From assembly GCA_051884915.1 (NCBI GenBank), contig JBJEWF010000087.1:30595-94594 (forward strand): a DNA stretch of 64,000 bases, written 5' to 3'. Below, one piece after another: positions 1 to 64,000 of the stretch. The position numbers and the translations under genes were made by a program. How positions within the stretch are numbered: position 1 is the first letter of the stretch; the number at the start of each line of letters is the position of its first letter. The notes under the pieces are model-generated. The model was not told the origin of the DNA and made no database searches. It was given only the letters and a program-made list of their open reading frames with translations. The DNA is from Kiritimatiellia bacterium (GTDB lineage Bacteria > Verrucomicrobiota > Kiritimatiellia > RFP12 > UBA1067).

Positions 1-2347
1 GTTCGGCGTAGGGCGTCCTGTCCAGAAGGCAGATCTTCAGATCGCTCGAATTGGCCACCGTATTCGCGCCCCAGCTGCGGAGACGGCGATGGACGAGATC
101 GGAGTAGACGTTGTAGTAGTCGGGGCCATACTTGCGGAAAAGATTCGCGCTGGAGAAATCGTAGACGCGCGTTTCTCCGCGCGCCCCGTAGAACGGGAAG
201 AGCAGATCGTCGCGCGTCGTCCAGAACTTGGAGAACGCCGTTGCGCCCGCGGCGCCCGGTGCGGGCGGAAGATCCGTGAAGAAGCAGTCGCGGTCCGGCA
301 CCGTGCAGCCGCGGCGCGGCGTGCAGTTGTCGCCGTTCATCGGCGTCATCGCGGACGACGCCGAAACGCGCACCGGCCCGAAACTCCAGTAGAGACGGCC
401 CTCCGGATCGACGAACCACCACGTTCCCTTCGCGTCCCGGTGCGTCCGGAAGCGGCCAGTGGCTTCCAGCTGCGGACCTTTCGTCCACCCGCCGTATTTG
501 TTCCAGTCCGACGGACCGGGATGCGCCGCCAGGTCCCGGGCTTCGGCCGCGGCGGCCGCCTTCAGGTCGGCGTCGCTCTTCGTCTTGCCCGGCCACTCGC
601 GGAACTTGAACTGGCCGTAGACGTCGATGCAGGGCAGAAAGTCCTTCGTCGGCATCTTCATCCAGTCCGCGTGCGCGTGCGGACCGGGGAAGGCCTTCAT
701 CTTGTTGTCGGGCTGGCCGGGCCGGTAGAAGGAATCGACGATCTCGGCCGGCGTCATCTTCGCCCATTCCAGGCGCAGCGGAACGGCGGTGCGCTCGGCA
801 ATCAGAATCGGCGAGTCCCACATCGGCAGATGCCGGACGACGGTGCGGTCCTTCTGGCGCACGAGATTCCATTCGGGAATCTCGAACACGCGCCCCGTAA
901 TCATGTCCGCCCACACCGGATTCTTGAACTGTCCCCAGACGGGAAGCTCCACCTGGTCGAAGCCCAGCATGTCCTCCGGCCGGCGGTCGTTGTACCAGAA
1001 GAACCAGACGGGACGGCCCAGGCGCGAGAACTTCGCGCAGGTCATTTTCCGCGGCGCCATGTCGCGCGGATCGAAACGGCGCTCCAGCACGAATGGCGCC
1101 GCCACGTCCAATGCGACCGGCAGCGTTTCATCGTCGAAGAAGCTGAACACGTTCTGCATCGCGTAGAAACTCGGGCGGCGATAGACGAATTCCTTCAGCG
1201 TGTTCGAGCGGATGAGGCCGAAACTCTGCAGCATGAACGTGTACTGCAGGTCGATCATCGTGAACACGTTGCACGGGATGGCCCGCGCGGCGTCGCCGAT
1301 CGTCCGGCGGAGATTCCACTTCGCCTGCGAATATTCCGTCCACTCGACGCTGTGGATCGCGTGCGCGAATTCGAGCTGCGCGGGGCAGCCGACTTCGCCC
1401 TGCATGATGTCGTAGGCGCCCGAATAGGATTTCACCAGTTTGCGCAGCGGTTCGGCAAAACCGGCGTAGGAGGTGTCCGGATTCGGCGTATAGGGATGGT
1501 AGATCCAGTATTTGACCAGATCGAGCGCGCCTTCCTTCTTCAGCTTTTCGAGAACGACGGCATAGTCGCTCTTGGCCGGGTCGCGGCCATTCCAGGAGAT
1601 CGCCGTGACGAAGCACGTCGCATGCGGCTGGACTTCACGGATGGCCTTCGCCGTGCGGTAGACCATCTCGGCGTACTCCGTCGCCTGATTGAACGGCTCG
1701 TTCCAGATCTCCCACTCGTCGACCACGTCCTTGTAGCGCGCGACACAGGCTTTGCAATAGCGCAGCCATGCGTCAAAAGCCTCCGGCTTGTCCGTCACCT
1801 GCTTGACGCGCATGCCAAGACGGAAGTCGCTGCCCCACACGGGATTGCCGTAGGAGAGGCAGATCCAGGGCTTGACGCCCATCGCCGCCATCTCGCGGAC
1901 CTGCGGGTCGAGCCAGGTGAAATCGTACGTCCCCTTTTTCTGTTCGGTCTTCGCCCAGCCGGAGAACAGGCGGCCGTGCTTGACGCCCAGCGGCCCCAGC
2001 CAGTTCTTGTAGGCGTTCCAGTCGGCATAGTCGCGGTCCAGCGTCTCGCAGCCGATCGACCACTTCGATCCCTTGATCTCTTTGGCGTCGCGAACGGCCA
2101 GCCGGCCGATTTCCTTCATGCCGGGATCCAGCCGGTTCAGCTTCTCCCAGGTGACGCATCGCTTTTCCTTCGGCGCCACCGGCTTCTTGTGGTCGTCCCA
2201 CGCATCCCAGCTTTTGATTTTCGCGGCGTCCTTGAACGACACGACGCCCGGCGCCGCGGGAGCGTCCGCCCGGCAGACGAATGACGCGGCCGCGCCGGCC
2301 AGCATCGCGAAAGCAAATGTCCTTCCCATGAATCCCCCTTGTTCCAT
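1..2347 (-). CDS. Secreted glycoside hydrolase with a clan GH-A-like N-terminal catalytic domain, followed by a region paralogous to the 47846..50011 protein. The 3' end runs off the window.
   Basis: Absent from the ORF track because no stop lies in the window. The minus frame phased on 2347 is open down to base 1, and the short minus ORFs in the track are in the other two frames. ATG 2347 lies 3 nt after AAGGAGGA (2351-2358); a second in-frame ATG is at 2329. The N-terminus [29 protein letters not shown] is signal-peptide-like. DEWEIWNEP and IMQGEVG resemble the GH-A acid/base and nucleophile strands. The distal part ([61 protein letters not shown]) parallels the 47846..50011 protein. Confidence 0.8.
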
Positions 2348-2361
2348 GAATCCTCCTTGTC
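2326..2361 (-). repeat. 18-bp tandem duplication carrying the ribosome-binding site and start codon
   Basis: Plus-strand units ccatgaatcccccttgtt (2326-2343) and ccatgaatcctccttgtc (2344-2361) match at 16 of 18 positions. On the minus strand each unit reads purine-rich SD-like + ATTC + ATG. This gives two in-frame ATGs (2347, 2329) six codons apart. Confidence 0.85.
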
Positions 2362-2367
2362 GTCCCG

Positions 2368-2376
2368 ATTATACCA
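2368..2376 (-). promoter_or_regulatory. Extended -10 promoter element TGGTATAAT for the edge glycoside hydrolase gene
   Basis: Minus strand reads TTTGGTATAATcgggacgacAAGGAGGAttcATG. The TGn + TATAAT element lies 20 nt upstream of ATG 2347 with the SD in between. The -35 region overlaps the uvrA stop and is poor. Confidence 0.6.
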
Positions 2377-2394
2377 AAATTCCCGATCAGCCGA

Positions 2395-5220
2395 TCAGGA
2401 CAGGAATCTCCCGGTCAGACTTTCCTTGCAGGCGCGGATGTCGGCCGGCGTTCCCTCGGCCACGAGGTATCCGCCCGCGTCGCCGCCGCCGGGTCCCAGA
2501 TCGACGATCCAGTCCGCGCATTTCATCACGTCCACGTTATGTTCGATGACCACCACCGTGTTGCCGCTTTCGCGCAACTTCAGGAGCAGGTTCATCAGCT
2601 TCGAGACGTCGTCGAAATGAAGGCCCGTCGTCGGTTCGTCCAGCAGATAGAGCGTCCGGCCCGTCGACCGTTTCGAGAGTTCCGCCGCCAGCTTGATACG
2701 CTGCGCCTCGCCGCCCGAAAGCGTGGTCGCCGGCTGGCCCAGGCCGATGTAGCCCAGCCCGACGTCCACGAGCGTCTTCAGCCTGGAAGCGAGTTTCGGC
2801 ACCTTCGCGAAGAATTCATGGGCTTCGGCCACGGTCATTTCCAGCACGTCGGAAATCGTCTTGCCCGCGTACTTGACCTCCAGCGTCTCCTTGTTGAAGC
2901 GCTTGCCGCCGCACTGTTCGCACGTCACGTAGACATCCGGCAGGAAGCTCATCTCCAGTTTGCGCACGCCATCGCCGCCGCAGACCTCGCACCGGCCGCC
3001 CTTCACGTTGAAGCTGAACCGCCCCGCCGTGTAGCCGCGCGCGCGCGCGCCCTCCGTTTTGGCGAAGAGCTCGCGGATGTCCGAGAAGAACCCCACGTAG
3101 GTGGCCGGATTCGAGCGCGGCGTCCGGCCGATCGGGCTCTGGTCGATTTCGATGACCTTGTCGATATGCTCGACGCCCGTGAGTTTCCGGAACTTGCCGG
3201 GCGCCCGTTTGGAATGGTAGAAGCGCCGCATCAGTTCGCACTTGAGCGTTTCCTCGATCAGCGTCGATTTGCCGCTGCCGCTCACGCCCGTCACGACCGT
3301 GAACGTCCCCAGGGGAATCCGCACGGTGATGTTCTTGAGGTTATGTTCCGTGCAGCCGCTGATCGTCAACCAGCGACGCCGGCCCGCCGTTGCCGGCGGC
3401 AACGCCCCGCGGTTGCCGGCGATCGACTTGCGGCCCGTCAGATAGTCCGCCGTCAGCGTCCCGCATTTCAGCAGCCCCGCATAGTCGCCCTGGTACATCA
3501 CGCGGCCGCCTTCGCGGCCCGCGCCGGGGCCCAGGTCGATGATGTAGTCGGCCGTCCGCATCATCTCGCCGTCATGTTCCACGACGACCACCGTGTTGCC
3601 GCGGTCGCGCAGCCGTTTGAGCATCGCGATCAGCTTCTCGTTGTCCCGCGGGTGGAGACCGATCGTCGGTTCGTCCAGCACGTAGAGAACGCCCACGAGG
3701 CCGCTGCCGATCTGGGACGCGAGGCGGATGCGCTGCATCTCGCCGCCGGAAAGCGACGACGAGGCGCGGTCGAGCGTGAGGTAGTCGAGGCCGACGTCGT
3801 CGAGGAAGACCAGACGCTTCACGATTTCCTTCAGGACGTCTTTCACCACGGCGTACGCGTCGCCCTGCAGGCTCCTGAAGAACGCCAGCGCGTCCTTGAC
3901 GGGCATGGCCATCACCTCGACGATGCTCCGCCCCGCCACGGTCGCCGCGCGCGATTCGGGGCGCAGCCGCGTCCCATGGCAGTCGGGGCATTCCCGTTCG
4001 TTCTGGTAGGCCTTGAACTTTTCGCGCCGTTCGTCGCTTTCGGCGTTCTCCATCATGCGCTGGACCGTGGCGAGGACGCCTTCGAACGGCTTGTCGCTGT
4101 TGCGCCACGGCAGAACGAGATCGTCGTCGAAGCCATGCATCAGCTTGTGGCGGAAATCGGCGGGAAGCCGTTCGTACGGCGTGTCGAGCCTGACTTTGTA
4201 CTGCTTCGCGATCCGCGCGAGGATTTCGTTGTAGTACATGATCGCCATGTGGCCGGCGCGCCGCCACGGATGGATGCACTCGCGCAGCGGCAGGCTCCTG
4301 TCGGGGACGACCAGGTCCTCGTCGAAATAGTAGAGCGAACCCAACCCGCCGCACTTCGGACAGGCCCCAAAAGGCGAATTGAACGAGAACGACCGCGGCT
4401 TCAGCTCGTCGAAGGAGAGGCCGCAATCGGGACAGGCGTTCTTCTCGGAGAAAACCAGCTGCCGGGGACCTTCGTCCGCCAGCGTCTCGACCAGAACCAG
4501 CCCGCCGCCCGTCTTCAGGCCCAGTTCAACCGAATCGGTCAGGCGCGTCACGAAAGCCGTGTAGGCCTGCCCGTCCGTCTCCTCCTTCGCGCGCATCACC
4601 AGACGGTCGACGACGACGTCGATCGAGTGGTTCTTCTTCCGGTCGAGTTCGGGGACCTCTTCGAGGGCGGTCACGGCGCCGTCCACGCGGACGCGGACGA
4701 AACCGGCCCGCTTGATTTCCGCGAGAACGTCTTCATGGCGGCCCTTGCGCCCTTTCACGACGGGCGCGTAGAGAATGAACTTCGTCCCCGACGGAAGCTT
4801 CAGCAGCGCATCGACGATCTGTTCCGCGCTCTGGTGCCGGACCGGCCGGCCGCATTTCGGACAGTGCGGCACGCCGACCGAGCCCCAGAGGATGCGCAGG
4901 TAGTCGTGGATTTCCGTCACCGTGGCGACGATCGAGCGCGGATTGCCGCCCGTTGTGCGCTGTTCGATGGCAATTGCGGGGGACAGTCCCTCGATGCGTT
5001 CCACGTCGGGCTTCTGCATCTGGTCGAGAAACTGGCGCGCGTAGGCGCTCAGCGATTCGACATAGCGCCGCTGGCCCTCCGCATACAAGGTGTCAAACGC
5101 CAAAGACGACTTGCCGCTGCCCGACAGCCCCGTCACCACCGTGAGCGAGTTCCGCGGAATCCGGACATCCACATTGCGCAAATTATGGACCTTCGCGCCT
5201 TCAATGATTATATCTGACAT
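2395..5220 (-). CDS. uvrA: Excinuclease ABC subunit A
   Basis: 941-aa track ORF. Contains two ABC ATPase modules ([44 protein letters not shown]), zinc-finger cysteines ([30 protein letters not shown]) and the typical UvrA N-terminus [16 protein letters not shown]. Confidence 0.97.
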
Positions 5221-5231
5221 AGGTGGCGGCT

Positions 5232-5260
5232 ATTCTACCATAATGGCTCCATCCCCGTAA
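5232..5260 (-). promoter_or_regulatory. Sigma70-type promoter TTACGG-17-(TGG)TAGAAT upstream of uvrA
   Basis: Minus strand reads TTACGGggatggagccattaTGGTAGAATagccgccacctATG. The -10 ends 11 nt before ATG 5220 and no SD is visible. Confidence 0.6.
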
Positions 5261-5378
5261 CGGCCGCGACAGACGGCGCGGCACCGCGCGCCGTCGGCCG
5301 GGCGGCCGCAGACGGAGGGAGCGGCCCGTCGATTCGCCGCGGTCCGGCATCATGCGGCCGGCGCGGGCGCATCCGGTC

Positions 5379-7478
5379 CTACCATCCGCCCCGATCGCCA
5401 AAGCGCAGGATCCACTCGTCCACCGATCCGAACATCGGGTGGCAGTTCGAGTAGACGTCGTCGGACTCCTTCCACGTTTCCCACAATGTCGTCGCGCCGC
5501 GGTCCAGCATGTACAGCCAGCCGGGAAAGCCCTTGTGCCGCACGATCTTCTCGGCCACGTCGCGCCGCCCGTGTTCCGAGAGATACATCAGCATGTAGCG
5601 CGTCGCGAAGATGCCCGTCGTGGGAGCGTGGCCCCTGTTCTCGATCGCCGACACGAGAGCCTTTTCGGCGGCGGCGATCTGGCCGTCCGGGACAAGCCCC
5701 AGATAGAGGGCGATGGCCTGTGCGCTTTGCGTTCCATTCGCCACAACGCCCTCCTTCACGTAGGCGTCCGCAAATGCCTTTCCGATCTTCGCCGCGATCG
5801 CCGCGAACGCCCGCGCCTCGTCGGACCGGCCCAGCATCTCGGCGAAGGTCGCGGTCAGCCGCACGAATTCATGCCAGTGCGCCGTGGCCGTGACGGCGTC
5901 GGGCGCCCGTTCCAGCGCCTCGTGATCGCCGATGCACTGCGGGACGATGCCGGTCGGGCATTGCGCGTCGACGAGCCGGACGTAGCGCGCGCAGACGGGA
6001 TAGAAGGCCAGCGCGCGACTCTTCACGTCGGGATAGTGGCGGATCAGGGCGTCCATCAGCACGGGGACGACCACGGCCCAGCTGATGGGGCCCGCGCGTC
6101 CGCCAAATCCCCTGTCGGCGATGCCCACGTACGGCGCCGTCTCCGTCAGCCAGCCGTCTTCCGCGGCCTCGTCCGCGAAGTCCTGCAGCGTCTTCAGGTA
6201 GAATTCGCGCATGTCCCAATTCAGCATGTACGCTTCGCACGTGCTGACGATATCGCCGCCGTAGCCAAGCCGTTCACGCCCCGGACAATCGCTTTGGACG
6301 CCGCCGATCGCATTGGCAAGGAACGTGCGCCGGCAGATCTCGTGGATCCGCCCGAAATCGGGATGGGCGGGCTGGAATTTCCGGGCGGCGGCCGTCTCGC
6401 GCAACGCCGGCGCGAGAATCTGCATTTCCGCGCTTGACGGCCCTTCCAGCAGACGGTCGTAGTTTCGCACCTCCGCGTAGCGGAAGACGTGCCAGGTCAG
6501 ACGGGGCGAAAAGACCTCCGCGCCGTGGAACGACCCCTTGCAGTCCCGCGTGCCGAACACGTAGACGTCGCGCTGGCAGGCGACCGCAGGCGCGCCGGGT
6601 CCTCCGTTTCCGCATTTGATCTGGCCGGCCGTCTGCGTCAGGACGTTCACGCTTCCATCGGGATTCAACCGCTCGCCGTAGACGATCTCGATCCGCTGGC
6701 CCTTCCTCTGCCCGCCGAACATGAACCGGGGAATCGCCGTCGCGTTGACGCCGAAATCCACGACCTGGACCTCGCCCTGCTTCAGCCATTTCGATCGGCC
6801 GGGAATCGCAAGACCCGCCAGCGTGGGCGGCGCCTCGCGACGGACAAGACGCCCGCGGGGCCCCGCGACTTCCACGGCGGGCCGCCAACACGCATCCTCC
6901 TCGCGCGCCCAATCGTATTCTTCGCCCAGATAGATGCAATTGCGGATCACGCGCGACCGGCGCCACGTCCATTTCAGGGGCTGCGAGACGCCCTTGATCC
7001 GCGCCTTGAAACACGGCCGCCCGTGGGCCAGCCCATTCCGGAAACACCGCGTCCCCCAGAACCGCAGCGGCGGAAGGTTGTAGAACCCGTTGCCAAGCGT
7101 GACGGAAATCGAATTCCGCTGCGGATGCGGCCGGCGGACGTCCGGACGGAATTCCAGGCGTTCCACGTAGACCGTGCGGTCGTACGGACTCCACAGCGGC
7201 ATCACCGCCGCATCGTTCTTGGGCGGTTTCCCGTTGAGGCGGACCCGGCAATAGCCCGCGCAGGCGATCTCGACGACGATCTCTCCCGTGCCGGGCGGCA
7301 GAACGAAGTCCGCGCGGAATTCCGGGGCCGGATCCTCGCCGTAGAAGTCGGCCTCGTTCGCCGGCGGCGGCCGCCCGTCGCCAAGCCACGGCAGCTTTTC
7401 GAGCCGCTCCACGCTGCCGAAAACCGCCATCTGCGCGCATGCCGCCACCAGAACCGCCAATCCCAGCCTCTTCACCAT
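5379..7478 (-). CDS. Secreted alpha-L-rhamnosidase-like glycoside hydrolase (GH78-like)
   Basis: Track ORF 5379..7526. GGVQSDCPGRERLGYGGD resembles the DCPxRERLGWxGD signature of bacterial rhamnosidases, and the length and the C-terminal (alpha/alpha)6-like half fit the family. I moved the start to ATG 7478 (MVKRLGLAVLVAACAQMAVFG, signal peptide). ATG 7526 would overlap trmD. Confidence 0.75.
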   Translation of the reverse strand: MVKRLGLAVLVAACAQMAVFGSVERLEKLPWLGDGRPPPANEADFYGEDPAPEFRADFVLPPGTGEIVVEIACAGYCRVRLNGKPPKNDAAVMPLWSPYDRTVYVERLEFRPDVRRPHPQRNSISVTLGNGFYNLPPLRFWGTRCFRNGLAHGRPCFKARIKGVSQPLKWTWRRSRVIRNCIYLGEEYDWAREEDACWRPAVEVAGPRGRLVRREAPPTLAGLAIPGRSKWLKQGEVQVVDFGVNATAIPRFMFGGQRKGQRIEIVYGERLNPDGSVNVLTQTAGQIKCGNGGPGAPAVACQRDVYVFGTRDCKGSFHGAEVFSPRLTWHVFRYAEVRNYDRLLEGPSSAEMQILAPALRETAAARKFQPAHPDFGRIHEICRRTFLANAIGGVQSDCPGRERLGYGGDIVSTCEAYMLNWDMREFYLKTLQDFADEAAEDGWLTETAPYVGIADRGFGGRAGPISWAVVVPVLMDALIRHYPDVKSRALAFYPVCARYVRLVDAQCPTGIVPQCIGDHEALERAPDAVTATAHWHEFVRLTATFAEMLGRSDEARAFAAIAAKIGKAFADAYVKEGVVANGTQSAQAIALYLGLVPDGQIAAAEKALVSAIENRGHAPTTGIFATRYMLMYLSEHGRRDVAEKIVRHKGFPGWLYMLDRGATTLWETWKESDDVYSNCHPMFGSVDEWILRFGDRGGW

Positions 7479-7516
7479 TTCATTTCCCGCCTTTCCCGTC
7501 AATCGCGCCCCTCCGC

Positions 7517-8254
7517 TCACGGACATCCGAACGTCCCGCCCATCTCCAGCAGATCGGGCCGGCGGCGGCTCGTCAAATCAATCGCCTGGCGCTTGCGCCA
7601 GGTCGCGGCCCGAGCATGATCGCCGCTGACGAGGACCCCGGGGACGGCCATGCCCCGAAAGACGGGCGGCCGCGTGTACTGGGGCGCCTCCAGCAGACCC
7701 TCCGTCCCGAAGGACTCGTTCGCCGTCGCCTCGGCCCCGCCGCCGAGGACGCCCGGCAGAAGCCGCACGGTCGAATCGACCATCGCCGCGACGGGAATTT
7801 CCCCGCCGGTCAGGACAAAATCGCCCATCGACACTTCGTCCGTCACCAGACGGCGGACGCGCGCGTCGATCCCCTCGTAATGGCCGCAGAGGAACACCAG
7901 ATGCGCCTCGCCGGCGAATTCCTCCGCCTTCCGCTGCGTATAGGGCGCGCCGGCCGGCGTCGTCAGGACGATGCGGCTCTTCCTGGCGGGCGGCTCCGTC
8001 CGCCCCCCGGCGTGTTCGTAGGACGCCACGCATGTTTCGATGGCATCGTACCAGACGTCCGGCTTCATCAGCATGCCGGGCCCGCCGGAATAGGGCTTGT
8101 CGTCCACGGTACGCCGCCGATCGCGGGAGAAATCGCGGAGATCGACCGTCCGCACGGCGACTTTTCCCGCGCGCGCCGCCCGGGCGACCATGCTCTCGCC
8201 GAGGAACCCGCGGAACATCTCGGGGAAGACGGTGATGATGTCGATGGAAAGCAT
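7517..8254 (-). CDS. trmD: tRNA (guanine37-N1)-methyltransferase
   Basis: MLSIDIITVFPEMFRGFLGESMVARA...DDKPYSGGPGMLMKPD...LCGHYEGIDARV is typical TrmD. I moved the start to ATG 8254, which sits 6 nt after a TGTTATAAT element. The track start 8308 lies upstream of the rplS terminator. Confidence 0.93.
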   Translation of the reverse strand: MLSIDIITVFPEMFRGFLGESMVARAARAGKVAVRTVDLRDFSRDRRRTVDDKPYSGGPGMLMKPDVWYDAIETCVASYEHAGGRTEPPARKSRIVLTTPAGAPYTQRKAEEFAGEAHLVFLCGHYEGIDARVRRLVTDEVSMGDFVLTGGEIPVAAMVDSTVRLLPGVLGGGAEATANESFGTEGLLEAPQYTRPPVFRGMAVPGVLVSGDHARAATWRKRQAIDLTSRRRPDLLEMGGTFGCP

Positions 8255-8260
8255 GGGGCG

Positions 8261-8269
8261 ATTATAACA
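8261..8269 (-). promoter_or_regulatory. Extended -10 element TGTTATAAT, 6 nt upstream of the trmD ATG (candidate leaderless promoter)
   Basis: Minus strand reads ...GGGCCTTTTTTGTTATAATcgccccATG. There is no SD between the -10 and the ATG. Confidence 0.6.
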
Positions 8270-8294
8270 AAAAAGGCCCGCCTTCGGGCGGACC
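8267..8294 (-). terminator. Rho-independent terminator after rplS
   Basis: Minus-strand RNA reads GGUCCGCC-CGAA-GGCGGGCC: an 8-bp stem with one G.U pair and a tetraloop, followed by UUUUUUGU. Confidence 0.8.
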
Positions 8295-8356
8295 TCCTGA
8301 AACGGCACATGGCGAACGCCGCGTCGCGGACTTCACCATCCGCCAGCCGCCACCGC

Positions 8357-8728
8357 CTATTTCTTGCGCAGTTTGCGGACGGCCTTGTGGCTGCAGAACG
8401 TGCGCTCCGTGTAGAGCTTGCTGCGCCAGGACGGGTTGCGCTTGACAACCACGATCTTCTCGACCGCCGGGCTGTTGAACGGGAAAAGCTTCTCGACGCG
8501 CACGCCATAGCTGTCGCGGGAAACCGTGAAGTTGCCCGACGCGTTCTTGATGCCGTTGTCGATTGCGAGGACCTTGCCCTCGAAATCCTGCAGACGGGTC
8601 TTGCCGTCGGCTTCCTTGATGCGCACGGAAACGCGAACCGTGTCGCCCGAATGGAATTCCGGGAACTTCTTGTCGGCGAGCTTCGCCGTCTGTTCCGCGT
8701 TGATTTTGTCCAAAATTGCGATACCCAT
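8357..8728 (-). CDS. rplS: 50S ribosomal protein L19
   Basis: 123 aa. ...FPEFHSGDTVRVSVRIKEADGKTRLQDFEGKVLAI...FTVSRDSYGVRVEKLFPFNSPAVEKIVV matches the L19 pattern, and the gene neighbours rpsP and trmD. Confidence 0.95.
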   Translation of the reverse strand: MGIAILDKINAEQTAKLADKKFPEFHSGDTVRVSVRIKEADGKTRLQDFEGKVLAIDNGIKNASGNFTVSRDSYGVRVEKLFPFNSPAVEKIVVVKRNPSWRSKLYTERTFCSHKAVRKLRKK

Positions 8729-8746
8729 TGTCTCGGACCTTTCTGC

Positions 8747-9043
8747 TTAAGCCTTCTTCTCGGCCTTCCGGCTGCCGGGCTTCTTCGAATGGTGCGGCTT
8801 GAGCTCCGGATTGCGGGCGCGGCGGATGAGGGACGCGACCGTCTCGGAGGGCTTGGCGCCGTGCTTGAGCCAGTCGTCGACACGCGCCAGATCGAGCTGG
8901 AAGTTGTTGTCCTTCATGGCCGTATCGTACCAGCCGAGGATCTCAAGGAACTTGCCGTCGCGGGGCGAACGCTCGTCCGCCGCGACAATGCGATAGGTCG
9001 CATGGTTCTTCGCACCGGTGCGACGCATTCTGATTTTAACCAT
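8747..9043 (-). CDS. rpsP: 30S ribosomal protein S16
   Basis: MVKIRMRRTGAKNHATYRIVAADERSPRDGKFLEILGWYD is a typical S16 N-terminus. 98 aa. Confidence 0.95.
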   Translation of the reverse strand: MVKIRMRRTGAKNHATYRIVAADERSPRDGKFLEILGWYDTAMKDNNFQLDLARVDDWLKHGAKPSETVASLIRRARNPELKPHHSKKPGSRKAEKKA

Positions 9044-9075
9044 TTCTTAACCTCGTTTCGTTGAAAACGGCGCGC

Positions 9076-9104
9076 ATTCTACCATATCGGCGGACTGGAT
9101 GCAA
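9076..9104 (-). promoter_or_regulatory. Sigma70-type promoter TTGCAT-17-(TGG)TAGAAT for rpsP-rplS
   Basis: Minus strand reads TTGCATccagtccgccgataTGGTAGAATgcgcgcc...GAGGTtaagaaATG. The leader is about 25 nt and contains an SD. Confidence 0.75.
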
Positions 9105-9166
9105 GCAGAAACAAGATAAACCGAAATATCGGACGGGCGCCGCCCGAATTGCCGCACGGCAGCCCG

Positions 9167-10771
9167 TCACCGCCGGCCCCGGCGGCGCAGACTGCGGAGG
9201 CGCGCGCGGAAGGTTGCCGGGTTCAGGGCGAACACGGCCGCAAAATAGACGATTCCGCCCACGCCGACCAAGACGATCAGAAGGGCGGACTGGACGCCCG
9301 GTCCCATCCAGCCGCGTTGCGCGGCAACCCGGACAAGGCCCTGCCGCGCGACCTCCAGCGCAATTCCCATCAGACCGGCGGCCAGGCAGGTCTTCCCCAC
9401 GGGTCCGACAAGTCCGCGGAACCCGACATCGCCATTCCGCCGGACGGCCAGGCGCCCCAGCAGCAGGCAGGACGCCCCCGCGCAAACGACAGTGGAAGCC
9501 GCCAGGCCGACGTGCTTCCACTCCACGGGCAGAAAGACGACGGCCAGAATATTCAGGGCGGCATTCAGAAAGACCATTTTCACGCTGACCCGAAGGGGCG
9601 TCGACATGTCCTTCTGCGCCTGGAACCACGGCACCAGGCACTTCTGCAATCCGAAAAACCCCAACCCCGCCGCGTAGCAGGCGACGGCACGGGCCACCCG
9701 CGTCGTCGCAACCGCGTCAAAAGCCCGCCCTTCGTAGATCAGCCGCGTCACGTCCGGCGCCAGAATGCCAAGGCCGACGGCGGCCGGCATCATCACGAAG
9801 AGCATCTTGTCGACGGCCGCGAGAAGGGCCTGCCGCGCGCCCGCCGCGTCGTTTTTCGCGAAACGGCCGGAGAACACGGGGAGAAGGACGGTCCCGAAAG
9901 CCACCCCCACGACCCCCAGCGGCAAGTCCATCAGGCGTTCCGCATAGCCGATCACGCCCGCGGCCCAGGGCGAGGCCGCCTGGCCAAGGACCTGGTCCAG
10001 CATGTAGTTGATCTGGACGGCCCCTGCGCCCACGGCGCCAATCACGGTATTCCGCCACACCAGTTTCGTCTTGGGCGCCAGCCACCCGGTGAATGTCAAG
10101 CCCGGCGTCATGCCGCGCCTGTGCATGCACCAGAACATGAAGCCCATCTGGGCCGCGCCGGCGATCAGAATCGCAGCCGCCACGCGCTGGACGCGCGCGG
10201 CAAGGGCCAAATCCCCGCAAAACGACAGATAGACGAGCGACGCGATCCAGAAGACGTTCAGCAGACAGGGCATCAGCGCCGAAGCCGTAAACTTCTCCAT
10301 CGCGTTCAGGACGCCCATCCCAAATGCGGCGCCGCAAATGAAAATCATGTAGGGGAGCAGCAGACGCGTCAGCTGGAGAATCAGCGCGACCCGCGAACAT
10401 TCCGGCGAGGCTCCGTCCAGTCCCCACGGCCGGTACCCCAGCGCGACCGTAACGCCCAGAACCGACAGCACGACGACCGCGCCCAGCATGAAGAACGACA
10501 TCGTCATCACGGCCCGCGCCAGCTGGCGCGCCTCTTCAATCCTCCGGGCCTCCAGCTCTTCCTTGAACACGGGGACGAAGGCCGAGGTCAAAGCCCCCTC
10601 GCCGAACAATTTCCGGGCCATGTTGGGAATGGCAAAAGCCAGCGTGAAGGCGCTTTGCTCCCACCCCGCGCCGATGAGGCGCGACTGGAGCATTTCCCGG
10701 ACGAGTCCAAGAACCCGCGACAAAGCCGTCATCGTTCCCACAATCGCGGTATTCTTCAAGATAGACGCCAT
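9167..10771 (-). CDS. murJ: Lipid II flippase MurJ (MviN family)
   Basis: MASILKNTAIVGTMTALSRVLGLVREMLQSRLIGAG...AFVPVF matches the MurJ N-terminal signature, and the protein has about 14 hydrophobic segments. I moved the start to ATG 10771; the track start is 10831. Confidence 0.88.
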   Translation of the reverse strand: MASILKNTAIVGTMTALSRVLGLVREMLQSRLIGAGWEQSAFTLAFAIPNMARKLFGEGALTSAFVPVFKEELEARRIEEARQLARAVMTMSFFMLGAVVVLSVLGVTVALGYRPWGLDGASPECSRVALILQLTRLLLPYMIFICGAAFGMGVLNAMEKFTASALMPCLLNVFWIASLVYLSFCGDLALAARVQRVAAAILIAGAAQMGFMFWCMHRRGMTPGLTFTGWLAPKTKLVWRNTVIGAVGAGAVQINYMLDQVLGQAASPWAAGVIGYAERLMDLPLGVVGVAFGTVLLPVFSGRFAKNDAAGARQALLAAVDKMLFVMMPAAVGLGILAPDVTRLIYEGRAFDAVATTRVARAVACYAAGLGFFGLQKCLVPWFQAQKDMSTPLRVSVKMVFLNAALNILAVVFLPVEWKHVGLAASTVVCAGASCLLLGRLAVRRNGDVGFRGLVGPVGKTCLAAGLMGIALEVARQGLVRVAAQRGWMGPGVQSALLIVLVGVGGIVYFAAVFALNPATFRARLRSLRRRGRR

Positions 10772-10797
10772 GGCTTTCCCTTTGAACCGACTCGGGA

Positions 10798-11730
10798 TCA
10801 TGCGGATCGGAGCGGTCCGCCGTCCGTCCACACGACCTTTTCGGACGGAATCGTCTCCAGCGCGAAAAGCGGCAGCAGCTCCCGCAGCGAACGCGGGGAC
10901 CCGTCACCCCATCCGCAAGTCTGGGCGAGCCGTCCCAGAATCGTCTCCGGCGCGACGCCCGCCGCGCGATAGCTGGCGATGCGCGTGTCGCCGTGGCGCT
11001 TGCAGAGACGACGACCGTCCGGCCCCACGACGAGGGGGACGTGGCAGAAGGCGGGCGGCTCGTACCCCAGGGCACGGTAGAGGAGAATCTGGCACGGCGT
11101 GGCCGCCAGAAGGTCGTCCGCGCGGACCACCTCCGTCACGCCCATCAGCGCGTCGTCGACGACGACCGCCAACGTGTACCCCGCCCCGAATTCGTCCCGG
11201 GCGATCGGGAAGTCGCCAAGGGCGTTCGAGACGTCCAGCGCATAAGGCCCCGCGAACACGTCCGTGAATCGGACGATCTCCCCTTCCCCGACCCGAAACC
11301 GCCAGCAGGGCGGGCGGACGGCCGCCGCGTCCGCCCAGGCCGAAAAGCGATTCCTGCACATTCCCGGATAGTAGAGCTGTTCCCCCGCATGGGGAGCCGA
11401 CTGGGCCGCCTGCACGTCTTTCCGCGAACAGACGCACGGATAGACCCGCCCCTGGGACTTCAGCCGCTCCAGCGCTTCGCGGTAGAGTTCCTTCCGCTCG
11501 CTTTGGACGAACGTCTCGTCCCAGTCGAAGCCCAGCCATTCCAGATCGTCCCGGGCCGCGCGCGCAGCCCCCGGTCGGTCGCGCGGATGGTCCAGGTCCT
11601 CCGTCCGGTAGATCACGCGTCCGCCCTGCGCGCGCGCGCGCAGCCAGGCAATCATGAACGTGCGCACGTTCCCCAGGTGGAGGGCGCCGGTCGGCGAAGG
11701 GGCAAGACGCCCGGTGTACGGCTTCGGCAT
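10798..11730 (-). CDS. gluQ: Glutamyl-Q tRNA(Asp) synthetase
   Basis: 310 aa. GRLAPSPTGALHLGNVRTFMIAW...YRTEDLD carries a class I HIGH-like motif. The protein is a truncated GluRS-like catalytic domain without an anticodon-binding domain, and KRHGD is present. Confidence 0.85.
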   Translation of the reverse strand: MPKPYTGRLAPSPTGALHLGNVRTFMIAWLRARAQGGRVIYRTEDLDHPRDRPGAARAARDDLEWLGFDWDETFVQSERKELYREALERLKSQGRVYPCVCSRKDVQAAQSAPHAGEQLYYPGMCRNRFSAWADAAAVRPPCWRFRVGEGEIVRFTDVFAGPYALDVSNALGDFPIARDEFGAGYTLAVVVDDALMGVTEVVRADDLLAATPCQILLYRALGYEPPAFCHVPLVVGPDGRRLCKRHGDTRIASYRAAGVAPETILGRLAQTCGWGDGSPRSLRELLPLFALETIPSEKVVWTDGGPLRSA

Positions 11731-11731
11731 G

Positions 11732-12340
11732 CTAGAAACCCAGACTGTGGATCAACGGGAACAGCACGCGCTTGGCGACATCGGCATTCATCCGGTGCCC
11801 GCCTTCGAAAGTCCGCCCCATCCCCGGATAGTACGTCTCGAAGATCGCGCGCGACGACGCCGTCAGCTCGTCGGCATCGCCGAAGAGGCCATGGCAGAAA
11901 ACGGAATCCTCTTCACACCAGTCCGCGAACTGGTTCGCCTCCATCGCGGCAAAACGGGCGATGATCTCCTTCGTCAGCTGGAACGTGAGCGCGCCGTCCC
12001 TGCGCGCGTTCAGCCATTTGTGGCGGCCCACGGAAAGGACGGAATAGAGGCGCGACATTTCAAAGGCCGGATTGATGCAGATGCGCTCGAATCCGCGCAG
12101 CTGCTGGGCGTACATTCCGCCCATGGACGTCCCGATGATCAAAGCCGGCCGTTCCTTTGCCGCAAGGGCCTTCAGCATCGGCAGCGCCAAGGCGGGATCG
12201 ACCGGAATGTCCGGAGCCAGAACGGCAATGCGGTCGCGGCTCTTCCTTTCCCAGAATTCCCGGCGCAGCAAATCGACCGTTCCGCTCGCCCCCGACGAGG
12301 CGAATCCGTGCAGATAGAGGAACTTGCGCGGCTCGGCCAT
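11732..12340 (-). CDS. YqiA/UPF0227-like alpha/beta-fold esterase
   Basis: KFLYLHGFASSGAS...IIGTSMGGMYA is a nucleophile-elbow-like motif, and the 202-aa size fits. I moved the start to ATG 12340; the track start is 12454. Confidence 0.65.
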   Translation of the reverse strand: MAEPRKFLYLHGFASSGASGTVDLLRREFWERKSRDRIAVLAPDIPVDPALALPMLKALAAKERPALIIGTSMGGMYAQQLRGFERICINPAFEMSRLYSVLSVGRHKWLNARRDGALTFQLTKEIIARFAAMEANQFADWCEEDSVFCHGLFGDADELTASSRAIFETYYPGMGRTFEGGHRMNADVAKRVLFPLIHSLGF

Positions 12341-12356
12341 CGATCCCCGTTTCGCC

Positions 12357-13262
12357 TCAGATGCCGCGCTGCCGGCGTTCCAGCGCCTCGATCCGGTCTT
12401 CCAGCGAGGGATGCGTGGAGAAGAGAGACGTCCGGCTTCCCCCCACCGCGCCAAAGGCCTTCAGCGAATCCGGCAGCGTGCCGGACTGCAGGTTCCCCAG
12501 CCGGCGCAAGGCCGCAATCATCGACGCGGGCGAACCCAACAGGTCGGCGCTGCCGGCGTCCGCCGCATACTCGCGGCGGCGCGAATACCACATGGCGACC
12601 ACGGACGCCGCCAGACCCAGGACGATCTGGAGCAGGAAATACACCAGATAGTAGATCCCCGAGCTCCCGCGCCGGTTGTCCTTGCCGTTGGACAGGGCGC
12701 TGGAGGCCAGATAGGCGACGGCGCGGGACAGGAAGATCACGCACGCGTTCAGCACGCCCTGGAGCAGCGTCATCGTGACCATGTCGCCGTTCGCCACGTG
12801 GCTCATTTCATGGCCGAGGACGGCCCGCAGCTCTTCCTTGGTCAGCTGGCGGATGATGCCGTCGGAAACGGCGACGAGGGCATGGTTCTTGAACGCGCCG
12901 GTTGCAAAGGCATTCGCCCCGCCGTGATAGACCGCCACTTCCGGCATCGCGACATTGGCGCGTTCGGCGAGCGAACGAACCGTGTCCACCAGCCACCGTT
13001 CCGTCTCGCCCTCGCTGCCGTCAATCGTCTGCGCGGAAACGGAGAATTTGGCAATCGTCTTCGACAGCAGCAGCGAAATGAATCCGCCCGCCATGCCCCA
13101 GACCAGGGAGAAAACGGCCAATGCCTGCAGATCCAGCCCCGTCGACCGCCGAAAGACCGCATTGGGGTCCAGTCCCAGAAATAGGCAGACGCCATGGTAA
13201 ATCGCCATCAGCACGAGCATGACGGCAAAGTTCGTCGCGACAAAAAGGAAAATCCGTTTCAT
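12357..13262 (-). CDS. htpX: Membrane zinc metalloprotease HtpX
   Basis: MKRIFLFVATNFAVMLVL... followed by the HEMSHVANGD zinc motif (HExxH), TM segments and a C-terminal STHPSLEDRIEAL. Confidence 0.93.
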   Translation of the reverse strand: MKRIFLFVATNFAVMLVLMAIYHGVCLFLGLDPNAVFRRSTGLDLQALAVFSLVWGMAGGFISLLLSKTIAKFSVSAQTIDGSEGETERWLVDTVRSLAERANVAMPEVAVYHGGANAFATGAFKNHALVAVSDGIIRQLTKEELRAVLGHEMSHVANGDMVTMTLLQGVLNACVIFLSRAVAYLASSALSNGKDNRRGSSGIYYLVYFLLQIVLGLAASVVAMWYSRRREYAADAGSADLLGSPASMIAALRRLGNLQSGTLPDSLKAFGAVGGSRTSLFSTHPSLEDRIEALERRQRGI

Positions 13263-13283
13263 GGATCAAGTCTCCTCATTCGA

Positions 13284-15137
13284 TCAGTTTTCATTCGAGT
13301 GGAGTCCGCCCGACCCCGCCTTGAAGACGATGTTGCCCCGGTCGGTTCCCGGCACCAGACAGGCGCAGTTCCAGATGCAGGCGCCGCAATGGACGCACTT
13401 CTCGCGGTCGAATTTCGGCGTCTGGCCCGGCTCGTCCGAAGGCATCAGCGCCTGGGCGGAACAGATTTCAATGCAGGTGTGCTTCGTGCAGGAGGCGCAC
13501 AGCGCGGGGTCTTCGAACGTCACGTGGTCGGCGAATCCGGGCGCGGCCTGGACCTTTCCCCCCAGCAGCAGCGCATCCTGGTGCTGCATCAGCAATTCGC
13601 CGTCAAACGGAATCGCCGGCCAGCCGCAGGCGTCCATCACCGCATCGTGCAGCGGCTTGCGCGCCTTTTCGGCGGCCGCGATCCCCTCGCGGAGCTTTGC
13701 CCGGTCGCACCGGCGCCCCTTGACGGCCGTCGCGAGATCGGGAATCCGCGAGGCGGGCGGCACGCTCTTGAACGGAAGCGCGAGGCCCAGCATGCCGCGC
13801 AGCCCTTCGCCCAGCATGCCGAGGAAGAAGGACTTGCTGAAACCATTGCGCGCGCCCGTCGCTTTCCGGAGGCGCTTGTCCAGCGCGGAGGCGCGACGAT
13901 CGGCAACATAGGTCGATTCCAGATTCGCCCGCGTGAAGTCCTTCCCCTCCCGGACGAGCGCGAGGACGGCCCGGGCCAGCTGGACGCCGCTGCACCAGGC
14001 CTCGTCGACGCCCGCATTGGCCAGAACGTCCGTCGTGCCCGAACCTTCGCCAATCCGGGCGAATCCGTCACCCGCGAGAAACGGTTCGCCTTCCTGCCCG
14101 GACTCCAGAATCGACTTGGCGCCCCAGCTCAAGAGCCTGCCGCCCTTGACGTGGCGCCAGATGTACGGATGCTGCATCCAATGCTGCAGATAGCGGTACG
14201 TCGTGCGGACGGGCGTATCCTGCCAGGGCGCGACAAAAATCCCCAGCGCCGCCGTCCGGTTCGGATAGACGTACATGAAGCCGAAGATTTCCGGCTCCGG
14301 GAAACCCAGCGTGTGGATCACCGTTCCCGGTTCCAGGTCGCAGGTTTCGGGCAGCTGGACCACGGCCTTCATGCCCACGCCCCAGTCGTATTGGTGATGG
14401 CCCTGCGGCAGACCGAATTTTTCATTCAGCGCCCGACCGACGGCGCCAACCGGACCATCCGCGACAACCGTCAGCGCGGCCTTGACGTCCATGCCCGGCA
14501 TGTAGGCGCCCTCAATCGGCGCGCCGTCCTTTTCAACGCCCTGGTCGACGAGGCGCACGCCCACGACTTTGTCGCCCGCGAACAGGGGGCCGGCAACGGG
14601 CATTCCCGGCATGATCATCAGGCCGGACTCCATGACCTTCTGGGACGCCCACGTCATGAACGAACCCATGGACATGACAAGTCCCCCCGCCTTGTCCATG
14701 AACGCCGGCGTGAACGGCAGTTCGCGGGCGTTCCACGCGCGCCCCTTCATGAAGGCTCCGCCCATTCTGAAGCAGAGATCGGCAAACCGGGTCGAGGCGC
14801 TCCGTTTCGAGCAGCCAATCGGGTCCAGCAGATAGGCCGTGTGCTCCCTGCCCACCGCAACGCAGTTCGGAATCTCCTGCGTCAGGTCGAGATCCGGAAA
14901 CGACGCGCGGATCGCCTCCGCCCGCGTGACGATGCCCGATACGCCAAAGCCGGGATCGTCGGCGCGTTCGTAGCACGTCACCTGCAGCGGGCAGCCGGGC
15001 ATGACCTTCGACTCGTAAAGGGGCGTGCCGTCGTCCTTCGTCTTGGCGAGTTCCGGACCCAACGTGGTCAAAAAGCCCGCCGCCGCCGGACCGAAGCCCG
15101 CCACCACAATGTCCACCGGCATTTCCTGTCTGTCCAT
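13284..15137 (-). CDS. Electron-transfer flavoprotein:quinone oxidoreductase-like protein (FixC-type flavoprotein fused to a FixX-type ferredoxin)
   Basis: An N-terminal FAD dinucleotide fold (DIVVAGFGPAAAGF) and a C-terminal Cys cluster (CTKHTCIEICSAQAL...CVHCGACIWNC). 617 aa. Confidence 0.75.
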   Translation of the reverse strand: MDRQEMPVDIVVAGFGPAAAGFLTTLGPELAKTKDDGTPLYESKVMPGCPLQVTCYERADDPGFGVSGIVTRAEAIRASFPDLDLTQEIPNCVAVGREHTAYLLDPIGCSKRSASTRFADLCFRMGGAFMKGRAWNARELPFTPAFMDKAGGLVMSMGSFMTWASQKVMESGLMIMPGMPVAGPLFAGDKVVGVRLVDQGVEKDGAPIEGAYMPGMDVKAALTVVADGPVGAVGRALNEKFGLPQGHHQYDWGVGMKAVVQLPETCDLEPGTVIHTLGFPEPEIFGFMYVYPNRTAALGIFVAPWQDTPVRTTYRYLQHWMQHPYIWRHVKGGRLLSWGAKSILESGQEGEPFLAGDGFARIGEGSGTTDVLANAGVDEAWCSGVQLARAVLALVREGKDFTRANLESTYVADRRASALDKRLRKATGARNGFSKSFFLGMLGEGLRGMLGLALPFKSVPPASRIPDLATAVKGRRCDRAKLREGIAAAEKARKPLHDAVMDACGWPAIPFDGELLMQHQDALLLGGKVQAAPGFADHVTFEDPALCASCTKHTCIEICSAQALMPSDEPGQTPKFDREKCVHCGACIWNCACLVPGTDRGNIVFKAGSGGLHSNEN

Positions 15138-15182
15138 CGTCCGTTTCCTTCCTGGGATTTCCGTCTTTGTCCGCGCGCCGCC

Positions 15183-15878
15183 CTATCCCAGCGGCGCCGG
15201 CGGTTCCGTCAGGCGCCCGCGTTCCAGCGCCAGGATCCGATCGCATTTTGCCGCGGCCGCGCGCGAATGCGTGACCATGACACACGCAAGCGGCGACTCG
15301 TTCAGTTCAAACAGCAGCTTCAGGATTTCGGCGCCCGTCAGCGCGTCGAGATTGCCCGTCGGCTCGTCGGCGAACACGATTTCCGGACGGCAGATCAGCG
15401 CACGGGCCAGAGCCACGCGCTGCTGTTCGCCGCCCGACAGTTCCGTGGGGAGATGCGCCAGCCGGTCTCCGAGTCCGACCTTTTCGAGAAGTTCCCGCGC
15501 GCGCGTGCGCGCGGAAGGGACGCGGGCGTATCCCGTCATTGTCGGCAGCAGAACGTTCTCCACGACATCCAATTCCGGCATCAGATGGAAACTCTGGAAG
15601 ACGAATCCGATTTTCGTCGCCCGCAGGCGATTGCTCCGCCACGCGGCCCCGAAACCGCGGAACAGCGACGTGCCGTCAAGCCGGACGTCGCCCGCCGTCG
15701 GCCGGTCCAGGCCGCCGAGGATGTTCAGCAGCGTCGTCTTTCCCGCGCCGCTCCGTCCGACAACGGCCACATGCTCGCCCCGGTCGACCGCGAACGCCAC
15801 CCCGTCGAGAACCCGAATCGGCTTCTGGCCGGGGAGCCGGTATTCCTTGACGACATCCTGGACGGTCAGCAAACTCAT
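15183..15878 (-). CDS. lolD: ABC transporter ATP-binding protein, LolD/MacB-type
   Basis: Walker A GRSGAGKTT, signature LSGGEQQR and Walker B IVFADEPT. Its start overlaps the stop of the upstream permease (15875-15878). Confidence 0.8.
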   Translation of the reverse strand: MSLLTVQDVVKEYRLPGQKPIRVLDGVAFAVDRGEHVAVVGRSGAGKTTLLNILGGLDRPTAGDVRLDGTSLFRGFGAAWRSNRLRATKIGFVFQSFHLMPELDVVENVLLPTMTGYARVPSARTRARELLEKVGLGDRLAHLPTELSGGEQQRVALARALICRPEIVFADEPTGNLDALTGAEILKLLFELNESPLACVMVTHSRAAAAKCDRILALERGRLTEPPAPLG

Positions 15879-17101
15879 TTGTTCAACGCCTCAACGGGAT
15901 TCTTGGACGCCGCGAGGAATGCCGGAACCAGCGCCGCCAGCAGACCAAACACGTAGACGACAACGACAACCCAGACGACGTCCGCCGTCACCAGGCGGTA
16001 CGGAAGCGAATCCAGTCCATACACCGCCTTCGGGAACACCTCCACGCCGAAGCGCGCCAGCTGTTCAACCAGATTCTGCAGATTCTTCAGCACCGCAAAC
16101 GCCGTCGCCAGCCCCAGCCCGGTTCCCGCCGTCACCTGGGCAAGGCCATGCACGACAAATGCCCCCATGATCTTCCGCTTCGGAAACCCCAGGGCCTTCA
16201 TCAGCCCGATTTGCGGCGTCTTCTGGACCGTCAGCACGAGCAGCGTATTCATCACGCAGAAAAGCGCGACGACCGTAATCAGCATCAGCAGAAGCGCCGT
16301 CATGTTCTTCTCCACGGCCAGGGCGTTGAACAGCTCGCGGTCCGCCTGCCGCCACGTCACCTGCCGGCAGTCCGGCGCAATCTGCCCGATCTTCTCGCAG
16401 ACCGCATTGAACGCGGGCACATTCGACGGTTCGGCCGTCTTGAGATGAATGGCGAAGACGCCTTTCTCCATCCCCATCAGGTCGCGGACGTTCGCGAGCG
16501 ACGCCACCGCAAACCCGCTGTCGTAATCGCGCTGTCCGGAGGAGAAGACGCCCGTCACCTTCCATTTGACCGGCAGATAGATTTCATCCCGACCCACCAG
16601 GGTCTTCGGCGAATAGACGGTGACCACGTCCCCGATCCAGGCTCCCAGCTGCCGCGCCAGATCCACGCCGAGGACGATGGAGTCGCCTTCGAGGTCGTAT
16701 TCGCCGGCACGCGGACGGCCGATGCTGTAGGCTTTGAGGAACCGGTCGGGATCGACGCCGAGAATCATCGGCGCGGAGATTCTGCCGCGGTGCTCCAGCA
16801 TGACCCGGGCGTCGATCTCCGGCGTCACGGCCGTGACGCCGGGAATCGCCTCAAGCCGCCGGGTCAGTTCGTCTTCGCCGCGGATGACATGGACGCCGCC
16901 ATACGGCGTCAGCGTGACGTGCGGCTTGAAATCGAGAATCTTCTTCTCCCACAGGTCGCCGAAACCCGTCATGACCGCGCGAACGATGATGACGGCGGCG
17001 ACCCCCAGCAAGACGCCCAAAACCGAAACGCAGGTGATCACGCTGGTGACGCTGCGTTTCGGCTTCAGGTATTTCAGCGCTAGAAACAGACTGAACGGCA
17101 T
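15875..17101 (-). CDS. LolC/LolE-family (FtsX/MacB-type) ABC permease
   Basis: MPFSLFLALKYLKPKRS... matches the typical LolC/E N-terminus. The protein has a large periplasmic loop and a C-terminal FtsX-like 3-TM bundle. I moved the start to ATG 17101, one base from the stop of the upstream gene; the track start is 17170. Confidence 0.8.
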   Translation of the reverse strand: MPFSLFLALKYLKPKRSVTSVITCVSVLGVLLGVAAVIIVRAVMTGFGDLWEKKILDFKPHVTLTPYGGVHVIRGEDELTRRLEAIPGVTAVTPEIDARVMLEHRGRISAPMILGVDPDRFLKAYSIGRPRAGEYDLEGDSIVLGVDLARQLGAWIGDVVTVYSPKTLVGRDEIYLPVKWKVTGVFSSGQRDYDSGFAVASLANVRDLMGMEKGVFAIHLKTAEPSNVPAFNAVCEKIGQIAPDCRQVTWRQADRELFNALAVEKNMTALLLMLITVVALFCVMNTLLVLTVQKTPQIGLMKALGFPKRKIMGAFVVHGLAQVTAGTGLGLATAFAVLKNLQNLVEQLARFGVEVFPKAVYGLDSLPYRLVTADVVWVVVVVYVFGLLAALVPAFLAASKNPVEALNK

Positions 17102-17102
17102 C

Positions 17103-18839
17103 TCAAATATCGATGGAGACGCCGACCTCGCCGCCCTTGTCCTTCGACAGCGCCTCGACGTCGGCTTCAACTTCCGTGGCCTTCAGGGTGGAAGTCGGCA
17201 GATAGCGGTAGTACACCATCAGCTGCAATGCGGCAAGACAGGTGCCCATCACATCGTAGTTGTAATGGTCGCCGTTCACCCAGTGTCCCATCTGGCGCGG
17301 CTTCCCCGAAGCGTCCTCGATGGTCAGCGGCTCCTTGGTCTTCGCATCGACGCACGTGATGATCGACTTCGGATAGAGCGCCTTCATCTCGGTGTTCCAC
17401 TTCTTCCAGAGCGTCTGGTTGGCCGGCGTGGCGTTCTTGCACATGCCGGCCTGGTATTTGCACTGGGCGGCGTAGTAGGAATAGTACTGCGAGTTCGGCC
17501 CGCCCGACATGTGCTTCTTGTCGAACGTCGGCGACCAGCCCTTCATGACGTCCAGCGCGTTGACGACTTCAGGGTCCTTGGCGTAGCCGAGGAGCTGCAT
17601 TGCAAGGCAGCCGACGCCGCCCAGACCGCCGCCGCTGCTTCCGGGACGGTAGACAAAGCCGGCCTTCTTGTTGTAGTTGCGCGTCTTGAGGCACTTGACG
17701 GCCTTCTTGATGCACTCCTCCTGCCCCGGCAGATGGATGCCCGCCATCTTGCCGGCCTTCAGCGCCTGCATGGCCCAGCCGCCGAACGAGATGTCGTCCG
17801 GCGCTTCCGTCGTCACGCGCTTCATGTTGTAGTTCCAGCCGCCGGTGGCCGTCTGGCCCGCGATGATGCGTCCCAGCGTCTTTTCGGCCGCCTCGCGCGC
17901 GTTCGGATTCCTGGTCATGCCGAACGCCTCGCACAGCGCGTAGGTGCCGATCAGGAAGCCGTACTCGGTCCCCGAGGCGCCGCGCATCTTCACCGACGGC
18001 GTGTTGCCGTTGTTGTCCTTCTTCAGCGAGCCGTCCTTGTTCTTCTCGATGTAGACGCTCTTGACCAGATAGTCGAGGGCTTTCTGCACCGTCGGGCCGA
18101 ATTCCTTCGAGCCGGGCGTTTCGCCGTGGGCGAGGAACGTCAGCACGGCGAAGCCGCAGCCCGCCGCCTTGTCCATGCCCTTCGTCAACCCGAACGCCGG
18201 CTTCGTGCCCCAGGAGCCGTCGGCATCCTGCGTGGCCTTCAACCAGCGCAGCGCCTTCATGACGGCGGCCTCCGTCAGCGCGTCGCCGTACTGGGCGCCG
18301 CCGCGCGTCTGCGTGCCGCGGACGCCCGCGCCGCGCTCCGTGCCCAGCACGGACTTGATCGTCACCGGGCTCTTGATGTTGAGCATCGCGTCGACGGACG
18401 CCACCTTCACCGACTGCGGTTCGGCCGTCGGCGCCGGCTGCTGCGCCACTTCCGTCGGATTCACCGTGGGCGTGTCCACGGCGATTTCAACGTCGATGTC
18501 CGGCGGCGGCTCCGTCTCCGGCGGCGGTTCGACCTCCTCAAGCTGCTCCTCCTGCTGGTCGGCCTGCACGATCTCGACCTTGATCTCCTGCCGGGTCCTG
18601 CTGCCCACCGCCGTCACGACGAACAGCACGATGACGCCGATCAATGGAATGAGAATGGCCATCAGGGGCGCGATCTGGCGCTGCAGCTCGATGATGGCCT
18701 CCTTGTATTCGCGCGAGGCGCGCGAACGGCCAAGGCCGGTGAACATCTTCAGAAGCCGCTTGAAATAGCCTTCCTCGTCGTATTTGGCCATTTCCTCCTC
18801 AAGGCGTTCCTTCATGACTTCTTCGTCAATCGTCTCCAT
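17103..18839 (-). CDS. TonB/TolA-like membrane anchor and Glu/Pro-rich spacer fused to a prenyltransferase/squalene-cyclase-like (QW-motif) alpha/alpha toroid domain
   Basis: 578 aa. An acidic cytoplasmic head, one TM helix (IAPLMAILIPLIGVIVLFVVTAVG) and a spacer (QQEEQLEEVEPPPETEPPPDIDVE...QQPAPTAEPQ). The C-terminal part carries two QxxxGxW motifs (ATQDADGSW, AGQTATGGW). It sits directly downstream of exbB-exbD-exbD. Confidence 0.7.
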   Translation of the reverse strand: METIDEEVMKERLEEEMAKYDEEGYFKRLLKMFTGLGRSRASREYKEAIIELQRQIAPLMAILIPLIGVIVLFVVTAVGSRTRQEIKVEIVQADQQEEQLEEVEPPPETEPPPDIDVEIAVDTPTVNPTEVAQQPAPTAEPQSVKVASVDAMLNIKSPVTIKSVLGTERGAGVRGTQTRGGAQYGDALTEAAVMKALRWLKATQDADGSWGTKPAFGLTKGMDKAAGCGFAVLTFLAHGETPGSKEFGPTVQKALDYLVKSVYIEKNKDGSLKKDNNGNTPSVKMRGASGTEYGFLIGTYALCEAFGMTRNPNAREAAEKTLGRIIAGQTATGGWNYNMKRVTTEAPDDISFGGWAMQALKAGKMAGIHLPGQEECIKKAVKCLKTRNYNKKAGFVYRPGSSGGGLGGVGCLAMQLLGYAKDPEVVNALDVMKGWSPTFDKKHMSGGPNSQYYSYYAAQCKYQAGMCKNATPANQTLWKKWNTEMKALYPKSIITCVDAKTKEPLTIEDASGKPRQMGHWVNGDHYNYDVMGTCLAALQLMVYYRYLPTSTLKATEVEADVEALSKDKGGEVGVSIDI

Positions 18840-18860
18840 GTCGGACTCCTTCCCCCCTCG

Positions 18861-19259
18861 TTACATGCTGAAGATCGAGAGATTGTACATGCCGTACTTG
18901 TTGCACGTGTCCAATGCGTCCACGAGGAACTTGTGCGGCGAATCCATCGTGCAGCGCACAAGGACCATGGACTTCTTCGACGTGGCCGACAGCTGCTTGA
19001 TGTTGCGGTCGAGTTCCTTGAGGGAGACGCCACGGCCGTTGAACACCAGGCCGCCGGGACCGATGTCGATCTTGATCTGGGTGTCGTTTTCTTCCTGGTT
19101 CGCGCTCGGCGCCGAGTTCGGCGCCGGCCGGTTCGCGTTCAGCTTGGAGAAAATGTCCTCCTGCTTGATCGTGACCACGAAGAAGATCATCAGCTGGAAC
19201 ACGACGTCGATCATCGGCGTCATCTCCGCTTTGGGATTTTCCTGCGTCTTGCGTGCCAT
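18861..19259 (-). CDS. exbD: Biopolymer transport protein ExbD/TolR
   Basis: 132 aa. EMTPMIDVVFQLMIFFVVT is the conserved TM helix with its Asp, followed by a periplasmic domain. Confidence 0.9.
   Translation of the reverse strand: MARKTQENPKAEMTPMIDVVFQLMIFFVVTIKQEDIFSKLNANRPAPNSAPSANQEENDTQIKIDIGPGGLVFNGRGVSLKELDRNIKQLSATSKKSMVLVRCTMDSPHKFLVDALDTCNKYGMYNLSIFSM
19171..19225 (-). repeat. Copy 1 of a 55-nt near-identical block shared by the tandem exbD paralogs
   Basis: gtgacCacgaagaagatCatcagctggaacacgacgtcgatcatcggcgtcatCt differs at only 3 positions from 19615-19669. The rest of the two genes is strongly diverged. Confidence 0.85.
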
Positions 19260-19280
19260 GTCAATTCCTCCGGCGCCCCG

Positions 19281-19706
19281 TCAGCGCGCCTTGCGCTCCT
19301 GGATCGCCACGAACGAGAGCTTCCACACGCCGCAGGCGGCGCAGATGTTCATCACCCGCGCGACGTCCCGGTGCTTGGCCCGGTAGTCCGCGCGAATCAT
19401 GCAGGGGAAGTCGGTGCCGTAACGCGCCTTGCGCTCCTTGATCTTCGAAGCCAGCATCGCGTCCGTCAACGTGATGTTGGACAGCGAGACGCGTCCGCTT
19501 CGCGCGACGTCGATCGTCAGCTGGGACGGCGGCAGTTCGTCCTGCGTCAGCACGATGCCGTGCTTGCCGTCCTCCAGCTTGATCGTCGAATCCTTGTCGT
19601 CGCTCATCTTCAGCGTGACGACGAAGAAGATGATCAGCTGGAACACGACGTCGATCATCGGCGTCATGTCCAGGGACGCGTCTTCATTTTTCGGTTTCTT
19701 GGCCAT
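19281..19706 (-). CDS. exbD: Biopolymer transport protein ExbD/TolR (second copy)
   Basis: 141 aa. DMTPMIDVVFQLIIFFVVT, followed by a periplasmic domain. Confidence 0.9.
   Translation of the reverse strand: MAKKPKNEDASLDMTPMIDVVFQLIIFFVVTLKMSDDKDSTIKLEDGKHGIVLTQDELPPSQLTIDVARSGRVSLSNITLTDAMLASKIKERKARYGTDFPCMIRADYRAKHRDVARVMNICAACGVWKLSFVAIQERKAR
19615..19669 (-). repeat. Copy 2 of the 55-nt near-identical exbD block
   Basis: gtgacGacgaagaagatGatcagctggaacacgacgtcgatcatcggcgtcatGt; see 19171-19225. Confidence 0.85.
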
Positions 19707-19731
19707 CGGGTCTACTCCCTTCGGAGTTCAA

Positions 19732-20550
19732 TCAGGCCTGGGCTTCCGATTCGACTTCGACGTTGCGGAGATCCTTGATGAGCTCCATCGTCAGCGCCGT
19801 CATGCGAAGGATGAGGCGGTTCGCGTTGTTGCGGATGGAGTAGAAGATCGTCAGCGCCGGGATCGAGACCACCAGACCGGCGGCCGTCGTCCACAGCGCC
19901 TGGGAGATGTTGCCGGCCAGCGCGCCGATGTCCGGCACGCCCGAAGCGAGAGTGGCGAAGCACATGATCATGCCTTGCACCGTACCCAGCAGACCGAGCG
20001 AAGGCGCGAGGTTGGAGCACACCGAAATCCACGTCAGACGCTGCATGATGCGCTCCGTCTCAAGATCGGCCGCCGCGTTGACGGATTCCTGAATGACGTC
20101 GAAGCCCTCCTCCACGTGCTGGAACGCGGCCGCCAGGATGTTGGACATCGCGCTCGGCTCGCTCTCGCACGCCTTCAGCGCCTTCATCACGTCGCCCTCG
20201 GCCATCGCGCCCTGGACGCTGTTGATGAGGGACTGCGGCATCAGCTTCTGGGGCTTGATCAGCACCCAGCAGTCCACCGCGAAGTAGATCGCCGCGGCGC
20301 CGTCGGCGAAAAGGGCGAACCACAGGATCACGCCCAGCGCGCCCGAACCGAACACGATGTCGAGAAAGCCGTTGCCGCCGCCCCTCTTCTCGCCGGCGTC
20401 GACCGGTTTGCCGCTGGTCGTGTCGACGAGGTCGCTCGCGGGCGCAGAAGAATCCTGGGCCATCGCGACATTCGTCGCAACGGGGGCGACAACCAGGCCG
20501 AGCATCATCAGGACGGCCATTACGGACTTCTGCGTTTTCTTCATGTTCAT
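19732..20550 (-). CDS. exbB: MotA/TolQ/ExbB proton-channel protein with a signal peptide and a periplasmic N-terminal extension
   Basis: The C-terminal half (LGLLGTVQGMIMCF...ALWTTAAGLVVSIPALTIFY) is the ExbB/TolQ signature. I moved the start to ATG 20550 (MNMKKTQKSVMAVLMMLGLVVAPVATNVAMAQ), which is preceded by AAGGAAC. Confidence 0.88.
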   Translation of the reverse strand: MNMKKTQKSVMAVLMMLGLVVAPVATNVAMAQDSSAPASDLVDTTSGKPVDAGEKRGGGNGFLDIVFGSGALGVILWFALFADGAAAIYFAVDCWVLIKPQKLMPQSLINSVQGAMAEGDVMKALKACESEPSAMSNILAAAFQHVEEGFDVIQESVNAAADLETERIMQRLTWISVCSNLAPSLGLLGTVQGMIMCFATLASGVPDIGALAGNISQALWTTAAGLVVSIPALTIFYSIRNNANRLILRMTALTMELIKDLRNVEVESEAQA

Positions 20551-20611
20551 TTTCTTTTGTTCCTTGCTTAGACTGTATTGTCGGATACCTGATTCAAACT
20601 CGCGCATCACC

Positions 20612-21406
20612 CTACCGGGCCGCCCACGGGCTGGACTTGTAGGTTCTCTTCAGCTCGCGGCGCATCGCATCGGCGCGGCCGCTCTGGCCCAGGTGCTCGA
20701 AGCACTTGGCGGCCTTGTAGAGCGCCTCCGGACGCAGCCGGTCGGCGATTTCCGGATCGCGGCAGCAGAGCACGACGCGCAGATAGCCGTCCGCCAGCGC
20801 CTTCTTCGCCGCGTCCGCGCTGTCGTTCCCCGCCTTCATGACGATGTCGCCACGCATGAGCAGCGCGGCGCCGGCGGAGAAACCGTCTCCGCTCTTGGCG
20901 GCCCGGTCAAGCAGCTTCTCAAGAGCCGGGACTCTGTCCAGCCCCAGCAGCGACGCCCAATAGGCCGGCGCCAGATCGCCCTTGTAGGCCGCCGCGGGTT
21001 CGCCGTCGATGATCGCCTTGCACGCCCGGTAGGCGTCGTTGGGCTTCGAGGCCGCAAGATAGGCTTCCGCCAGATACCGCCCCGCCACCTTGTCCCACTG
21101 CAGATGCTTGTATTCGGCCACGATCTTCTGCAGGGCGGGAATCGCCGCCGCGCCCTGTCCCTGCGCGACGCGGGCGATGGCATCGTCCAGCGCCGCGGGC
21201 TTCTCGATGTCGACATTCTCGACTTCGGACTCCTTGAACTGGAGCTCCACGCCGCCCTTCGTCACCACATAGGCCTTGTCGCGCGAACTCCAGGCGATCA
21301 TGCCCTTCTGCGTGTCGCCGTTCTCGGTCGTGATCGTGCCTTTCGCCGCGCCCCATGCCGATGCCGCCGCGCAGACCGCAAAAACCCAAACTACGCTCCT
21401 GTACAT
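20612..21406 (-). CDS. Secreted TPR-like/helical-repeat protein
   Basis: 264 aa. Signal peptide MYRSVVWVFAVCAAASAWGAAKG, a small beta-rich head, then Ala/Leu-rich helical repeats. A GGAGG lies in the 12-nt gap after the large TPR gene. Confidence 0.6.
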   Translation of the reverse strand: MYRSVVWVFAVCAAASAWGAAKGTITTENGDTQKGMIAWSSRDKAYVVTKGGVELQFKESEVENVDIEKPAALDDAIARVAQGQGAAAIPALQKIVAEYKHLQWDKVAGRYLAEAYLAASKPNDAYRACKAIIDGEPAAAYKGDLAPAYWASLLGLDRVPALEKLLDRAAKSGDGFSAGAALLMRGDIVMKAGNDSADAAKKALADGYLRVVLCCRDPEIADRLRPEALYKAAKCFEHLGQSGRADAMRRELKRTYKSSPWAAR

Positions 21407-21418
21407 TGCCGCCTCCTT

Positions 21419-24400
21419 TTAATCCGCCTTGACCGAATTGAGCGCGTTCTGCACATCCGTCTTGCGCTTGCCGTCCGGAAAGAGCTCAAGATAGGTATTC
21501 GCGTACCTGACGATCGTCTCGCGCTGCTCCGCCTTGGCCTCCTTCTCCTCTTTCGAGCCGTCCGCCATCTTCGGCAGAATCTTCGCCATCAGCGGCAGCG
21601 CCGCGGCGTAGCACCGTTCCAGATTGGCGAGTTCGGCCGGCGTCATGTCCTTCGCCGGGTGCGCCTCCGTCGGCTCGTGCGACATCAGGAAGGCCTGGAA
21701 GCCGGACACCGCCAGGCGCGCGGTCTCCTCCGCCTTCGCCGCCAGGCCCATCGCCTCCTCGGCCTCCATCTTCCGCACCAGGATCTCCGCCGAGCGCAGT
21801 TCGAGAATGTCCAGATCGGCTTTCGTCTTCTTGAAGGCGCGGACCTTCTTGAGCGCGCCCACGGCCGCGTTGAAATACTTGCGGCGCATGTCGTCGTCCT
21901 TCTCGCGGCGGCCTTCCTCGGCGGCGATTTCGACGATCATCTCGTAGGCGTCGACCACCAGGCGGCTCTTGCCGTATTTCTCCGTGAAATCGTCCAGCTT
22001 CTGGTGGGCTTCGCTCCAGGACTCCGCCCCCTTGAGCGCCTTGGCCTGGCCAACCAGCGCCATCTGGACGATGGCGGTCGCGTTCGACGCGCCCTTCGAC
22101 AGGTCAATGGCCTTCGCGTAGGCCTCCTGCGCGACGTCCCATCCCTTCGCGTCCAGCAGGGCGTTGCCCGCCATCAGGAACTGGCCGGCCGTGTACTTCC
22201 CGTCCGGCGTCGAGAGCATCTGCCGGTACTGCGCGACGCCTTCGGCGCGCAGCCCCATCTCGATGAGCGTCTTCGCCAGGCGCGGCACCGAGTTCTTGGC
22301 CTCGTCCGAATCGGGGAATTCCTTCTGCAGGCGGGCGAACGCCTCCTGCGACTTCTCCATGTTCTTCTCCGCCGTCCAGATCGTTCCGATCTTCACGAGA
22401 ATCTGCGGCGCGTACCGGCCCTTCGGGTTGGTCGCGAGATAGTTCTCGTAGGCCTTGACGGCCATGCCGCGGAACGCCGGAATCTTGTCCGCCGGCCATT
22501 GCAGGCGCTGCCAGCTTTCACCTTCGAGATACTGGGCCTGTTCGCGCTGGAGGACGTACGTGTCCCGTTCGGCGGCCGGCAGGCCCTTGTCCTCCAGCGC
22601 CTTCCCGATCAGGGCCGTCGTCGCGCGGAAATCCTTGATCGCGCCCGCCACGCCGCCATAGCCCTGCTTGCGGAGGCTCTCCGCCGCCGCCACGTCATTC
22701 GTCCCGGCTGCCGCGTCGAACGACGCGAAGCCGCGCTTCTGCTCCATCAGCGCCAGACTCAGCTGCGAGGAGATCTTCTCGCTGGGCTTCTTCGCGACGT
22801 TCGCGAACTTGCGCAGCCAGCTTTCCTGCTCGTGCGAATTGCCGAGTTTGCCATGGCAGGTCGAGAGGCATTGCAGCGAGCTCGCGTAGTACGGCGAGTT
22901 CGTGTAGGCGGTCGCCACCATTTCGTAGAAGTGGATCGCCTTCTCCCAGTCCTCGGCCTTCATCGCCTGCCCCGCCAGGGAGAGCGCCGTCTGCGACGCG
23001 TTGTAATGGCTGCCGAAGTTCTTGAAATAGAGGTCGTAGACTTCCTGCGAACGCGCCAGCGCGCCCGTTTCGCGCTCCTTGATCGCCAGACGGAGCAGTT
23101 CGTCGCCGGCGGCGCGCTCCCGCGCGTCGCCCTTGCCGGCGAACTGCTTGACGAGCTCCTCTTCCGCCGCCGTCGCCGCCGCGCGGAACTCCTGCTTCTT
23201 CTTGGCGTCCCTTTCGTTCTGCCCCAGGGCCAGGTTGCAGTCCGCCAGGATGGCGATCGCCCCCGGCGCCTCCTCCGCGTCCGGGAACTGCTTCAGGAGC
23301 GCCGTGTAGGCCTTGAGCGCCCCCGCGAAGTCGCTGCCCTTGAATATCGAATAGGCGTTGTTGAACTGCGCCTGACGGACCTTCGCCATCTGGTCCGGCG
23401 AAATGTTCACGGCCTTCTTCAGGTCCTTTTTGTAGCGTTCCTGGACGAAAGCCGCAATCTCCTCGTAGATCTGCCCCGCATCCGCCGCGACCGACGATTC
23501 CGGGTATTTCACGTAGACGTTGACGGCGTGGTTGAAGGCGCCCAGACCGTTGCGCTTGCCGTTCACCTTCGCCCCGAGGATGGCGGCGGTGATCTTCGCG
23601 TCGTCGGGCTTCGCCGCCTTCGCTTCGGCCTTGGCCACGTCCCACAGCATCTTCGCCAGCAGATAGCGGCACTCGGGCATCGGGCTCATGCGCACATAGC
23701 CCAGCTTGCCGTCGGGATCCTGCTCCAGCAGGCTGTTGTGGATCTCCGCCAGCTGCGGCATGTAGCCGTTCACCAGGCTCTGCGCCTTCTCGACGTTGCC
23801 GGTCAGCATCTCGATGTGCGCCTTCATCGCGATGGCCTTGCCGAACACGATGATGAGGTCGTTCTTCCACAACAGCTTGTCCACCAGCGCCGTCGCCTGG
23901 GCGAGGTAGCTCTTCCGCTTCTCCAGCAGGGCCTTGTCCTTGCCGCCCTCGACCTTGATGTCCTCGGCCAGATTGATGAACAGCCCCGCCGCCTCCATCG
24001 CCACCGCGCACCAGCGCTCTTCCGGCAGATTCTTGGACAGCAGCCCGCCGTACATCTTCACGGCCTCGTCGAAATTCCTCTCGGCCACGCAGATCTGCGC
24101 CCACGTGAAACCGGCCTGGACGTAGAAGTCGACCAGTTCCGGACCCGGCTTCTGGACTTTCGCGAAGAACTCCTGGTAGATCTTGCGGCACTCGGCCATC
24201 ATCGAACGCGCGTAGTAGGCGTCGGCCATGGACAATTTCAGCGCCCAGTACTCGCTGCCGTTCTTGTCCTGCATGCCGTCGATGACCTTCTGCACGTCCG
24301 CAAACTTGCCCAGCCGGAGATCGCCCTGGATTTCCAGGACTTTCAGCTTCGGCCCGAGCTGGGGCCACTTCTTCTTGGCCGCGGCGATCACGATTTCGGC

Positions 24401-24580
24401 GAAGTCGGGCATGTTCGCCTCGATCAGCGCCGCGATGTAGGCTTCCTCCTCCTTCATCGCCGCGGCGTCGGCGTCGGCCGGCTCGGCGTCGGCCGCGCGC
24501 GCGTGCGCGAACGGAACGAGGACACTCGCGGCCAGCGCCGCGAATGCGAGAGCACGACTATAGGTATGGCTAAATCTCAT
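21419..24580 (-). CDS. Large secreted tetratricopeptide (TPR) repeat protein
   Basis: About 1053 aa from ATG 24580 (MRFSHTYSRALAFAALAASVLVPFAHARAAD, signal peptide). It shows many 34-aa-type A/Y/L-rich repeats (e.g. AYYARSMMAECRKIYQEF, AQYLEGESWQRL). The track start 24688 would run through the pgk terminator. Confidence 0.75.
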   Translation of the reverse strand: MRFSHTYSRALAFAALAASVLVPFAHARAADAEPADADAAAMKEEEAYIAALIEANMPDFAEIVIAAAKKKWPQLGPKLKVLEIQGDLRLGKFADVQKVIDGMQDKNGSEYWALKLSMADAYYARSMMAECRKIYQEFFAKVQKPGPELVDFYVQAGFTWAQICVAERNFDEAVKMYGGLLSKNLPEERWCAVAMEAAGLFINLAEDIKVEGGKDKALLEKRKSYLAQATALVDKLLWKNDLIIVFGKAIAMKAHIEMLTGNVEKAQSLVNGYMPQLAEIHNSLLEQDPDGKLGYVRMSPMPECRYLLAKMLWDVAKAEAKAAKPDDAKITAAILGAKVNGKRNGLGAFNHAVNVYVKYPESSVAADAGQIYEEIAAFVQERYKKDLKKAVNISPDQMAKVRQAQFNNAYSIFKGSDFAGALKAYTALLKQFPDAEEAPGAIAILADCNLALGQNERDAKKKQEFRAAATAAEEELVKQFAGKGDARERAAGDELLRLAIKERETGALARSQEVYDLYFKNFGSHYNASQTALSLAGQAMKAEDWEKAIHFYEMVATAYTNSPYYASSLQCLSTCHGKLGNSHEQESWLRKFANVAKKPSEKISSQLSLALMEQKRGFASFDAAAGTNDVAAAESLRKQGYGGVAGAIKDFRATTALIGKALEDKGLPAAERDTYVLQREQAQYLEGESWQRLQWPADKIPAFRGMAVKAYENYLATNPKGRYAPQILVKIGTIWTAEKNMEKSQEAFARLQKEFPDSDEAKNSVPRLAKTLIEMGLRAEGVAQYRQMLSTPDGKYTAGQFLMAGNALLDAKGWDVAQEAYAKAIDLSKGASNATAIVQMALVGQAKALKGAESWSEAHQKLDDFTEKYGKSRLVVDAYEMIVEIAAEEGRREKDDDMRRKYFNAAVGALKKVRAFKKTKADLDILELRSAEILVRKMEAEEAMGLAAKAEETARLAVSGFQAFLMSHEPTEAHPAKDMTPAELANLERCYAAALPLMAKILPKMADGSKEEKEAKAEQRETIVRYANTYLELFPDGKRKTDVQNALNSVKAD

Positions 24581-24587
24581 GGCGGCA

Positions 24588-24616
24588 AGTATAATGGAAA
24601 AACCGGCATGCGTCAA
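24588..24616 (-). promoter_or_regulatory. Sigma70-type promoter TTGACG-17-TATACT, 7 nt upstream of the TPR gene ATG (candidate leaderless)
   Basis: Minus strand reads gtgcTTGACGcatgccggtttttccatTATACTtgccgccATG. The -35 hexamer lies in the loop of the pgk terminator hairpin. Confidence 0.7.
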
Positions 24617-24628
24617 GCACGCCGGTTT
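24596..24628 (-). terminator. Rho-independent terminator after pgk
   Basis: Minus-strand RNA reads AAACCGGC-(13-nt loop)-GCCGGUUU followed by UUCC. The stem is 8 bp and the U-run is 5. Confidence 0.65.
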
Positions 24629-24674
24629 CGAAAAAGTTGCCTTTTCCAGGCGACTTCGCCATCTGTTCCCGCGG

Positions 24675-25988
24675 TTACTTGTCCTCAAGCGCCGCGACGC
24701 CCGGCAGGACCTTGCCTTCGAGATATTCGAGCGACGCGCCGCCGCCCGTCGAAATGTGGGACATTTCGGCCGCCTTGCCGCTCTTCTTCACCGCGCTGAC
24801 GGAATCGCCGCCGCCGATGATGGACATGCCGCCGTTCGCCTTGACCGTGGCGACCGCGTCGCACACGCCAAACGTGCCCTTCGCGAGCGGCGGGAACTCG
24901 AAACAGCCCATCGGGCCGTTCCACACGACCGTCTTCGCCGCCTTGACCGCGTCGGAGAAGAGCGCGATCGACTTCGGGCCGATGTCAAGCCCCATCCAGC
25001 CGTCTTCGATGTCGCCCTCCGAGACCTTCATCTCGATGTCGGACGCGTCCTTCTCGGCCGGGAACTTGTTCGCGACCACGTCGTCGACGGGGAGCAGGAA
25101 CTTGATGCCCTTGGCCGCCGCCGCGTCCAGCATCTCCTTCGCGTACGCGAGCTGGTCGTCCTCGCACAGGGACGCGCCGATCTTCACGCCCTGGGCCTTC
25201 TTGAACGTGTAGGCCATGCCGCCGCCCACGATGAGCGTGTCGACCTTGTTGAGGAGGTTCTTGATGACCTTGAGCTTGTCGGAAACCTTCGCGCCGCCGA
25301 GAATGGCCACGAACGGACGGACCGGATTCTCGACCGCATCGCCGAGGAACTTGATTTCCTTCTCAAGCAGGAAGCCGCTCACCGCCGGACGCAGATAGTC
25401 CGCGATCACGGCCGTCGAAGCATGGGCGCGGTGCGCCGTGCCGAACGCGTCGTTCGCATAGACGTCGCCGTAGGACGCGAGCTTCTTCGCCATCGCGATG
25501 CGCTGCTCCTTGAGTTCCGCCTTCTTCGCCTGGAACTCCTCTTCCGTCAGATGGATGCCCTTCTTCTCGTCGTCCTTCTTGACCTTGCCGTCCTCGGCCT
25601 TGTAGAAGCGGGTGTTCTCAAGCAGCGTGACGTCGCCCGGCTTCATCGCCGCGACAATCCCGTCCGCCGCCATGCAGTCCGGCGCGAACGTGACGGGCCG
25701 GTCGAGAAGCTTCGCCAGCGCCTCCGCCACCGGCTTCAGCGTGAACGCGGCATTGTCCGCATTCGGCGCCGCGCCCAGCTTGACGCCCTTCGGGCGGCCG
25801 AGGTGGGACATCAGAACGAGCGAAGCCCCCTGCTCAAGCACGTACTTGATGGACGGAAGCGCCGCGACGATGCGCGTGTCGTCCGTGATCTTGCCGGAGC
25901 CGTCCTTGGCCATCGGCACGTTGAAATCGACGCGCATCACCACGCGCTTGCCCGCGAGATCGATGTCGCGAAGAGTCTTCTTAGCCAT
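24675..25988 (-). CDS. pgk: Phosphoglycerate kinase (long form)
   Basis: [25 protein letters not shown]...SHLGRPKG...[13 protein letters not shown]...GGGDS...STGGGASLE. The 437-aa length includes a charged segment before NDAFG. Confidence 0.96.
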
Positions 25989-26115
25989 TTCACTTGTCCT
26001 TTCGGTTAATCACTGCTTCAAAACAACACGACCGACGGCAGCCGACCCAAGCCGATTGCCGTCGATCTTTTCGCCATCGACGGCCGTCGACAGCCATCGG
26101 AGGGAAGGGGCTCCC

Positions 26116-26412
26116 TTACTTCGCTTCCGCGGAAGCGGCGGCAGCCGCCTTGTTCATCTTCAGCTGGGCACGGGATTTCTTGCGGTCCGCCGTGTTCTTG
26201 GAGATGATGCCCTTCTTCGCGGCCTTGTCGAGACTGCTCACAAAGTCCGTGAACTGCTTCGCGGCTTCCTCCGTCTTCCCGGCGTCGGCAGCCTTGAAGA
26301 GTTTCTTGTGCGCCGTGTGCAGATGCGCCTTCACGGCGACGTTGCGCTTGTTCGCCTTCGCGTTCTGACGGTCGCGTTTACGGGCGGCACGGCCGCCTTT
26401 GATGTTCGCCAT
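26116..26412 (-). CDS. rpsT: 30S ribosomal protein S20
   Basis: MANIKGGRAARKRDRQNAKANKRNVAVKAHLHTAHKK... is a typical basic, helical S20. 98 aa. A GGAG lies 10 nt upstream. Confidence 0.93.
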   Translation of the reverse strand: MANIKGGRAARKRDRQNAKANKRNVAVKAHLHTAHKKLFKAADAGKTEEAAKQFTDFVSSLDKAAKKGIISKNTADRKKSRAQLKMNKAAAAASAEAK

Positions 26413-26452
26413 TGTTGCTAACTCCTATTGGTCCAAAAACAATTGGACACAT

Positions 26453-26481
26453 ATTGTATCGAAATTGAGGCAGATTGTGAA
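26453..26481 (-). promoter_or_regulatory. Sigma70-type promoter TTCACA-17-TACAAT for rpsT
   Basis: Minus strand reads ccagTTCACAatctgcctcaatttcgaTACAATatgtg... It sits in the only clearly AT-rich island of the window, and the leader is about 40 nt with a GGAG. Confidence 0.7.
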
Positions 26482-26519
26482 CTGGAAAATGAAAAATTTC
26501 GTTTTCCTCGATTTCCCCC

Positions 26520-26548
26520 TTGCGCCTATCCCAGAAATAGTGTATACT
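26520..26548 (+). promoter_or_regulatory. Sigma70-type promoter TTGCGC-17-TATACT for tRNA-Thr
   Basis: Plus strand reads cTTGCGCctatcccagaaatagtgTATACTgg. The -10 ends 18 nt before the mature tRNA 5' end. It is divergent from the rpsT promoter. Confidence 0.65.
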
Positions 26549-26566
26549 GGCGCACGTTTTCACCAA

Positions 26567-26642
26567 GCCAGGTTAGCACAGCTGGTAGTGCGGCTCATTC
26601 GTAATGAGCAGGTCGGCGGTTCGAATCCGTTACCTGGCTCCA
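26567..26642 (+). tRNA. tRNA-Thr (anticodon CGU)
   Basis: I folded the 76-nt cloverleaf by hand. Acceptor GCCAGGT/ACCTGGC, D stem GCAC/GTGC, anticodon stem GCTCA/TGAGC with loop TTCGTAA, T arm GGCGG-TTCGAAT-CCGTT, and an encoded CCA. Confidence 0.9.
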
Positions 26643-26686
26643 CTTGGAAAGCGGGATTCCCTCTCGGGGATTCCGTTTTTTCTTTT

Positions 26687-26721
26687 CGCGAACCGGCGCG
26701 GGCCCTGGCCCGCGGTTCGCG
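26687..26721. terminator. Long imperfect GC hairpin between the convergent tRNA-Thr and the 26733 gene (possible bidirectional terminator)
   Basis: cgcgaaccggcgcgggccctggcccgcggttcgcg forms a stem of about 14 bp with a bulge. It is preceded on the plus strand by TTTTTTCTTTT, so the U-tract geometry is atypical on both strands. Confidence 0.3.
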
Positions 26722-26732
26722 CCAATCGCCGC

Positions 26733-27935
26733 CTATTTCGCGGGGGAGCCGGCGGCGTCCCCTTCCCGCTCCCGCAGAACCGCCCGCCAATAGGCCGCCA
26801 TCACGTGTGCCACGCGGCAGAAACCGGCGGAATCCAGCTTCTGGCGCCGCACACTTGCCGCCAGAAACGCCTCCAGGTCCGCCGGTTCGGCGACGACGGG
26901 CGCCATGAGCTGCGTAAGCGCCAGTTCTCCGTCCCAGCACATGCCATAAGGCGGCCGGACGGGATTCGCGGCCTTCATCCGCAAACGGGCCTGATGCGCG
27001 AAAAGGCCCAGAGCCTCGCGGATCTTCGCGCGGCGCGCCGGATTCCGCTCATGCGCGAGAATCGGCTCGAAGGACGCGTTCGCCTGGTAGAGCGAATAGC
27101 ACGGCATGCGGCCCGCGATCTGCCGCGGCGGCATCTCCTTGATTTTCAACGTCCGCTCCAGGGCTTCGTCGATGTACGTTTCGTAAAGTTCGCGCCAATG
27201 CGCATTCCCCGTTGCCATGTACGCCGCGCAGTAGATCATCGGCAGGCGCGCCGCCTCGTGCGGCCACACGTCGGGCCCCCACATCGTGCAGATGCCCCGA
27301 TAATCCTTTTCCGGGCTGTCCGCCAGACCAAAATTCCACCCGTGGGCTTCGGTCACGCGCGCTTCCATGAAGGCGGCGACCTCGTCCACGCGCCGCCGGT
27401 ACTCGTCGACGATTGCGGGGTCGGCCAGATCCTTGGCCGTGGCGTAGCGCCAAAGGCCGTGGACCCAATGCGTGTACTGGTCGCGGCTCGAAAGCGAAAC
27501 CGTGGTTCTGCCGTCCGAACAGAAACCGCGGCAGACAAATCCCCGGTAGCCGTGGAGGACCGCGAGGTTCAGCAGTCCCTTCGCGACCTTCGCGGCGTCA
27601 TCTTTCACGGCCGCGTCATGCGTGACCAGCCATTTGTCCACCAGCCCGGAAAGCGCCGTGCCGCAATTCAGCGGTGCGTCGCCCACGCCAGGAGGTCCCC
27701 ACCCGCCCGGACGCCCCTGGTACATGCGGTAGAGGCCGTTCGTCGCGTCCGCGGGCGGCGACGACCTGCGCGTGTCGCATCCGTCGACGACGCCGGTCCG
27801 CGGATTCCAGGTCGTCATCGCCTTCGCCCATCCGGCGTCGACGAGCGGGCGCAACGCCTCCTGGGGAAGCGCCGCCGGCGCCGATGCGCAAGCGAGAAGG
27901 GCGAGAAGCAGTCCGTTCATGGTCGCGTTCTTCAT
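26733..27935 (-). CDS. Secreted hypothetical protein, possibly an (alpha/alpha)6-barrel carbohydrate-active enzyme
   Basis: 400 aa from ATG 27935 (MKNATMNGLLLALLACASAPAALPQ, signal peptide; GGAAAGGA upstream). The body is helical and W/Y-rich. I recognise no diagnostic motif. Confidence 0.5.
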   Translation of the reverse strand: MKNATMNGLLLALLACASAPAALPQEALRPLVDAGWAKAMTTWNPRTGVVDGCDTRRSSPPADATNGLYRMYQGRPGGWGPPGVGDAPLNCGTALSGLVDKWLVTHDAAVKDDAAKVAKGLLNLAVLHGYRGFVCRGFCSDGRTTVSLSSRDQYTHWVHGLWRYATAKDLADPAIVDEYRRRVDEVAAFMEARVTEAHGWNFGLADSPEKDYRGICTMWGPDVWPHEAARLPMIYCAAYMATGNAHWRELYETYIDEALERTLKIKEMPPRQIAGRMPCYSLYQANASFEPILAHERNPARRAKIREALGLFAHQARLRMKAANPVRPPYGMCWDGELALTQLMAPVVAEPADLEAFLAASVRRQKLDSAGFCRVAHVMAAYWRAVLREREGDAAGSPAK

Positions 27936-28035
27936 AAGACGTCCTTTCCTTTGGAACGATCCGCGCCCGGCCGCCCGCAGATCCCGAAGAGGCCGGCGTC
28001 GCCGCCACCCCCGACCGCGGCGCGCCGCGCATGAG

Positions 28036-28060
28036 CGCAAAACCGCCGGCCGGCCGGCGA
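28036..28060 (-). terminator. Rho-independent terminator after the beta-helix gene
   Basis: A 16-nt perfect GC palindrome CGCCGGCCGGCCGGCG (28044-28059) is followed on the minus strand by GUUUUG. Confidence 0.55.
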
Positions 28061-28187
28061 CCGGAACAGGCCCGAACGGTCCCTTGCCCCGCGGACGGGC
28101 CTGCTCCGGACATCGCCGTCCACGCGCGCGGCGTTGTGCGGAACGGCAGCGGAGAATCGCAAACCCGTGTCCATCCTTCGCCCGGCT

Positions 28188-30260
28188 TCACCGCATCTTG
28201 GGGGCGTCGAACAGGATTCCCGCCCCGGCGTACGCGGGCAACGTCGTGCGGAAACGGTTGCCGCGCGCATGCACGCCGCGCCGGTCCTCAAAATAGCAGC
28301 TCCCGCGATAGGGGCGCGGATTCAGGAAATCCTCTTCCCGGTCGATCACGATCTCGTTGTCGTAGAAGAAGAGATCGTCTCCGCCGAGGGCATGCCACAC
28401 GAAGCCGACGGGATTCCGGAACCGGCACTTCTCGACGAGAATGCCCGACACCGCCTTCCGCCACGGCGCGGGGGCGGGGAACGCCGGATTCACCTTCGTC
28501 TTCACGAAACTTTCGCAGTTGCGGCGGACGCACGCGCCGGAGAAGATCTCCGTCTTGAACAGCCCGTTTCCGCCGTTCCAGCAATAGTTCGAATCGAAGT
28601 CGCAGTTGCGCACGACCACGTTCGTCACGCCGCGGCCCTCGCACCAGGCCGTATACGTCCACTCCGAAATGATGCCGAGCGGCGTTCCGGTCGTGCGGGA
28701 GAAGACGCAGTCCTCGATTGTCGTGTTGTTGCTTTGCAGGAGATTGCGCCCGAACCCGTTCGTGAAATCGCACCGGCGGAAATGGATGTTGTCCGTCGCG
28801 TAGTCGCTGCGGTAGAGCTGGAAGCACTCCTGCGCCTCGCGCGGCACCTCGCGGTCCATCACCAGTTCGTCGCCCTCGACGGACACCACGCGCCCCCGCC
28901 ACGCGAGGGGGGAATAATCGGCGTTCAGCAGGCCGATCTCCTCGCCCGGCGACGCCCGGAAGAAGTTGTTGCCGCGCGCATTGACGATCTCGAAGCGATT
29001 GGCGCCCTTCTTCACGGCCACGGTCAGGCGGTCGTGGAAGTTGTTCATGTCGTCGATGTGCCTCTCCCACCGGCAGTCCTCGAACCGGCAGAATCCACGC
29101 GATTCGAGAATGTGGTTGGCGTCGGCGGTCGTCGTAATGGCGCGCTTGTCCCTGAGATGGGCCGGCAGGACGACGTTCGCCCGGATCATCTGCCAGTGAT
29201 GCTGGGTCCCCAGCACCTGGTAGGCGAAGCCGCGGCAGGACCACACGTCGATGTCCTCCATCGTCAGATGCTCGTTCGACTCCATGTTGAAGCCGTTCTG
29301 CCCGTAGTAGTAGTGGAGAATCCGCACGAGGGCGCCATCGGGCATCGCCTGCACCTCCCGCCGGTTGCGCGCAGGCGTGAATTTCGGTTCATACACTTTG
29401 ACGAAAGGGCGGTCGGGCATGCGGACCGCCGGCCAGACGCGCAGGACGTTCGGCGCAATCCATTCGTTTTTCGACCCGAAGTGCCCCTCCGCGTAGCCGA
29501 CCTCGCACTGCCAGCCGAATCCGGCGATGTTCGAGCGGTCTTCCCGCATCTGGCCCACGATGATCACCGGCACGGGTGCCGGATATTTCGGATGGCGCTC
29601 CAGATCCGTCAGCTTGAGGTCGAAATAGGAGGCGTCGTCGCGCTCCAGGTCGACATGGCGGCCGACGACCCGCGCGAAATCGGCAAGCGGATCGCGTTCC
29701 CAGTCCCAGTCGACCTTGAAATTGCGGATCACGATCCTGCGGCAGTCCTTGATGAAAAAGTTGCCGCCGTCGCGCGAGATGTCGTACTGCTGCCGATCCT
29801 CCCGGATCCGGCTCTCGCGGCAGAAAACGAGCACGGCCCCCTTGCCGTCGAACACGAAATCCTCCAGCCCGATCAGCGAAATCCCCTCGGGATCGTACAC
29901 CTTGTAGGTTCCGGGCGCGAGTTCAAGGCGGACGGCCTTCATGCGCCGGCACGCGGCGAGCGCCGCCGCAATCGCCGCGCCATTGTCGGTACGCCGTTCG
30001 CTCAACCCGAAGTCCACCGCCCGGACGACCGCGCCATCCGTCGTGCGCGGCCGTTCGACGGTGAACGCGGGGCATCCGCTCGGAACATGGCCGATCGGCC
30101 CTCCGTCGATTTCCGCGGAATAGTCGACGCGGACATCCGCGGCGGCCTTTCCGCCCTCCGGGCCGCGCAAGGCCGGTTTCGCGCCCGCCGTCCCCCCAAG
30201 GGCGCAGGCAGCCGCCAGCATCCCCGCAACGACAACCGCGCCGTGTCTTCTCGTCTCCAT
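28188..30260 (-). CDS. Secreted right-handed parallel beta-helix repeat protein (pectate-lyase-fold glycanase or lyase candidate)
   Basis: 690 aa from ATG 30260 (METRRHGAVVVAGMLAAACALGG, signal peptide). It shows repeated beta-helix rung signatures (FFIKDCRRIVIRNFKV, NIHFRRCDFTNG, NNTTIEDCVFS, VVVRNCDFDSN, ILVEKCRFRN). Confidence 0.65.
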   Translation of the reverse strand: METRRHGAVVVAGMLAAACALGGTAGAKPALRGPEGGKAAADVRVDYSAEIDGGPIGHVPSGCPAFTVERPRTTDGAVVRAVDFGLSERRTDNGAAIAAALAACRRMKAVRLELAPGTYKVYDPEGISLIGLEDFVFDGKGAVLVFCRESRIREDRQQYDISRDGGNFFIKDCRRIVIRNFKVDWDWERDPLADFARVVGRHVDLERDDASYFDLKLTDLERHPKYPAPVPVIIVGQMREDRSNIAGFGWQCEVGYAEGHFGSKNEWIAPNVLRVWPAVRMPDRPFVKVYEPKFTPARNRREVQAMPDGALVRILHYYYGQNGFNMESNEHLTMEDIDVWSCRGFAYQVLGTQHHWQMIRANVVLPAHLRDKRAITTTADANHILESRGFCRFEDCRWERHIDDMNNFHDRLTVAVKKGANRFEIVNARGNNFFRASPGEEIGLLNADYSPLAWRGRVVSVEGDELVMDREVPREAQECFQLYRSDYATDNIHFRRCDFTNGFGRNLLQSNNTTIEDCVFSRTTGTPLGIISEWTYTAWCEGRGVTNVVVRNCDFDSNYCWNGGNGLFKTEIFSGACVRRNCESFVKTKVNPAFPAPAPWRKAVSGILVEKCRFRNPVGFVWHALGGDDLFFYDNEIVIDREEDFLNPRPYRGSCYFEDRRGVHARGNRFRTTLPAYAGAGILFDAPKMR

Positions 30261-30377
30261 CTCGTTCCCCTTTCTCCGAATGTCCGCACGCCGGGAATCT
30301 CCGGAACGCCCTCCGGCAAGGTTCCCGCGCCCGCCCCGTCGCCAGACAGGCGAAACGCCCGTCTCCGCGCATGGTGC

Positions 30378-30407
30378 ATTGTACCACCCGCCGCCCCCGT
30401 CCGGCAA
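30378..30407 (-). promoter_or_regulatory. Promoter TTGCCG-18-(TGG)TACAAT for the beta-helix gene
   Basis: Minus strand reads TTGCCGgacgggggcggcgggTGGTACAATgcaccatgcg. This predicts a leader of about 110 nt, so the track start 30413 lies upstream of the predicted transcription start. Confidence 0.55.
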
Positions 30408-30472
30408 GCGCATTCTGGTTCCTCCGGACAGTGGGCGCGTGCGCCGAGAATCCGTTCACGGGACGCACGAAG

Positions 30473-30504
30473 ACAAAAGGGGCCCGGTCCGGAGACCGGG
30501 TCCC
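30473..30504 (-). terminator. Rho-independent terminator after the sugar transporter gene
   Basis: Minus-strand RNA reads GGGA-CCCGGUC-UCCG-GACCGGG-CCCC followed by UUUUGUCUU. Confidence 0.75.
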
Positions 30505-30533
30505 TTCCTCATCTCTCCCCCCGGAAATACGCC

Positions 30534-31805
30534 CTACTTCTTCGCGACGCGCGAACCGATCAGCGCGTAGAAAAGAACGTAGGAGAGGAGGGCAATCGTG
30601 AACCAGTAGCTGTTCAGGATGCCAACCTTGTCGGCAACAAGGCCCTGGACCGGCAGCATCAGTCCGCCGACGACCATCGCCATGAAGATGCCCGAACCCA
30701 TCGGGACGTACTTGCCCAGGCCCTCGGCCGCCATGTTGAAGATGCCGCCCCACATCACGGACGTGCAGAGGCCGCAGAGCGCCATGAAGACCATCGCGAG
30801 CGGGAAGGACTTGCCGAAGACGGTGACCATCTTGACCGGCGTGTACATCGTCGCGACCATCAGCGCAATGCCGAGGACGGAGCAAACCGCAATCATCGTG
30901 CGGGAGGAGATGTTCGCGCCGAGCGCGCCGCCCGCCAGACGGCCGAGCATCATGCAGAACCAGTAGCCGGCCACCACGCTGCCGGCGACCGCGGCGCCGA
31001 CAAAGCCCGGATTCGCGGCGCCGCCAAGCTTCTCGGCCGTCATGTAGAGGTTCGCCATGTTCGGGATGCCCGACTCGATGACGATGTACGAGAAAATCGC
31101 CAGCGCGCCGAGCGTGAAGTGGCGGAACTTGAGCGTCTCGCAGATGTCCTTCAGAACCGGCGTGCGGTTGGCCTTCTCTTCGGCCGTTTCCAGATGCGGC
31201 TCGGGAATCTCCGAACACGCCAGCACGATGAACGCGAGCACGAAGATGCCAATCGCAATGTACATCGCGGGAGCGGCGTCCATCACCTTCGCCTTGGCGA
31301 CTTCGCCGCCGATGAGATAGCCGAGCAGCATCGGCGCGAGCGTGGCGCCAATCGAGTTGAGCGAACAGCCGAACTGCACGAGCTGATTGCCCTTGTTGCC
31401 GCCGCCGCCGAGCGTGTTCAGGAGCGGATTCACGACGAGATTGAGCAAGCACATCGAGAAGCCGGCGACGAACGCGCCCGTCACGTACACCGTGAAGGAG
31501 CTGACGAACCCCGACGCGAGCTGGACCGCCAGACCCGCGATGCCGACGCCAACGGCCAGAAGAGCCGTGAACTTGTAGCCCTTGCGCTTGAGGATGAGAC
31601 CGCCCGGGATGCCCATGAAGAAGTAGGCGAAGAAGTTCGCCGCCGAACCGAGCTGGGACGCCATGTTGGAGGCGCCGAACTGGTTCTTCACGATAATCCC
31701 CATCGAGCCCGCGAAGTTGGTCACGAACGCGATCATGAAAAAGAGCATGAACATGATGCCGATTGCGGCAACGTTTCCGCCCTGCTTGTTGAGTTCAGTT
31801 GACAT
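30534..31805 (-). CDS. MFS sugar:H+ symporter of the FucP/GluP (fucose/glucose/galactose) family
   Basis: 423 aa from ATG 31805. The N-terminus AIGIMFMLFFMIAFVTNFAGSMGIIVKNQFG...FFAYFFMGIPGGLILKRKGYK is typical of FucP/GluP-type MFS proteins. 12 TM segments. Confidence 0.8.
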   Translation of the reverse strand: MSTELNKQGGNVAAIGIMFMLFFMIAFVTNFAGSMGIIVKNQFGASNMASQLGSAANFFAYFFMGIPGGLILKRKGYKFTALLAVGVGIAGLAVQLASGFVSSFTVYVTGAFVAGFSMCLLNLVVNPLLNTLGGGGNKGNQLVQFGCSLNSIGATLAPMLLGYLIGGEVAKAKVMDAAPAMYIAIGIFVLAFIVLACSEIPEPHLETAEEKANRTPVLKDICETLKFRHFTLGALAIFSYIVIESGIPNMANLYMTAEKLGGAANPGFVGAAVAGSVVAGYWFCMMLGRLAGGALGANISSRTMIAVCSVLGIALMVATMYTPVKMVTVFGKSFPLAMVFMALCGLCTSVMWGGIFNMAAEGLGKYVPMGSGIFMAMVVGGLMLPVQGLVADKVGILNSYWFTIALLSYVLFYALIGSRVAKK

Positions 31806-31832
31806 TGCTTTTCCTTTCAGAGTCTGTTCCAC

Positions 31833-31845
31833 ATTAACCGTTAAT
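31833..31845. promoter_or_regulatory. 6-1-6 palindrome ATTAAC-c-GTTAAT between galK and the transporter gene (candidate operator or RNA hairpin)
   Basis: A perfect inverted repeat lying 28-40 nt upstream of ATG 31805 in a 50-nt intergenic gap. Confidence 0.35.
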
Positions 31846-31855
31846 CCGCGGCCGA

Positions 31856-33031
31856 TCACGATACCAGGCGCGCGCCTTCGCTCGGCTTGATCAACGCGCA
31901 GACCGGCTCGTCGCCGTGGACGGTCTTGTAGGCCGCCTTGATCTGCGCCGCGATCCTGTCCGCCGCTTCCGGTTTGACGAGCAGGCAGCAGCTGCCGCCG
32001 AATCCGCCGCCCGAAAGGCGCGCGCCGAGCACTTCGGGAATCGCCTTGGCGGCGTCCACGATCGTGTCCAGCTCCTCACACGAGTTCTCGAACCAGTTGC
32101 GGCTGGATTCGTGCGAGTCGAACATCAGCGAGCCGAAGCCCGCGAGATCGCCCTTTTCGAGCAGCACCGTGCCGTTGAGCACGCGCTCATCCTCGCCGAT
32201 CGGATGGATGGCGCGCTTGGCCGTCGTTTCCGGAAGACCGCCGCGGTAGAGAATCCACTCGGCGCAGGAGACGTCGCGAAGGTGGGTGACCGGATGCTTG
32301 AGGACGCCGGCAAAATATTTCGCGGCGTCTTCGCACGCCTGGCGGCGGCTCGCGTACGCGCCATCCACGAGCGCGTGCTTCGCGTTGGATTTCACCATCA
32401 TGAACGCGACCGTCGGACCGAGGTCGACGTTCTCGAACTGGCAGTGGCGGAAATCGCTCTTGACGAGCGCGCCCTCCTTGCCGTAGAGGGAGGAAGCCTG
32501 GTCCAGGAGGCCGCACGGGCAGCCGGCGAACGTGTGCTCCGCCTTCTGGCCGATCTTGGCGAGCGCGGTCTTGTCCTTCTCGATGCCATAGATCTTGCAG
32601 AGCGCAAGAACCGTGCACATTTCAAGCGCCGCGGAGGAGGAAAGGCCGGCGCCGAGAGGGATGTTGCCGAGGAACATGCCCTTCCAGCCGTGCTTCGCCT
32701 CGGCGGGCTTACCGTCGAAAAGCCAGTTGAACGTGCCCGTGACGTAGTTCTGCCACGTCATTTCCGTCGCCGGCTTGACGTCGCCGATGTCGAAATCGAC
32801 CGTCTCCATGAAATCGCCCGCCGTCAGCGAGCAGGACGTATCGGCCGTCGGCGCCACCGCAAAGAACGTACCCTTGTCGATGGCGGCCGAAAACACGTAG
32901 CCCTCATTGTAGTCCGTATGGTTGCCCAGGACTTCGATGCGGCCCGGCGCATACGCCACCGCCGCCGGCTTGCAGCCGTATTTCCGCTCGAACTTGGCAA
33001 CCAACTCGTCGTAGACTTCCTGGTTTTGCAT
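31856..33031 (-). CDS. galK: Galactokinase
   Basis: APGRIEVLGNHTDYNEGYV is the galactokinase signature. The GHMP motif GAGLSSSAALE and the C-terminal GARLSGGGFGG are also present. Confidence 0.93.
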   Translation of the reverse strand: MQNQEVYDELVAKFERKYGCKPAAVAYAPGRIEVLGNHTDYNEGYVFSAAIDKGTFFAVAPTADTSCSLTAGDFMETVDFDIGDVKPATEMTWQNYVTGTFNWLFDGKPAEAKHGWKGMFLGNIPLGAGLSSSAALEMCTVLALCKIYGIEKDKTALAKIGQKAEHTFAGCPCGLLDQASSLYGKEGALVKSDFRHCQFENVDLGPTVAFMMVKSNAKHALVDGAYASRRQACEDAAKYFAGVLKHPVTHLRDVSCAEWILYRGGLPETTAKRAIHPIGEDERVLNGTVLLEKGDLAGFGSLMFDSHESSRNWFENSCEELDTIVDAAKAIPEVLGARLSGGGFGGSCCLLVKPEAADRIAAQIKAAYKTVHGDEPVCALIKPSEGARLVS

Positions 33032-33058
33032 GAGCTTTCCTTTTTAGGTCGTGAAATC

Positions 33059-34372
33059 CTACTTCAGCAGCGCGGCGACCGCGGCGCCGATCATCGGGGT
33101 GTCGTCCGGACAGACCGTCAGCGCGTACGAGATGTTGCGCGGCCCAAGCATCGCGTCAAGTTCCTTCTTGACGATTTCGGGGAAGGACACGACGCGCGTC
33201 TTGTAGTAGGTCGAGCCGTCGATGCAGAGGCAGATCGGCGCGGCCGGATCCGTGCCGCCGCCGGTCTTCACGGAGAAGGCGGCCAGATGGACGGCCGTGA
33301 GAATCGCCGCGCGCTCGAAAACCGGCGTAGCGAGACGGCGGGCCGTGGCGGCATCCTGCTCGTCCACGAACACCTTGTCGAGCGGGTTGACGTTGCCGCT
33401 GTCAAACTTGGCGCAGAAATTGTCGAGATCGTAGCTTTCGAGCGTGCCGAGGGACTGGACGGCCTTCGCGGCGGCGTCGGAGAAGTAGCCGGCCTTCGCG
33501 GCGGCCTTGAACACTTCCAGGCCGATCTTGCCGAGGTAGGCGCCCGCGATCATCTTCTCGAAGCGCTGGCAGCCGCAATCGGCCGTCTTTTTGTCCATCG
33601 CCTCGTCGAACGCGGACGGTTCGATCTTGTTGAAGCCGCCGGATTCGGTATTGATCGCCATCGCGCCCGCCGGCGGATTGGCGAGTTTCGGGATGCGGTC
33701 GTTCCGCTCGATGTAGGCCACGTTCGTGCCCGAGCCGAGGATGAAACCGAGATAGGCGGAAAACTTCTGGCCCGGCTTTTCCGTCGCCTTGCCGGCGAGA
33801 AGCGTGGCCACGGTGTCGTTGACGACCATGACCTTGGAGGGCTTCGGATCGAGACGCTTGGCGACTTCCGCGCCCACCCACTGGCCGACGATCTCGGGCG
33901 CCTTGATCTCCTTCGTCCACATGAGCAGCTTGGCGTCGCCCGCCGCCGAGGCCTCGGCCGGATAGGAGAAGCAGAAACCGATGGCCGGATCCTTCGCAAA
34001 AGGCGCGCAACGCTTCACGTGACCCGTCAGCACCGCGTAGAAATCTTCCTGCGCGACATGGCTCTTCGCGCCCGGCATCTCGCCTTTTTCCTTGTTCTCG
34101 ATCCTGATCGCCGAACCGTCGGACGGAATCGTCACCGTGGCGCCGCGCAGATTCGTGCCGCCCGCATCGAGCACGGTCACCGGCGTGTCCTTCTTCACGT
34201 CGCCGTAGGGCGAGGTATAGGTCGGGATCATCCGCAAGGAGGAGGGAAGACCGGCCAGTCCCGCCTCCATCTCCTTCTGGAATGAAGCGATCAGACCCGC
34301 GCGATCGAGCGTGCGGGTCTTCAGCCCATTGGCTTCAAGAAATTCTTCAGGTGTCTGTGAGGGTTTCTGCAT
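33059..34372 (-). CDS. Hexokinase-family (eukaryotic-type) sugar kinase
   Basis: 437 aa from ATG 34372. LDAGGTNLRG, GFCFSYP, NDTVATLL, GFILGSGTNVAY and FEKMIAGAYLG follow the order of the hexokinase_1/hexokinase_2 motifs. Confidence 0.8.
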   Translation of the reverse strand: MQKPSQTPEEFLEANGLKTRTLDRAGLIASFQKEMEAGLAGLPSSLRMIPTYTSPYGDVKKDTPVTVLDAGGTNLRGATVTIPSDGSAIRIENKEKGEMPGAKSHVAQEDFYAVLTGHVKRCAPFAKDPAIGFCFSYPAEASAAGDAKLLMWTKEIKAPEIVGQWVGAEVAKRLDPKPSKVMVVNDTVATLLAGKATEKPGQKFSAYLGFILGSGTNVAYIERNDRIPKLANPPAGAMAINTESGGFNKIEPSAFDEAMDKKTADCGCQRFEKMIAGAYLGKIGLEVFKAAAKAGYFSDAAAKAVQSLGTLESYDLDNFCAKFDSGNVNPLDKVFVDEQDAATARRLATPVFERAAILTAVHLAAFSVKTGGGTDPAAPICLCIDGSTYYKTRVVSFPEIVKKELDAMLGPRNISYALTVCPDDTPMIGAAVAALLK

Positions 34373-34398
34373 AAGAGTCCTTTCGTAATGATGGTAAA

Positions 34399-34407
34399 AG
34401 AATAACA
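34399..34407 (-). promoter_or_regulatory. Possible extended -10 element TGTTATTCT upstream of the hexokinase gene
   Basis: Minus strand reads gtgtaTGTTATTCTtttaccatcattacgAAAGGActcttATG. The hexamer is weaker than at the other sites. Confidence 0.35.
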
Positions 34408-34495
34408 TACACCGCAGACTTCCGCAAGAAGCCCCGGCGCGATTTCGCAAAGTCGGCGCGGGCGGACGACGGCGGGCGCGCAGCCCGCGGAACGG

Positions 34496-35857
34496 CTAGA
34501 CGAGCCGGATCCGACGCCAGGGGCCGAAGTGCCAGCGGAGGAGCGTGCCCACGCAAATGAGCACGACATAGGCGACCATCGTCGCCCAGAGGGCGGGCAT
34601 CGTCGGATGGCGGCGGTAGACGAGAAAGACGATCGGCAGCCAGAAGGCAAAGGAGCAGACGAGCATCCAGACCATCACGAACCGCGTGTCGCCCGCACCC
34701 TTCAGCGCGCCGGACAGAACGACGTCCGCCGCATCGAAGAACTGCCAGGCCACCATCAGGACGAAGAGCGTGAAGCCGAGCGAGATGAAGGCCGCCGAAT
34801 CGAAAGCGGCGGCGTCGGTCGCGAAAAGCGACAGGATCGGCCGGTGGAAGAGCAGAACCGCGGCCGAGGCCAGCAGCACGTACGTTTCGGCCAGGAACAT
34901 CACCCGATAGCCGACCCGCAGCGCGCTTTTCGCGTCGCGCGCGCCCTGATGCTGTCCAACCAGCGTGCTGGCGCCCACGGCGAATCCCTCGATTGGCGCA
35001 ATCAGCAGATAGTTCACGGAAAACGCCGCGTTGGACACCGCAAAGGCCATGTCGCCCACCTTGCCCGTCACGAACACGAAGATCGCGAAAGACAGAATGC
35101 TGAGCACGGACGAGACGCCCGACGGCACGCCGAAGCGCAGGATGCGGACGAAGAGACGGAACGTGGGCGGCGCAAGGGGCGGAGAAGGGGACGCGGCGGG
35201 AATGGCGGGGACATGGCGGTGGGCGAGAACGATCAGGATGGCGCACTGGAGGAACTGGGAAAGAACGGTCGCGAGCGCGGCGCCCGACATGCCGAGGGCG
35301 GGGACCGGCCCCCAGCCGAAAATGAGCAGCGGATCCAGCGCGACGTTGACGAGATTTCCGCCGAGATTGACCCAGAACACGGTGCGCGTCAAGCCCAGCC
35401 CCGTGAAATAGCCCTGCGCCGCCATCGCACCGCAGAGGAAGACGCCCCCCGACATGACAATCGAGTAGTAGATCTTCTCCCGCGCGAGAACGGCGGCGGA
35501 GTGTTGGCACCAGTCGAAGATCTGGTTGCCCAGCGGAATCAGCGCCAGGAACACGAAGCCGCTCAGAAACGCCAGCCACAGGCCCGCATGGTAGCTGCGC
35601 CGGCAGCCCAGGACGTCATGGGCGCCGAAATACTGGGCGCCGAAGGAGCCCGAATAGGAAACGACCGACTGGAAGAAGCAGATGAACAGATAGGCGAGGA
35701 TGCCCGCCGGAAGGACGGCTTCCAGGGCCGCGGCCGATTCGTGTGCCAGAAACACCCGGTCGGCGAACTGCATCAGGGCGTTGTTGGCCATCCCCAGGGC
35801 CAAAGGCCAGACGAACTTCAGAATGTTGCGATAGGAAGCTGTCGCCGGCAGATTCAT
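34496..35857 (-). CDS. MATE family efflux transporter
   Basis: 453 aa from ATG 35857. NILKFVWPLALGMANNALMQFADRVFLA is a typical MATE N-terminus. 12 TM segments. Confidence 0.85.
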   Translation of the reverse strand: MNLPATASYRNILKFVWPLALGMANNALMQFADRVFLAHESAAALEAVLPAGILAYLFICFFQSVVSYSGSFGAQYFGAHDVLGCRRSYHAGLWLAFLSGFVFLALIPLGNQIFDWCQHSAAVLAREKIYYSIVMSGGVFLCGAMAAQGYFTGLGLTRTVFWVNLGGNLVNVALDPLLIFGWGPVPALGMSGAALATVLSQFLQCAILIVLAHRHVPAIPAASPSPPLAPPTFRLFVRILRFGVPSGVSSVLSILSFAIFVFVTGKVGDMAFAVSNAAFSVNYLLIAPIEGFAVGASTLVGQHQGARDAKSALRVGYRVMFLAETYVLLASAAVLLFHRPILSLFATDAAAFDSAAFISLGFTLFVLMVAWQFFDAADVVLSGALKGAGDTRFVMVWMLVCSFAFWLPIVFLVYRRHPTMPALWATMVAYVVLICVGTLLRWHFGPWRRIRLV

Positions 35858-35864
35858 GGGGTAG

Positions 35865-35873
35865 AGTATAGCA
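35865..35873 (-). promoter_or_regulatory. Extended -10 element TGCTATACT, 7 nt upstream of the MATE ATG (candidate leaderless promoter)
   Basis: Minus strand reads gatttgTGCTATACTctaccccATG, with no SD. Confidence 0.55.
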
Positions 35874-35924
35874 CAAATCGGCGGAGCCGCCCGTCGCCGG
35901 GCCGTTCCGGTCCGGCGGACCCGG

Positions 35925-36884
35925 TCAAAGCGCCTTGACGCCGAAGAGCCAGAGCGCAAGGCCGACAAGCAGCGGCATCGTCACAATCGAGAGCAGCGTC
36001 GTGGCGGACACGAGGCCGACCGAGAGGGAGACGTCGCGCGCGTAGCGCACGGCGAACATCGACGTGAGCGCCGCCGCCGGCGCAGACGCCGCCGTGACAA
36101 TCGCCACCGCCATCTTGGGGTCGAAGGAGAAACCCGCGCGATGGAGGCCGTAGACGATGGCCAGAAAGACGGCCGGCACGACGATCAGGCGCATCCCGCC
36201 GGCCACGTAGGCCCTGGGCGAGCGGACCACGGGCCCGAACTTGGCCTGCGCCAGATTGTAGCCGATAATGATCATCGCCAGCGGCGTGTTCAGGTCCGCC
36301 ATCATCTTGACGGGCGTTCCCGCGAACGACGGCAGCTTCCAGGAGAACAGGAAGAGCGGAAGCCCGAGGGCGACGCCGATCGATCCCGGGTTCAGGAACA
36401 GCGTGCGGAGTTGCACGTCCTTCAGGGACCCGCAGAACTGCACGAGCGCCCAGCTCCAGAAAAGAAGATTGAAGACGACCACGTAGGCGACGCCGTAGAA
36501 CACGCCGTCGCTGCCCAGCAGCGCATGCTCCAGCGGGATTCCCATGAAACCCGCGTTGGAAAACACGATTGAGCATTTCAGGACGCACCGCTGCCGAATA
36601 TCCGCATGCCGAATGAACAGATGCGCCGCCAGCATCCCCAGGGCCGGCGAAAGCACCGAAAAGGCAAACGCCCATCCCAGACCCGCCAGCAGACGCGGCT
36701 CGAACGGACGCTCCTGGAACGAATGGACGATCAGGCAGGGCGTGACGATCAGGATGAGCACATTGACCATGCCCTTGACGGATGCGTCGGTCACCAGTTT
36801 CGTCCTGTTGCAGACGAAACCGACGGACATCAAGGCGAAGAGAATGCCCACTTGCCGGGCAACGACGGAAAAACTTTCAAGCAT
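35925..36884 (-). CDS. AEC (auxin efflux carrier) family transporter
   Basis: 319 aa with about 10 TM segments. The N-terminus VGILFALMSVGFVCNRTKLV...LILIVTPCLIVHSF is typical of AEC/YfdV-like permeases. It lies only 12 nt downstream of the MMPL fusion gene. Confidence 0.75.
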   Translation of the reverse strand: MLESFSVVARQVGILFALMSVGFVCNRTKLVTDASVKGMVNVLILIVTPCLIVHSFQERPFEPRLLAGLGWAFAFSVLSPALGMLAAHLFIRHADIRQRCVLKCSIVFSNAGFMGIPLEHALLGSDGVFYGVAYVVVFNLLFWSWALVQFCGSLKDVQLRTLFLNPGSIGVALGLPLFLFSWKLPSFAGTPVKMMADLNTPLAMIIIGYNLAQAKFGPVVRSPRAYVAGGMRLIVVPAVFLAIVYGLHRAGFSFDPKMAVAIVTAASAPAAALTSMFAVRYARDVSLSVGLVSATTLLSIVTMPLLVGLALWLFGVKAL

Positions 36885-36896
36885 GGGAACGGAGGG

Positions 36897-39800
36897 TCAG
36901 GATGGAGGGACGGACGGAAAAAACGAATAGAACTGGTACCACTGCCCGGGATGGGCGCGCGTTTCGGTTTCGAGGAAAGAGACGTATTGCGCGAGCAGCG
37001 CCGAAAGCCGGAGGCCGGCGGACGGGTCCGGCGGGGAGAATTGGCGGACGTGGACTTCATAGGAATTCCAGCCCGTGCGGACGCACGTCGTGAAGAAGAC
37101 GGGGGCCTCCATCAGCTTGGCGAAGACGAAAACGCCCTTGGGCCAACGGCAGGGACGGCCGAGAAATTCCCGCCGCAGCGTCTTGTCCGATCCGGCGCTC
37201 ACGCGATCGCCCGCCATCAGAACGAGTTCGCCGCGGGCAATCGCCTCCTGCATCGCCACGGCCGTCTCCACGCCAATGTCCTCGACCGCATGAAGCGTCA
37301 GCTTCGCGGCGTCGAAATGCTTCATGAAAAAACCGGTGAAAACGGCATCGTGCCCCATCTGCTGGAATGCGTGGACATGGGGAACGTCCCCGTGCGGCCG
37401 CCCCGCCGCCAGAGCCGGCAGGACTTCGACCGTTCCCACGTGCGTCGAAATCAGAAAGGCGCCCTTCTTCATCGCGACCAGATTCTGAAAGGCCCGCCCG
37501 CCCTCGTCAAGGCGCACCGTCATCTTCGGCAGATTCTTCTTCAAGGTGCAGGCGTCCGTCTTGTCGGCCAGCGACCAGGCGAATCCGAGGAGGTGGGCGA
37601 ACAGGCGGCCGTGGCCGGGCGACCGCCGGCCCTTCCAGAGAACCGCGTAGAATTCCCGCAATGCGGCACGGGCCGGCCCGGCAAATGGATAGATGAACGC
37701 CATCACGGGGACGCAGAGGATCTTCAGCGCGGTCTTGCCCAGTCCGGCGTAGACGCACCAGAGGAGGGCAAGGCGGAGGGTGCCGGCGCTTTGCTCCCGC
37801 TGGTCGTGCCAACGGAGTGCCGAAGGCTGGCGGCCGGGCGGCGGAGAGGAGGCCGGAAGCGACAGAAGATAGGCGAACGCGAGACCGAGGGCGAAGGTGA
37901 TCCCCATGTCGCGCGTGACGGGGAAGGCGGTGAAGGACAGCATGCCGAGACCGGCGAACGACGTGAGAAAAGAATAAAAGACCGTGCGGCGCGTCTCTGG
38001 CGCGGGGCGGGTCCGGTTGAAGATCACATAGTCCAGACTCAGCCCGACGAGCACGAAGAAGCAGAGCAGCGTGAAGAAGGTCACGGGAATCCGCAGCCAG
38101 CCGAGCATGGCCGCCGTGCCGGCAAAAGCCAGGGCAACCGGCATGACCATCTTGACGAACTGCCGGCGGAAGAGGACGGCCAGCAGAAGCCCCAACGCGA
38201 GAAGCGATCCGCCGAGAAGTTTGCAGGTCTGGCGGAAATACGCCGCAAACAGCGTTTCGAGCGCCGCGCCCGGTTCGACCACGACAATCGCGGGGTCGGC
38301 CGGAACGTAGTCCCGCGCGCAGGGGACGATCAGCCCCTGTTCGGCGCGAAAGGCCTTCACGAGACGCCGCAGGCTTTCGTCTTCCAGTTTCTCCGCGTCG
38401 AGAAAAGATTCCGGTTCCCAGACGACTTCCAGTCCCGTCCGCGCCCGATAGGCCGCGCCCTCCGCACGGGAGAGCTTGCGAACCAGCTCCGCGTTCTCGC
38501 GCTGCCGTTTCAACGACGGAACGATTCCCGACAATCCCTTCAGGCCCGCCGCCTCCTCCCGTTCCAGCGCCTCCTGCAGCGTCTTCCCCCGCACATACGC
38601 AAAGCGCGTGGACAGCGCGGGATTCAACCCGGCCAGCAGGGTCTCTCCGCGGGCCAGATAGGGCGTGGGACGATAAAAAGCCGCAGGCGCGGAACTGGCC
38701 GAGAGGGCGTGAAGCCCCGCCAGAACCAACCCGCCCAGCAGCGCCCACGCGCCCGCCGCCACGCCACGCGGCAGACGGCGGACCCGCGGACGCGGAACCG
38801 CCCGCCACGACGCGTCCGGCCGCGACATTCCGCGCGGAGGTCCGCCTGCGGCGAGGAACACGCTCGCGTAGGCCGTGAGCAGGCCGGCCGAAGCGAAGAG
38901 CGCCATCTCGCGCAACACGGGGACGGCCGCGGCGAACAGCGGCGCGAAACAGGCCACCGTGGTCAGGAACGAATTCGTGAGCGGCCGGACGATGTTGCGC
39001 GCACCGCCCGCGGCACGCGCATGGTAGACATAATCGACCGAAAGGCCGATCAGCGACGTGCCGAAGACAAACGTCAGGACATGCGCTTCGGGGTAAACAA
39101 GCAGCAGAACGGCCGTTGCGACCAGAAAGGCCGAACCAATCGAGAACAGCAGGCCGGGAACGAACCGCAGAGACCGGAAGAGGGCCCATCCGAGCAGCAG
39201 CACCAGACCTGTCGAGACAAGTGAAAGCACGTTGATTTCCCGCTGCGCCCGGTCCGCCGTCGCCACCGCATGGAAGAGCGGTCCGCAGCACCAGACTTTT
39301 CCATCGTGGGTCCCGTTGCGCCTCTGCATGGCATGCATCCACGCGACGAGACGCGTTTCGCCCACGCGCCGGACGGCGTCGGAATCCAGCGTCAGAAGCA
39401 AGTAGTGGCGCCCGTCCTTCTCGCGGACGGGATACCCGTCTTTCAGCGTCCAGCCGTCGGCCAGGTCCGCCTGCAGGGACATCGCATAGTCCGTCGCCAG
39501 GAGAAAGGGGTCGCGTTTGACCGGAAACAACGGCGGCATCGGACCATACAGGCGCGCCAGCGAATCCTCGGCCACCTCCCGGAACTTCCCCTCAAGCAAC
39601 AGCCTGCGGGTTTCCGGCGCCAGCAGCCCCGACTTGCGCGCGTCCAGATAGCGAAGCGTCGCCTTGAAATCCAGGCGAACCGCCTGCTGCAGATTGGAGG
39701 AGACGCCGGCCGCCAGTTCCCGGACGGCGGCGGCGTCCGCCCCCTCGATCAGCACATGGCCCCGATTGGCGGAACCGGCCGCCACCTCCCGGATCAGGGG

Positions 39801-39938
39801 CGCGGAATCGGTCGCAACGAGGCTGAACAGATCCGAGCGGACGGCAAGTCCACGATTGATCCGAACCCCCAGAACGGCAAGGGCCGCCAGAAGCAGACAG
39901 CCGAATGCGCACCGCCCCCTGGCCAACCAGGACGTCAC
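36897..39938 (-). CDS. Fusion protein: MMPL/RND-type predicted exporter (N-terminal ~710 aa) + LpxL/HtrB-type lipid acyltransferase (C-terminal ~300 aa)
   Basis: 1013 aa. Two 5-6-TM bundles are separated by soluble domains, with the paired motifs GTSLIGLSVDYVYH and VLVGLSLDYVIF. The C-terminal part carries the H(x)4E acyltransferase motif (STHVGTVEVL) and the MAGDRV region. Confidence 0.7.
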   Translation of the reverse strand: MTSWLARGRCAFGCLLLAALAVLGVRINRGLAVRSDLFSLVATDSAPLIREVAAGSANRGHVLIEGADAAAVRELAAGVSSNLQQAVRLDFKATLRYLDARKSGLLAPETRRLLLEGKFREVAEDSLARLYGPMPPLFPVKRDPFLLATDYAMSLQADLADGWTLKDGYPVREKDGRHYLLLTLDSDAVRRVGETRLVAWMHAMQRRNGTHDGKVWCCGPLFHAVATADRAQREINVLSLVSTGLVLLLGWALFRSLRFVPGLLFSIGSAFLVATAVLLLVYPEAHVLTFVFGTSLIGLSVDYVYHARAAGGARNIVRPLTNSFLTTVACFAPLFAAAVPVLREMALFASAGLLTAYASVFLAAGGPPRGMSRPDASWRAVPRPRVRRLPRGVAAGAWALLGGLVLAGLHALSASSAPAAFYRPTPYLARGETLLAGLNPALSTRFAYVRGKTLQEALEREEAAGLKGLSGIVPSLKRQRENAELVRKLSRAEGAAYRARTGLEVVWEPESFLDAEKLEDESLRRLVKAFRAEQGLIVPCARDYVPADPAIVVVEPGAALETLFAAYFRQTCKLLGGSLLALGLLLAVLFRRQFVKMVMPVALAFAGTAAMLGWLRIPVTFFTLLCFFVLVGLSLDYVIFNRTRPAPETRRTVFYSFLTSFAGLGMLSFTAFPVTRDMGITFALGLAFAYLLSLPASSPPPGRQPSALRWHDQREQSAGTLRLALLWCVYAGLGKTALKILCVPVMAFIYPFAGPARAALREFYAVLWKGRRSPGHGRLFAHLLGFAWSLADKTDACTLKKNLPKMTVRLDEGGRAFQNLVAMKKGAFLISTHVGTVEVLPALAAGRPHGDVPHVHAFQQMGHDAVFTGFFMKHFDAAKLTLHAVEDIGVETAVAMQEAIARGELVLMAGDRVSAGSDKTLRREFLGRPCRWPKGVFVFAKLMEAPVFFTTCVRTGWNSYEVHVRQFSPPDPSAGLRLSALLAQYVSFLETETRAHPGQWYQFYSFFPSVPPS

Positions 39939-40396
39939 GGCGCCGTCCCCGCCGCGTCGGTCCGCTTCAAGTCGATTTCAAGACGGTCGCCGTTCTTGAA
40001 GAAGACGCGGACGCGTTCAGGGAACTTCTTCTCCGGAGCGACTTTCACTTCGCGGACGAAGTCCCCGATCTCCCGGATCTCAAAAATCTTTTCCAGGGAG
40101 GAGACGTCGACGTTCAACGCCCGCGTCGTGGATTTGCCGCGGACCGTCATCGTGTAGTTCGTCGGCGTGGCGAGGAACGTCGAAGGCACCGGCTGAAGCG
40201 TCTTGAACTCGAAGCTTCTGCCCTTCTCGAAACGGAACGTGCCCGAAGACGCGAGCGCGACGTCCACGTCCGCCAGAATCTTCCGCTGGACAAAGACGCC
40301 TTCGGCAAACTGCGGCAGATCGTCCGGCGCGACGGCGGCGGGAAAAGCCGTCCCGCCCAGGAACAGACTCAAAAGCACAAGATGCCGCTGGAGCAT
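39935..40396 (-). CDS. LolA-like outer-membrane lipoprotein-carrier-fold protein
   Basis: 153 aa from ATG 40396 (MLQRHLVLLSLFLGGTAF, signal peptide). FVQRKIL...LASSGTFRFEKGRSFEFKTLQP resembles the LolA-like proteins of aryl-polyene-type clusters. Its stop overlaps the start of the downstream gene. Confidence 0.6.
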   Translation of the reverse strand: MLQRHLVLLSLFLGGTAFPAAVAPDDLPQFAEGVFVQRKILADVDVALASSGTFRFEKGRSFEFKTLQPVPSTFLATPTNYTMTVRGKSTTRALNVDVSSLEKIFEIREIGDFVREVKVAPEKKFPERVRVFFKNGDRLEIDLKRTDAAGTAP

Positions 40397-42066
40397 GCCA
40401 GATCTCCCTTCCGATAGTCGTAGGCCCATTCGCGGTCGCTCTTGCGGACGAGCGAAAACCGGATCGTCTCGCCCGGCACGATCGCGCGGGTGAACTTCAT
40501 TTTCCTGACCGCCGTCAGAACGATCTGCCGCCGGATCGCCCGTTCCGCGAAGCGATGGGCCAGCCCCAGCTGCACGACGCCCGGCAGAACGGCAACCCCC
40601 GGGAAATGCCCCTTGAAGTAGGGCGCGTCGGGATCGAACACGAAATCGCCCGTCCAGGACGTTGCGGAAACCTTGACGCCCGAAACAAAGGGTTCCGCCA
40701 GATTGGTCGCGAAAAGCCGAACGAGCTCCTCCATCAGGACCTTCCCCTGGGCGTTGCGCGGCAGCTCATGGACAAACCGGTATTTCTTCGGGACGGTCCC
40801 CTTCGGGAAGATCGGCATCAGCCGACTCCGCAGGGACAGCGCCAGCCGCCGTTTCGACGCGCCCGAACCGACGGCCCCGTTCCAGACGACGACGGCGCCC
40901 AGACAGGTTCCATGCGGGCTTGCCAGCGGACACAGGGCCGCCTCTTTGATTCCGGGGATCTTGGCCATTTCCGCCTCCATCTCCGGCAGCAGTACGCGCC
41001 GTTCGGCCACTTTCACGAGGCGGTCGCGCCGGCCGAGCAACCGGAAATGGCGCCCATCCCCGGAGCAGACCGCGCCGTCGCCCATGACGAAGCCCCGCCG
41101 AAACGAAAACGGGGAATCCACGACCAGCCGTCCGTCCGCGTTCGTGGAAACGCGGACGGGATCGAAGACCGTCCACAATTCGTCCCCCCCGTCCTGGCGG
41201 CGCCATGCCACGCCGCCCGTCTCCGTACTGCCGAAGATCTCGCGCGGCGCAATCCCGAAGACCCGTTTTGTCGCCGCCGAAACCGCGGCCGTCAGCAAGG
41301 CGCCCGAAGTCGTGATCTCCACGCAGTTCCGCGGAACGTCGTACATCTCCGCATAGGCGGTGAACCGTTCCAGAAAACTGGGCGTCGTGACCAGGAAGAC
41401 CCGCGCGGCGGCTTTCATTTTGGCGAGGAGGGATTCCGGCGTCAGGATGACTTCGGGATCGACGGGGCATCCGGCCGCCTGCGGCAGGAGGACGCGCCAC
41501 AAGGTTCCGTACATGTGCTGCGGCTCGACCGTCGAGAGGAACAGCGGACGCGCGGCAAGCTGCGGCTGCAGAACGCGACGATGGTAGGCGACCTCTTTCG
41601 CCAGCGTGTCGAACGTCTTGACGATCGATTTCGGTTTTGCAGTGGAGCCGGACGTGCAGAACGTCCGCGCGAAACGGCGGCGGCGGTAGCGCCATTCCAG
41701 CCCGGCAAATCCCCATAGGACCGCGTATGACAACGCGCAGTTCCAGGCGAACCAGACCCACCGCGGCGCGAACACGGTCGCAAGCGCCACGCCGCCGTTC
41801 AGGAGAAGGGCCGCGCACCAGATCGCGGTCAACCGCCGGCAATAGCGCGGCGCCTCCTGGGGCAGAATGCCCGGCGGAATCTTTTCCGCCAGCTCTTCGC
41901 ACAGCGTCTTCCGGCGCAAAAGGGAAAGGCCGAAACCCGATGCGACCGCCACGCTCATCACGACCGGATAGTATGCCACGAAGACAAAGCGCCTGAAAAC
42001 AAGCGCGGCGGCGATGCACGCCGCCAGCACAACGAGGGATGCGAATTTTGGAAGCGCCCGCACCAT
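40369..42066 (-). CDS. Triple fusion: ~125-aa polytopic membrane domain + N-terminally truncated AMP-dependent synthetase/ligase + FabA/FabZ-type hot-dog dehydratase
   Basis: 565 aa. Hydrophobic segments span aa 1-125. Adenylation motifs are TSGSTAKPK (aa 138-146), GSTETGG and LPRNAQGKV. The C-terminal FKGHFPGVAVLPGVVQ is the HFPxxPxxPG dehydratase motif. Confidence 0.75.
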   Translation of the reverse strand: MVRALPKFASLVVLAACIAAALVFRRFVFVAYYPVVMSVAVASGFGLSLLRRKTLCEELAEKIPPGILPQEAPRYCRRLTAIWCAALLLNGGVALATVFAPRWVWFAWNCALSYAVLWGFAGLEWRYRRRRFARTFCTSGSTAKPKSIVKTFDTLAKEVAYHRRVLQPQLAARPLFLSTVEPQHMYGTLWRVLLPQAAGCPVDPEVILTPESLLAKMKAAARVFLVTTPSFLERFTAYAEMYDVPRNCVEITTSGALLTAAVSAATKRVFGIAPREIFGSTETGGVAWRRQDGGDELWTVFDPVRVSTNADGRLVVDSPFSFRRGFVMGDGAVCSGDGRHFRLLGRRDRLVKVAERRVLLPEMEAEMAKIPGIKEAALCPLASPHGTCLGAVVVWNGAVGSGASKRRLALSLRSRLMPIFPKGTVPKKYRFVHELPRNAQGKVLMEELVRLFATNLAEPFVSGVKVSATSWTGDFVFDPDAPYFKGHFPGVAVLPGVVQLGLAHRFAERAIRRQIVLTAVRKMKFTRAIVPGETIRFSLVRKSDREWAYDYRKGDLACSSGILCF

Positions 42067-42314
42067 CAGTTTTCGTTCACGAGCTTCGAGACCGCCTTCG
42101 TCACGTCGGCCAGCGTCCGAATCTGGCGGAAGTCCTCGGGATTGACTTTCTTCTTCGTTTCCTGCTGAAGGCGCACGATCAGGTCGACCGCGTCAATCGA
42201 ATCCAAATCAAGTTCGGTGAACAGATTCGTTTCGGGCTTCAACTGCTCTGGCTTGCACTCGAACTCGGCAACGAGAATGTCTTTGATGGTCTTTTCGATT
42301 TCAGCATCGGTCAT
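42066..42314 (-). CDS. Acyl carrier protein (second of two)
   Basis: 82 aa with the phosphopantetheine site LDLDSIDAVDL. Start and stop overlap the neighbouring genes (ATGA at 42311-42314; TGATG at 42064-42068). Confidence 0.88.
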   Translation of the reverse strand: MTDAEIEKTIKDILVAEFECKPEQLKPETNLFTELDLDSIDAVDLIVRLQQETKKKVNPEDFRQIRTLADVTKAVSKLVNEN

Positions 42315-42583
42315 GATTGGGCTTTCTGTTGGGTTTCCACATAGTCGGCCAGCGTCTGGACGGAATGGAAGATTTTCCTGTTGTCGGCGGGGTTCGAGGA
42401 GAACGTGACGCCAAAGGCCTTCTTGACCGCCATGCCCAGTTCAAGCGCGTCAATCGAGTCGAGGCCAAGCCCCTCCCCGAACAGCGGAACCTCCGTCTCA
42501 ATGTCCGCAGCCGTCAGATCCTCCAGATCCAGAGCCGAGACAATCGTCTCCTTCAGCTTGCTTTCAATTTCTTCGCGTGTCAT
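42311..42583 (-). CDS. Acyl carrier protein (first of two)
   Basis: 90 aa with the phosphopantetheine site LGLDSIDALEL. Confidence 0.88.
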   Translation of the reverse strand: MTREEIESKLKETIVSALDLEDLTAADIETEVPLFGEGLGLDSIDALELGMAVKKAFGVTFSSNPADNRKIFHSVQTLADYVETQQKAQS

Positions 42584-42591
42584 TTGCCGCT

Positions 42592-42600
42592 ATTTTACCA
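42592..42600 (-). promoter_or_regulatory. Extended -10 element TGGTAAAAT, 8 nt upstream of the first ACP ATG (candidate leaderless promoter)
   Basis: Minus strand reads acagtaTGGTAAAATagcggcaaATG. There is no SD and the -35 is poor. Confidence 0.55.
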
Positions 42601-42953
42601 TACTGTCCGTTCGTTGGGCGGAGACAATGAGATTTTTCCGCAAGAAATCCAAAAACTTCGCCATCTCCCACGCCATTCTTCAATTTAGCTGGCACATGAA
42701 AACTGAAACGAACCCGTTTCGGAACCCGTCTCCCGCAAGGCGGGGAACGGCTGGCGGAACCGTCCCGCGCCGCGGAAACCGACGCGCCGCGATCCCCTAC
42801 TCGCGCGGAAACGCCAGCCGTTCGGACCGGACTTCCCGTCGCCCATGCCCCGGCCCCATCCCACCGGCACAAGCCCCGCGCCCGAACGCGGCGCAGACCG
42901 GGCTTCCTACCGGCGCAGAATCTTCCGTTCGCTGCCGAACGGAGAATCGCCGA

Positions 42954-43037
42954 TGGTGGGCGCGAAGGGACTCGAACCCCCACTCCTCGCGGAACTGGAA
43001 CCTAAATCCAGCGTGTCTGCCATTTCACCACGCGCCC
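42954..43037 (-). tRNA. tRNA-Leu (anticodon UAG)
   Basis: An 84-nt class II tRNA folded by hand. Acceptor GGGCGCG/CGCGCCC, anticodon stem CTGGA/TCCAG with loop TTTAGGT, a long variable arm, a TTCGAGT T-loop, and an encoded CCA. Confidence 0.88.
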
Positions 43038-43046
43038 AGGAGACTG

Positions 43047-43080
43047 AAAAACGAATCTGCCGAACCCGATCATGCGATTC
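43047..43080 (-). terminator. Hairpin plus U-run after the esterase gene, 10 nt upstream of tRNA-Leu
   Basis: Minus-strand RNA reads GAAUCGC-(13-nt loop)-GCAGAUUC (7 bp plus one bulge), followed by GUUUUUC. The hairpin overlaps the stop codon. Confidence 0.4.
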
Positions 43081-43984
43081 AGGGAAGCGACTTGAAATTG
43101 CGCGTCAGCCATTTGGCGGCCAGCGCTTCCCAGCCGTCAACGTCCGTTCCATGCGGACGGATGCCGTAGCCGTGCCCCCCTTTCGGGAAGAGATGCATTT
43201 CGGCCATCACGCCGGCGTACTTCAGCGCGGCGTAGTAGCCGAGGGCATTTTCGACATGGGCGAAATCGTCCTCCGTCTGGACGATGAACGCCGGGGGCGT
43301 CGTCTCGTCCACGGGGAAATCGCCCCGCAGCGTCAGCGGCAGCGTCTTCTCCTTGTTCTCGCCGACCACGAGCATCCACGGATAGATGGGAAGCGAGAAG
43401 TCCGGACGGCAGGAAAACGCATCCGCCGCGTCGACCGCCGCATACGAACGGTGCCGATGGCAGGTCGACACGCGGCAGGCCAGGTTGGCGCCCGCCGAAA
43501 ACCCCATGATGCCCAGGCGCTTTGGATCGATCTTCCACTCGTCGGCCCTGGCGCGAATCAGCGACAAGGCCCGCTGGGCGTCCATCAGCGCCGCGTCGCG
43601 CTGGCCGGGACAACGATACTTCAGGACAAACGCGGAGAAGCCGATCGCGTTCAGCGCCTCGGCGATTTCCACGCCCTCGTGATTGTAGGCCAGAATCGAA
43701 TAGCCGCCGCCCGGACACACGAGAACGGCCGGGCAGACGCCCGATCCCCCGGCGGGGAAGAAGGCGAGTTCGGGCACGTTGACGTCCGTAAGGCGCACGA
43801 TGCCGCCATTCGTGTCCTTGACGGCAAACGCGCCCGTTCCCTTCTGGACGGGGATCCGGCCCTGCGGCCACACGGCAATCTTCACGCCGCGCGCAAGCGC
43901 CGCATCCGCCAGCGCGCGGTCGATTTCCGCATGCACGCCCAACAAGCCCATGCACAGAACTCCCCAAACGACAACCTTGTTCAT
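43079..43984 (-). CDS. Secreted alpha/beta-hydrolase esterase (carbohydrate-esterase or lipase-like)
   Basis: PGGGYS oxyanion region, nucleophile elbow GFSAGA, and a late D/H pair (QTEDD...GGHGY). I moved the start to ATG 43984 (MNKVVVWGVLCMGLLGVHA, signal peptide), because the track ATG 43993 overlaps the -10 hexamer. Confidence 0.75.
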   Translation of the reverse strand: MNKVVVWGVLCMGLLGVHAEIDRALADAALARGVKIAVWPQGRIPVQKGTGAFAVKDTNGGIVRLTDVNVPELAFFPAGGSGVCPAVLVCPGGGYSILAYNHEGVEIAEALNAIGFSAFVLKYRCPGQRDAALMDAQRALSLIRARADEWKIDPKRLGIMGFSAGANLACRVSTCHRHRSYAAVDAADAFSCRPDFSLPIYPWMLVVGENKEKTLPLTLRGDFPVDETTPPAFIVQTEDDFAHVENALGYYAALKYAGVMAEMHLFPKGGHGYGIRPHGTDVDGWEALAAKWLTRNFKSLP

Positions 43985-43991
43985 GGTCGCC

Positions 43992-44000
43992 ATTATACCA
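43992..44000 (-). promoter_or_regulatory. Extended -10 element TGGTATAAT, 7 nt upstream of the esterase ATG (candidate leaderless promoter)
   Basis: Minus strand reads ggtttaTGGTATAATggcgaccATGaac. Confidence 0.6.
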
Positions 44001-44012
44001 TAAACCGCCGCG

Positions 44013-44861
44013 CTACTTCCGGGCGTTGTATTCGTCCAGCTGTTTTTTTGCGCAGTTCGTCGTCACCGTCTGCGCGCCGCGCTCGAACGCCAGCAGCGAG
44101 GTCTTCAGATCGTCGACCGTCCACACGTGGAACTCGTAGCCGGCGTCCCTGATTTCCTTGATGAACGCCGCCGTAATGTACTTGGGATCGAAGTGGCAGT
44201 CGACGCCGTCGGCCTTCGTCTCCTTCAAAGCCGCAATGACCTCCTGGGCGGAAATGCCGACCGGCCGGTTCCTCGGTCCGCGGGCCGAGAGAGTCAGCCA
44301 GAAGACCTTGTATTCGGGCATCTGCTCCTTGAGCGCCTTGCAACTTTCCTTGTTGAAGGAGATGAACAGCGTGTTCTTCGGCGTGGCCTTCGTCTGCTTC
44401 GCGAAGATCCGTCTGATATACGGCACGATTTCGGGTCCCGGCTTCACCTCCACGTAGATCTGGCGGCCGTCGACCGCCAGCTGAAGCAATTCCTCCAGGA
44501 GGGCGGGACGCGTCGGCGAATATTTCGAGCCTTTCCACTTGCCCCAGCCGCCCACGTCGACCTTCGAGATCTCCGTCTCCCAGTTCGCGGCCGCACAGTC
44601 CTTCGTGCAGGCGCCCGCCGTCGTCCGCGTCAGATTGCCGTCATGAAACGTGAAGACCCTCTTGTCCGCCGAAAGATAGACGTCGCATTCGAAGCCAAAA
44701 CCGCGCTCAACCGCCATCCGGTAGGCAGGAAGCGTATTTTCCGGCGCATCGTGCGATTCGCCGCGATGCGCGATGAACGTGTCGAAAGCCGGTTGCGCCG
44801 CCACTGCGGAGCCTGCGACGCAAACGGCCACCGCCGCCGCGAGTCCTGCCGTCAACTTCAT
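44013..44861 (-). CDS. Secreted glycerophosphodiester phosphodiesterase (GDPD family)
   Basis: FIAHRGESHDAPENTLPAYRMAVERGFGFECDV is the GDPD signature (HRG...ENT...E.D). I moved the start to ATG 44861 (MKLTAGLAAAVAVCVAGSAVA, signal peptide). Confidence 0.88.
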   Translation of the reverse strand: MKLTAGLAAAVAVCVAGSAVAAQPAFDTFIAHRGESHDAPENTLPAYRMAVERGFGFECDVYLSADKRVFTFHDGNLTRTTAGACTKDCAAANWETEISKVDVGGWGKWKGSKYSPTRPALLEELLQLAVDGRQIYVEVKPGPEIVPYIRRIFAKQTKATPKNTLFISFNKESCKALKEQMPEYKVFWLTLSARGPRNRPVGISAQEVIAALKETKADGVDCHFDPKYITAAFIKEIRDAGYEFHVWTVDDLKTSLLAFERGAQTVTTNCAKKQLDEYNARK

Positions 44862-44882
44862 GTCCGATTCCTTTCTTTGGAT

Positions 44883-44895
44883 TTGCCAGTGGCAA
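44883..44895. promoter_or_regulatory. 6-1-6 palindrome TTGCCA-g-TGGCAA in the GDPD 5' leader (candidate operator)
   Basis: A perfect inverted repeat lying 22-34 nt upstream of ATG 44861. Confidence 0.35.
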
Positions 44896-44961
44896 CACGC
44901 GACACGGGGAATCCGCGCGAATGGCAACCGCGGACATCCCCGGCGAAACGAAACGGCCTAC

Positions 44962-44990
44962 ATTGTAGATGAATCGGAAACGCCTGTCAA
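44962..44990 (-). promoter_or_regulatory. Near-consensus sigma70 promoter TTGACA-17-TACAAT for the GDPD gene
   Basis: Minus strand reads ggaatTTGACAggcgtttccgattcatcTACAATgtaggcc. This predicts a leader of about 95 nt. Confidence 0.8.
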
Positions 44991-45081
44991 ATTCCAGCCG
45001 GCAGGCGGAAGGCCGCACGACGGCCCGTTCCGAGGCAAGGGCGCTTCGCGGACGATTTCGCGCCGCAGGCGGATCGCCGTC

Positions 45082-46599
45082 CTATTTGAACAGTCCCAGC
45101 CGGAGAATCGGCAGCACCCGCGTCGCGAGCGTCGCATCGAGATCGAAGAGGGCCACTCCCGCAAAGCCCGCCTGCCGGGAAAAGTTGATCTGGTCGACGA
45201 CCTGGCGCGGCGTCAGCGTGGACTCGTTCGCCGTAACGCCGATGCCCCCGATGACATGGCGCGCCTGGGCGCGCGTCAATCCCTGCTTCTGGACCAATGC
45301 GGCCAGCCGCGGCGTATCGGGGACGTAGTTCATCGGAACGACGTAGTCGACAAGGCCGGCGTCGATCCACGCCTTCCAGTCCTGCCCCACCGACGTGACG
45401 CAGGACGGATAGTTCCCCAGAACGGCCGCCGACAGAATCGCCCCGGGGCGGACCGCGCGCACGCGCTGCCGCACGGCCTCGACAAACGTCGTGATGGCGC
45501 GGTCGGGACGCTTCGGCTTGCCGGTCGCCTTTTCGTACCAGCGGACAAAGTCGAGGTGGATGCCCGACACGGCATAGTTGCCCGCCAGCTCGTCGATCGT
45601 CGCCAGGAGATACTGGCGCAGATCGGCGTGGGTCGGATTCAGATAATCCGTCACGCGCCCCTGCACGTCCTTCAGCAGCCATCCCTTTTTCGCGAAAGCC
45701 GCCTTCTTCGCCGGCGAGGCCCGTGTCGCATTGAAGCACAGAACCCAGGCGTGGACGCGGATTCCCGTTCCGCGCGCCGCCGCAAGGCAGGACGACAGCT
45801 GGTCGCCCGCGGCCGTCAGCGTCGCGGACGCCGGAAGGACCTTCGAGGGATAGTGGCCGAAGCCCGCCCCGGCGACGTTGACGAACAGATCCGTGATGCG
45901 GTTGGCCTGGAGCATCCGCATCGTTCGCGGCCAGTCGCCCGGATAAAGGCCCTCTCCCGAATGGTCCCAGACCGCGTGGATTTCCCCGGGACGCGGCGTC
46001 TGCTTCGCGCCATACGCGCGATCCGCCGCCAGACGCGTCTGCCGTTTCGCCTCCCAGGCCGCCGCGTCCCAGACCCCCGGCACCGCCTGTTCCGCCAAGG
46101 CCAGCAGCTGCCGCGCCCGTTCCTCCTCCGTCTCGTCGCTCGAAAAATAGTTGCCCAGCCACCAGCCGCCCTTGAAGGGCCGGACCCGAACCTTCCCGCG
46201 CCGGCGGGAAACGCCCTCGACGGCAACGCCCAGGCGCGACGCCAGGTCGGACGAATAGGATTGCAGAACCGCGACCTTGCCGCCGCGGGCGCGGAACCGG
46301 TCGAGTGCGGCCATGTGCGCCGGAGACGGCTTCTGCATCGTCACCAGATAGGCCAGACGGCGGCCGGACAGAACCGCGTCCAGCGCCTTGTCGGCGGACA
46401 GATCGGCTTTCACGCCGCCCGACGCCAGGCCGTCGACGACGTACCTGGCCCGCGAGGCCGCATAGGCCCGATCGGCCGGCGCGCAGGATTCGACGGCCTG
46501 GATGACGGCAATGGGACTGCGCGCGACAGGACGGGCCCCGCCGAGAAGACAGCACAGGAGAGCGGCGAGCGCGCGCCAAACGGACACCCGCCCCCTCAC
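45082..46599 (-). CDS. Glycosyl-hydrolase-like 10 (GHL10 / YngK-type) family protein with a signal peptide
   Basis: 505 aa. The central part reads ...ITDLFVNVAGAGFGHYPSKVLP...GIRVHAWVLCFN...DYLNPTHADLRQYLLATIDELAGNYAVSGIHLDFVRW, which is typical of the GHL10/UPF0748 TIM barrel. The GTG start overlaps the lpxK stop (GTGA at 46596-46599). Confidence 0.7.
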   Translation of the reverse strand: MRGRVSVWRALAALLCCLLGGARPVARSPIAVIQAVESCAPADRAYAASRARYVVDGLASGGVKADLSADKALDAVLSGRRLAYLVTMQKPSPAHMAALDRFRARGGKVAVLQSYSSDLASRLGVAVEGVSRRRGKVRVRPFKGGWWLGNYFSSDETEEERARQLLALAEQAVPGVWDAAAWEAKRQTRLAADRAYGAKQTPRPGEIHAVWDHSGEGLYPGDWPRTMRMLQANRITDLFVNVAGAGFGHYPSKVLPASATLTAAGDQLSSCLAAARGTGIRVHAWVLCFNATRASPAKKAAFAKKGWLLKDVQGRVTDYLNPTHADLRQYLLATIDELAGNYAVSGIHLDFVRWYEKATGKPKRPDRAITTFVEAVRQRVRAVRPGAILSAAVLGNYPSCVTSVGQDWKAWIDAGLVDYVVPMNYVPDTPRLAALVQKQGLTRAQARHVIGGIGVTANESTLTPRQVVDQINFSRQAGFAGVALFDLDATLATRVLPILRLGLFK

Positions 46600-47810
46600 G
46601 CCGGCGCATCTCCCGTTTTCACCGGCGCGGCGGCGCTTCGCGGACGCACATTGCAGATGTGGTTGACCGCCGTGGCAAAATTCTCCGCCCCCTTCAGGAT
46701 CTCGATGTCCACGCGCAGATAGTAGCAGGGAACCGGCGTTGTCTCGAATCGCGGGAAACGGACGGCGTCCTTTTCCGTCGTAATCAGCGCATCGGCATGC
46801 AAGTCGGCCGTCCTGTTGAGCGCGTAGAGGATTTCCGACGAGTCATACCGGTGGTGATCGGCATATCGTTCGCACCAGATCACCCGCGCGCCCAATTTGC
46901 GCAGCGAGTCCTCGAATCCCTGCGGGACGGCAATGCCCGACAGCGTCGCAAGCGTCTTTCCCTTCAGCCATGTCAGCGGAAGCTCTTCGCGCGACCAGAC
47001 GTCCTTCAGCAGGCGGGGCGCATGCCGGCATTCGATGATCTCGGCCTTCCTGTTGTATTCCCGGATCCGCCTGACGACCTCTTCCGTCTGGCCGTCGGAC
47101 TTCGTGATGAAGATGAAGTCCGCGCGGCCGATGTGCCTGGCCGGCTCGCGCAGGACGCCGCGCGGAAGCATGTGGCCGTTGCCGAACGGATTGGTCTTGT
47201 CCACAAGCACGACCTCCAGCGAATGCTTCAGCCGCTGGTACTGGAATCCGTCGTCCAGAATCAGCGTGTCGCACCCGAAACGCGAAATCGCATATCGGCC
47301 GGCCTTCACCCGGTTGCGGTCCACGACGACGCACACCCCCGGCAGATTGGAGGCCAGCATGTAGGGCTCATCGCCGCCCGTCGCCGCGTCGAGGTGGATG
47401 CGCGTGCCGTCGCTGACGACGAGCGGCGGCTCGATCATGTCCGAGAACATCCGCTGCCACCACGGCTTTTCCTTGCGCCGGTAGCCGCGCGACAGGATCG
47501 CCACTTTCCGGCCGGCCGCCGCCAGTTCCCGGGCGAATTTCTCGGTGACGGGGGTTTTCCCCGTTCCGCCCGCCGTCACGTTGCCGATCGAAATGACCTG
47601 GCAGCCCAGCGGGAAGCGCCGCAAAACCCCCACCTTGTAGAAGAAATACCGGACCGCGACCGCCGCGCAGAAAAGATACGAGATCCCCTTCAGGAAATTC
47701 AGGAGCGCCCGGGCGCCGCCATGCGCCTTTTTGTCGGCGCCCGGCTGCTGGATGAGTTTGACGAGCGAATGCTCCAACCGCTCGATGTAGCTGACTTTCT
47801 GTTTCTGCAA
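46596..47810 (-). CDS. lpxK: Tetraacyldisaccharide 4'-kinase
   Basis: [20 protein letters not shown]...AILSRGY is the LpxK P-loop signature. The track start is a TTG codon (plus-strand caa at 47808-47810). Confidence 0.88.
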
Positions 47811-47845
47811 TTTCTTCCGATCCGAAAGTTGAGGGGCCGGGCGGA

Positions 47846-50011
47846 CTATTTTCCGGCCCGGACCGGGTAGAGATCATAGCCGATCTTGCGGATGCCTTCA
47901 ATCGTTTCCCAATACGGGGTGTCGCACACGTCCGTCCAGCCGACCTGCATGTTCTCGCCGTCGAAGCGACCGGCCGTCGCCTGGTCGGAGAACTGGTGCC
48001 AATGGACGCCGACGAACTGCGGGTGTTCCAGGGCCGAGCGGACGTAGTCCTCGTAGACCCGGCCGCGCTCCTGCTGGTCGCGCAGCAGAATCAGCCCCGG
48101 GCAGAACGGACCGCGGTCCAGCGCGCCAAAATGGAACTCGCCCACGAGAACCGGCTTGTCCACGCCTTCGGGGAGCCTGAACTCGCGCAAATGGCGCCGG
48201 TAGATGTTGTAGCTCAGGACGTCGCAGTACTTCGCGGCCGCGCGCACGGTGAATTCCGGCGCCCCGCCCGCCCAGCGGCAGCCGAGGTAGAGTTTCCCCG
48301 GCGCGGCTTTCTTCAGCTCCTCGCGGATGATGCGGTAGTACGTCTCCGCGATTTCCGAGGTGAACGCCTCAAGGTCGTCTCGGGCGCCCGTGCGCGCCGG
48401 CGGCGTGACGACGGCCAGGAAATCCTCCCAGTCCCCGTAGGCCGTCCCCCACTGCGCATTCAATTTCGCGATGTCGCCATACTTCGCCCGGAGACGCTCG
48501 CGAAAGACCCGCTTGCAAGGCTGATCGGCCGGAGACTTGATCGCCGACTCGGCGAACGTGCACGCATCGCCCCAGTGGTGCTCGTTGTCGACAAAGAAGC
48601 CGAAGCACCACGGATCCGCGAACTGTTCGCGGAGTTCCACCGTCTTGCGGCGGGCTTCCGCGCGGAACGACGGGTCGAAGGGATCGCAGAAATCCCACCA
48701 GCCGCCCCGGTGGCCGGCAATCGGACGCGCGTGGATCTCATAACGGTCCGTATACGGCGTGCGGTCCATCAGGCAGATGGCCTTGTCGGACGAGTTGGCG
48801 ATCGTATTGCACCCCCAGCTGCGCAGACGGCGATGCGCCAACTCGCTCCAGGTTTCATACCAGCCCCTGCCGTATTTGCGGGCGATGTTCTGCGCCGAGA
48901 AGTCATAGATGCGCGACATCTTCCAGCGCGCGTAGTACGGGAAGAGCAGCTGGTCGCGCGTCGAGTAGAATTCCGCCTCGGGTTCGTCCTTCGCCGGCAG
49001 GCGCTCGAACCAGTCCTCGTGCCCGTCCAGGGCCGTCGTGGCGCCGCTTGGCGTGACGCGCACGGGCCCGTGGCTCCACCACAGGTGTCCGTCCGGATCG
49101 ACAATCCACCACTTGCCTTTCCATTTGGCCGTCGTGAACCCGCCGGTTTTCTCCAGTTGCGGCCCCTCGGCCCAACCGCCCCACCGGTCCCACCCCTTCG
49201 GCCCGGGGTGGGCCGCGAGATCCTTTTCCTCCTTCGCCCGCTGCCGCGCGAAGTCGGCGTCCGCATGGACCTTGTCCGGCCACTCGCGGTGCTTGAACTG
49301 CCCATACGCGTCGATGAACGGGAAGAACTGCCGCGGCGTCATCTTGGCGAATTCCGGGATGCCGTCAACCGCGCACGGCGCCCCTTTGGCGACGATCCGC
49401 CGGATGCTCCACACGTGCGGCAGCTTCGGCGTGTTGATGTAGACGGCCACCTCCTTCACCGCCTTTGCGTCCAGCGTCGCCACCTTCACGCCGCCGCGCG
49501 AATCCCAGGCGCTCCGTCCCTCCGCCGGCAGACGGGCCCAGACCATGTACGGAAGCGCCCACGTGCGGACGCGCGTCAGCTTCCCGACAATCTCGTGCCA
49601 ATTCGGCAGGTCCGGCGGAATCGGCTGGGAGACGACGGCGTGCTTTTCGCCTTTGACGGGGAGCTTCGCGATGTAGCAGCCCTTTCCCGCGGGCGAACCG
49701 CCGGCATTCAGCAGGCGAATCGTGTACTGGCCGTGGATGCCGCCATTCACGAACTCGACTTCGATCCGTCCGCAGTCCGAAAGATCCCATTCGCCCCTGA
49801 TGGCGACGCCCGGATATTTCTCGCTCGGCTTCGTCGCAACCGTCAGCAGGCCGTTTTCCAAAACGAACGTCGACCCGTCTTGCGCGCGAATCGCCTTCGA
49901 ATCCGCCGCCGTCGCGGCATCGAACAGGACGACCTCGGCGGCCGAGACGCATCCGGCCAGCAGCAACATTCCAACTGCAAGTTCCCTTCGCATCGCCAGT
50001 TCCTTTCTCAT
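47846..50011 (-). CDS. Secreted glycoside hydrolase: beta-sandwich (CBM-like) N-domain + clan GH-A-like catalytic domain. Paralog of the gene at 1..2347.
   Basis: 721 aa from ATG 50011 ([24 protein letters not shown], signal peptide). [10 protein letters not shown] is acid/base-like and [10 protein letters not shown] is nucleophile-like. The first ~250 codons of the track ORF (to 50770) overlap pncC and GH92 and are Arg/Gly-rich junk. Confidence 0.75.
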
Positions 50012-50475
50012 GTCGCGGCCACGGTCAGCATGCCCAGGGCGTGAATGACGGCGTGCGCCCGGATTCCGGCACGGTCCCCGCGGAAGATGGCCTTCTCCGT
50101 CCGCACGCCGTCCGGCGTCGCCAGGCCAAACCAGACAAGGCCGACGGGTTTTCCGGCGCTGCCGCCATCGGGGCCCGCAATGCCCGTCACCGCGACCGCC
50201 AGATCCGTCTTCAGCAATTTCCGCGCCCCCTCCGCCATGGCCGCCGCGCAGTCGGCGCTTACCGCGCCGACGGTGGCCAGGACCGCCTCCGGCACGCCGA
50301 GCACGTGCCGCTTGACCGAATTGCCATAGCAGATGACGCCGCCCTGGAAGACCGCGCTCGACCCCGGCACGGCCGTGATCGCATGGCCGACGCCGCCGCC
50401 CGTGCACGATTCGGCCGTCGCGCAGGTCAGCCCGCGCGCCTTCAGCAGCGCCACCAGATTTTCCGCCGCGCCCAT
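50008..50475 (-). CDS. pncC: Nicotinamide-nucleotide amidohydrolase PncC (CinA C-terminal domain)
   Basis: 155 aa. [14 protein letters not shown]...VICYGNSVK...[10 protein letters not shown] is the CinA/PncC signature. The stop overlaps the downstream ATG (ATGA at 50008-50011). Confidence 0.88.
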
Positions 50476-52668
50476 TCACTTCCCTCCCATCGTAAACTCC
50501 AGTTCGCCGCCCGCGACAACGGCATCGTGCGGCAGGCGCCATCCCGCGAGGGGCCGCCCATTCAGCCGCACGCCCGTCACGTATCTGTTCGCCCGCGACA
50601 AGTTCTTCGCGCGGACGCGGAACTCCTTCCCGCCGGGCCGCTTCAACACGACTTCCGGGAACTGCGGCGCCCCGAGAACGTAGACGCCGCTGCACGGATT
50701 GAACGGATAGAAGCCCATGGCGGCGAAAACATACCAGGCGCTCATCTGCCCGCAATCGTCGTTGCCGCACAGGTCGCCCGGTTTCACGCCGTAGAATCGG
50801 TCGCAGACTTCGCGCACCACGTCAGCCGTCCGGTCGGGACGCCCCGCGATGGAGTAGAAATACGCCACGTGGTGGCTCGGCTCGTTCCCGTGCGCATACT
50901 GCCCGATCAAACCCGTCACGTCGCCCACGAAGCCCATGCCGTCCGTTCGTTCGGGCTGGACGAACAGGGCGTCCAGCTTCTTCACGAACGCCTCGTTGCC
51001 GCCCAGCGCGCCAATCAGGCCCTCGGGATCCTGCAGCACATGCCACGTATACTGAAACGCATTGCCTTCCGTGAAGTCGTTGGCCGTGTCCCCGCCATGG
51101 CCCAGACGGAACGGATCGTACGGCGTCCGCCACCTGCCGGCGACATCCTTGCCGCGCATGAAACCGATGGACGGATCGAACACGTTCTTCCAATAGCCGC
51201 TCCGCTTGCGGAAGAAGGCCTCGTCGCCCTGGCCCCTCGCCCTGCAGAATTCCGCCGCACACCAGTCGTCGAAACCGCATTCCAGCGTCCGCGAGACGGA
51301 TTCGCCGCGAATCCGGTCGAAGGGATAGTAGCCGTAGCGGTCGTAGAGATCCCAGTCTTCCTTGATTTTCGGCCGCCCGAACGGATCCACGTGTTTCAGC
51401 GTGATCGAATTCGTCACGGCCTCGAAGGCCAGATCGGCGTCGAAGCCGCGGAATCCCTTTTTGTAGGCGTCGACGATGACGGGAATGGCGTGATTGCCGA
51501 TCATGCAATGGGATTCCCAGCCAAAATAGGGGATGACCGGCAGGAAGCCCATGGCCCGGTAATGGCCGAGCATGGAATTGACGAATCCGTCCACGCGTTC
51601 CGGCGTCGCCAGCGTGTAGAACGGATGCGCCGCACGAAACGTGTCCCACAGCGAAAACCCCGTGTAGTAGACGCCGTCCGCCGCCGCATGGATCCTGTTG
51701 TCGCCGCCGCGATAGCGTCCGTCGACGTCGGCAATGTCGTTCGGCTGGATGAACAGGTGGTAAAGCGACGTGTAGAAGGCCGTCCGCTGTTCGTCGGTCG
51801 CGCCGGGGACTTCCAGCCGGCCCAGCACCTCCCGCCACCGCTCCCGGGCTTCCCCGCGGATCTCGTCGAAACTCTTCCGCTCGGCCTCGGCGCGAAAGTT
51901 CTTCCGCGCGCCCTCGCAATCCACCGTCGAAATGGCGGCCTTGACGACCAGCGGCGCGCCGGGGCCAAAGTCCAACACCCACCGTTCGCCCTTTTCCTTC
52001 GGATTGACGCGCGGCAGTTTCGTCGCCTTCCGCCACGGACGGTCGAAAACCACTTTCCAGTAAACGCTCCGCTTCAGCCAGGCCTGCGTCCGACGCCCTC
52101 CCAGGATCGTCTTCCGGTCCCGCCCCATCTCGTTTTGGAATTCAACGACAGCTCCGTCCATTCGGCCCGCATTCACCCACTGCAGATCGACGAGCATCTG
52201 CAGCGGCCGATCCGCCGGCGCCGTCACGCGGTAGACGCCCACGCGCGGCGTCGCGGTTGCCTCGACGCGGATGTTTTCATTCGTCAGCACGATGGCGTAA
52301 TAGCCGGGCCGGCCGATTTCCGTCCGCGAATCCTTGGCCTGCCGCCACGCGAGGGGATTGGAGTCGGCAAAGCCCTCCACGAACGGAAGGAGCCTGACAT
52401 CTTCCAGATCCGGGCATCCCGTTCCGCTCAAATGCGTCTGCGTGAAGCCGTAGACGCAGGGATCTTCCCAGACGTACCCCGAGCAATGGTCCCAATCGCA
52501 ATGCCCCGTGTCCGGACTCGCCTGCACGAGCGAAAACGGACAAGTCGCGCCGGGGAACGTGTGGCCGCGATAGGATCCGCCAATCCGCGTATCCACGCAG
52601 TCGACGACATCCGCACCCGCCGCGCACGCGCCCGCCGCCAGCAAAGCCAAGAATCCCGCACCTCTCAT
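50476..52668 (-). CDS. GH92 family alpha-mannosidase
   Basis: HLSGTGCPDL, GNEPSHHVAYFY and CGNDDCGQMSAWYVF are GH92 signatures. I chose the start at ATG 52668 (MRGAGFLALLAAGACAAGA, signal peptide). In-frame ATGs further upstream (up to 52845) cannot be excluded. Confidence 0.85.
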   Translation of the reverse strand: MRGAGFLALLAAGACAAGADVVDCVDTRIGGSYRGHTFPGATCPFSLVQASPDTGHCDWDHCSGYVWEDPCVYGFTQTHLSGTGCPDLEDVRLLPFVEGFADSNPLAWRQAKDSRTEIGRPGYYAIVLTNENIRVEATATPRVGVYRVTAPADRPLQMLVDLQWVNAGRMDGAVVEFQNEMGRDRKTILGGRRTQAWLKRSVYWKVVFDRPWRKATKLPRVNPKEKGERWVLDFGPGAPLVVKAAISTVDCEGARKNFRAEAERKSFDEIRGEARERWREVLGRLEVPGATDEQRTAFYTSLYHLFIQPNDIADVDGRYRGGDNRIHAAADGVYYTGFSLWDTFRAAHPFYTLATPERVDGFVNSMLGHYRAMGFLPVIPYFGWESHCMIGNHAIPVIVDAYKKGFRGFDADLAFEAVTNSITLKHVDPFGRPKIKEDWDLYDRYGYYPFDRIRGESVSRTLECGFDDWCAAEFCRARGQGDEAFFRKRSGYWKNVFDPSIGFMRGKDVAGRWRTPYDPFRLGHGGDTANDFTEGNAFQYTWHVLQDPEGLIGALGGNEAFVKKLDALFVQPERTDGMGFVGDVTGLIGQYAHGNEPSHHVAYFYSIAGRPDRTADVVREVCDRFYGVKPGDLCGNDDCGQMSAWYVFAAMGFYPFNPCSGVYVLGAPQFPEVVLKRPGGKEFRVRAKNLSRANRYVTGVRLNGRPLAGWRLPHDAVVAGGELEFTMGGK

Positions 52669-52880
52669 CGCATGCCCTCCTGCCGACCGTTTCCCGCGCG
52701 CGCCATCACCGCCGCCGGGGACCGGCGGCGACGGCTCCGAAAGGCCGGAGCCGCCCCGCGGCGCGGCCGTGTTCGCGCCATTCGCCATTTCCATTTTCCT
52801 TCGCCCGGGAGATCCCCTCCCCTCCGTTGGCGTCCGGACGGGCAAGACGCCCCCGGCGCCCGTGTCGTTTCCATGCGGAG

Positions 52881-52910
52881 ATTATAGCGCAATTCCCCTT
52901 TCAGCCGCAA
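52881..52910 (-). promoter_or_regulatory. Sigma70-type promoter TTGCGG-18-TATAAT upstream of the GH92 operon
   Basis: Minus strand reads gggTTGCGGctgaaaggggaattgcgcTATAATctccgc. This predicts a GC-rich leader of about 205 nt before ATG 52668. Confidence 0.55.
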
Positions 52911-52973
52911 CCCCCGACGACAACGACGGCGGCGGGGACGGAACGGCCGGACGCGAAAGCCCCAGCGCGGCCG

Positions 52974-53852
52974 TCATTTCCCGAGCGCGAGCAGGGCAAT
53001 GCCGCACACGATCGCGGCGAGAGCGAGGCCCTTGCGGCGCAGATTGCGCTCATGGAAGAGAACGGCGCCCAGGGCGAACGTGATGACGACGGAGAAACGG
53101 CGCGTCAGCGAAGCCACGGAAACGGCGACGTCCGGGATGGCGAGGCCGCGGAAATAGAACCAGTCCGCCGCCGCCAGCAGCACGCCCACCGCAGGAATCG
53201 TCCATCGCCACTGAAACCGCTTCGCGTCGAAGCCGCACACGCGCCACGCCAGGAGAACGACGGCGTACACGAGCACGAGATCGACCTGGAACCAGAACTG
53301 CATCTTCTCGACGGGAAGTCGGGCGAACTGGAGAATGTACTTGTCCCACATGCTGGACGCCGCGCTGAAGCACATGCCGCCGATCGCGCACCAGACGGCC
53401 GGCGTCCGGAAGAAATCGATTCCCTCGTGCCGTCCCGCCCAGCTGAACGTCCAATAGCCGACGAACACCAGCAGCATGCCGGCGCCCTGCACGACCGAGG
53501 GCCGTTCGCCATAGAGAAAGAACGCGGCCGCAAAGACAAGCGCCGGCGCCGATGCGCGAATGGGCGTGGCGATCGTCAACGGCAGCGTCCGGAGCGCATG
53601 GTACGTCAGGATCCAGGAGGTGGCGACGATCAGCGCCTTGACCAGCACGAGAACGGCCTCCCGTCCGCCGATCTCCAGGACCGTGGCCATCCGCCCCGCA
53701 GCCGCCAGCGCCCCCACGTAGCCGAGGGCGCCGAAAAGCGTGGCGAAGAGCAAGACGGGAAGAACGGCGTTGTCCCTGACGGCCGCCTTCTTGGCCAGAT
53801 CGTAGAACGCGAGAAAGACGGCGCTGGCCAGAATGAAAGCCATCCAGTTCAT
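52974..53852 (-). CDS. EamA/DMT-family transporter
   Basis: 292 aa from ATG 53852 (MNWMAFILASAVFLAFYDLAKK). 10 TM segments in two EamA-like halves. The track ORF extension to 54419 lies inside the PHP gene region. Confidence 0.75.
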   Translation of the reverse strand: MNWMAFILASAVFLAFYDLAKKAAVRDNAVLPVLLFATLFGALGYVGALAAAGRMATVLEIGGREAVLVLVKALIVATSWILTYHALRTLPLTIATPIRASAPALVFAAAFFLYGERPSVVQGAGMLLVFVGYWTFSWAGRHEGIDFFRTPAVWCAIGGMCFSAASSMWDKYILQFARLPVEKMQFWFQVDLVLVYAVVLLAWRVCGFDAKRFQWRWTIPAVGVLLAAADWFYFRGLAIPDVAVSVASLTRRFSVVITFALGAVLFHERNLRRKGLALAAIVCGIALLALGK

Positions 53853-54643
53853 GCGGGCGAATCCACAAACCGCTCTTCCGGCGCAAAACGGTCGAAGGCG
53901 CAGTCGAGCGCCGCGGCGGCATGGGCGTCCGAACTCAGCAGGAACCTGACGCCCCGGGCGCGCAGCAGGGCGCGGAATTCGCGGGAGGGATAGGCGTCGT
54001 CCATCCAGCCGCGCGAAATGGCGCCCGTGTTCACTTCGACGATTTTGCCGCTGGCCGCAATCGCATCGGCCGTCTTCTCCAGCTCGTCCCGGTACCAGGG
54101 CGCGGATTCGTCGAAATAGCGCAGAACGCCGTTGAACTTGCGCACGAGATCGGGATGGCCCACCACGTTGAAGTCGCATTGGGCGACCATGTCCCGGTTC
54201 TGGGCGAAATAGGCGCGCAGAAACGCCCTGGCGTCGCCGCCGAAATGGTCGCGGATGCCGGCCGTCAGCAACTCCGGCCGGTCGTCGACGGACACGTGGC
54301 ATCCGTCCGGCGCGACGACGCTGTGGACGGAGCCGATCAGATAGTCCAGATTCAAGTGCGCGTAGCGCGCCCGTTCGGGCGCCGTGTCGCCGGGAATGTA
54401 GTCCGCCTCGATTCCGCACAGGATGCGGATGCGCCCCGCGTACCGGGCGGACAGATCGCGGATTTCCCCGGCGTATGCCACCGCCGACGCGGGCGTGAGA
54501 TTGCCTTTGACGATGTCGGGCAATCTGGCATGGGAGGAGAAGCCGAGAACCGAAAAGCCCTTTTCAAGAGCCGCATGGACCATTTCCTCCGGCGTGTTCT
54601 TGCCGTCGCACCAGGTCGTGTGCGTGTGAAAATTCGTTTTCAT
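53849..54643 (-). CDS. PHP-family phosphoesterase (histidinol-phosphatase HisJ-like)
   Basis: 264 aa from ATG 54643. MKTNFHTHTTWCDG...GFSSH...GIEADY...GSVH...GHPD...SSDAH gives the PHP metal-ligand pattern. ATGA overlaps occur at both ends. Confidence 0.8.
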   Translation of the reverse strand: MKTNFHTHTTWCDGKNTPEEMVHAALEKGFSVLGFSSHARLPDIVKGNLTPASAVAYAGEIRDLSARYAGRIRILCGIEADYIPGDTAPERARYAHLNLDYLIGSVHSVVAPDGCHVSVDDRPELLTAGIRDHFGGDARAFLRAYFAQNRDMVAQCDFNVVGHPDLVRKFNGVLRYFDESAPWYRDELEKTADAIAASGKIVEVNTGAISRGWMDDAYPSREFRALLRARGVRFLLSSDAHAAAALDCAFDRFAPEERFVDSPA

Positions 54644-55722
54644 CCGAGAACCTTCCGCCGTGCCAGACACGACATTGCCGCCAGCCGCCCCGTTGCAAAG
54701 GCAAGCGTCAGATTGAAACCGCCGGTCGGTCCGTCGACGTCCAGGACTTCCCCGGCGAAATAGAGTCCGGGCATCTTCCGCGACATCATCGTCCCGGCAT
54801 CGACGTCGTCCAGCGAGACGCCGCCGATCGTCACGATGGCCTCCTTGAGCGGACGCGGCGTCGGGTTGCGCAAGACCCGCCGGTCGTCGCCGAAACGGAT
54901 TTCGATCGCGTATCCGCCGTCCGCGGGATGATGGGCCATCCAGCGCTGGCAGTTGTAGACGGCGGCGCCGCCCAGGCCCCAGCGTTCGCAATCGACTTCG
55001 CCGCGGCAGGCATGGACGACCCGGCCGGCGGCGTCGAGGACCCGCGCGGAACCATTCTCGAAACGGGCGCCGGCCCGGTCCGTCACCGTCCGGTCGTCCA
55101 CTTCAAACCCGACCAGCCCCGGACGCAGCGGTTCGATCCGATGCCCGAGCGCGCGCGCAAAATTCTGTCCGTCGCCCACGGAACCCGTCTTGGGGAACGA
55201 GACGCCGCCCGTGGCGATCAGCACGTTCTGCGCCCGGAGCGAGAAGTTCTCCGTCTGCACGAGGAATCCGCCGTCGCTTTGCGCGACGTCCGTGACGGGA
55301 CAGTTGGAGCAAATCGGGACGCCCGCATCCCGGAGCACGTCGCCAAAGGCATGGACGATCGTCGCGGCCTGGCCCGAATCGGGGAACAGGCGGCCGTCCT
55401 CCATCCGGCGGATTCCGACGCCGAGGCTCCTGAACCCGCGGGCGATGGCCTGGGGCGTGCATTCGCGAAGGGCCCGGGCCGCCCAGGACGCGGCCGGCTC
55501 GCCCAGCTCGCGAAGCAACGTGTCGACCGGGACGTCCTTGGTGAAATTGCACCGGCCATTCGCCGTCATCAGGACCTTGGCGCCCAACCGCGCCTTGCGC
55601 TCGAAGATCACGCATCCCAGGCCCCGTTGCGCCGCAACGGTCGCCGCGAACATCCCCGCCGCGCCGCCGCCGACAATCGCCAGGGGAACCGGCCGTTCCC
55701 GCACCTTCTGGGAGCGCTGCAT
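54640..55722 (-). CDS. HI0933/YhiN-like NAD(P)/FAD-dependent flavoprotein
   Basis: The Rossmann motif AIVGGGAAGMFAA and GAKVLMTANGRCNFT are typical of the HI0933 family. The C-terminal FAGEVLDVDGPTGGFNL is also present. Confidence 0.78.
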   Translation of the reverse strand: MQRSQKVRERPVPLAIVGGGAAGMFAATVAAQRGLGCVIFERKARLGAKVLMTANGRCNFTKDVPVDTLLRELGEPAASWAARALRECTPQAIARGFRSLGVGIRRMEDGRLFPDSGQAATIVHAFGDVLRDAGVPICSNCPVTDVAQSDGGFLVQTENFSLRAQNVLIATGGVSFPKTGSVGDGQNFARALGHRIEPLRPGLVGFEVDDRTVTDRAGARFENGSARVLDAAGRVVHACRGEVDCERWGLGGAAVYNCQRWMAHHPADGGYAIEIRFGDDRRVLRNPTPRPLKEAIVTIGGVSLDDVDAGTMMSRKMPGLYFAGEVLDVDGPTGGFNLTLAFATGRLAAMSCLARRKVLG

Positions 55723-55736
55723 GACTCGCGCGAACC

Positions 55737-56498
55737 CTAGCGGTTCCCGTTGTAGATGCGATGCGCCTGGAGAATGGCGATCAGCGCGAAGACGGCGATC
55801 ATCATTTCGCCGCCTTCTTCAAACGCGGTGAAGAAGGAGGAAATTCCGTCAATGGCCTTGTCCTTCGGCAGCCCCTTCAGATGGCGCATCCACGCCGGCA
55901 TGCGGTCGCAGAGCTGGACCATCACGCCGCTCCCGCCCAGGCAGCAGACGCTCCAGGCCACCGGATGCAGTCTGAAGAACCCGACGACCAGATCCTTCGC
56001 GAAGTAGGCGAGGAGCGCGGCGAAGACGCCGAAGAAGGCGGAAAAATAGAAGAGCACGAACGCCTTGGCGGAAAGGGGAACGGCGCCATTGGTCAGAAAC
56101 CTCATTTTGAACGGCGTCCCCGTCAACGGCGACCCGTCCGGCCGCGTCAGGCCGGAGATGCCGCCATCGGCGTTGACAATGTCCGGAAAGAGCGCGTGCA
56201 TGGCGGCCAGATGCAGATCCAGTTCCTTGCAGACGGCAAAAAAGGCCACGCAGCTGACCGCCGCGCAGAGAAGCGCCCGGCGGCGCGCCGAACCCGTAAA
56301 CGGGCATTTCCACCAGACGAGCGGGACGATCGCCGCGAAAAACGGAATCGTCGCCAGTTCGAAGGGGGAGCGGCCATCGTTGTCGAACGCATGATGCAGG
56401 GCCGCAGGTTCCATGACCGCCCACGTCAACGCCAGCAGGGAAATCCCAATGGCGAATACGACCGGCGACAGCAAAAACGATTTATCCCGTTCCATCAC
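55737..56498 (-). CDS. Polytopic membrane protein of unknown function
   Basis: 253 aa with about 7 hydrophobic segments. I recognise no motif. It sits between the acyl-CoA ligase and the flavoprotein genes. Confidence 0.5.
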   Translation of the reverse strand: MMERDKSFLLSPVVFAIGISLLALTWAVMEPAALHHAFDNDGRSPFELATIPFFAAIVPLVWWKCPFTGSARRRALLCAAVSCVAFFAVCKELDLHLAAMHALFPDIVNADGGISGLTRPDGSPLTGTPFKMRFLTNGAVPLSAKAFVLFYFSAFFGVFAALLAYFAKDLVVGFFRLHPVAWSVCCLGGSGVMVQLCDRMPAWMRHLKGLPKDKAIDGISSFFTAFEEGGEMMIAVFALIAILQAHRIYNGNR

Positions 56499-56519
56499 AA
56501 CAACCCTCGTGTCCGTTGC

Positions 56520-58193
56520 CTATTCGTCCAGCGTGCCCTTGTAGACGACGCGCTTGACTTTCTGAATCGACGTGCGCACAAGCGGCTCCCTTGAGACGAC
56601 GACCTTGCGGACGCGCTTGTAGTCCGCCAGATGCGCGCACTGGTCATGGACGTGCCGCTGGGCGATTTTCACCGCCTCCTCCCAGGGCGGCTCGACGCCG
56701 CCGTTGCGCGCCACCAGCAAATCCATGTTCGGATGGACGACGCATCCCACCCTCTCGCCCGGGAGCCCGCCCGTGAGATAGCCGATGACGATGCAATCGG
56801 ACACGAGGGGGTCGGCGGCAATCCGGTTCTCGACCTCTTCGGGATAGATGTTCTTGCCTTCGCGGTTGACGATCAGCGCCTTCTTGCGCCCGCAAATGGA
56901 AATCAGCCCGTCCGCCGCGATGGTGGCCAGGTCGCCGGTCTTCAGCCAGCCGCCCGCGTCGAACGCCTCGGCCGTCGCCGCCTCGTTGTGCCAGTAGCCC
57001 CTCATGGTGATCGGACCGCGGACCTGCAGTTCCCCCACGCCCTGCTCGTTCCGGTCGGCAAGCCGGACTTCGATGTTCGTCAGCTTCCGCCCGATCGTCC
57101 CGATGCGCGCGCACTTCGGCCCCGAAATGGAAACGACGGGCGAACATTCAGTCAGGCCGTAGCCTTCGAGAACGGGGATGCCCAGAGCCTTGTACCCTTC
57201 CAGCACATGTTTCGGACACGGCGCGCCGCCGACGATCATGAAGCGCAACCGCCCGCCAAGCCCCTTCCGGATCGCCCGGAAGACCAGTTTCTTCAAACCG
57301 ATCTTCATCAGGATCCGCGCCTTTGCCGACTTCTTCAGGTTGTCGTCGATCTTGTCGAAGATCTTCTCGGCCAGAAGCGGCACGCTCATGACAATGGAAG
57401 GGCGCAGGAACTTGACGTCCTCGCCGATCGTATAGAGCGAACGGACAAAATGCATGCCGGCGCCCACGAGCATCGGCACCACGAAATTCGTGCAGAACGA
57501 AAACGCGTGGAAGAGCGGAAGCACCACCAGGAAGACGTCCTCGGGGGAGAGCGTTTCGTCAAACGCCTCCAAGGCGCCCTCGGCATCGGCCGTGAAATTG
57601 CCATGCGTAATCATGGCGCCCTTCGGCTTGCCCGTCGTTCCCGACGTGTAGATGACCGAAGCCACGTCCCCTTCCCGCGCAACGTGCTCGTCGAACCAGC
57701 ACGAAGCGCCGGGCGTCGCCGCCGACTTCAGGCTTTCGTAGTCGTAGACCGGGACGGAACCAATCGGCTCGTAGGCCGTCTCCCCGCCATCGACGACAAC
57801 CACCGCACGGACGGCGGCCAGCCGCGGAACGATGTTCCTCATGACCGGCAGGTGCGCCCGGTCCGTCGTGACGACGACGGCGGACGAATCGGAAAGAATG
57901 TAGGCGATTTCCTCCGTATGGAGTTTGGGATCCAGCGGAACCACGCTGACGCCGGCGCCACTGCAGGCCAGATAGGACTCCATCCAGTCGGGGCCGTTCG
58001 GCAGGATGAGTGCCACGTTCTCGACCTGCGGCTTCAGACCGAATCCGGGGCCATACGCCTCGGCGGTCTTCCGGACGCCCGCCAGAAACTCCGCGTAGGT
58101 GCGCGTGCGCCAGGTTTTGGCGTGACAATAGCGCAAAGCCACGTTCTGCGGCGTTTCCTTCGCAAATCTCTCAAGATAGGAGCGTATCGTCAT
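56520..58193 (-). CDS. Long-chain-fatty-acid--CoA ligase-like AMP-dependent synthetase
   Basis: YTSGTTGKPKGAM, GYGLTE, GWLKTGD and GKNIYPEE are adenylation motifs. I moved the start to ATG 58193 (AGGAAAG 8 nt upstream), because the track ATG 58241 lies inside the predicted -10 region. Confidence 0.85.
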   Translation of the reverse strand: MTIRSYLERFAKETPQNVALRYCHAKTWRTRTYAEFLAGVRKTAEAYGPGFGLKPQVENVALILPNGPDWMESYLACSGAGVSVVPLDPKLHTEEIAYILSDSSAVVVTTDRAHLPVMRNIVPRLAAVRAVVVVDGGETAYEPIGSVPVYDYESLKSAATPGASCWFDEHVAREGDVASVIYTSGTTGKPKGAMITHGNFTADAEGALEAFDETLSPEDVFLVVLPLFHAFSFCTNFVVPMLVGAGMHFVRSLYTIGEDVKFLRPSIVMSVPLLAEKIFDKIDDNLKKSAKARILMKIGLKKLVFRAIRKGLGGRLRFMIVGGAPCPKHVLEGYKALGIPVLEGYGLTECSPVVSISGPKCARIGTIGRKLTNIEVRLADRNEQGVGELQVRGPITMRGYWHNEAATAEAFDAGGWLKTGDLATIAADGLISICGRKKALIVNREGKNIYPEEVENRIAADPLVSDCIVIGYLTGGLPGERVGCVVHPNMDLLVARNGGVEPPWEEAVKIAQRHVHDQCAHLADYKRVRKVVVSREPLVRTSIQKVKRVVYKGTLDE

Positions 58194-58219
58194 CTTCTTT
58201 GCTTTCCTGCGTCTCCGAT

Positions 58220-58228
58220 AATCTATCA
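58220..58228 (-). promoter_or_regulatory. Extended -10 element TGATAGATT upstream of the acyl-CoA ligase gene
   Basis: Minus strand reads gggataTGATAGATTatcggagacgcAGGAAAGcaaagaagATG. Confidence 0.45.
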
Positions 58229-58263
58229 TATCCCGTGCCACGCATCAAGCGCGGCAATCGCTA

Positions 58264-59202
58264 TTAAAAGTACCATTTCAGGGGGTCTCGGAAGCGATCC
58301 AGGAAGATTTTCTGTTCCCTTGCCACCAGGACGCGGGCGGACAATTCCTGGCACGCCCCTGCCAGTTCGCCGGGATCCAAGGCAAGCGCCGCCGTCGACA
58401 GGGCGTCTGCCACGGCCGCCGACGTCGGGCAGTACGCCCACGTCTGCGCCCACCGGCCGGCGGCGGCGCGTTTCCGGACGTCCACGACATGCTGTCCCCG
58501 GATCTCGAAACCGCTTCCGGAAAGAGCCGCGCCATCCGTCAGGCGAACGACCGTCTCCAGTCGTGTCCGTTTCTTCCAGACGCCACCCACTCCCAGCGGC
58601 CAGCCCCGGCCCGTGCCGTCCATGTCGCCCCACGCCAGCAGCGTCGACGTGCCCGCGTCCAGGAGACACGAGCCGATTTCAAACTGCTCCGACTTCAGAA
58701 TGCGGGCCGCCTCGTCCAGGGCAAAGCCCTTGCCGATTCCGCCAAAATCAAGTTCGAGCGGCGTCGCGCGGCCCAGGGCATCCGCCGTGACCGAAACCCG
58801 GCGATGTTCCACGTCCAGAACAAGCCGCTGCATCCCGCCCCGCGCAAACGCCTCGTCGCGCGCCTCCCGGGGCAGCGCGTCCCAGGTTGCGCCCGCCGCG
58901 CGCAGTCTGTCCATGATCGGGCCGACGGTCGGGTCGAACGCGCCCCCCGTTGCCGCGCAGACGCGCGTGGCCGTCACCAGAAGGTCCATCGTCTCGGCCG
59001 CGACGGTCGCGATCCGCCCCGGGGACAGTCCCCGGACGACCGCCACGTCGCTCGTGTCGTTGAACCGGCTCAACAGCAGTTCCAGGGCGTCGATCCGGTC
59101 GAAAACGGCCGCCGCCGCCGCACCGCAGAGAGAGGGGTCCTCAGTCAAACCAAAGGACACCGAAAACTCGGTGTCCATGGCCTTGTGGCTGAATTTCTCC
59201 AC
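58264..59202 (-). CDS. apbE: FAD:protein FMN transferase (ApbE family) without a recognisable signal peptide
   Basis: 312 aa. AMDTEFSV (compare the AMGT motif), FDPTVGP, DFGGIGKGFALD and SGSG are ApbE-type motifs. The N-terminus MEKFSHK has no hydrophobic leader or lipobox. Confidence 0.8.
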   Translation of the reverse strand: MEKFSHKAMDTEFSVSFGLTEDPSLCGAAAAAVFDRIDALELLLSRFNDTSDVAVVRGLSPGRIATVAAETMDLLVTATRVCAATGGAFDPTVGPIMDRLRAAGATWDALPREARDEAFARGGMQRLVLDVEHRRVSVTADALGRATPLELDFGGIGKGFALDEAARILKSEQFEIGSCLLDAGTSTLLAWGDMDGTGRGWPLGVGGVWKKRTRLETVVRLTDGAALSGSGFEIRGQHVVDVRKRAAAGRWAQTWAYCPTSAAVADALSTAALALDPGELAGACQELSARVLVAREQKIFLDRFRDPLKWYF

Positions 59203-59205
59203 GCG

Positions 59206-61359
59206 CTATTTCTTTCTGCAGCACATCCAGCAGATTGCGCAGCTGACCGCCGCGAAGCACAACGACGTGCACCGGTGGCTCCACAGGAGGATTTCCTGTC
59301 CGTGCGACCCGAAGACCGTCATCATCGGCATGACCGACGTGAACACGACGGCGGCCGCCAGGAACGTCCAGAAGGCCCACAGGACGGACATCCACAGCTT
59401 CTTCGTCCGGTCGGCCGTCCGGAAGAACAGCATCAGCAGCGCGCAGGCCGCGAAGACGCCGCCGGCGACCATGTGCAGAACCAGCCACCAGCCCGTCATT
59501 CCGCCCATGAACCAGCCGAGCGCGCCCGACAGGATCTGGTAGAGGAGACCCGCCACGAATCCAAGGTCGACCAGCCACTTGAAGAGCCCCCAGGCGAATT
59601 CGCCCGTCTCGTCGGCCACCCACTTGGCGAGTTTCTGAAACGCCCAGGCAACCGTCGCCGCCGCAAAGAGGCACATCAGGCCGAACGCGACCCAGAGGAA
59701 GACCTTGAACACGGGACGCAGCGCGAAGGTTGAACCCAGAACGGTGTGGTAGAACCTTCCGACGCCGAGGAATTCGGCTTGCGGAACGGATTCGACGGCG
59801 GCGTCGACAATCGGCCCCGCCGGCCGGATCGAGCCGAGGAAGAACTGCGAATCGTCCGAATGGCAGTCGGCGCAGACGGCCGGCGCCGCGCCCATGGCCT
59901 TGCGCGCGGGGCGGACGTCGTGCCCCAAGGCCCAGGACACGGGCTTGGCGGCGGCGTGCGCCGCGTGGACGAGGTTCGTGCCTTCGAGCCGCCACAGCTG
60001 GCCATGGCCGACGAACGCGTACGCCTTGTCCGCCGCCCGGGCGGCCAGTTCCCGCAGAGCCGACGCAAGGACGGCCCTGGTGAAGGCGTTTGTCGTGTCG
60101 AGGGCCTTGACGTCCTGGAGCGCGTCCGGGAGAATCGGCACCGGCGCACCATCCTTCAGTTCCGCGAAATAGCTCGGCCACACCATCCGCCGCGCCTCGA
60201 TGACGCCCTTCGCGTTCCGGACGAACACGGGTTCGAGGATGAAGGGATTGTCCGTGGCCCACTGCGCACGGCCGTAGATGCCGATGCGGTTCGCGCGCGA
60301 CGTCCGGACCAGACGGCGCTCGCCGCGTTCCGTCACCCCCGCATGGCAGACCGTGCAGGACAGCTTCTCGAAATGGACCAGCGGAATGCCCGCATGGGCG
60401 GGACGGGGACCGCTTCCCTTCGCGCCCACGTGGCAGCCGGCGCAGCTCTTCGTCTTCACGCGATGGTCCATGCCGTTCTGATGGCAGTCGATGCACGTCA
60501 GGCCCCGCTTGAGGTGGACGTCGCCGGCAATCTGATGGGACGGCATGCCTTTCTGCGAAACGCCATGGCAGGACAGGCAGTTCCCGCTCTGCGGCTTGCC
60601 CACCCTGAACAGGCAGCGGTTCTTCTGGTCGAACTGCGTCTTGTCGTAAACCGTGTTTTCGGGAACCCGGAAGAGGTGGTCGTCCGGATTCTCGTTCAGA
60701 AAGGCGGCATCCCAGGAGGATTCAAGGCGCTCGTTCATGCCCTCGACAAGACCGATGCCCGCCGCCGCCGTGGCGGCCCCCTGCCAGTTCTCGCGCAGAA
60801 CCTGGCGCGCCCACTCGCTCGAATCGTATCCGCCCTGCTGGTGGCAGGCAAGGCAGTTCACGCCCAAGGCGCCCGTCACAAACCAGCGCTGCCGCTCGCC
60901 CGCGACCTCCTCCATGGCACGCGGATCGCTGCCGATGCCGCCGCCCGGGAAGGCGCGGCCGAACATCTTCGTCCACTGCCAGCAGGAGATGCCGAGTTCG
61001 CGCGGCGATTTGGCGCCCTCCTGCCCGTGCAGGGAAAGCGGAATGGCCGTGGCCGTCCGGTCGTCCGCGAGAAACCAGGGCTCGCCCTGCACCGAAGCGG
61101 GCGCATCGTTGGTGTCAAGCCCCGTGCGGAAATGGGATCCGCCGCGGGACGAGGCGACGTCATGGCACTGAGCGCACGTTTTCTCCTGCGAGATGGGCGC
61201 CGGCAGACGCCCCCCCGGCGAGACCTTGTCGCCCGCGGCGTCCAGCGGAGCCAGCCGATGGAAGGGAACCGTCCGCCCGCCATTCCAGTGACCCGCGTCG
61301 GCCCCGGCCGAAAGACCGGCGACGAGAGCCGCGGCCAAGATCAAAAAGTTTCTCCTCAT
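59206..61359 (-). CDS. Heptaheme c-type cytochrome fused to a C-terminal five-TM membrane domain
   Basis: Seven CxxCH motifs: CAQCH, CLACH, CLSCH, CIDCH, CAGCH, CTVCH, CADCH. Signal peptide MRRNFLILAAALVAGLSAGA. The last ~173 aa (59209-59727) contain five hydrophobic helices. I prefer ATG 61359, which has GGAGG 6 nt upstream. The track ATG 61365 abuts the SD. Confidence 0.8.
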   Translation of the reverse strand: MRRNFLILAAALVAGLSAGADAGHWNGGRTVPFHRLAPLDAAGDKVSPGGRLPAPISQEKTCAQCHDVASSRGGSHFRTGLDTNDAPASVQGEPWFLADDRTATAIPLSLHGQEGAKSPRELGISCWQWTKMFGRAFPGGGIGSDPRAMEEVAGERQRWFVTGALGVNCLACHQQGGYDSSEWARQVLRENWQGAATAAAGIGLVEGMNERLESSWDAAFLNENPDDHLFRVPENTVYDKTQFDQKNRCLFRVGKPQSGNCLSCHGVSQKGMPSHQIAGDVHLKRGLTCIDCHQNGMDHRVKTKSCAGCHVGAKGSGPRPAHAGIPLVHFEKLSCTVCHAGVTERGERRLVRTSRANRIGIYGRAQWATDNPFILEPVFVRNAKGVIEARRMVWPSYFAELKDGAPVPILPDALQDVKALDTTNAFTRAVLASALRELAARAADKAYAFVGHGQLWRLEGTNLVHAAHAAAKPVSWALGHDVRPARKAMGAAPAVCADCHSDDSQFFLGSIRPAGPIVDAAVESVPQAEFLGVGRFYHTVLGSTFALRPVFKVFLWVAFGLMCLFAAATVAWAFQKLAKWVADETGEFAWGLFKWLVDLGFVAGLLYQILSGALGWFMGGMTGWWLVLHMVAGGVFAACALLMLFFRTADRTKKLWMSVLWAFWTFLAAAVVFTSVMPMMTVFGSHGQEILLWSHRCTSLCFAAVSCAICWMCCRKK

Positions 61360-61392
61360 GAACATCCTCCCCTCACTCCGGTCGCCGGCCTC

Positions 61393-61809
61393 TCACTTCC
61401 CCTCGTCCTTCGTCGCCAGGGAGAAGTTCCACACGTCTGCGGCACGGCACGCATCGATGAGCCCCATCAGCTTTTCATAGGCCGCCGTCTTGTCGGCGCG
61501 GATGACCACGGGCTGGCCCGGATAAAGCTGGGCAATCCGCTTCAGGCGCTCCGTGACGTCCTCCAGGGTCAGTTTCTGCCCGTTGATCGTGACGTCGCCC
61601 TGTTCGTTGAGATTCAGGATGATCTCGCCGGGCATGCGTCCGGGAACGGTCGCCGACTTCGCCGTCGGCAGGGCGATCGCCACTTCCGTTTCCCACTGGG
61701 AAAACACGCTCGACGTCACGAAGAAGCACAGCAGCAGGAAGATGACGTCCATCAAAGACGCCATCTGCACGGCCGGTGCATGGCTTTTGCGCGTACGGTT
61801 GAAGTTCAT
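61393..61809 (-). CDS. exbD: Biopolymer transport protein ExbD/TolR (third copy in the window)
   Basis: 138 aa. QMASLMDVIFLLLCFFV is the TM helix with its conserved Asp, followed by a periplasmic domain. Confidence 0.88.
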   Translation of the reverse strand: MNFNRTRKSHAPAVQMASLMDVIFLLLCFFVTSSVFSQWETEVAIALPTAKSATVPGRMPGEIILNLNEQGDVTINGQKLTLEDVTERLKRIAQLYPGQPVVIRADKTAAYEKLMGLIDACRAADVWNFSLATKDEGK

Positions 61810-62441
61810 GCAAATGCCTTTTCAAGCGCCACGGCCAGCGTTTCCAGACCCGCGACGCGCTTGGCCGTGCGACGACGGAGAAACGCGTGGAACGCCAGAC
61901 ACGGAATGGAGATGACAAGGCCGAACACCGTCGTGATGATCGCCTGGGAAACGCCCTGGGCCAGAACGACCGGACGCGCGTTGGCGGCCAAGTCGCTGGC
62001 GATGCCGCCAAAGGCCTGGAACATGCCGAGAACCGTTCCCAGCAGACCGACGAGCGGCGCGATGACCGCAAGATCCGCCAGCCAGTCGACCGACGCCTGC
62101 AGCCGTTCCGAGACGTGCGAACCCGCCGTCTCAATCGCCGATCTGACATCGGTCTTCGTGCCGGCCGGGGTGCCGCGCACGGCATCGAGCGCGGCGAGCG
62201 CAAGCCCGGCAAACGCGCACGGCCGCCGCTCGCAGAGACGGCGCGCTTCGCCCAGATCCCGCGCCTGAAGTTTGCTGAAAACGTCGCTCACCAGCGTGCG
62301 CGGGGCGAGAGCGCCGCGCCGCTGCGCCAGCAGCAGGTAGAGCACCACCGCGAGGGCGACCACGGAGAGTCCCGCCAGAACCCACATCAGGGGACCGCCA
62401 TAGGCCCATGCCTGGGCAACCGTAATTCCGCTTTCGTTCAT
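61806..62441 (-). CDS. exbB: MotA/TolQ/ExbB proton-channel protein (short form)
   Basis: 211 aa with 3 TM segments. APLVGLLGTVLGMFQAF...TTVFGLVISIPCLAFHAF is the signature. The start overlaps the argH stop (ATGA at 62438-62441). Confidence 0.88.
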   Translation of the reverse strand: MNESGITVAQAWAYGGPLMWVLAGLSVVALAVVLYLLLAQRRGALAPRTLVSDVFSKLQARDLGEARRLCERRPCAFAGLALAALDAVRGTPAGTKTDVRSAIETAGSHVSERLQASVDWLADLAVIAPLVGLLGTVLGMFQAFGGIASDLAANARPVVLAQGVSQAIITTVFGLVISIPCLAFHAFLRRRTAKRVAGLETLAVALEKAFA

Positions 62442-63787
62442 CCCAACAACTCCTTCATGTGCTTTTCAAAATCGGCCTTGCGGGTCCGTGTCAGCGCGTC
62501 CTGCCCGGCGAGACGCGCCTCGTAAAACGACCAATCGAGTCCCGCCGTCGCGCCCGCATGGGACTTGGCCGCCACGGCGGCGTCCGGATCTTCGGCGGCC
62601 AGGGCTTCGAGATTGTCGCGGACCTGGTGGTAGGCTTCGCGCCAGGGCGTCCCGGCGGCGACTTTCCGCAGCGCCACGTCGGTCGCGAAAACCCCGGGGA
62701 CGAACCCGCCGCGCAGGGCGTCCGGATCGACGGACAGCCCGCGCACGATTTTCGCGAGGATTCTCAGCGTCGTCCGCGTGATCGAGAGCCCCTTCATGTA
62801 GAGGCCCTTGCAGTCCTGGAGATCGCGGTTGTATCCGCCGGGCATGGCGTGGAGCAGCGAAAGCGACGCCGTCGCCAGCCCGAGGACCTGCGCCGTCTTC
62901 GAGCGCACGAGCTCCAGCACGTCCGGATTGTATTTCTGCGGCATGATCGAACTGCCCGTGCAGTAGGCGCGCGGCAATTTGAAATAGCCGAACTCGGGCA
63001 TCGAAAAGAGAATGAGGTCTTCAGCCAGGCGCGACAGGACCGCCATGAGCTGCGCCAAGGCCGAAAGCAGGGCGGCTTCATCCTCGCCGCGGGCCATCGA
63101 CGCGCCGAAGACGCTGTGCAGCGGACGGGCGAAACCCAGCAAGTCGCTGGTGCGCTGGCGGTCCAGCGGCAGCGGAACGCCGTACCCGGCCGCGCTTCCC
63201 AGGGGGCAGAGGTCGTTCAGCTTGTAGGCCGCCTCCAGATTCGCCTGCTGGTCGAGAACCATTTCCGCATGCCCCGACGCCCAAACGCCGACCGAACTCG
63301 GCATGGCCGGCTGCAGATGGGTCCGGCCCACCATGGGCAGCCGGTCGTTCGCCCGGCCGAAATCGACCAGCGCGCGCGCAAGAGCCGCCAGTTCGGATTC
63401 GACGCCGAGAAGCTGGTCCTTGATGTGAAGCCGCACGTCGACCGCGACCTGGTCGTTGCGGCTGCGCCCCGTGTGGATTTTCCGGCCCAGGTCGCCGAGG
63501 ACTTCCGTCAATCGCGTCTCCACCGCCATGTGGACGTCCTGGTCCTGTTCGCGGATCACGAAGGTCTTGTCCGCAACCACGTCGGCAAGGGCCGCGCGAA
63601 CCCGGCTCGCCTCCTCGCGGGTCAGGACCGGCGGCACGACGGGCATCTCGGCAAGCATCGTCACGTGCGCGGCCGTGCCCAGACAGTCCCAGCGCACAAG
63701 GTCCATGTCCAAAACGGGGTCGTCCCCGACCGTGTAGTCGAGGACGTCCGGATCCACGTCACCGGTTATCGTCTTTTCCGTCTTCAT
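62438..63787 (-). CDS. argH: Argininosuccinate lyase
   Basis: GTAAHVTMLAEM, TGRSRNDQV, the fumarate-lyase signature GSSIMPQKYNPDVLE, and a length of 449 aa. Confidence 0.93.
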   Translation of the reverse strand: MKTEKTITGDVDPDVLDYTVGDDPVLDMDLVRWDCLGTAAHVTMLAEMPVVPPVLTREEASRVRAALADVVADKTFVIREQDQDVHMAVETRLTEVLGDLGRKIHTGRSRNDQVAVDVRLHIKDQLLGVESELAALARALVDFGRANDRLPMVGRTHLQPAMPSSVGVWASGHAEMVLDQQANLEAAYKLNDLCPLGSAAGYGVPLPLDRQRTSDLLGFARPLHSVFGASMARGEDEAALLSALAQLMAVLSRLAEDLILFSMPEFGYFKLPRAYCTGSSIMPQKYNPDVLELVRSKTAQVLGLATASLSLLHAMPGGYNRDLQDCKGLYMKGLSITRTTLRILAKIVRGLSVDPDALRGGFVPGVFATDVALRKVAAGTPWREAYHQVRDNLEALAAEDPDAAVAAKSHAGATAGLDWSFYEARLAGQDALTRTRKADFEKHMKELLG

Positions 63788-64000
63788 TCAGCATCTTTTC
63801 CATCAAACCATCCGCCTCGTCCAGGAGCGGTCGCAGGACCTCGGCGGACTCGCCGCGGGCGACGCCTACCAGAAACTTGCGGTAGGCGGCGGCCGCGGCG
63901 GCAAGGCCGTCCCCACGCCCGATGGCACAAAACGGCATCTCGCGCGCCTTCTGCCACGCGGCCTGGCGGACCGTCTCATTTCCGGCCGCCAGACCAATGG
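63759..64000 (-). CDS. 3' end of an unidentified gene whose 5' end lies beyond the window
   Basis: Not in the ORF track. This is the only minus frame open from base 63998 inward, and it reads ...IGLAAGNETVRQAAWQKAREMPFCAIGRGDGLAAAAAAYRKFLVGVARGESAEVLRPLLDEADGLMEKMLNEDGKDDNR*. The stop is at 63759-63761, 29 nt inside argH. I do not recognise a function. Confidence 0.4.
   Translation of the reverse strand, partial: IGLAAGNETVRQAAWQKAREMPFCAIGRGDGLAAAAAAYRKFLVGVARGESAEVLRPLLDEADGLMEKMLNEDGKDDNR

Follow-up and report, generated by a model that had tools for sequence, protein, structure and literature searches.

A five-gene, ketosynthase-less aryl-polyene-like module in gut Kiritimatiellia: a candidate loading, attachment and export half of a two-locus pathway

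A 64 kb stretch of DNA from a gut Kiritimatiellia bacterium (hereafter the window) carries five overlapping genes on the minus strand (36897-42583), which most likely derive by reduction from the aryl-polyene-lipid (APE/APEL) pathway and have retained its loading, carrier, attachment and export functions. In order, their products are an ApeE-type and an ApeF-type acyl carrier protein (ACP1 and ACP2), an ApeG-ApeH-ApeI fusion, a carrier of the ApeL/LolA-like type and an ApeM exporter that bears the LpxL-type acyltransferase half of ApeJ at its C-terminus (Table 1). With a probability of about one half, we read the locus as one half of a reduced APE-like pathway spread over two loci: it would load, attach and export the acyl group, and the ketosynthase (KS) would be encoded elsewhere.

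Gene order, strand, coordinates and overlapping junctions are as first described in a sequence-only reading of this DNA. All four junctions overlap (by 4, 1, 28 and 4 nt), and the five genes are translationally coupled. The small LolA-like protein has an alternative ATG at 40429. The flanks reported in the same reading, tRNA-Leu upstream and AEC and MatE transporter genes downstream, are confirmed. The region between tRNA-Leu and the first gene can only be presumed to hold the operon promoter, since a sigma-70 consensus scan gave no significant match there.

Table 1. Features of the module and its upstream flank (window coordinates)
Feature	Position	Strand	Basis or remark
ACP1	42311-42583	-	gene call, 90 aa
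ACP2	42066-42314	-	gene call, 82 aa
ApeG-ApeH-ApeI fusion protein	40369-42066	-	gene call, 565 aa
ApeG-like membrane domain (aa 1-131)	41674-42066	-	four predicted TM helices
ApeH-like adenylate-forming (ANL) ligase core (aa 132-455)	40702-41673	-	Pfam AMP-binding, AMP-binding_C; NCBIfam TIGR02372
ApeI-like hot-dog dehydratase domain (aa 456-565 and stop codon)	40369-40701	-	PF22818 ApeI-like
ApeL/LolA-like small protein	39935-40396	-	gene caller's start, 153 aa
Exporter-acyltransferase fusion protein	36897-39938	-	gene call, 1013 aa
ApeM-like RND/MMPL lipid exporter part (aa 1-738)	37725-39938	-	tblastn, NCBIfam, PDB, Foldseek
LpxL-type acyltransferase domain (aa 739-1013)	36897-37724	-	on the exporter's cytoplasmic C-terminus
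tRNA-Leu	42954-43037		upstream of the module
Intergenic region, presumed operon promoter	42584-42953		370 nt, between tRNA-Leu and ACP1, read from sequence

ACP1, an ApeE-type starter acyl carrier protein, scores 92.6 bits against NCBIfam NF006617 (curated cut-off 70) and shares 52% identity with the first ACP in Shewanella's APE cluster. The residue for phosphopantetheine attachment is Ser43, within GLDS, and the LED and GEG motifs reported for ApeE (PMC12624758) are present. ACP2 scores 102 bits against NF003757 (curated cut-off 65), shows the same 52% identity to the second ACP of the Shewanella cluster and is of the ApeF type, the malonyl/extender carrier of known systems.

The membrane domain of the 565-residue fusion matches Shewanella ApeG (tblastn, 3.5e-12). 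In the AlphaFold2 model its helices span residues 5-24, 27-48, 72-99 and 102-131, and the polar residues C56, C76, R77, N90, E124 and R128 are invariant in the homologue alignment. The adjoining ligase starts at the P-loop TSGSTAKPK; the ANL motifs are intact from there onward, while the N-terminal 140-170 or so residues found in ordinary ANL enzymes are missing. Its model matches ANL enzymes over about 350 columns (Foldseek, E 5.5e-20), its PDB sequence matches begin at chain residues 130-190, NF006386 is a weak match, and TSGST..PK, EIFGSTETGG, GD, GRxDRxVK and PRNAQGK are invariant in the alignment. The hot-dog domain is alignable with canonical ApeI sequences, shares their GHF...LPGVxQ motif and has 3esi and 6qsr as its best PDB sequence matches; in known systems ApeI forms a complex with ApeP.

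The small protein has an N-terminal signal peptide with no lipobox cysteine, and no Pfam match of its own. Its family aligns with the ApeL/LolA_3 family (hhalign probability 98.7%, E 4.4e-16), of which the Shewanella ApeL member matches Pfam LolA_3, and its L171 orthologue has a weak precomputed LolA match; this points to an ApeL/LolA-like periplasmic carrier. The exporter part matches MMPL genes of APE clusters (tblastn, about 1e-16 to 1e-31), HAE3 and HpnN partially in NCBIfam, and HpnN (5khn) among PDB sequences. Its fold is closest in Foldseek to HpnN, MmpL4/5 and MmpL3, and the structurally close MmpL4/5 has been solved in complex with ACP. The acyltransferase domain yields a structural model of low confidence and an NCBIfam match to PRK06553 (E 4e-4); its HX4E motif (H833, E838) and many other acyltransferase residues are invariant in 13 homologues. 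It is matched by the Shewanella GT2+Lip_A_acyltrans fusion, ApeJ (tblastn 1.75e-18, residues 305-575), and is specifically a homologue of the C-terminal half of ApeJ. The domain calls of the sequence-only reading are confirmed, two of them with a correction: the ligase is a truncated ANL enzyme and the acyltransferase is this ApeJ homologue. Both gene fusions claimed there are real and conserved.

The proposed collinearity with the ApeE-ApeF-ApeG-ApeH-ApeI ... ApeL-ApeM part of APE clusters holds in homology as well as in order. The module shares homologues of these seven proteins and of the acyltransferase half of ApeJ with the known clusters (apeA-R; E. coli CFT073, Xenorhabdus doucetiae, Acinetobacter baumannii), in the relative order seen in Shewanella and Burkholderia. 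Unlike them, it lacks the ketosynthases ApeO/ApeR, the chain-length factor (CLF) ApeC, ApeQ, ApeP, ApeD, ApeK, ApeB, ApeN and the glycosyltransferase half of ApeJ; its ApeG, ApeH and ApeI form one polypeptide, its ApeH is without the N-terminal 140-170 residues, and its ApeM is fused to the acyltransferase. KS-containing clusters of gut and rumen Kiritimatiellia (L029-L035, L073, L164-L168, L172, L174) have the same order, ACP-ACP-G-HI-LolA-exporter/acyltransferase, and share the truncated ligase-ApeI and exporter-acyltransferase fusions, whereas their ApeG is a separate ORF. Their host genomes are closely related (60-71% identity between housekeeping proteins), but identity between the cluster proteins and those of the window is only 28-38%. 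Where such a locus includes the exporter fusion, the next gene is always a KS, either alone or continued by ApeP-KR-KS-CLF-PlsC.

No KS, ketoreductase (KR), CLF, ApeP, PlsC, GT2, TAL or thioesterase (TE) was found within the window by Pfam scans of those ORFs from about 200 aa upward that are likely to be coding, by tblastn with the Shewanella APE cluster proteins, or by custom profile HMMs applied to the translation in all six frames. The absence of ketosynthase, ketoreductase, thioesterase and glycosyltransferase genes noted from the sequence was borne out in all three, with no chain-building gene within 21 kb on one side and 37 kb on the other. An adjacent full KS and KR set, named in that reading as evidence against it, was looked for and not found. 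Nor did 25 related modules, drawn from gut and rumen Kiritimatiellia/Lentisphaerae assemblies, have a ketosynthase or other such gene beside them, and the missing KS is therefore no assembly artefact. Across 25 loci (444 kb), profile HMMs detected no KS1, KS2, CLF, ApeP or PlsC, and a further module (L177) has none of the chain-building genes in its precomputed Pfam annotation. The genes flanking KS-less modules are housekeeping genes, with no fab genes near any module.

The KS-less modules form a monophyletic clade (100% bootstrap) with no sign of decay. In the ligase-dehydratase region the clade keeps 45 of 66 canonically conserved columns, and the KS-containing Kiritimatiellia clusters keep 46; conservation of the ACPs, including ACP2, relative to the ligase is at the same level in both. 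The ANL, ACP, HX4E and GHF motifs are all intact and do not vary; for the catalytic motifs this holds across homologues with 47-81% identity. Some members of the clade lack the acyltransferase, lack the exporter, or are reduced to ACP1 and the ligase, and the parts of the module are thus separable; the minimal variants have lost both ACP2 and ApeI.

Some clusters of this type in related Kiritimatiellia are divided between contigs: in the metagenome-assembled genome JAFPUH01, ACP-ACP-G-HI-LolA lies on one contig and the MMPL-acyltransferase fusion with a KS on another, the latter two-gene unit being present in L166 and L167 as well. An APE-type KS without a ligase or exporter gene in its vicinity occurs on six contigs (L134, L105, L110, L148, L139/L175 and L144), and in the first four it is followed by ApeP. 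No KR, CLF, second KS or PlsC was found around these stand-alone KS genes within flanks of up to 10 kb (10 kb in L134, L139 and L175; the remaining contigs measure just 1.4-8 kb). Their top-scoring model, NF006618, is also that of cluster-linked KS, and their flanking genes resemble Kiritimatiellia genes, with waaA adjoining the KS in some contigs and an APH-type kinase gene and gyrB in others. The ligase tree unites the KS-less clade with rumen alphaproteobacterial clusters and the KS-containing Kiritimatiellia clusters in one superclade (bootstrap 98), and the KS tree mirrors this with a superclade (bootstrap 100) in which the stand-alone KS clade takes the corresponding place, although branching inside the two superclades is poorly resolved (71% and 47% bootstrap). 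The stand-alone KS clade occupies the position expected for the missing KS of the KS-less lineage. None of its contigs was tied to a genome carrying a KS-less module, that of the window included; flank identity cannot separate the genomes of the two module types, as housekeeping genes are about 60-71% identical in both. Such an unlinked arrangement is unusual, since APE-type KS is physically linked to ligase or exporter genes in 36 of 38 metagenome loci of at least 12 kb.

From the functions of characterised homologues (PMC12624758, bioRxiv 10.1101/2020.12.19.423268, PMC8253772), the membrane-anchored ApeH-like domain would adenylate a carboxylic acid and load it on ACP1; characterised ApeH enzymes take aryl acids such as 4-hydroxybenzoate. 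The LpxL-type domain on the exporter's cytoplasmic tail would pass the acyl group from the ACP to a glyco- or phospholipid of the membrane, and the RND exporter with the periplasmic LolA-like protein would move the product towards the outer membrane. Comparative data suggest that a single APE-type KS encoded elsewhere, in some genomes followed by ApeP, would be the partner of the retained ACP2 and ApeI domain. The product is unlikely to be a classical aryl-polyene lipid, because KR, CLF, second KS, PlsC, glycosyltransferase and thioesterase are absent from every examined locus of either kind.

The sequence-only reading had proposed a stand-alone system, in which a pre-made acid would be loaded on ACP, attached to a lipid anchor and exported. 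The acid would then be scavenged, with zero chain extension and no KS at all. The lack of a KS, KR or DH partner in the 64 kb or beside the 25 related modules, the unrelated housekeeping flanks, the usual cluster linkage of APE-type KS and the existence of smaller ACP1-ligase variants all speak for it. Its logic also has functional analogues. In E. coli Aas/LplT, pre-made acids are handled by an acyl-ACP synthetase bound to the membrane, together with an acyltransferase and a lipid transporter, but the acyltransferase is of the PlsC type, the transporter is an inward-working MFS flippase, and there are no private ACPs, hot-dog domain or LolA-like protein. The mycobacterial FAAL/ACP-Pap-MmpL systems likewise join an adenylating enzyme, carrier, acyltransferase and MmpL-type RND exporter, with no close sequence relationship to the module apart from the exporter fold; they depend on large polyketide synthases and have no LolA-like carrier. 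We nevertheless regard a self-contained module as unlikely. It gives no account of why ACP2 and ApeI are retained as strictly as in KS-containing clusters. The joint absence of the two from minimal variants, the split clusters in related genomes and the stand-alone KS clade, at its matching tree position and with ApeP in four of six cases, also speak against it.

Retention of both ACPs next to no local KS could also mean that the housekeeping fatty acid synthase (FAS) extends the chain: FabD would malonylate ACP2, and FabF/FabH, FabG, FabZ and FabI would extend the ACP1-bound starter to an omega-substituted fatty acyl group for attachment and export. FabD does malonylate ApeF in vitro (PMC12624758), and AcpP has been proposed as a partial ApeF substitute in E. 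coli (PMC8253772). Given that no fab genes accompany the modules, that ApeE-type ACPs are described as specialised in structure rather than FAS-like (PMC12624758) and that ApeI would be left without a role, we consider this improbable. Still more doubtful is a complete classical set (two KS, CLF, KR, ApeP, PlsC and GT) elsewhere in the genome, making ordinary aryl-polyene lipids. Full clusters do occur in related Kiritimatiellia (L030-L033, L174), and clusters of the group can be contig-split, but the stand-alone contigs hold only KS with or without ApeP within up to 10 kb of flank, and a genome scan that retained weaker proteobacterial matches gave a second ligase-type locus in none of 21 module-carrying species assemblies. 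Finally, the progressive gene loss within the clade (acyltransferase, then exporter, then all but ACP1 and ligase) might suggest the functionless remnant of a decaying APE cluster. This reading is strongly disfavoured by five intact ORFs with overlapping start and stop codons, by catalytic motifs that stay invariant among divergent homologues, by conservation equal to that of functional relatives, and by the breadth of the family, which comprises at least 120 protein clusters, some with hundreds of members.

The window, part of a Kiritimatiellia metagenome-assembled genome, holds a ketosynthase (KS)-less version of an aryl-polyene (APE) cluster. Its five co-directional genes occupy 36897-42583 on the minus strand and overlap at all four junctions, by 4, 1, 28 and 4 nt. 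A tRNA-Leu gene is the upstream neighbour, and AEC-family and MatE transporter genes follow downstream; the coordinates and anatomy proposed in the sequence-only reading were correct. A promoter and terminator scan returned no match above shuffled controls. In the window and in the related locus L177, the AEC gene starts 12-13 nt past the exporter fusion gene, and in the related locus L171 an AAA_14 gene sits between the two. An SBF-like transporter gene follows the KS in L166 and L167, two loci of the KS-containing Kiritimatiellia clusters (clade B). These downstream transporters may reflect lineage synteny or an accessory acid transporter.

Coordinates of the module genes and of other features in the window and in compared loci (L-numbers: loci from other genomes or metagenome contigs)
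Feature	Locus	Positions	Strand	Remark
ACP1	window	42311-42583	-	
ACP2	window	42066-42314	-	
565-aa protein	window	40369-42066	-	
153-aa protein	window	39935-40396	-	
1013-aa protein	window	36897-39938	-	
AEC-family (Mem_trans) transporter	window	35925-36884		downstream of exporter fusion
AEC-family (Mem_trans) transporter	L171	14319-15275		downstream of exporter fusion
AEC-family (Mem_trans) transporter	L177	13121-14077		downstream of exporter fusion
lpxK	window	46596-47810		
lpxK	L022	356-1534		
lpxK	L171	19400-20581		
lpxK	L177	19621-20706		
waaA-TPR, KS, ApeP	L134	6976-11519		
APH-family kinase, KS, gyrB	L139/L175	8874-11089		stand-alone KS locus
NusG paralogue, 163-167 aa	L164/L165	6533-7024		divergent, upstream of exporter-acyltransferase and KS
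NusG paralogue, 163-167 aa	L166/L167	6484-6987 (in L166)		divergent, upstream of exporter-acyltransferase and KS
AMP-binding (FadD-like), full-length	window	56520-58241		14 kb from module
AMP-binding homologue, 57% identical	L030 (clade B)	11129-12628		about 230 nt downstream of PlsC
AMP-binding, full-length	L171	2114-3814		then radical-SAM gene; about 3.5 kb upstream of module
AMP-binding, full-length	L177	1864-3498		then radical-SAM gene; about 3.5 kb upstream of module
Eukaryote-type hexokinase (Pfam Hexokinase_1 + Hexokinase_2)	window	33059-34450		beside galactokinase gene
719-aa protein (multi-haem cytochrome c motifs, C-terminal TM helices) and ApbE flavin transferase gene	window	58264-61392		adjoining genes
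ORF, 789 aa	window	2-2368		coding-like GC3, no Pfam family
ORF, 268 aa	window	20612-21418		coding-like GC3, no Pfam family
ORF, 484 aa	window	26733-28187		coding-like GC3, no Pfam family
ORF, 260 aa	window	55737-56519		coding-like GC3, no Pfam family

The two carrier proteins are the tandem ApeE/ApeF pair of APE clusters, each about 52% identical to the corresponding member of the Shewanella pair. ACP1 scores 92.6 bits against NF006617 (curated NCBIfam cut-off 70) and ACP2 102.1 bits against NF003757 (cut-off 65). An LED motif, a GEG motif and an extended loop, which a 2025 NMR study (PMC12624758) assigns to the starter carrier ApeE, are all present in ACP1. The 565-aa protein, identical to NCBI MGN0853478.1 (annotated as an AMP-binding protein of a Kiritimatiellia bacterium, encoded on a 115-kb contig), is a three-part fusion: four hydrophobic helices homologous to the membrane protein ApeG (residues 5-131), an ANL ligase core starting exactly at the P-loop TSGSTAKPK, and an ApeI-like hot-dog domain (PF22818). 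Its AlphaFold2 model has a mean pLDDT of 82, the ANL fold is supported by Foldseek (E 5.5e-20), and motifs A3-A10, including the PRNAQGK lysine, are all invariant in the homologue alignment. The first two parts are homologous to, and collinear with, the G and H genes of Shewanella and Burkholderia, and so correspond to ApeG and the adjacent ApeH, a putative aryl-ACP ligase. PDB matches begin only at chain residues 130-190, so the ligase is missing the N-terminal stretch of that length found in other ANL enzymes, and a transmembrane domain stands in its place. The ligase domain (40702-41673) begins directly after the four-helix domain. This truncated form is conserved, models confidently and is common to all clade B relatives and all those of clade A (the KS-less group that includes the window); Shewanella ApeH retains about 140 extra N-terminal residues.

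The 153-aa protein has no Pfam match; its relatives align to the LolA-like ApeL family with an hhalign probability of 98.7%, and the Shewanella member of this family is a Pfam LolA_3 protein. With the exporter ApeM, recognized by tblastn, Foldseek and PDB sequence search, it represents the ApeL-ApeM export pair. The nearest folds to the N-terminal part of the 1013-aa protein are the hopanoid transporter HpnN and MmpL3/4/5 (Foldseek E 1e-15 to 1e-9), and the predicted structure has the two transmembrane bundles and two periplasmic domains of an RND/MMPL exporter (pLDDT about 70-90). The sole PDB sequence match of this part is 5khn, and its Pfam MMPL score, 16 bits, is below the cut-off. The nearest solved structures include several of MmpL4/5 in complex with AcpM, an acyl carrier protein, which sets a precedent for ACP docking on such an exporter. 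The C-terminal part shares homology with the Lip_A_acyltrans (PF03279) half of the ApeJ homologue of Shewanella, a GT2-acyltransferase fusion, and its STHxGxxE motif matches the HX4D/E signature of LpxL-type enzymes, H833 and E838 being invariant in the homologue alignment. PF03279 is precomputed for a homologue (P0013), and the window domain itself reaches only PRK06553 (E 4e-4, below cut-off). We dropped the structural model of this domain as evidence (pLDDT <50). Of the attachment functions of ApeJ and the PlsC-type ApeD, the window has only the LpxL-type half of ApeJ, fused to ApeM.

The APE cluster of Shewanella decolorationis starts with a chain-length factor (CLF), a PlsC-type acyltransferase and two ACPs, followed by ApeG, ApeH and ApeI, continues with a GT2+LpxL-type fusion, a tyrosine ammonia-lyase (TAL) and a thioesterase, and ends with LolA_3, MMPL, a halogenase and DUF3261 before the KS genes. 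The window genes keep this relative order and match ACP, ACP, G, H, I, LolA and MMPL as well as the acyltransferase half of ApeJ, so that the likeness to part of an APE cluster, proposed in the sequence-only reading, is borne out by direct comparison.

No KS, CLF, KR, ApeP, PlsC, GT2, TAL, thioesterase or DUF3261 gene was found across the 64 kb in three checks: Pfam scans of likely coding ORFs of about at least 200 aa, tblastn with Shewanella proteins together with FabF and FabG, and profile HMMs of related KS1, KS2, CLF, ApeP, KR and PlsC searched against the six-frame translation (250-610 bits in control loci). The KS1, KS2 and CLF models had no match in 24 related loci either. The window therefore lacks the ApeO/ApeR ketosynthases and the ApeC chain-length factor, and of ApeQ and the ApeI:ApeP pair it has only ApeI, as a fused domain. 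The KS-less five-gene module is real. An assembly artefact or a split at a contig end is ruled out, because the window reaches 21 and 37 kb past the module and 25 further modules, on contigs of up to 330 kb, have the same content. Conserved neighbours that might supply the lost functions are likewise ruled out, the flanks being unrelated housekeeping genes (SecDF, fmt, T2SS ATPase, ABC-F, ClpB, RNase HII, ExbB, glycogen phosphorylase and similar); a short-chain dehydrogenase gene follows the exporter in a single compared locus, L007.

A scan with one genome per species yielded 80 loci, 21 of which, from gut and rumen Kiritimatiellia/Lentisphaerae assemblies, form clade A, with fusion proteins 47-70% identical to those of the window. 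Clade A is monophyletic (100/100 bootstraps), and none of its 21 loci has a KS, CLF, ApeP or PlsC gene within up to 10 kb; the same absence is seen in four more clade A loci on contigs of 79-330 kb. Gene content ranges from the full five-gene module through forms without the acyltransferase domain or without the exporter to a minimal pair of ACP1 and ligase, in which ACP2 and ApeI have been lost together. In one such locus, L014 (9688-12726), the gene directly after the ACP1 and membrane-ligase pair encodes a secreted protein that carries two GDSL/SGNH lipase-acylhydrolase domains. Clade A proteins turn up frequently in metagenomes (at least 120 clusters at 90% identity; one of them has 942 members). 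Clade B proteins are only 28-38% identical to those of the window, but the ligase truncation and both fusions, ligase-ApeI and exporter-acyltransferase, are common to the two clades. In every clade B locus holding the exporter fusion, KS directly follows it, alone in some loci and followed by ApeP-KR-KS-CLF-PlsC in others. Judged from conservation, clade A is not decaying: its catalytic motifs are invariant, it retains 45 of the 66 columns conserved in canonical ligase-ApeI sequences (46 in clade B), and its ACPs are as conserved relative to the ligase as those of KS-containing clusters. Relaxed selection on ACP2 and ApeI, considered as a mark of lost elongation, was not seen. No paper in the literature collection searched deals with KS-less APE modules or with Kiritimatiellia APE clusters.

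Whether the module works alone is a separate matter. The sequence-only reading had suggested a stand-alone lipid decoration and export system, which is supported in part: the lack of local chain-building genes agrees with it, and the retained parts, the splitting of clusters in this bacterial group and the existence of stand-alone KS genes call for caution. The module retains ApeI, which reportedly forms a heterocomplex with ApeP (a result attributed to Grammbitter et al. 2019). It also retains an ApeF-type ACP2; in the systems known so far, FabD malonylates this carrier, which then serves the KS (PMC12624758). In MAG JAFPUH01, an ACP-ACP-G-HI-LolA set lies on contig 22 (L034) and an exporter-acyltransferase gene with KS on contig 24 (L164), and the same two-gene unit occurs in L166 and L167. 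The NusG paralogue divergent from this unit is 78% identical between the two clade B genome types and may act as a dedicated RfaH/LoaP-like antiterminator.

Metagenomes scanned with the clade B KS gave, among the matches listed, 38 loci of at least 12 kb, with KS linked to ligase or exporter genes in 36 and standing alone in two. No close relative of the KS-containing type was among the matches listed, and the scan brought to light a clade of stand-alone KS genes. The two stand-alone loci and four shorter contigs make up this clade of APE-type KS; genes for an ACP, a ligase or an exporter are absent nearby in all six. In four contigs (L134, L105, L110 and L148), a gene fusing waaA (Kdo transferase) to TPR is directly followed by KS and then ApeP. 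The cluster of the KS from L139, a stand-alone locus of the other type, has 104 members, on contigs of up to 271 kb. A gyrB-like gene also lies just after the KS of the clade B locus L073. The flanking genes of the stand-alone contigs resemble Kiritimatiellia genes. Flank identity was rejected as a means of assigning these contigs to module genomes, clades A and B being equally related (housekeeping proteins of clade A and clade B genomes are 60-71% identical), and extension past the window through its edge genes gave no exact-product matches. A look-up by NCBI accession or locus tag gave no accessions for the KS clusters; none of these routes tied a stand-alone KS to a genome with a clade A module, that of the window included.

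Trees suggest a partner for these genes. The ligase tree unites both clades, A and B, with rumen alphaproteobacterial clusters in one superclade (bootstrap 98); the KS tree unites clade B and the alphaproteobacterial clusters with the stand-alone clade (bootstrap 100), and branching within both superclades is weakly supported. Given these matching superclades, the simplest pairing would place the stand-alone KS genes in clade A genomes. Consistent with this, no KS follows the waaA gene of L014, a minimal variant with neither ACP2 nor ApeI; this waaA is 66-68% identical to its counterparts in L134 and L105. The stand-alone loci have no KR, CLF, second KS or PlsC, so that even a two-locus system would not be a classical APE pathway.

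We propose, from homology, that ACP1 is charged with a carboxylic acid by the ligase domain; aryl acids were substrates of all ApeH enzymes so far tested. The acyltransferase would then use the acyl group to acylate a lipid acceptor in the membrane. Placed after the last transmembrane helix of an RND exporter, it is predicted to face the cytoplasm, the site of acyl-ACP donors. The exporter and the signal-peptide-bearing LolA-like protein would move the product outward. From the comparative data, a single KS at another locus, accompanied in some genomes by ApeP, may allow limited extension, drawing on malonyl-ACP2 and the ApeI:ApeP dehydratase. We give this overall picture of loading, cytoplasmic transfer and export with limited extension from a second locus a probability of roughly one half. 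A fully self-contained KS-free module with no second locus would explain the local gene content, and leaves ACP2, ApeI and the stand-alone KS clade to be accounted for; we consider it unlikely.

A further and distinctly improbable reading concerns the acceptor: the lineage would use APE-type chemistry to decorate lipid A or a Kdo-lipid, not a phosphoglycolipid. An aryl-primed acyl chain, made on the private ACPs and extended a few times at most, would be transferred by the exporter-fused LpxL-type domain to a Kdo-lipid A intermediate or related glycolipid. The genomic hints are weak: the LpxL-type acyltransferase, the KS-ApeP pair behind waaA, and the position of lpxK (lipid A 4'-kinase), 4-8 kb away from the module both in the window and in the related genomes of L022, L171 and L177. 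Genes for a GDPD phosphodiesterase and an Abhydrolase_3 esterase occupy the space between module and lpxK in the window (43079-44927), and in L174 a GDPD gene is found 3.5 kb past the end of the clade B cluster.

What ApeG, ApeI, ApeJ, ApeL and ApeM do is still largely conjecture, and this lineage offers a natural dissection of the pathway: over 20 species from gut and rumen conserve a loading, carrier, attachment and export unit, with the polyketide core absent. At the level of gene content, the machinery for APE attachment and export can thus be maintained separately from that core. Gene fusions that imply joint action of otherwise separate proteins are known as "Rosetta-stone" evidence, and those described here yield testable hypotheses: ApeG would be a partner of the loading ligase and the dehydratase, in contrast to an earlier proposal that it energises transport, and the exporter ApeM would be the docking site for the ApeJ-type acyltransferase. 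If the lipid A reading holds, the fusions would also show ApeG working with the loading enzyme and acylation physically coupled to export. The antiSMASH arylpolyene rule keys on APE ketosynthases, so that both the modules and any unlinked KS partner would escape microbiome cluster surveys. If abundant gut Kiritimatiellia carry the product as a lipid of their outer membrane, it might bear on host interaction. Apart from the protein with multi-haem cytochrome c motifs, the organism resembles a polysaccharide-degrading gut bacterium.

Follow-up and report, generated by a model that had tools for sequence, protein, structure and literature searches.

Does the close neighbourhood of an ExbB–ExbD pair and a membrane-anchored heptaheme cytochrome reflect a coupling of the proton motive force (PMF) to electron transfer, or the history of the genes involved? 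The question is raised by a minus-strand locus of a gut Kiritimatiellae bacterium in which a check of the sequence finds argH, exbB, exbD, the cytochrome gene and apbE tightly packed (table 1), and which an earlier note had interpreted as a possible PMF-coupled electron conduit. Comparison of sequences and gene neighbourhoods suggests an inherited gene order, not a new proton-driven electron machine.

Table 1. Features of the locus within the window, i.e. the whole 64-kb stretch of DNA that was analysed.
Feature	Coordinates	Strand	Basis or remark
upX, C-terminal fragment	63759..64000	-	window edge truncates gene
argH, argininosuccinate lyase	62438..63787	-	TIGR00838, Pfam Lyase_1
exbB-like stator subunit, 211 aa, 3 TM helices	61806..62441	-	PF01618 (MotA/TolQ/ExbB family)
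exbD-like subunit, 138 aa, one TM helix	61393..61809	-	PF02472
cytochrome, whole ORF	59206-61365	-	ORF extent
cytochrome, N-terminal part: signal peptide and periplasmic heptaheme c domain	59761..61359	-	CxxCH motifs
cytochrome, C-terminal part: anchor helix and 4-helix PF01292-like cytochrome b domain	59206..59760	-	hhalign
apbE, FAD:protein FMN transferase family, without signal peptide or lipobox	58264..59202	-	PF02424
acyl-CoA synthetase (AMP-binding)	56520..58241	-	PF00501, 264 bits; synteny
p7, 253-aa membrane protein	55737..56498	-	synteny

Organization of the locus

The gene calls of the earlier note are correct. Stop and start codons overlap as ATGA both between argH and exbB and between exbB and exbD. 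The cytochrome (717 aa) starts at ATG 61359, which lies 6 nt after a GGAGG sequence and has also been annotated as the start on a contig of identical sequence. Counted to this ATG, the gap after exbD is 33 nt, and apbE begins with a GTG 3 nt past the cytochrome stop. argH scores 286.4 bits against TIGR00838 (cut-off 279.5). Further downstream, the genes for the acyl-CoA synthetase and p7 are conserved neighbours by synteny in Kiritimatiellae only. p7 has no Pfam or NCBIfam match; its sequence DGGISGLT is not conserved.

The gene cut by the window edge, upX, encodes a clade-specific secreted protein of approximately 390 aa, and its last 29 nt overlap argH. The translated fragment matches upX of loci L001, L003 and L005, and a full-length orthologue (P0432) is found on a 115,100-bp contig that encodes an identical ExbB. 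upX has no Pfam match, and its AF2 model (pLDDT 81.9) shows no more than a weak match to a gluzincin-like fold (E 0.016-0.1) and resembles neither TonB nor TolA.

An ExbB–ExbD pair with an intact proton path

ExbB matches Pfam MotA_ExbB at 87.8 bits; its best NCBIfam matches, TolQ with 60 bits and ExbB with 51.9 bits, are both far under the cut-offs, so that by these scores the subunit cannot be assigned to either TolQ or ExbB. ExbD behaves similarly (PF02472 at 96.4 bits; TolR at 48.9 and ExbD at 35.9 bits, under the NCBIfam cut-offs). The proton-path residues of both proteins are intact: ExbB, which is 78-100% identical across the clade, has invariant T136 and T170/T171, and the TM helix of ExbD carries the conserved Asp, as read directly from the sequence (LMDVIFLLL).

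As stated earlier, no TonB/TolA gene or receptor adjoins this pair, the edge-cut upX not being TonB-like, and in relatives no TonB- or receptor-like genes are present within a further ~4-6 kb upstream. A second set in the window, ExbB-ExbD-ExbD (18861-20610), does have its own TonB-like partner (17103-18839, with a Glu/Pro-rich stretch after a TM helix), again as the earlier note held. No other ExbBD partner was found in any cytochrome-linked locus, where TPR homologues, too, are absent.

The cytochrome is a c–b fusion

Following an N-terminal signal peptide, the periplasmic c domain (about residues 1-535) carries a CxxCH motif at each of seven positions (64, 171, 263, 291, 308, 337 and 498), and seven distal histidines—H36, H78, H284, H301, H324, H331 and H482—are invariant in 45 sequences of 26-88% identity. 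In the AF2 model (pLDDT 81.6, pTM 0.80), structural matches of this domain are confined to local NrfA-like heme packing. The hydrophobic C-terminal domain, previously described as a 5-TM domain, indeed has five TM helices, which can now be resolved into one anchor helix and a cytochrome b of the PF01292 (FdnI/HydC) type. hhalign pairs the domain with the stand-alone Ni_hydr_CYTB of L046 (99.7% probability, E 3.7e-25), PF01292 is matched by 14 of 21 family members, and there is a weak match to FdnI. H631 and H697 are invariant in the b domain, which is followed by a Cys-rich cytoplasmic tail. Since these are the only two invariant TM histidines, a two-heme transmembrane relay as in FdnI is not supported.

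By its domain content, the cytochrome is a c–b fusion with a PF01292 b domain. A multiheme c domain fused to a HydC/FdnI-like b domain has been published for the quinol oxidase CbcL (PMC6295460), and this shared layout points to a link with the quinone pool. With 653 clusters at 50% identity, the family is large. Where members have a single TM helix, a separate Ni_hydr_CYTB gene comes next (L046, L047 and L134); in five-TM members this domain is fused.

A signal-less ApbE

The ApbE protein matches PF02424 at 120 bits and ApbE structures in the PDB at E 1.7e-11, and throughout the cytochrome-linked subfamily the residues for FAD, the catalytic base and Mg (D152, G154, K158, G159, H238, D266 and T270) do not vary. 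The earlier statement that it has no export signal holds, since an in-frame stop precedes the GTG with no other possible start between them, which leaves no room for an N-terminal signal peptide. VTGALG and ILSGALG are present in the cytochrome, both without the final S/T, and the absence of a canonical flavinylation motif near ApbE extends to the whole window, where no ORF of at least 100 aa contains Dxx[ST]G[AS][ST]. ApbEs without a signal, among them the cytoplasmic one of Klebsiella pneumoniae, are known to be active (PMC12052999); a large survey of flavinylation left signal-less ApbEs out (PMC8238504).

History of the exbBD–cytochrome linkage

A neighbourhood comparison showed that the exbB–exbD–cytochrome linkage is conserved: it occurs at 35 loci, where exbD and the cytochrome are separated by a median of 3 nt (five junctions being overlaps), and in 24 of 35 Kiritimatiellae species genomes. 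It survives replacement of argH by KduI upstream (L049-51) as well as of apbE by LpxI downstream (L001 and L049). A neighbour-joining tree indicates that the junction was gained a single time, at the root of the gut and rumen Kiritimatiellae, and lost at least twice, leaving intact cytochromes with seven hemes and five TM helices.

No cytochrome follows exbD in any ExbB relative of 55% identity or less for which the downstream sequence can be read. Instead, exbD is directly followed by a gene for a secreted TPR protein in seven of the ten annotated relatives in this range. Where ExbB is ~51% identical (L059 and L060), the order is upX-argH-exbB-exbD-TPR, with a VWA protein gene next in L059; L062, L067, L068, L069 and L074 have exbB-exbD-TPR, and none of these loci has a cytochrome. 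This exbB-exbD-TPR-VWA arrangement resembles Bat-type clusters. The argH–exbB link is equally tight and spans deeper divergence than exbD–cytochrome, which makes adjacency a poor indicator of shared function in this lineage. Moreover, relatives with 78-86% identity in ExbB have 62-75% in the cytochrome, which fits a more constrained, independent role of ExbB.

Neighbours of the cytochrome family in other genomes

In seven distant contexts (31-46% identity; L042, L043, L044/45, L046/47, L132, L133 and L134), ExbBD is never present. The neighbours are GFO/IDH/MocA dehydrogenases exported by Tat, a stand-alone cytochrome b in cases without the fusion, a signal-less ApbE (six of seven contexts), an F5/8-type-C-like protein and PMT_2. 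A GFO_IDH_MocA gene lies directly upstream of the cytochrome in six contexts, and five of these six proteins carry RR-motif signals (RRSFLQ, RRVFLQ, RRTFIQ, RRTFLK and RRLFVK), the one of L133 having none; L134 instead has an unannotated gene upstream and two GFO genes downstream. The Tat-exported dehydrogenase is often accompanied by 3-keto-sugar pathway genes (AP_endonuc_2, 3keto-disac_hyd and ThuA).

Within Kiritimatiellae, L032 has a Tat-GFO and a methylase gene followed by the cytochrome, apbE, acyl-CoA synthetase and p7 genes, L016 has cytochrome-apbE, and in nine genomes the cytochrome gene lies between der and fabH-like genes; in none of these is ExbBD found within 10 kb of the cytochrome. 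The 64-kb window contains no GFO dehydrogenase gene, and none of the loci showed genes for outer-membrane porin-cytochromes or terminal reductases.

Discussion

Overall, we consider it fairly probable that the locus is a composite operon, in which independent modules have been neighbours since the ancestor of gut and rumen Kiritimatiellae. The older block, upX-argH-exbB-exbD, would contribute an ExbB5-ExbD2-type stator that probably serves a housekeeping function in the envelope. The second module would comprise the cytochrome and ApbE, the latter, with its catalytic residues all kept, being a likely accessory of the cytochrome and not of ExbBD. In the cytochrome, the seven bis-His c hemes of a Sec-exported periplasmic chain would be tethered by one helix to the four-helix cytochrome b, which may bind a single b heme near the periplasmic face via H631 and H697. 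Provided that the organism uses quinones, heme b could exchange electrons with the menaquinone pool; the direction we favour is inward, i.e. from Tat-exported GFO/IDH/MocA sugar dehydrogenases via the c hemes and heme b to quinone. That the window has no GFO gene and that cytochrome-linked loci have no other ExbBD partner both speak against this reading.

Alternatively, the stator might dock on the TM domain of the cytochrome in TonB's place, with the PMF driving or gating this protein, possibly through conformational gating, uphill transfer or reaching an outer-membrane partner. We regard this as quite improbable. The junction is frequent and tight, and its outliving both flank swaps is not obviously expected of a purely accidental neighbour; proton-path residues are intact, adjacent TonB or TolA is absent, and with the ancestral TPR/VWA neighbours missing from cytochrome-linked loci, the cytochrome holds the 'partner' position directly after exbD. 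However, the junction arose a single time, in one clade, and its losses left intact cytochromes; the cytochrome family does without ExbBD in distant contexts, as does this ExbBD lineage elsewhere without the cytochrome; and the functionally unrelated argH is linked to exbB more deeply, making synteny undiagnostic. The anchor helix and b domain are also alike in ExbBD-linked and unlinked cytochromes, and the invariant TM histidines are common to lineages without ExbBD, which marks them as probable heme ligands and not as a TonB-like SHLS motif. The earlier note itself named two kinds of observation as counting against coupling, and the data largely agree with both: linkage is absent in 11 of 35 Kiritimatiellae species genomes and in ExbB relatives of 55% identity or less whose downstream sequence can be read, and the cytochrome is a c–b fusion of a presumably quinone-interacting type with seven contexts free of ExbBD. 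The gene calls, the absent partner and the ApbE features of that note thus stand, but for a functional coupling to ExbBD, and hence for a PMF-coupled conduit, only clade-restricted synteny speaks. No description of an exbBD-cytochrome-apbE locus was found in the searchable literature, in agreement with its being called not a described system.

Electrons could also leave the quinone pool outward, for acceptors in the periplasm or outside the cell, with the cytochrome acting as a CbcL-like menaquinol oxidase for which ExbBD is irrelevant—an outlet by which a fermentative gut anaerobe could dispose of reducing equivalents. Such a role seems unlikely. It would suit an anaerobic organism of gut or rumen origin, loci of the window type that have no adjacent dehydrogenase gene, and a domain layout shared with CbcL, which serves extracellular electron transfer as a quinol oxidase. 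The most conserved distant neighbour, however, is a periplasmic Tat-exported dehydrogenase, often with 3-keto-sugar pathway genes, which suggests an electron donor rather than an acceptor, and the loci showed no porin-cytochrome or terminal reductase genes.

Comparison with known systems

With ExbB-ExbD-TonB and TolQ-TolR-TolA, the locus has in common both domains, the intact proton path and translationally coupled genes. It differs in having no adjacent TonB, TolA, TonB-dependent receptor, TolB or Pal, and in scoring below every NCBIfam equivalog cut-off. The flavin transferase resembles other ApbEs in its fold and in every FAD, Mg and base residue, but no Dxx[ST]GA[ST] protein is encoded nearby or in the window, and the remaining proteins of the conserved cytochrome module are extracytosolic.

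In Geobacter CbcL (with MtoC/MtrH), too, an N-terminal periplasmic multiheme c domain, compared by description only, continues into a PF01292-type membrane cytochrome b at the C terminus, and a quinone-pool link is presumed for both proteins. CbcL has nine hemes and six TM helices instead of seven and five, its homologues have three conserved TM histidines as opposed to the two invariant ones here, which imply one b heme, and its gene partners differ from the Tat-GFO dehydrogenase and ApbE of our family. FdnI/HydC/CybB, the PF01292 membrane subunits of formate dehydrogenase-N and hydrogenases, have a homologous four-helix membrane domain, and one-TM cytochromes have their b domain as a separate downstream gene, like a classical membrane subunit. 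FdnI, however, relays electrons across the membrane via two b hemes on four histidines, whereas here only the periplasm-side pair is invariant.

Acetic acid bacteria possess membrane-bound periplasmic sugar dehydrogenase–cytochrome c complexes with FAD or PQQ enzymes and a three-heme subunit. One example, fructose dehydrogenase, is the subject of PMC8601194. The cytochrome described here differs in its NAD(P)-type GFO/IDH/MocA partner and its seven-heme c–b fusion, the coupling being deduced from gene order alone. By analogy, however, both may follow a common logic, in which electrons of a Tat-exported periplasmic sugar dehydrogenase reach the quinone pool via a multiheme c subunit.

Gene organization of the locus

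The minus-strand gene string (table) lies within a window of ~65% GC, and its argH, MotA_ExbB, ExbD, multiheme c, ApbE and AMP-binding assignments hold up in Pfam and NCBIfam. The earlier note's description of this string was accurate in every detail that could be checked. The ATGA overlaps that it claimed for argH/exbB and exbB/exbD are both real on reading the minus-strand sequence; the ATG at 61359, which leaves 33 nt between exbD and the cytochrome gene, has the better Shine-Dalgarno spacing and was likewise chosen, giving 717 aa, in the gene calls of an identical contig; and apbE begins with a GTG located 3 nt after the cytochrome stop. A scan for promoters and terminators gave matches at or below chance, and nothing in the interval from exbD to the cytochrome gene made a convincing internal terminator. 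The 5' end of apbE contains a terminator-like hairpin of 9 bp with six GC pairs, followed by a T-rich tail, although the number of such hits across the region does not exceed chance.

Features in the window and in loci from other genomes and metagenomes (L numbers)
Feature	Position	Strand	Remarks
upX, C-terminal fragment	63759-64000	minus	last 29 nt overlap argH
argH	62438-63787	minus	NCBIfam, Pfam
exbB	61806-62441	minus	MotA_ExbB, PF01618
exbD	61393-61809	minus	PF02472
cytochrome	59206-61359 or 61365	minus	multiheme c motifs
heme 6-7 segment (residues ~345-495)	~59880-60330		beta-rich subdomain
Cys-rich cytoplasmic tail (residues ~705-719)	59209-59250	minus	SCAICWMCCRKK
apbE	58264-59202	minus	PF02424
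terminator-like hairpin	59155-59176	minus	within apbE 5' end
acs and p7 together	55737-58241	minus	after apbE
acs, acyl-CoA synthetase	56520-58241	minus	AMP-binding
p7, membrane protein	55737-56498	minus	253 aa
second stator cluster	17103-24688	minus	ExbB and two ExbD
upX, full length	L001:4438-5595; L003:4452-5630; L005:4374-5588		also as protein P0432
exbB-exbD followed by TPR gene	L059:7094-11406; L060:7107-9428; L067:6914-10413		~50% identity
PMT_2 with C-terminal ApbE	L046:11737-14265; L047:5548-8076		one 842-aa protein

A family of heptaheme c-b cytochromes

The cytochrome belongs to a large family: the scored candidates of a 90%-identity cluster collection included 449 matches, and at 50% identity the family comprises 653 clusters, of which 254 are below 1e-30. 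None of the curated models at family level matched this heptaheme c/PF01292 b family. Nearly all full-length members carry exactly seven CxxCH motifs and end in either one or five TM helices, and the window protein has seven such motifs, starts with a signal peptide and ends in a hydrophobic domain. Across 45 aligned five-TM members, which share 26-88% identity, not only the seven CxxCH motifs are invariant but also H36, H78, H284, H301, H324, H331 and H482, which would suffice to give each of the seven c hemes two His ligands, as well as H631 and H697 in the membrane domain. The AF2 model is confident (pLDDT 81.6, pTM 0.80) and has a periplasmic domain of mixed alpha/beta structure ahead of five long helices. 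Reading these by hand with the positive-inside rule places the QKLAKW... and RTADRTKK loops and the CCRKK tail in the cytoplasm; H631 and H697 would then probably sit in helices 3 and 5, in the outer half of each.

The five-TM domain is not a membrane module of a new type. A profile of 21 C-terminal domains of the family aligns with a stand-alone Ni_hydr_CYTB protein, encoded directly after a one-TM family member in locus L046, at 99.7% probability and an E value of 3.7e-25 (hhalign); 14 of the 21 domains match PF01292 individually, and the full cytochrome profile finds FdnI weakly. By these domain homologies, the window protein is a single polypeptide in which an anchor helix joins a heptaheme c domain to a PF01292 cytochrome b, and the same parts are split into two genes in L046, L047 and L134. 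Sequence and profile searches against the PDB gave local NrfA-like heme-pair matches and a weak FdnI match, nothing more. A fold search with the AF2 model found no significant PDB or viral-structure match (best E ~1), a result to be read with the caveat that a heme-free AF2 model is a poor match for multiheme folds.

Two regions of the protein vary within the family. The Cys-rich cytoplasmic tail, which could be an acylation or metal-binding site, is conserved in Kiritimatiellae cytochromes and absent from distant members. The segment between hemes 6 and 7, compared with homologues P0121, P0050 and P0122, ranges from ~88 residues in 610-aa forms to ~290-420 in 850-1000-aa forms, and the L049 cytochrome has a KDLNAP/KDLKDL low-complexity insertion there.

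Linkage of ExbBD and the cytochrome in Kiritimatiellae

All close relatives of the locus are in Kiritimatiellae assemblies of gut, rumen or faecal origin. The linkage of exbB, exbD and the cytochrome gene, whose conservation the earlier note had made a point to be checked, is kept in 24 of 35 species-representative genomes, where exbB-exbD lies directly upstream of the cytochrome gene and usually within the whole string upX-argH-exbB-exbD-cyt-apbE-acs-p7; among 35 loci, the median distance from exbD to the cytochrome gene is 3 nt, and the two genes overlap in five. The junction is also retained where the downstream flank has changed (upX-argH-exbB-exbD-cyt-LpxI in L001) and where both flanks have changed (KduI-exbB-exbD-cyt-LpxI-LpxB in L049-51). 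This survival through changes of both flanks is the strongest argument for a coupling of ExbBD and cytochrome.

The remaining 11 genomes lack the junction and have no ExbBD within 10 kb of the cytochrome gene. These are L032, in which a Tat-GFO gene (GFO/IDH/MocA dehydrogenase) and a methylase gene precede cyt-apbE-acs-p7, L016, in which an SGL-domain gene precedes cyt-apbE, and nine further genomes (group B) with a ~610-aa cytochrome of seven hemes and five TM helices encoded between der and fabH-like genes, so that three unlinked groups have three different upstream contexts. In a crude, distance-based and midpoint-rooted NJ tree of 50 cytochromes, the GFO-linked sequences fall outside the Kiritimatiellae clade, at the base of which stands the ExbBD-linked L005 (53% identity); L016 is nested inside the clade, and so is a grouping of L032 with group B. 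The simplest history of the junction is one gain and at least two losses. The acs and p7 genes come after apbE in most Kiritimatiellae loci, remain with cyt-apbE in L032 despite the absence of ExbBD, and lie outside the module in distant lineages.

The ExbB-ExbD pair and its older neighbours

ExbB and ExbD exceed the Pfam cut-offs for PF01618 (87.8 bits) and PF02472 (96.4 bits), and the scores stay below the cut-offs of the ExbB equivalog TIGR02797 (51.9 versus 206.2), the ExbD equivalogs (34-36 versus 123-153), TolQ (60 versus 221) and TolR (48.9 versus 127.3). As claimed from the sequence beforehand, the pair comes without TonB: the window operon and the flanks of its relatives (1-10 kb on either side of the query gene) contain no TonB partner and no TonB-dependent receptor, and TolA, TolB and Pal genes are absent from every locus examined. 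Upstream of upX, the relatives have unrelated OAD subunits, AAA_14, or a glycosyltransferase with FeoAB; downstream of p7 there are a HI0933-like flavoprotein, a PHP phosphatase, an EamA transporter and GH92.

The secreted upX protein of ~390 aa, found only in Kiritimatiellae (195 homologues), was considered as a hidden TonB or TolA and rejected: it carries a signal peptide, lacks a Pro-rich spacer and matches no Pfam family, and its AF2 model (pLDDT 81.9) weakly matches a gluzincin peptidase fold (E 0.016-0.1, TM ~0.3), with no HExxH seen in the sequences read. The second stator cluster of the window encodes, in this order, a 1089-aa TPR protein, a 264-aa secreted protein, a 292-aa ExbB, two ExbD and a 578-aa protein with a TM helix, a Glu/Pro-rich TonB-like spacer and, replacing TonB_C, a weak squalene-hopene-cyclase-like C-terminal domain. 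It thus possesses a TonB-like partner of its own, as the earlier note had stated, in addition to the large TPR protein.

ExbB is far more conserved than the cytochrome, since all 120 matches listed in the homologue search are at least 78% identical, versus 62-75% for the cytochrome across the same clade; this list is uninformative on distant contexts, which were reached by an alignment-based metagenome scan covering 27-79% identity. Among relatives of at least 70% identity, the readable contexts (L052, L054) are argH-exbB-exbD-cyt-apbE. At ~50% identity, the order upX-argH-exbB-exbD persists but the cytochrome is gone: in L059 and L060 this block is directly followed by the gene for a secreted TPR protein of 773-786 aa, whose start overlaps or abuts the exbD stop, and exbB-exbD-TPR recurs in L062, L067, L068, L069 and L074. 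A VWA protein gene comes after the TPR gene in L059 and L067, the loci in which the next gene is annotated. The secreted proteins that follow such pairs in L059, L060, L067, L068, L069 and L074 are of the TPR_6/YfiO type and 630-835 aa long. The ExbBD-TPR(-VWA) arrangement without TonB is reminiscent of Bat-type clusters.

It follows that the upX-argH-exbB-exbD block existed before the cytochrome joined it; in the gut clade, the cytochrome occupies the position of the TPR gene. Relocation of the TPR partner to nearby DNA was also considered, but tblastn with seven TPR proteins as queries gave no match in any cytochrome-linked locus and, in the window, one 39-aa match adjoining the other ExbB cluster. 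The argH-exbB ATGA linkage spans a deeper divergence than that of exbB/exbD with the cytochrome, so that close and conserved gene spacing is no sign of functional coupling in this lineage.

GFO dehydrogenases and ApbE as partners in distant lineages

Seven independent distant contexts of the cytochrome (31-46% identity) have a different set of neighbours, which never includes ExbBD. Typically, GFO_IDH_MocA is followed by the cytochrome (plus Ni_hydr_CYTB after one-TM forms), ApbE, an F5/8-type-C-like secreted protein and PMT_2; the order of the later genes varies, not every locus has all members, and AP_endonuc_2, 3keto-disac_hyd and ThuA genes are often close by. GFO_IDH_MocA lies directly upstream in six of the seven contexts, five of these six having an RR-motif signal by direct reading of the sequence and the GFO of L133 having none; in L134 the upstream gene is without annotation and two GFO genes lie downstream. 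ApbE is present in 6/7 contexts. A search for a GFO dehydrogenase within the window itself gave none at E < 1e-5. A widespread and undescribed module of Tat-GFO, heptaheme c-b cytochrome and signal-less ApbE is more probable than a re-partnering of ExbBD, and the searchable literature held nothing specific on ExbBD plus multiheme plus ApbE, on Kiritimatiellae cytochromes or on GFO plus cytochrome modules.

A signal-less ApbE

The window ApbE (PF02424, 120 bits, with PDB ApbE alignments) is predicted to be catalytically intact. Residues matched to the E. coli and T. maritima ApbE structures as FAD-binding (D152, G154, I156, K158, G159), base (H238) and Mg ligands (D266, T270) are invariant in the window protein and eight cytochrome-locus homologues. 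The ApbE core begins at residue 9 and the GTG is the first start after an in-frame stop, so that neither a signal peptide nor an upstream extension can be encoded; the earlier note was right on this absence of an export signal as well as on that of a canonical target, Dxx[ST]G[AS][ST] occurring in no window ORF of at least 100 aa. Signals were likewise missing, by direct reading, from all eight stand-alone homologues examined, which start at the ApbE core, and no neighbour in nine loci is a Dxx[ST]GA[ST] substrate. Two candidate targets were rejected: DGGISGLT of p7 is not conserved, L005 and L032 having a deletion there, and the cytochrome's VTGALG and ILSGALG, as degenerate flavinylation sites, are not conserved in the family consensus.

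Typical periplasmic ApbE lipoproteins have a signal peptide and lipobox, whereas the window ApbE has neither; cytoplasmic ApbEs are known (PMC12052999). A large flavinylation survey left out signal-less ApbEs (PMC8238504), and the cytochrome-linked subfamily would therefore have escaped it. In L046 and L047, ApbE forms the C-terminus of a PMT_2 (GT-C glycosyltransferase) protein, and the two genes are adjacent in L043 (stop/start overlap) and L042 (40 nt apart). A hand-drawn topology with 11 TM helices, the N-terminus inside and three positive inside loops would put the fused ApbE in the periplasm, which suggests that this signal-less subfamily is anchored at the membrane, probably on its periplasmic side. 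Within the module, the target of ApbE would be either a non-canonical site or the Tat substrate before export. It is possible that it flavinylates the latter, that it is itself exported by hitch-hiking on another protein, that it acts at a non-canonical cytochrome site, T355 being an invariant threonine, or that it has another activity.

What couples to what?

We consider it reasonably probable that the operon is a composite, in which a quinone-linked c-b cytochrome module, with ApbE as a part of it, stands next to ExbBD as part of a separate and more conserved envelope module. The cytochrome would link a periplasmic wire of seven hemes to quinones in the membrane via a single b heme near the periplasmic face. 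Since a Tat-exported GFO is the most conserved partner in distant lineages, inward electron flow is favoured, i.e. periplasmic sugar oxidation would feed the c hemes, heme b and then menaquinone. The same architecture could also run outward, by CbcL-like quinol oxidation; the domain layout is that of CbcL and no dehydrogenase adjoins the cytochrome in window-type loci, but the GFO partnership makes us regard this direction as unlikely.

Even less likely, in our estimate, is that the ExbBD stator was re-partnered with the TM domain of the cytochrome, with PMF gating or driving periplasmic electron transfer. This comes closest to the PMF-driven motor that the earlier note had proposed, of which the conserved adjacency stands: the junction persists through flank changes, and the ancestral TPR/VWA neighbours are absent. 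Yet this synteny has a single origin and is restricted to one clade, argH shows the same linkage pattern, and elsewhere the cytochrome family does without ExbBD. If such coupling were true, it would be TonB-independent and the first redox use of a Ton/Tol-type stator.

If the composite reading is right, it is the cytochrome, not the motor, that makes the locus valuable. The heptaheme c/PF01292 b proteins are a large uncharacterized family with consistent partners, a Tat-exported GFO and a signal-less ApbE, which suggests that periplasmic sugar oxidation of the 3-keto-glycoside type is wired to the quinone pool in glycan degraders, including members of the gut and rumen microbiota. Such wiring would alter models of the energy metabolism of these bacteria. 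The module also poses a flavinylation question, as it includes a predicted-intact ApbE with no export signal and no recognizable target motif. It is this Tat-GFO/cytochrome/ApbE module, rather than an ExbBD motor, that deserves follow-up.

Relation to known systems

The locus shares ExbB and ExbD domains with the TonB system, but has neither a TonB, with its TM anchor, Pro-rich spacer and TonB_C, nor a receptor. NCBIfam and Pfam give only generic multiheme matches for the cytochrome. The NapC/NirT/NrfH type combines an N-terminal TM anchor with a tetraheme PF03264 domain, whereas the window protein is anchored C-terminally and has seven hemes, and its PF03264 score (18.3) is below the cut-off of 24.1. 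Geobacter CbcL has nine c hemes and a HydC/FdnI-like b domain (PMC6295460); compared by its published description, it resembles the window protein in joining an N-terminal multiheme c part and a C-terminal PF01292 TM domain in one polypeptide. The CbcL type differs, however, in its number of CxxCH motifs (nine, versus seven here), of TM helices (six versus five) and of conserved TM histidines (three, versus two invariant ones). The cytochrome is best described as belonging to the CbcL/FdnI-type c-b architecture, as a variant of it.
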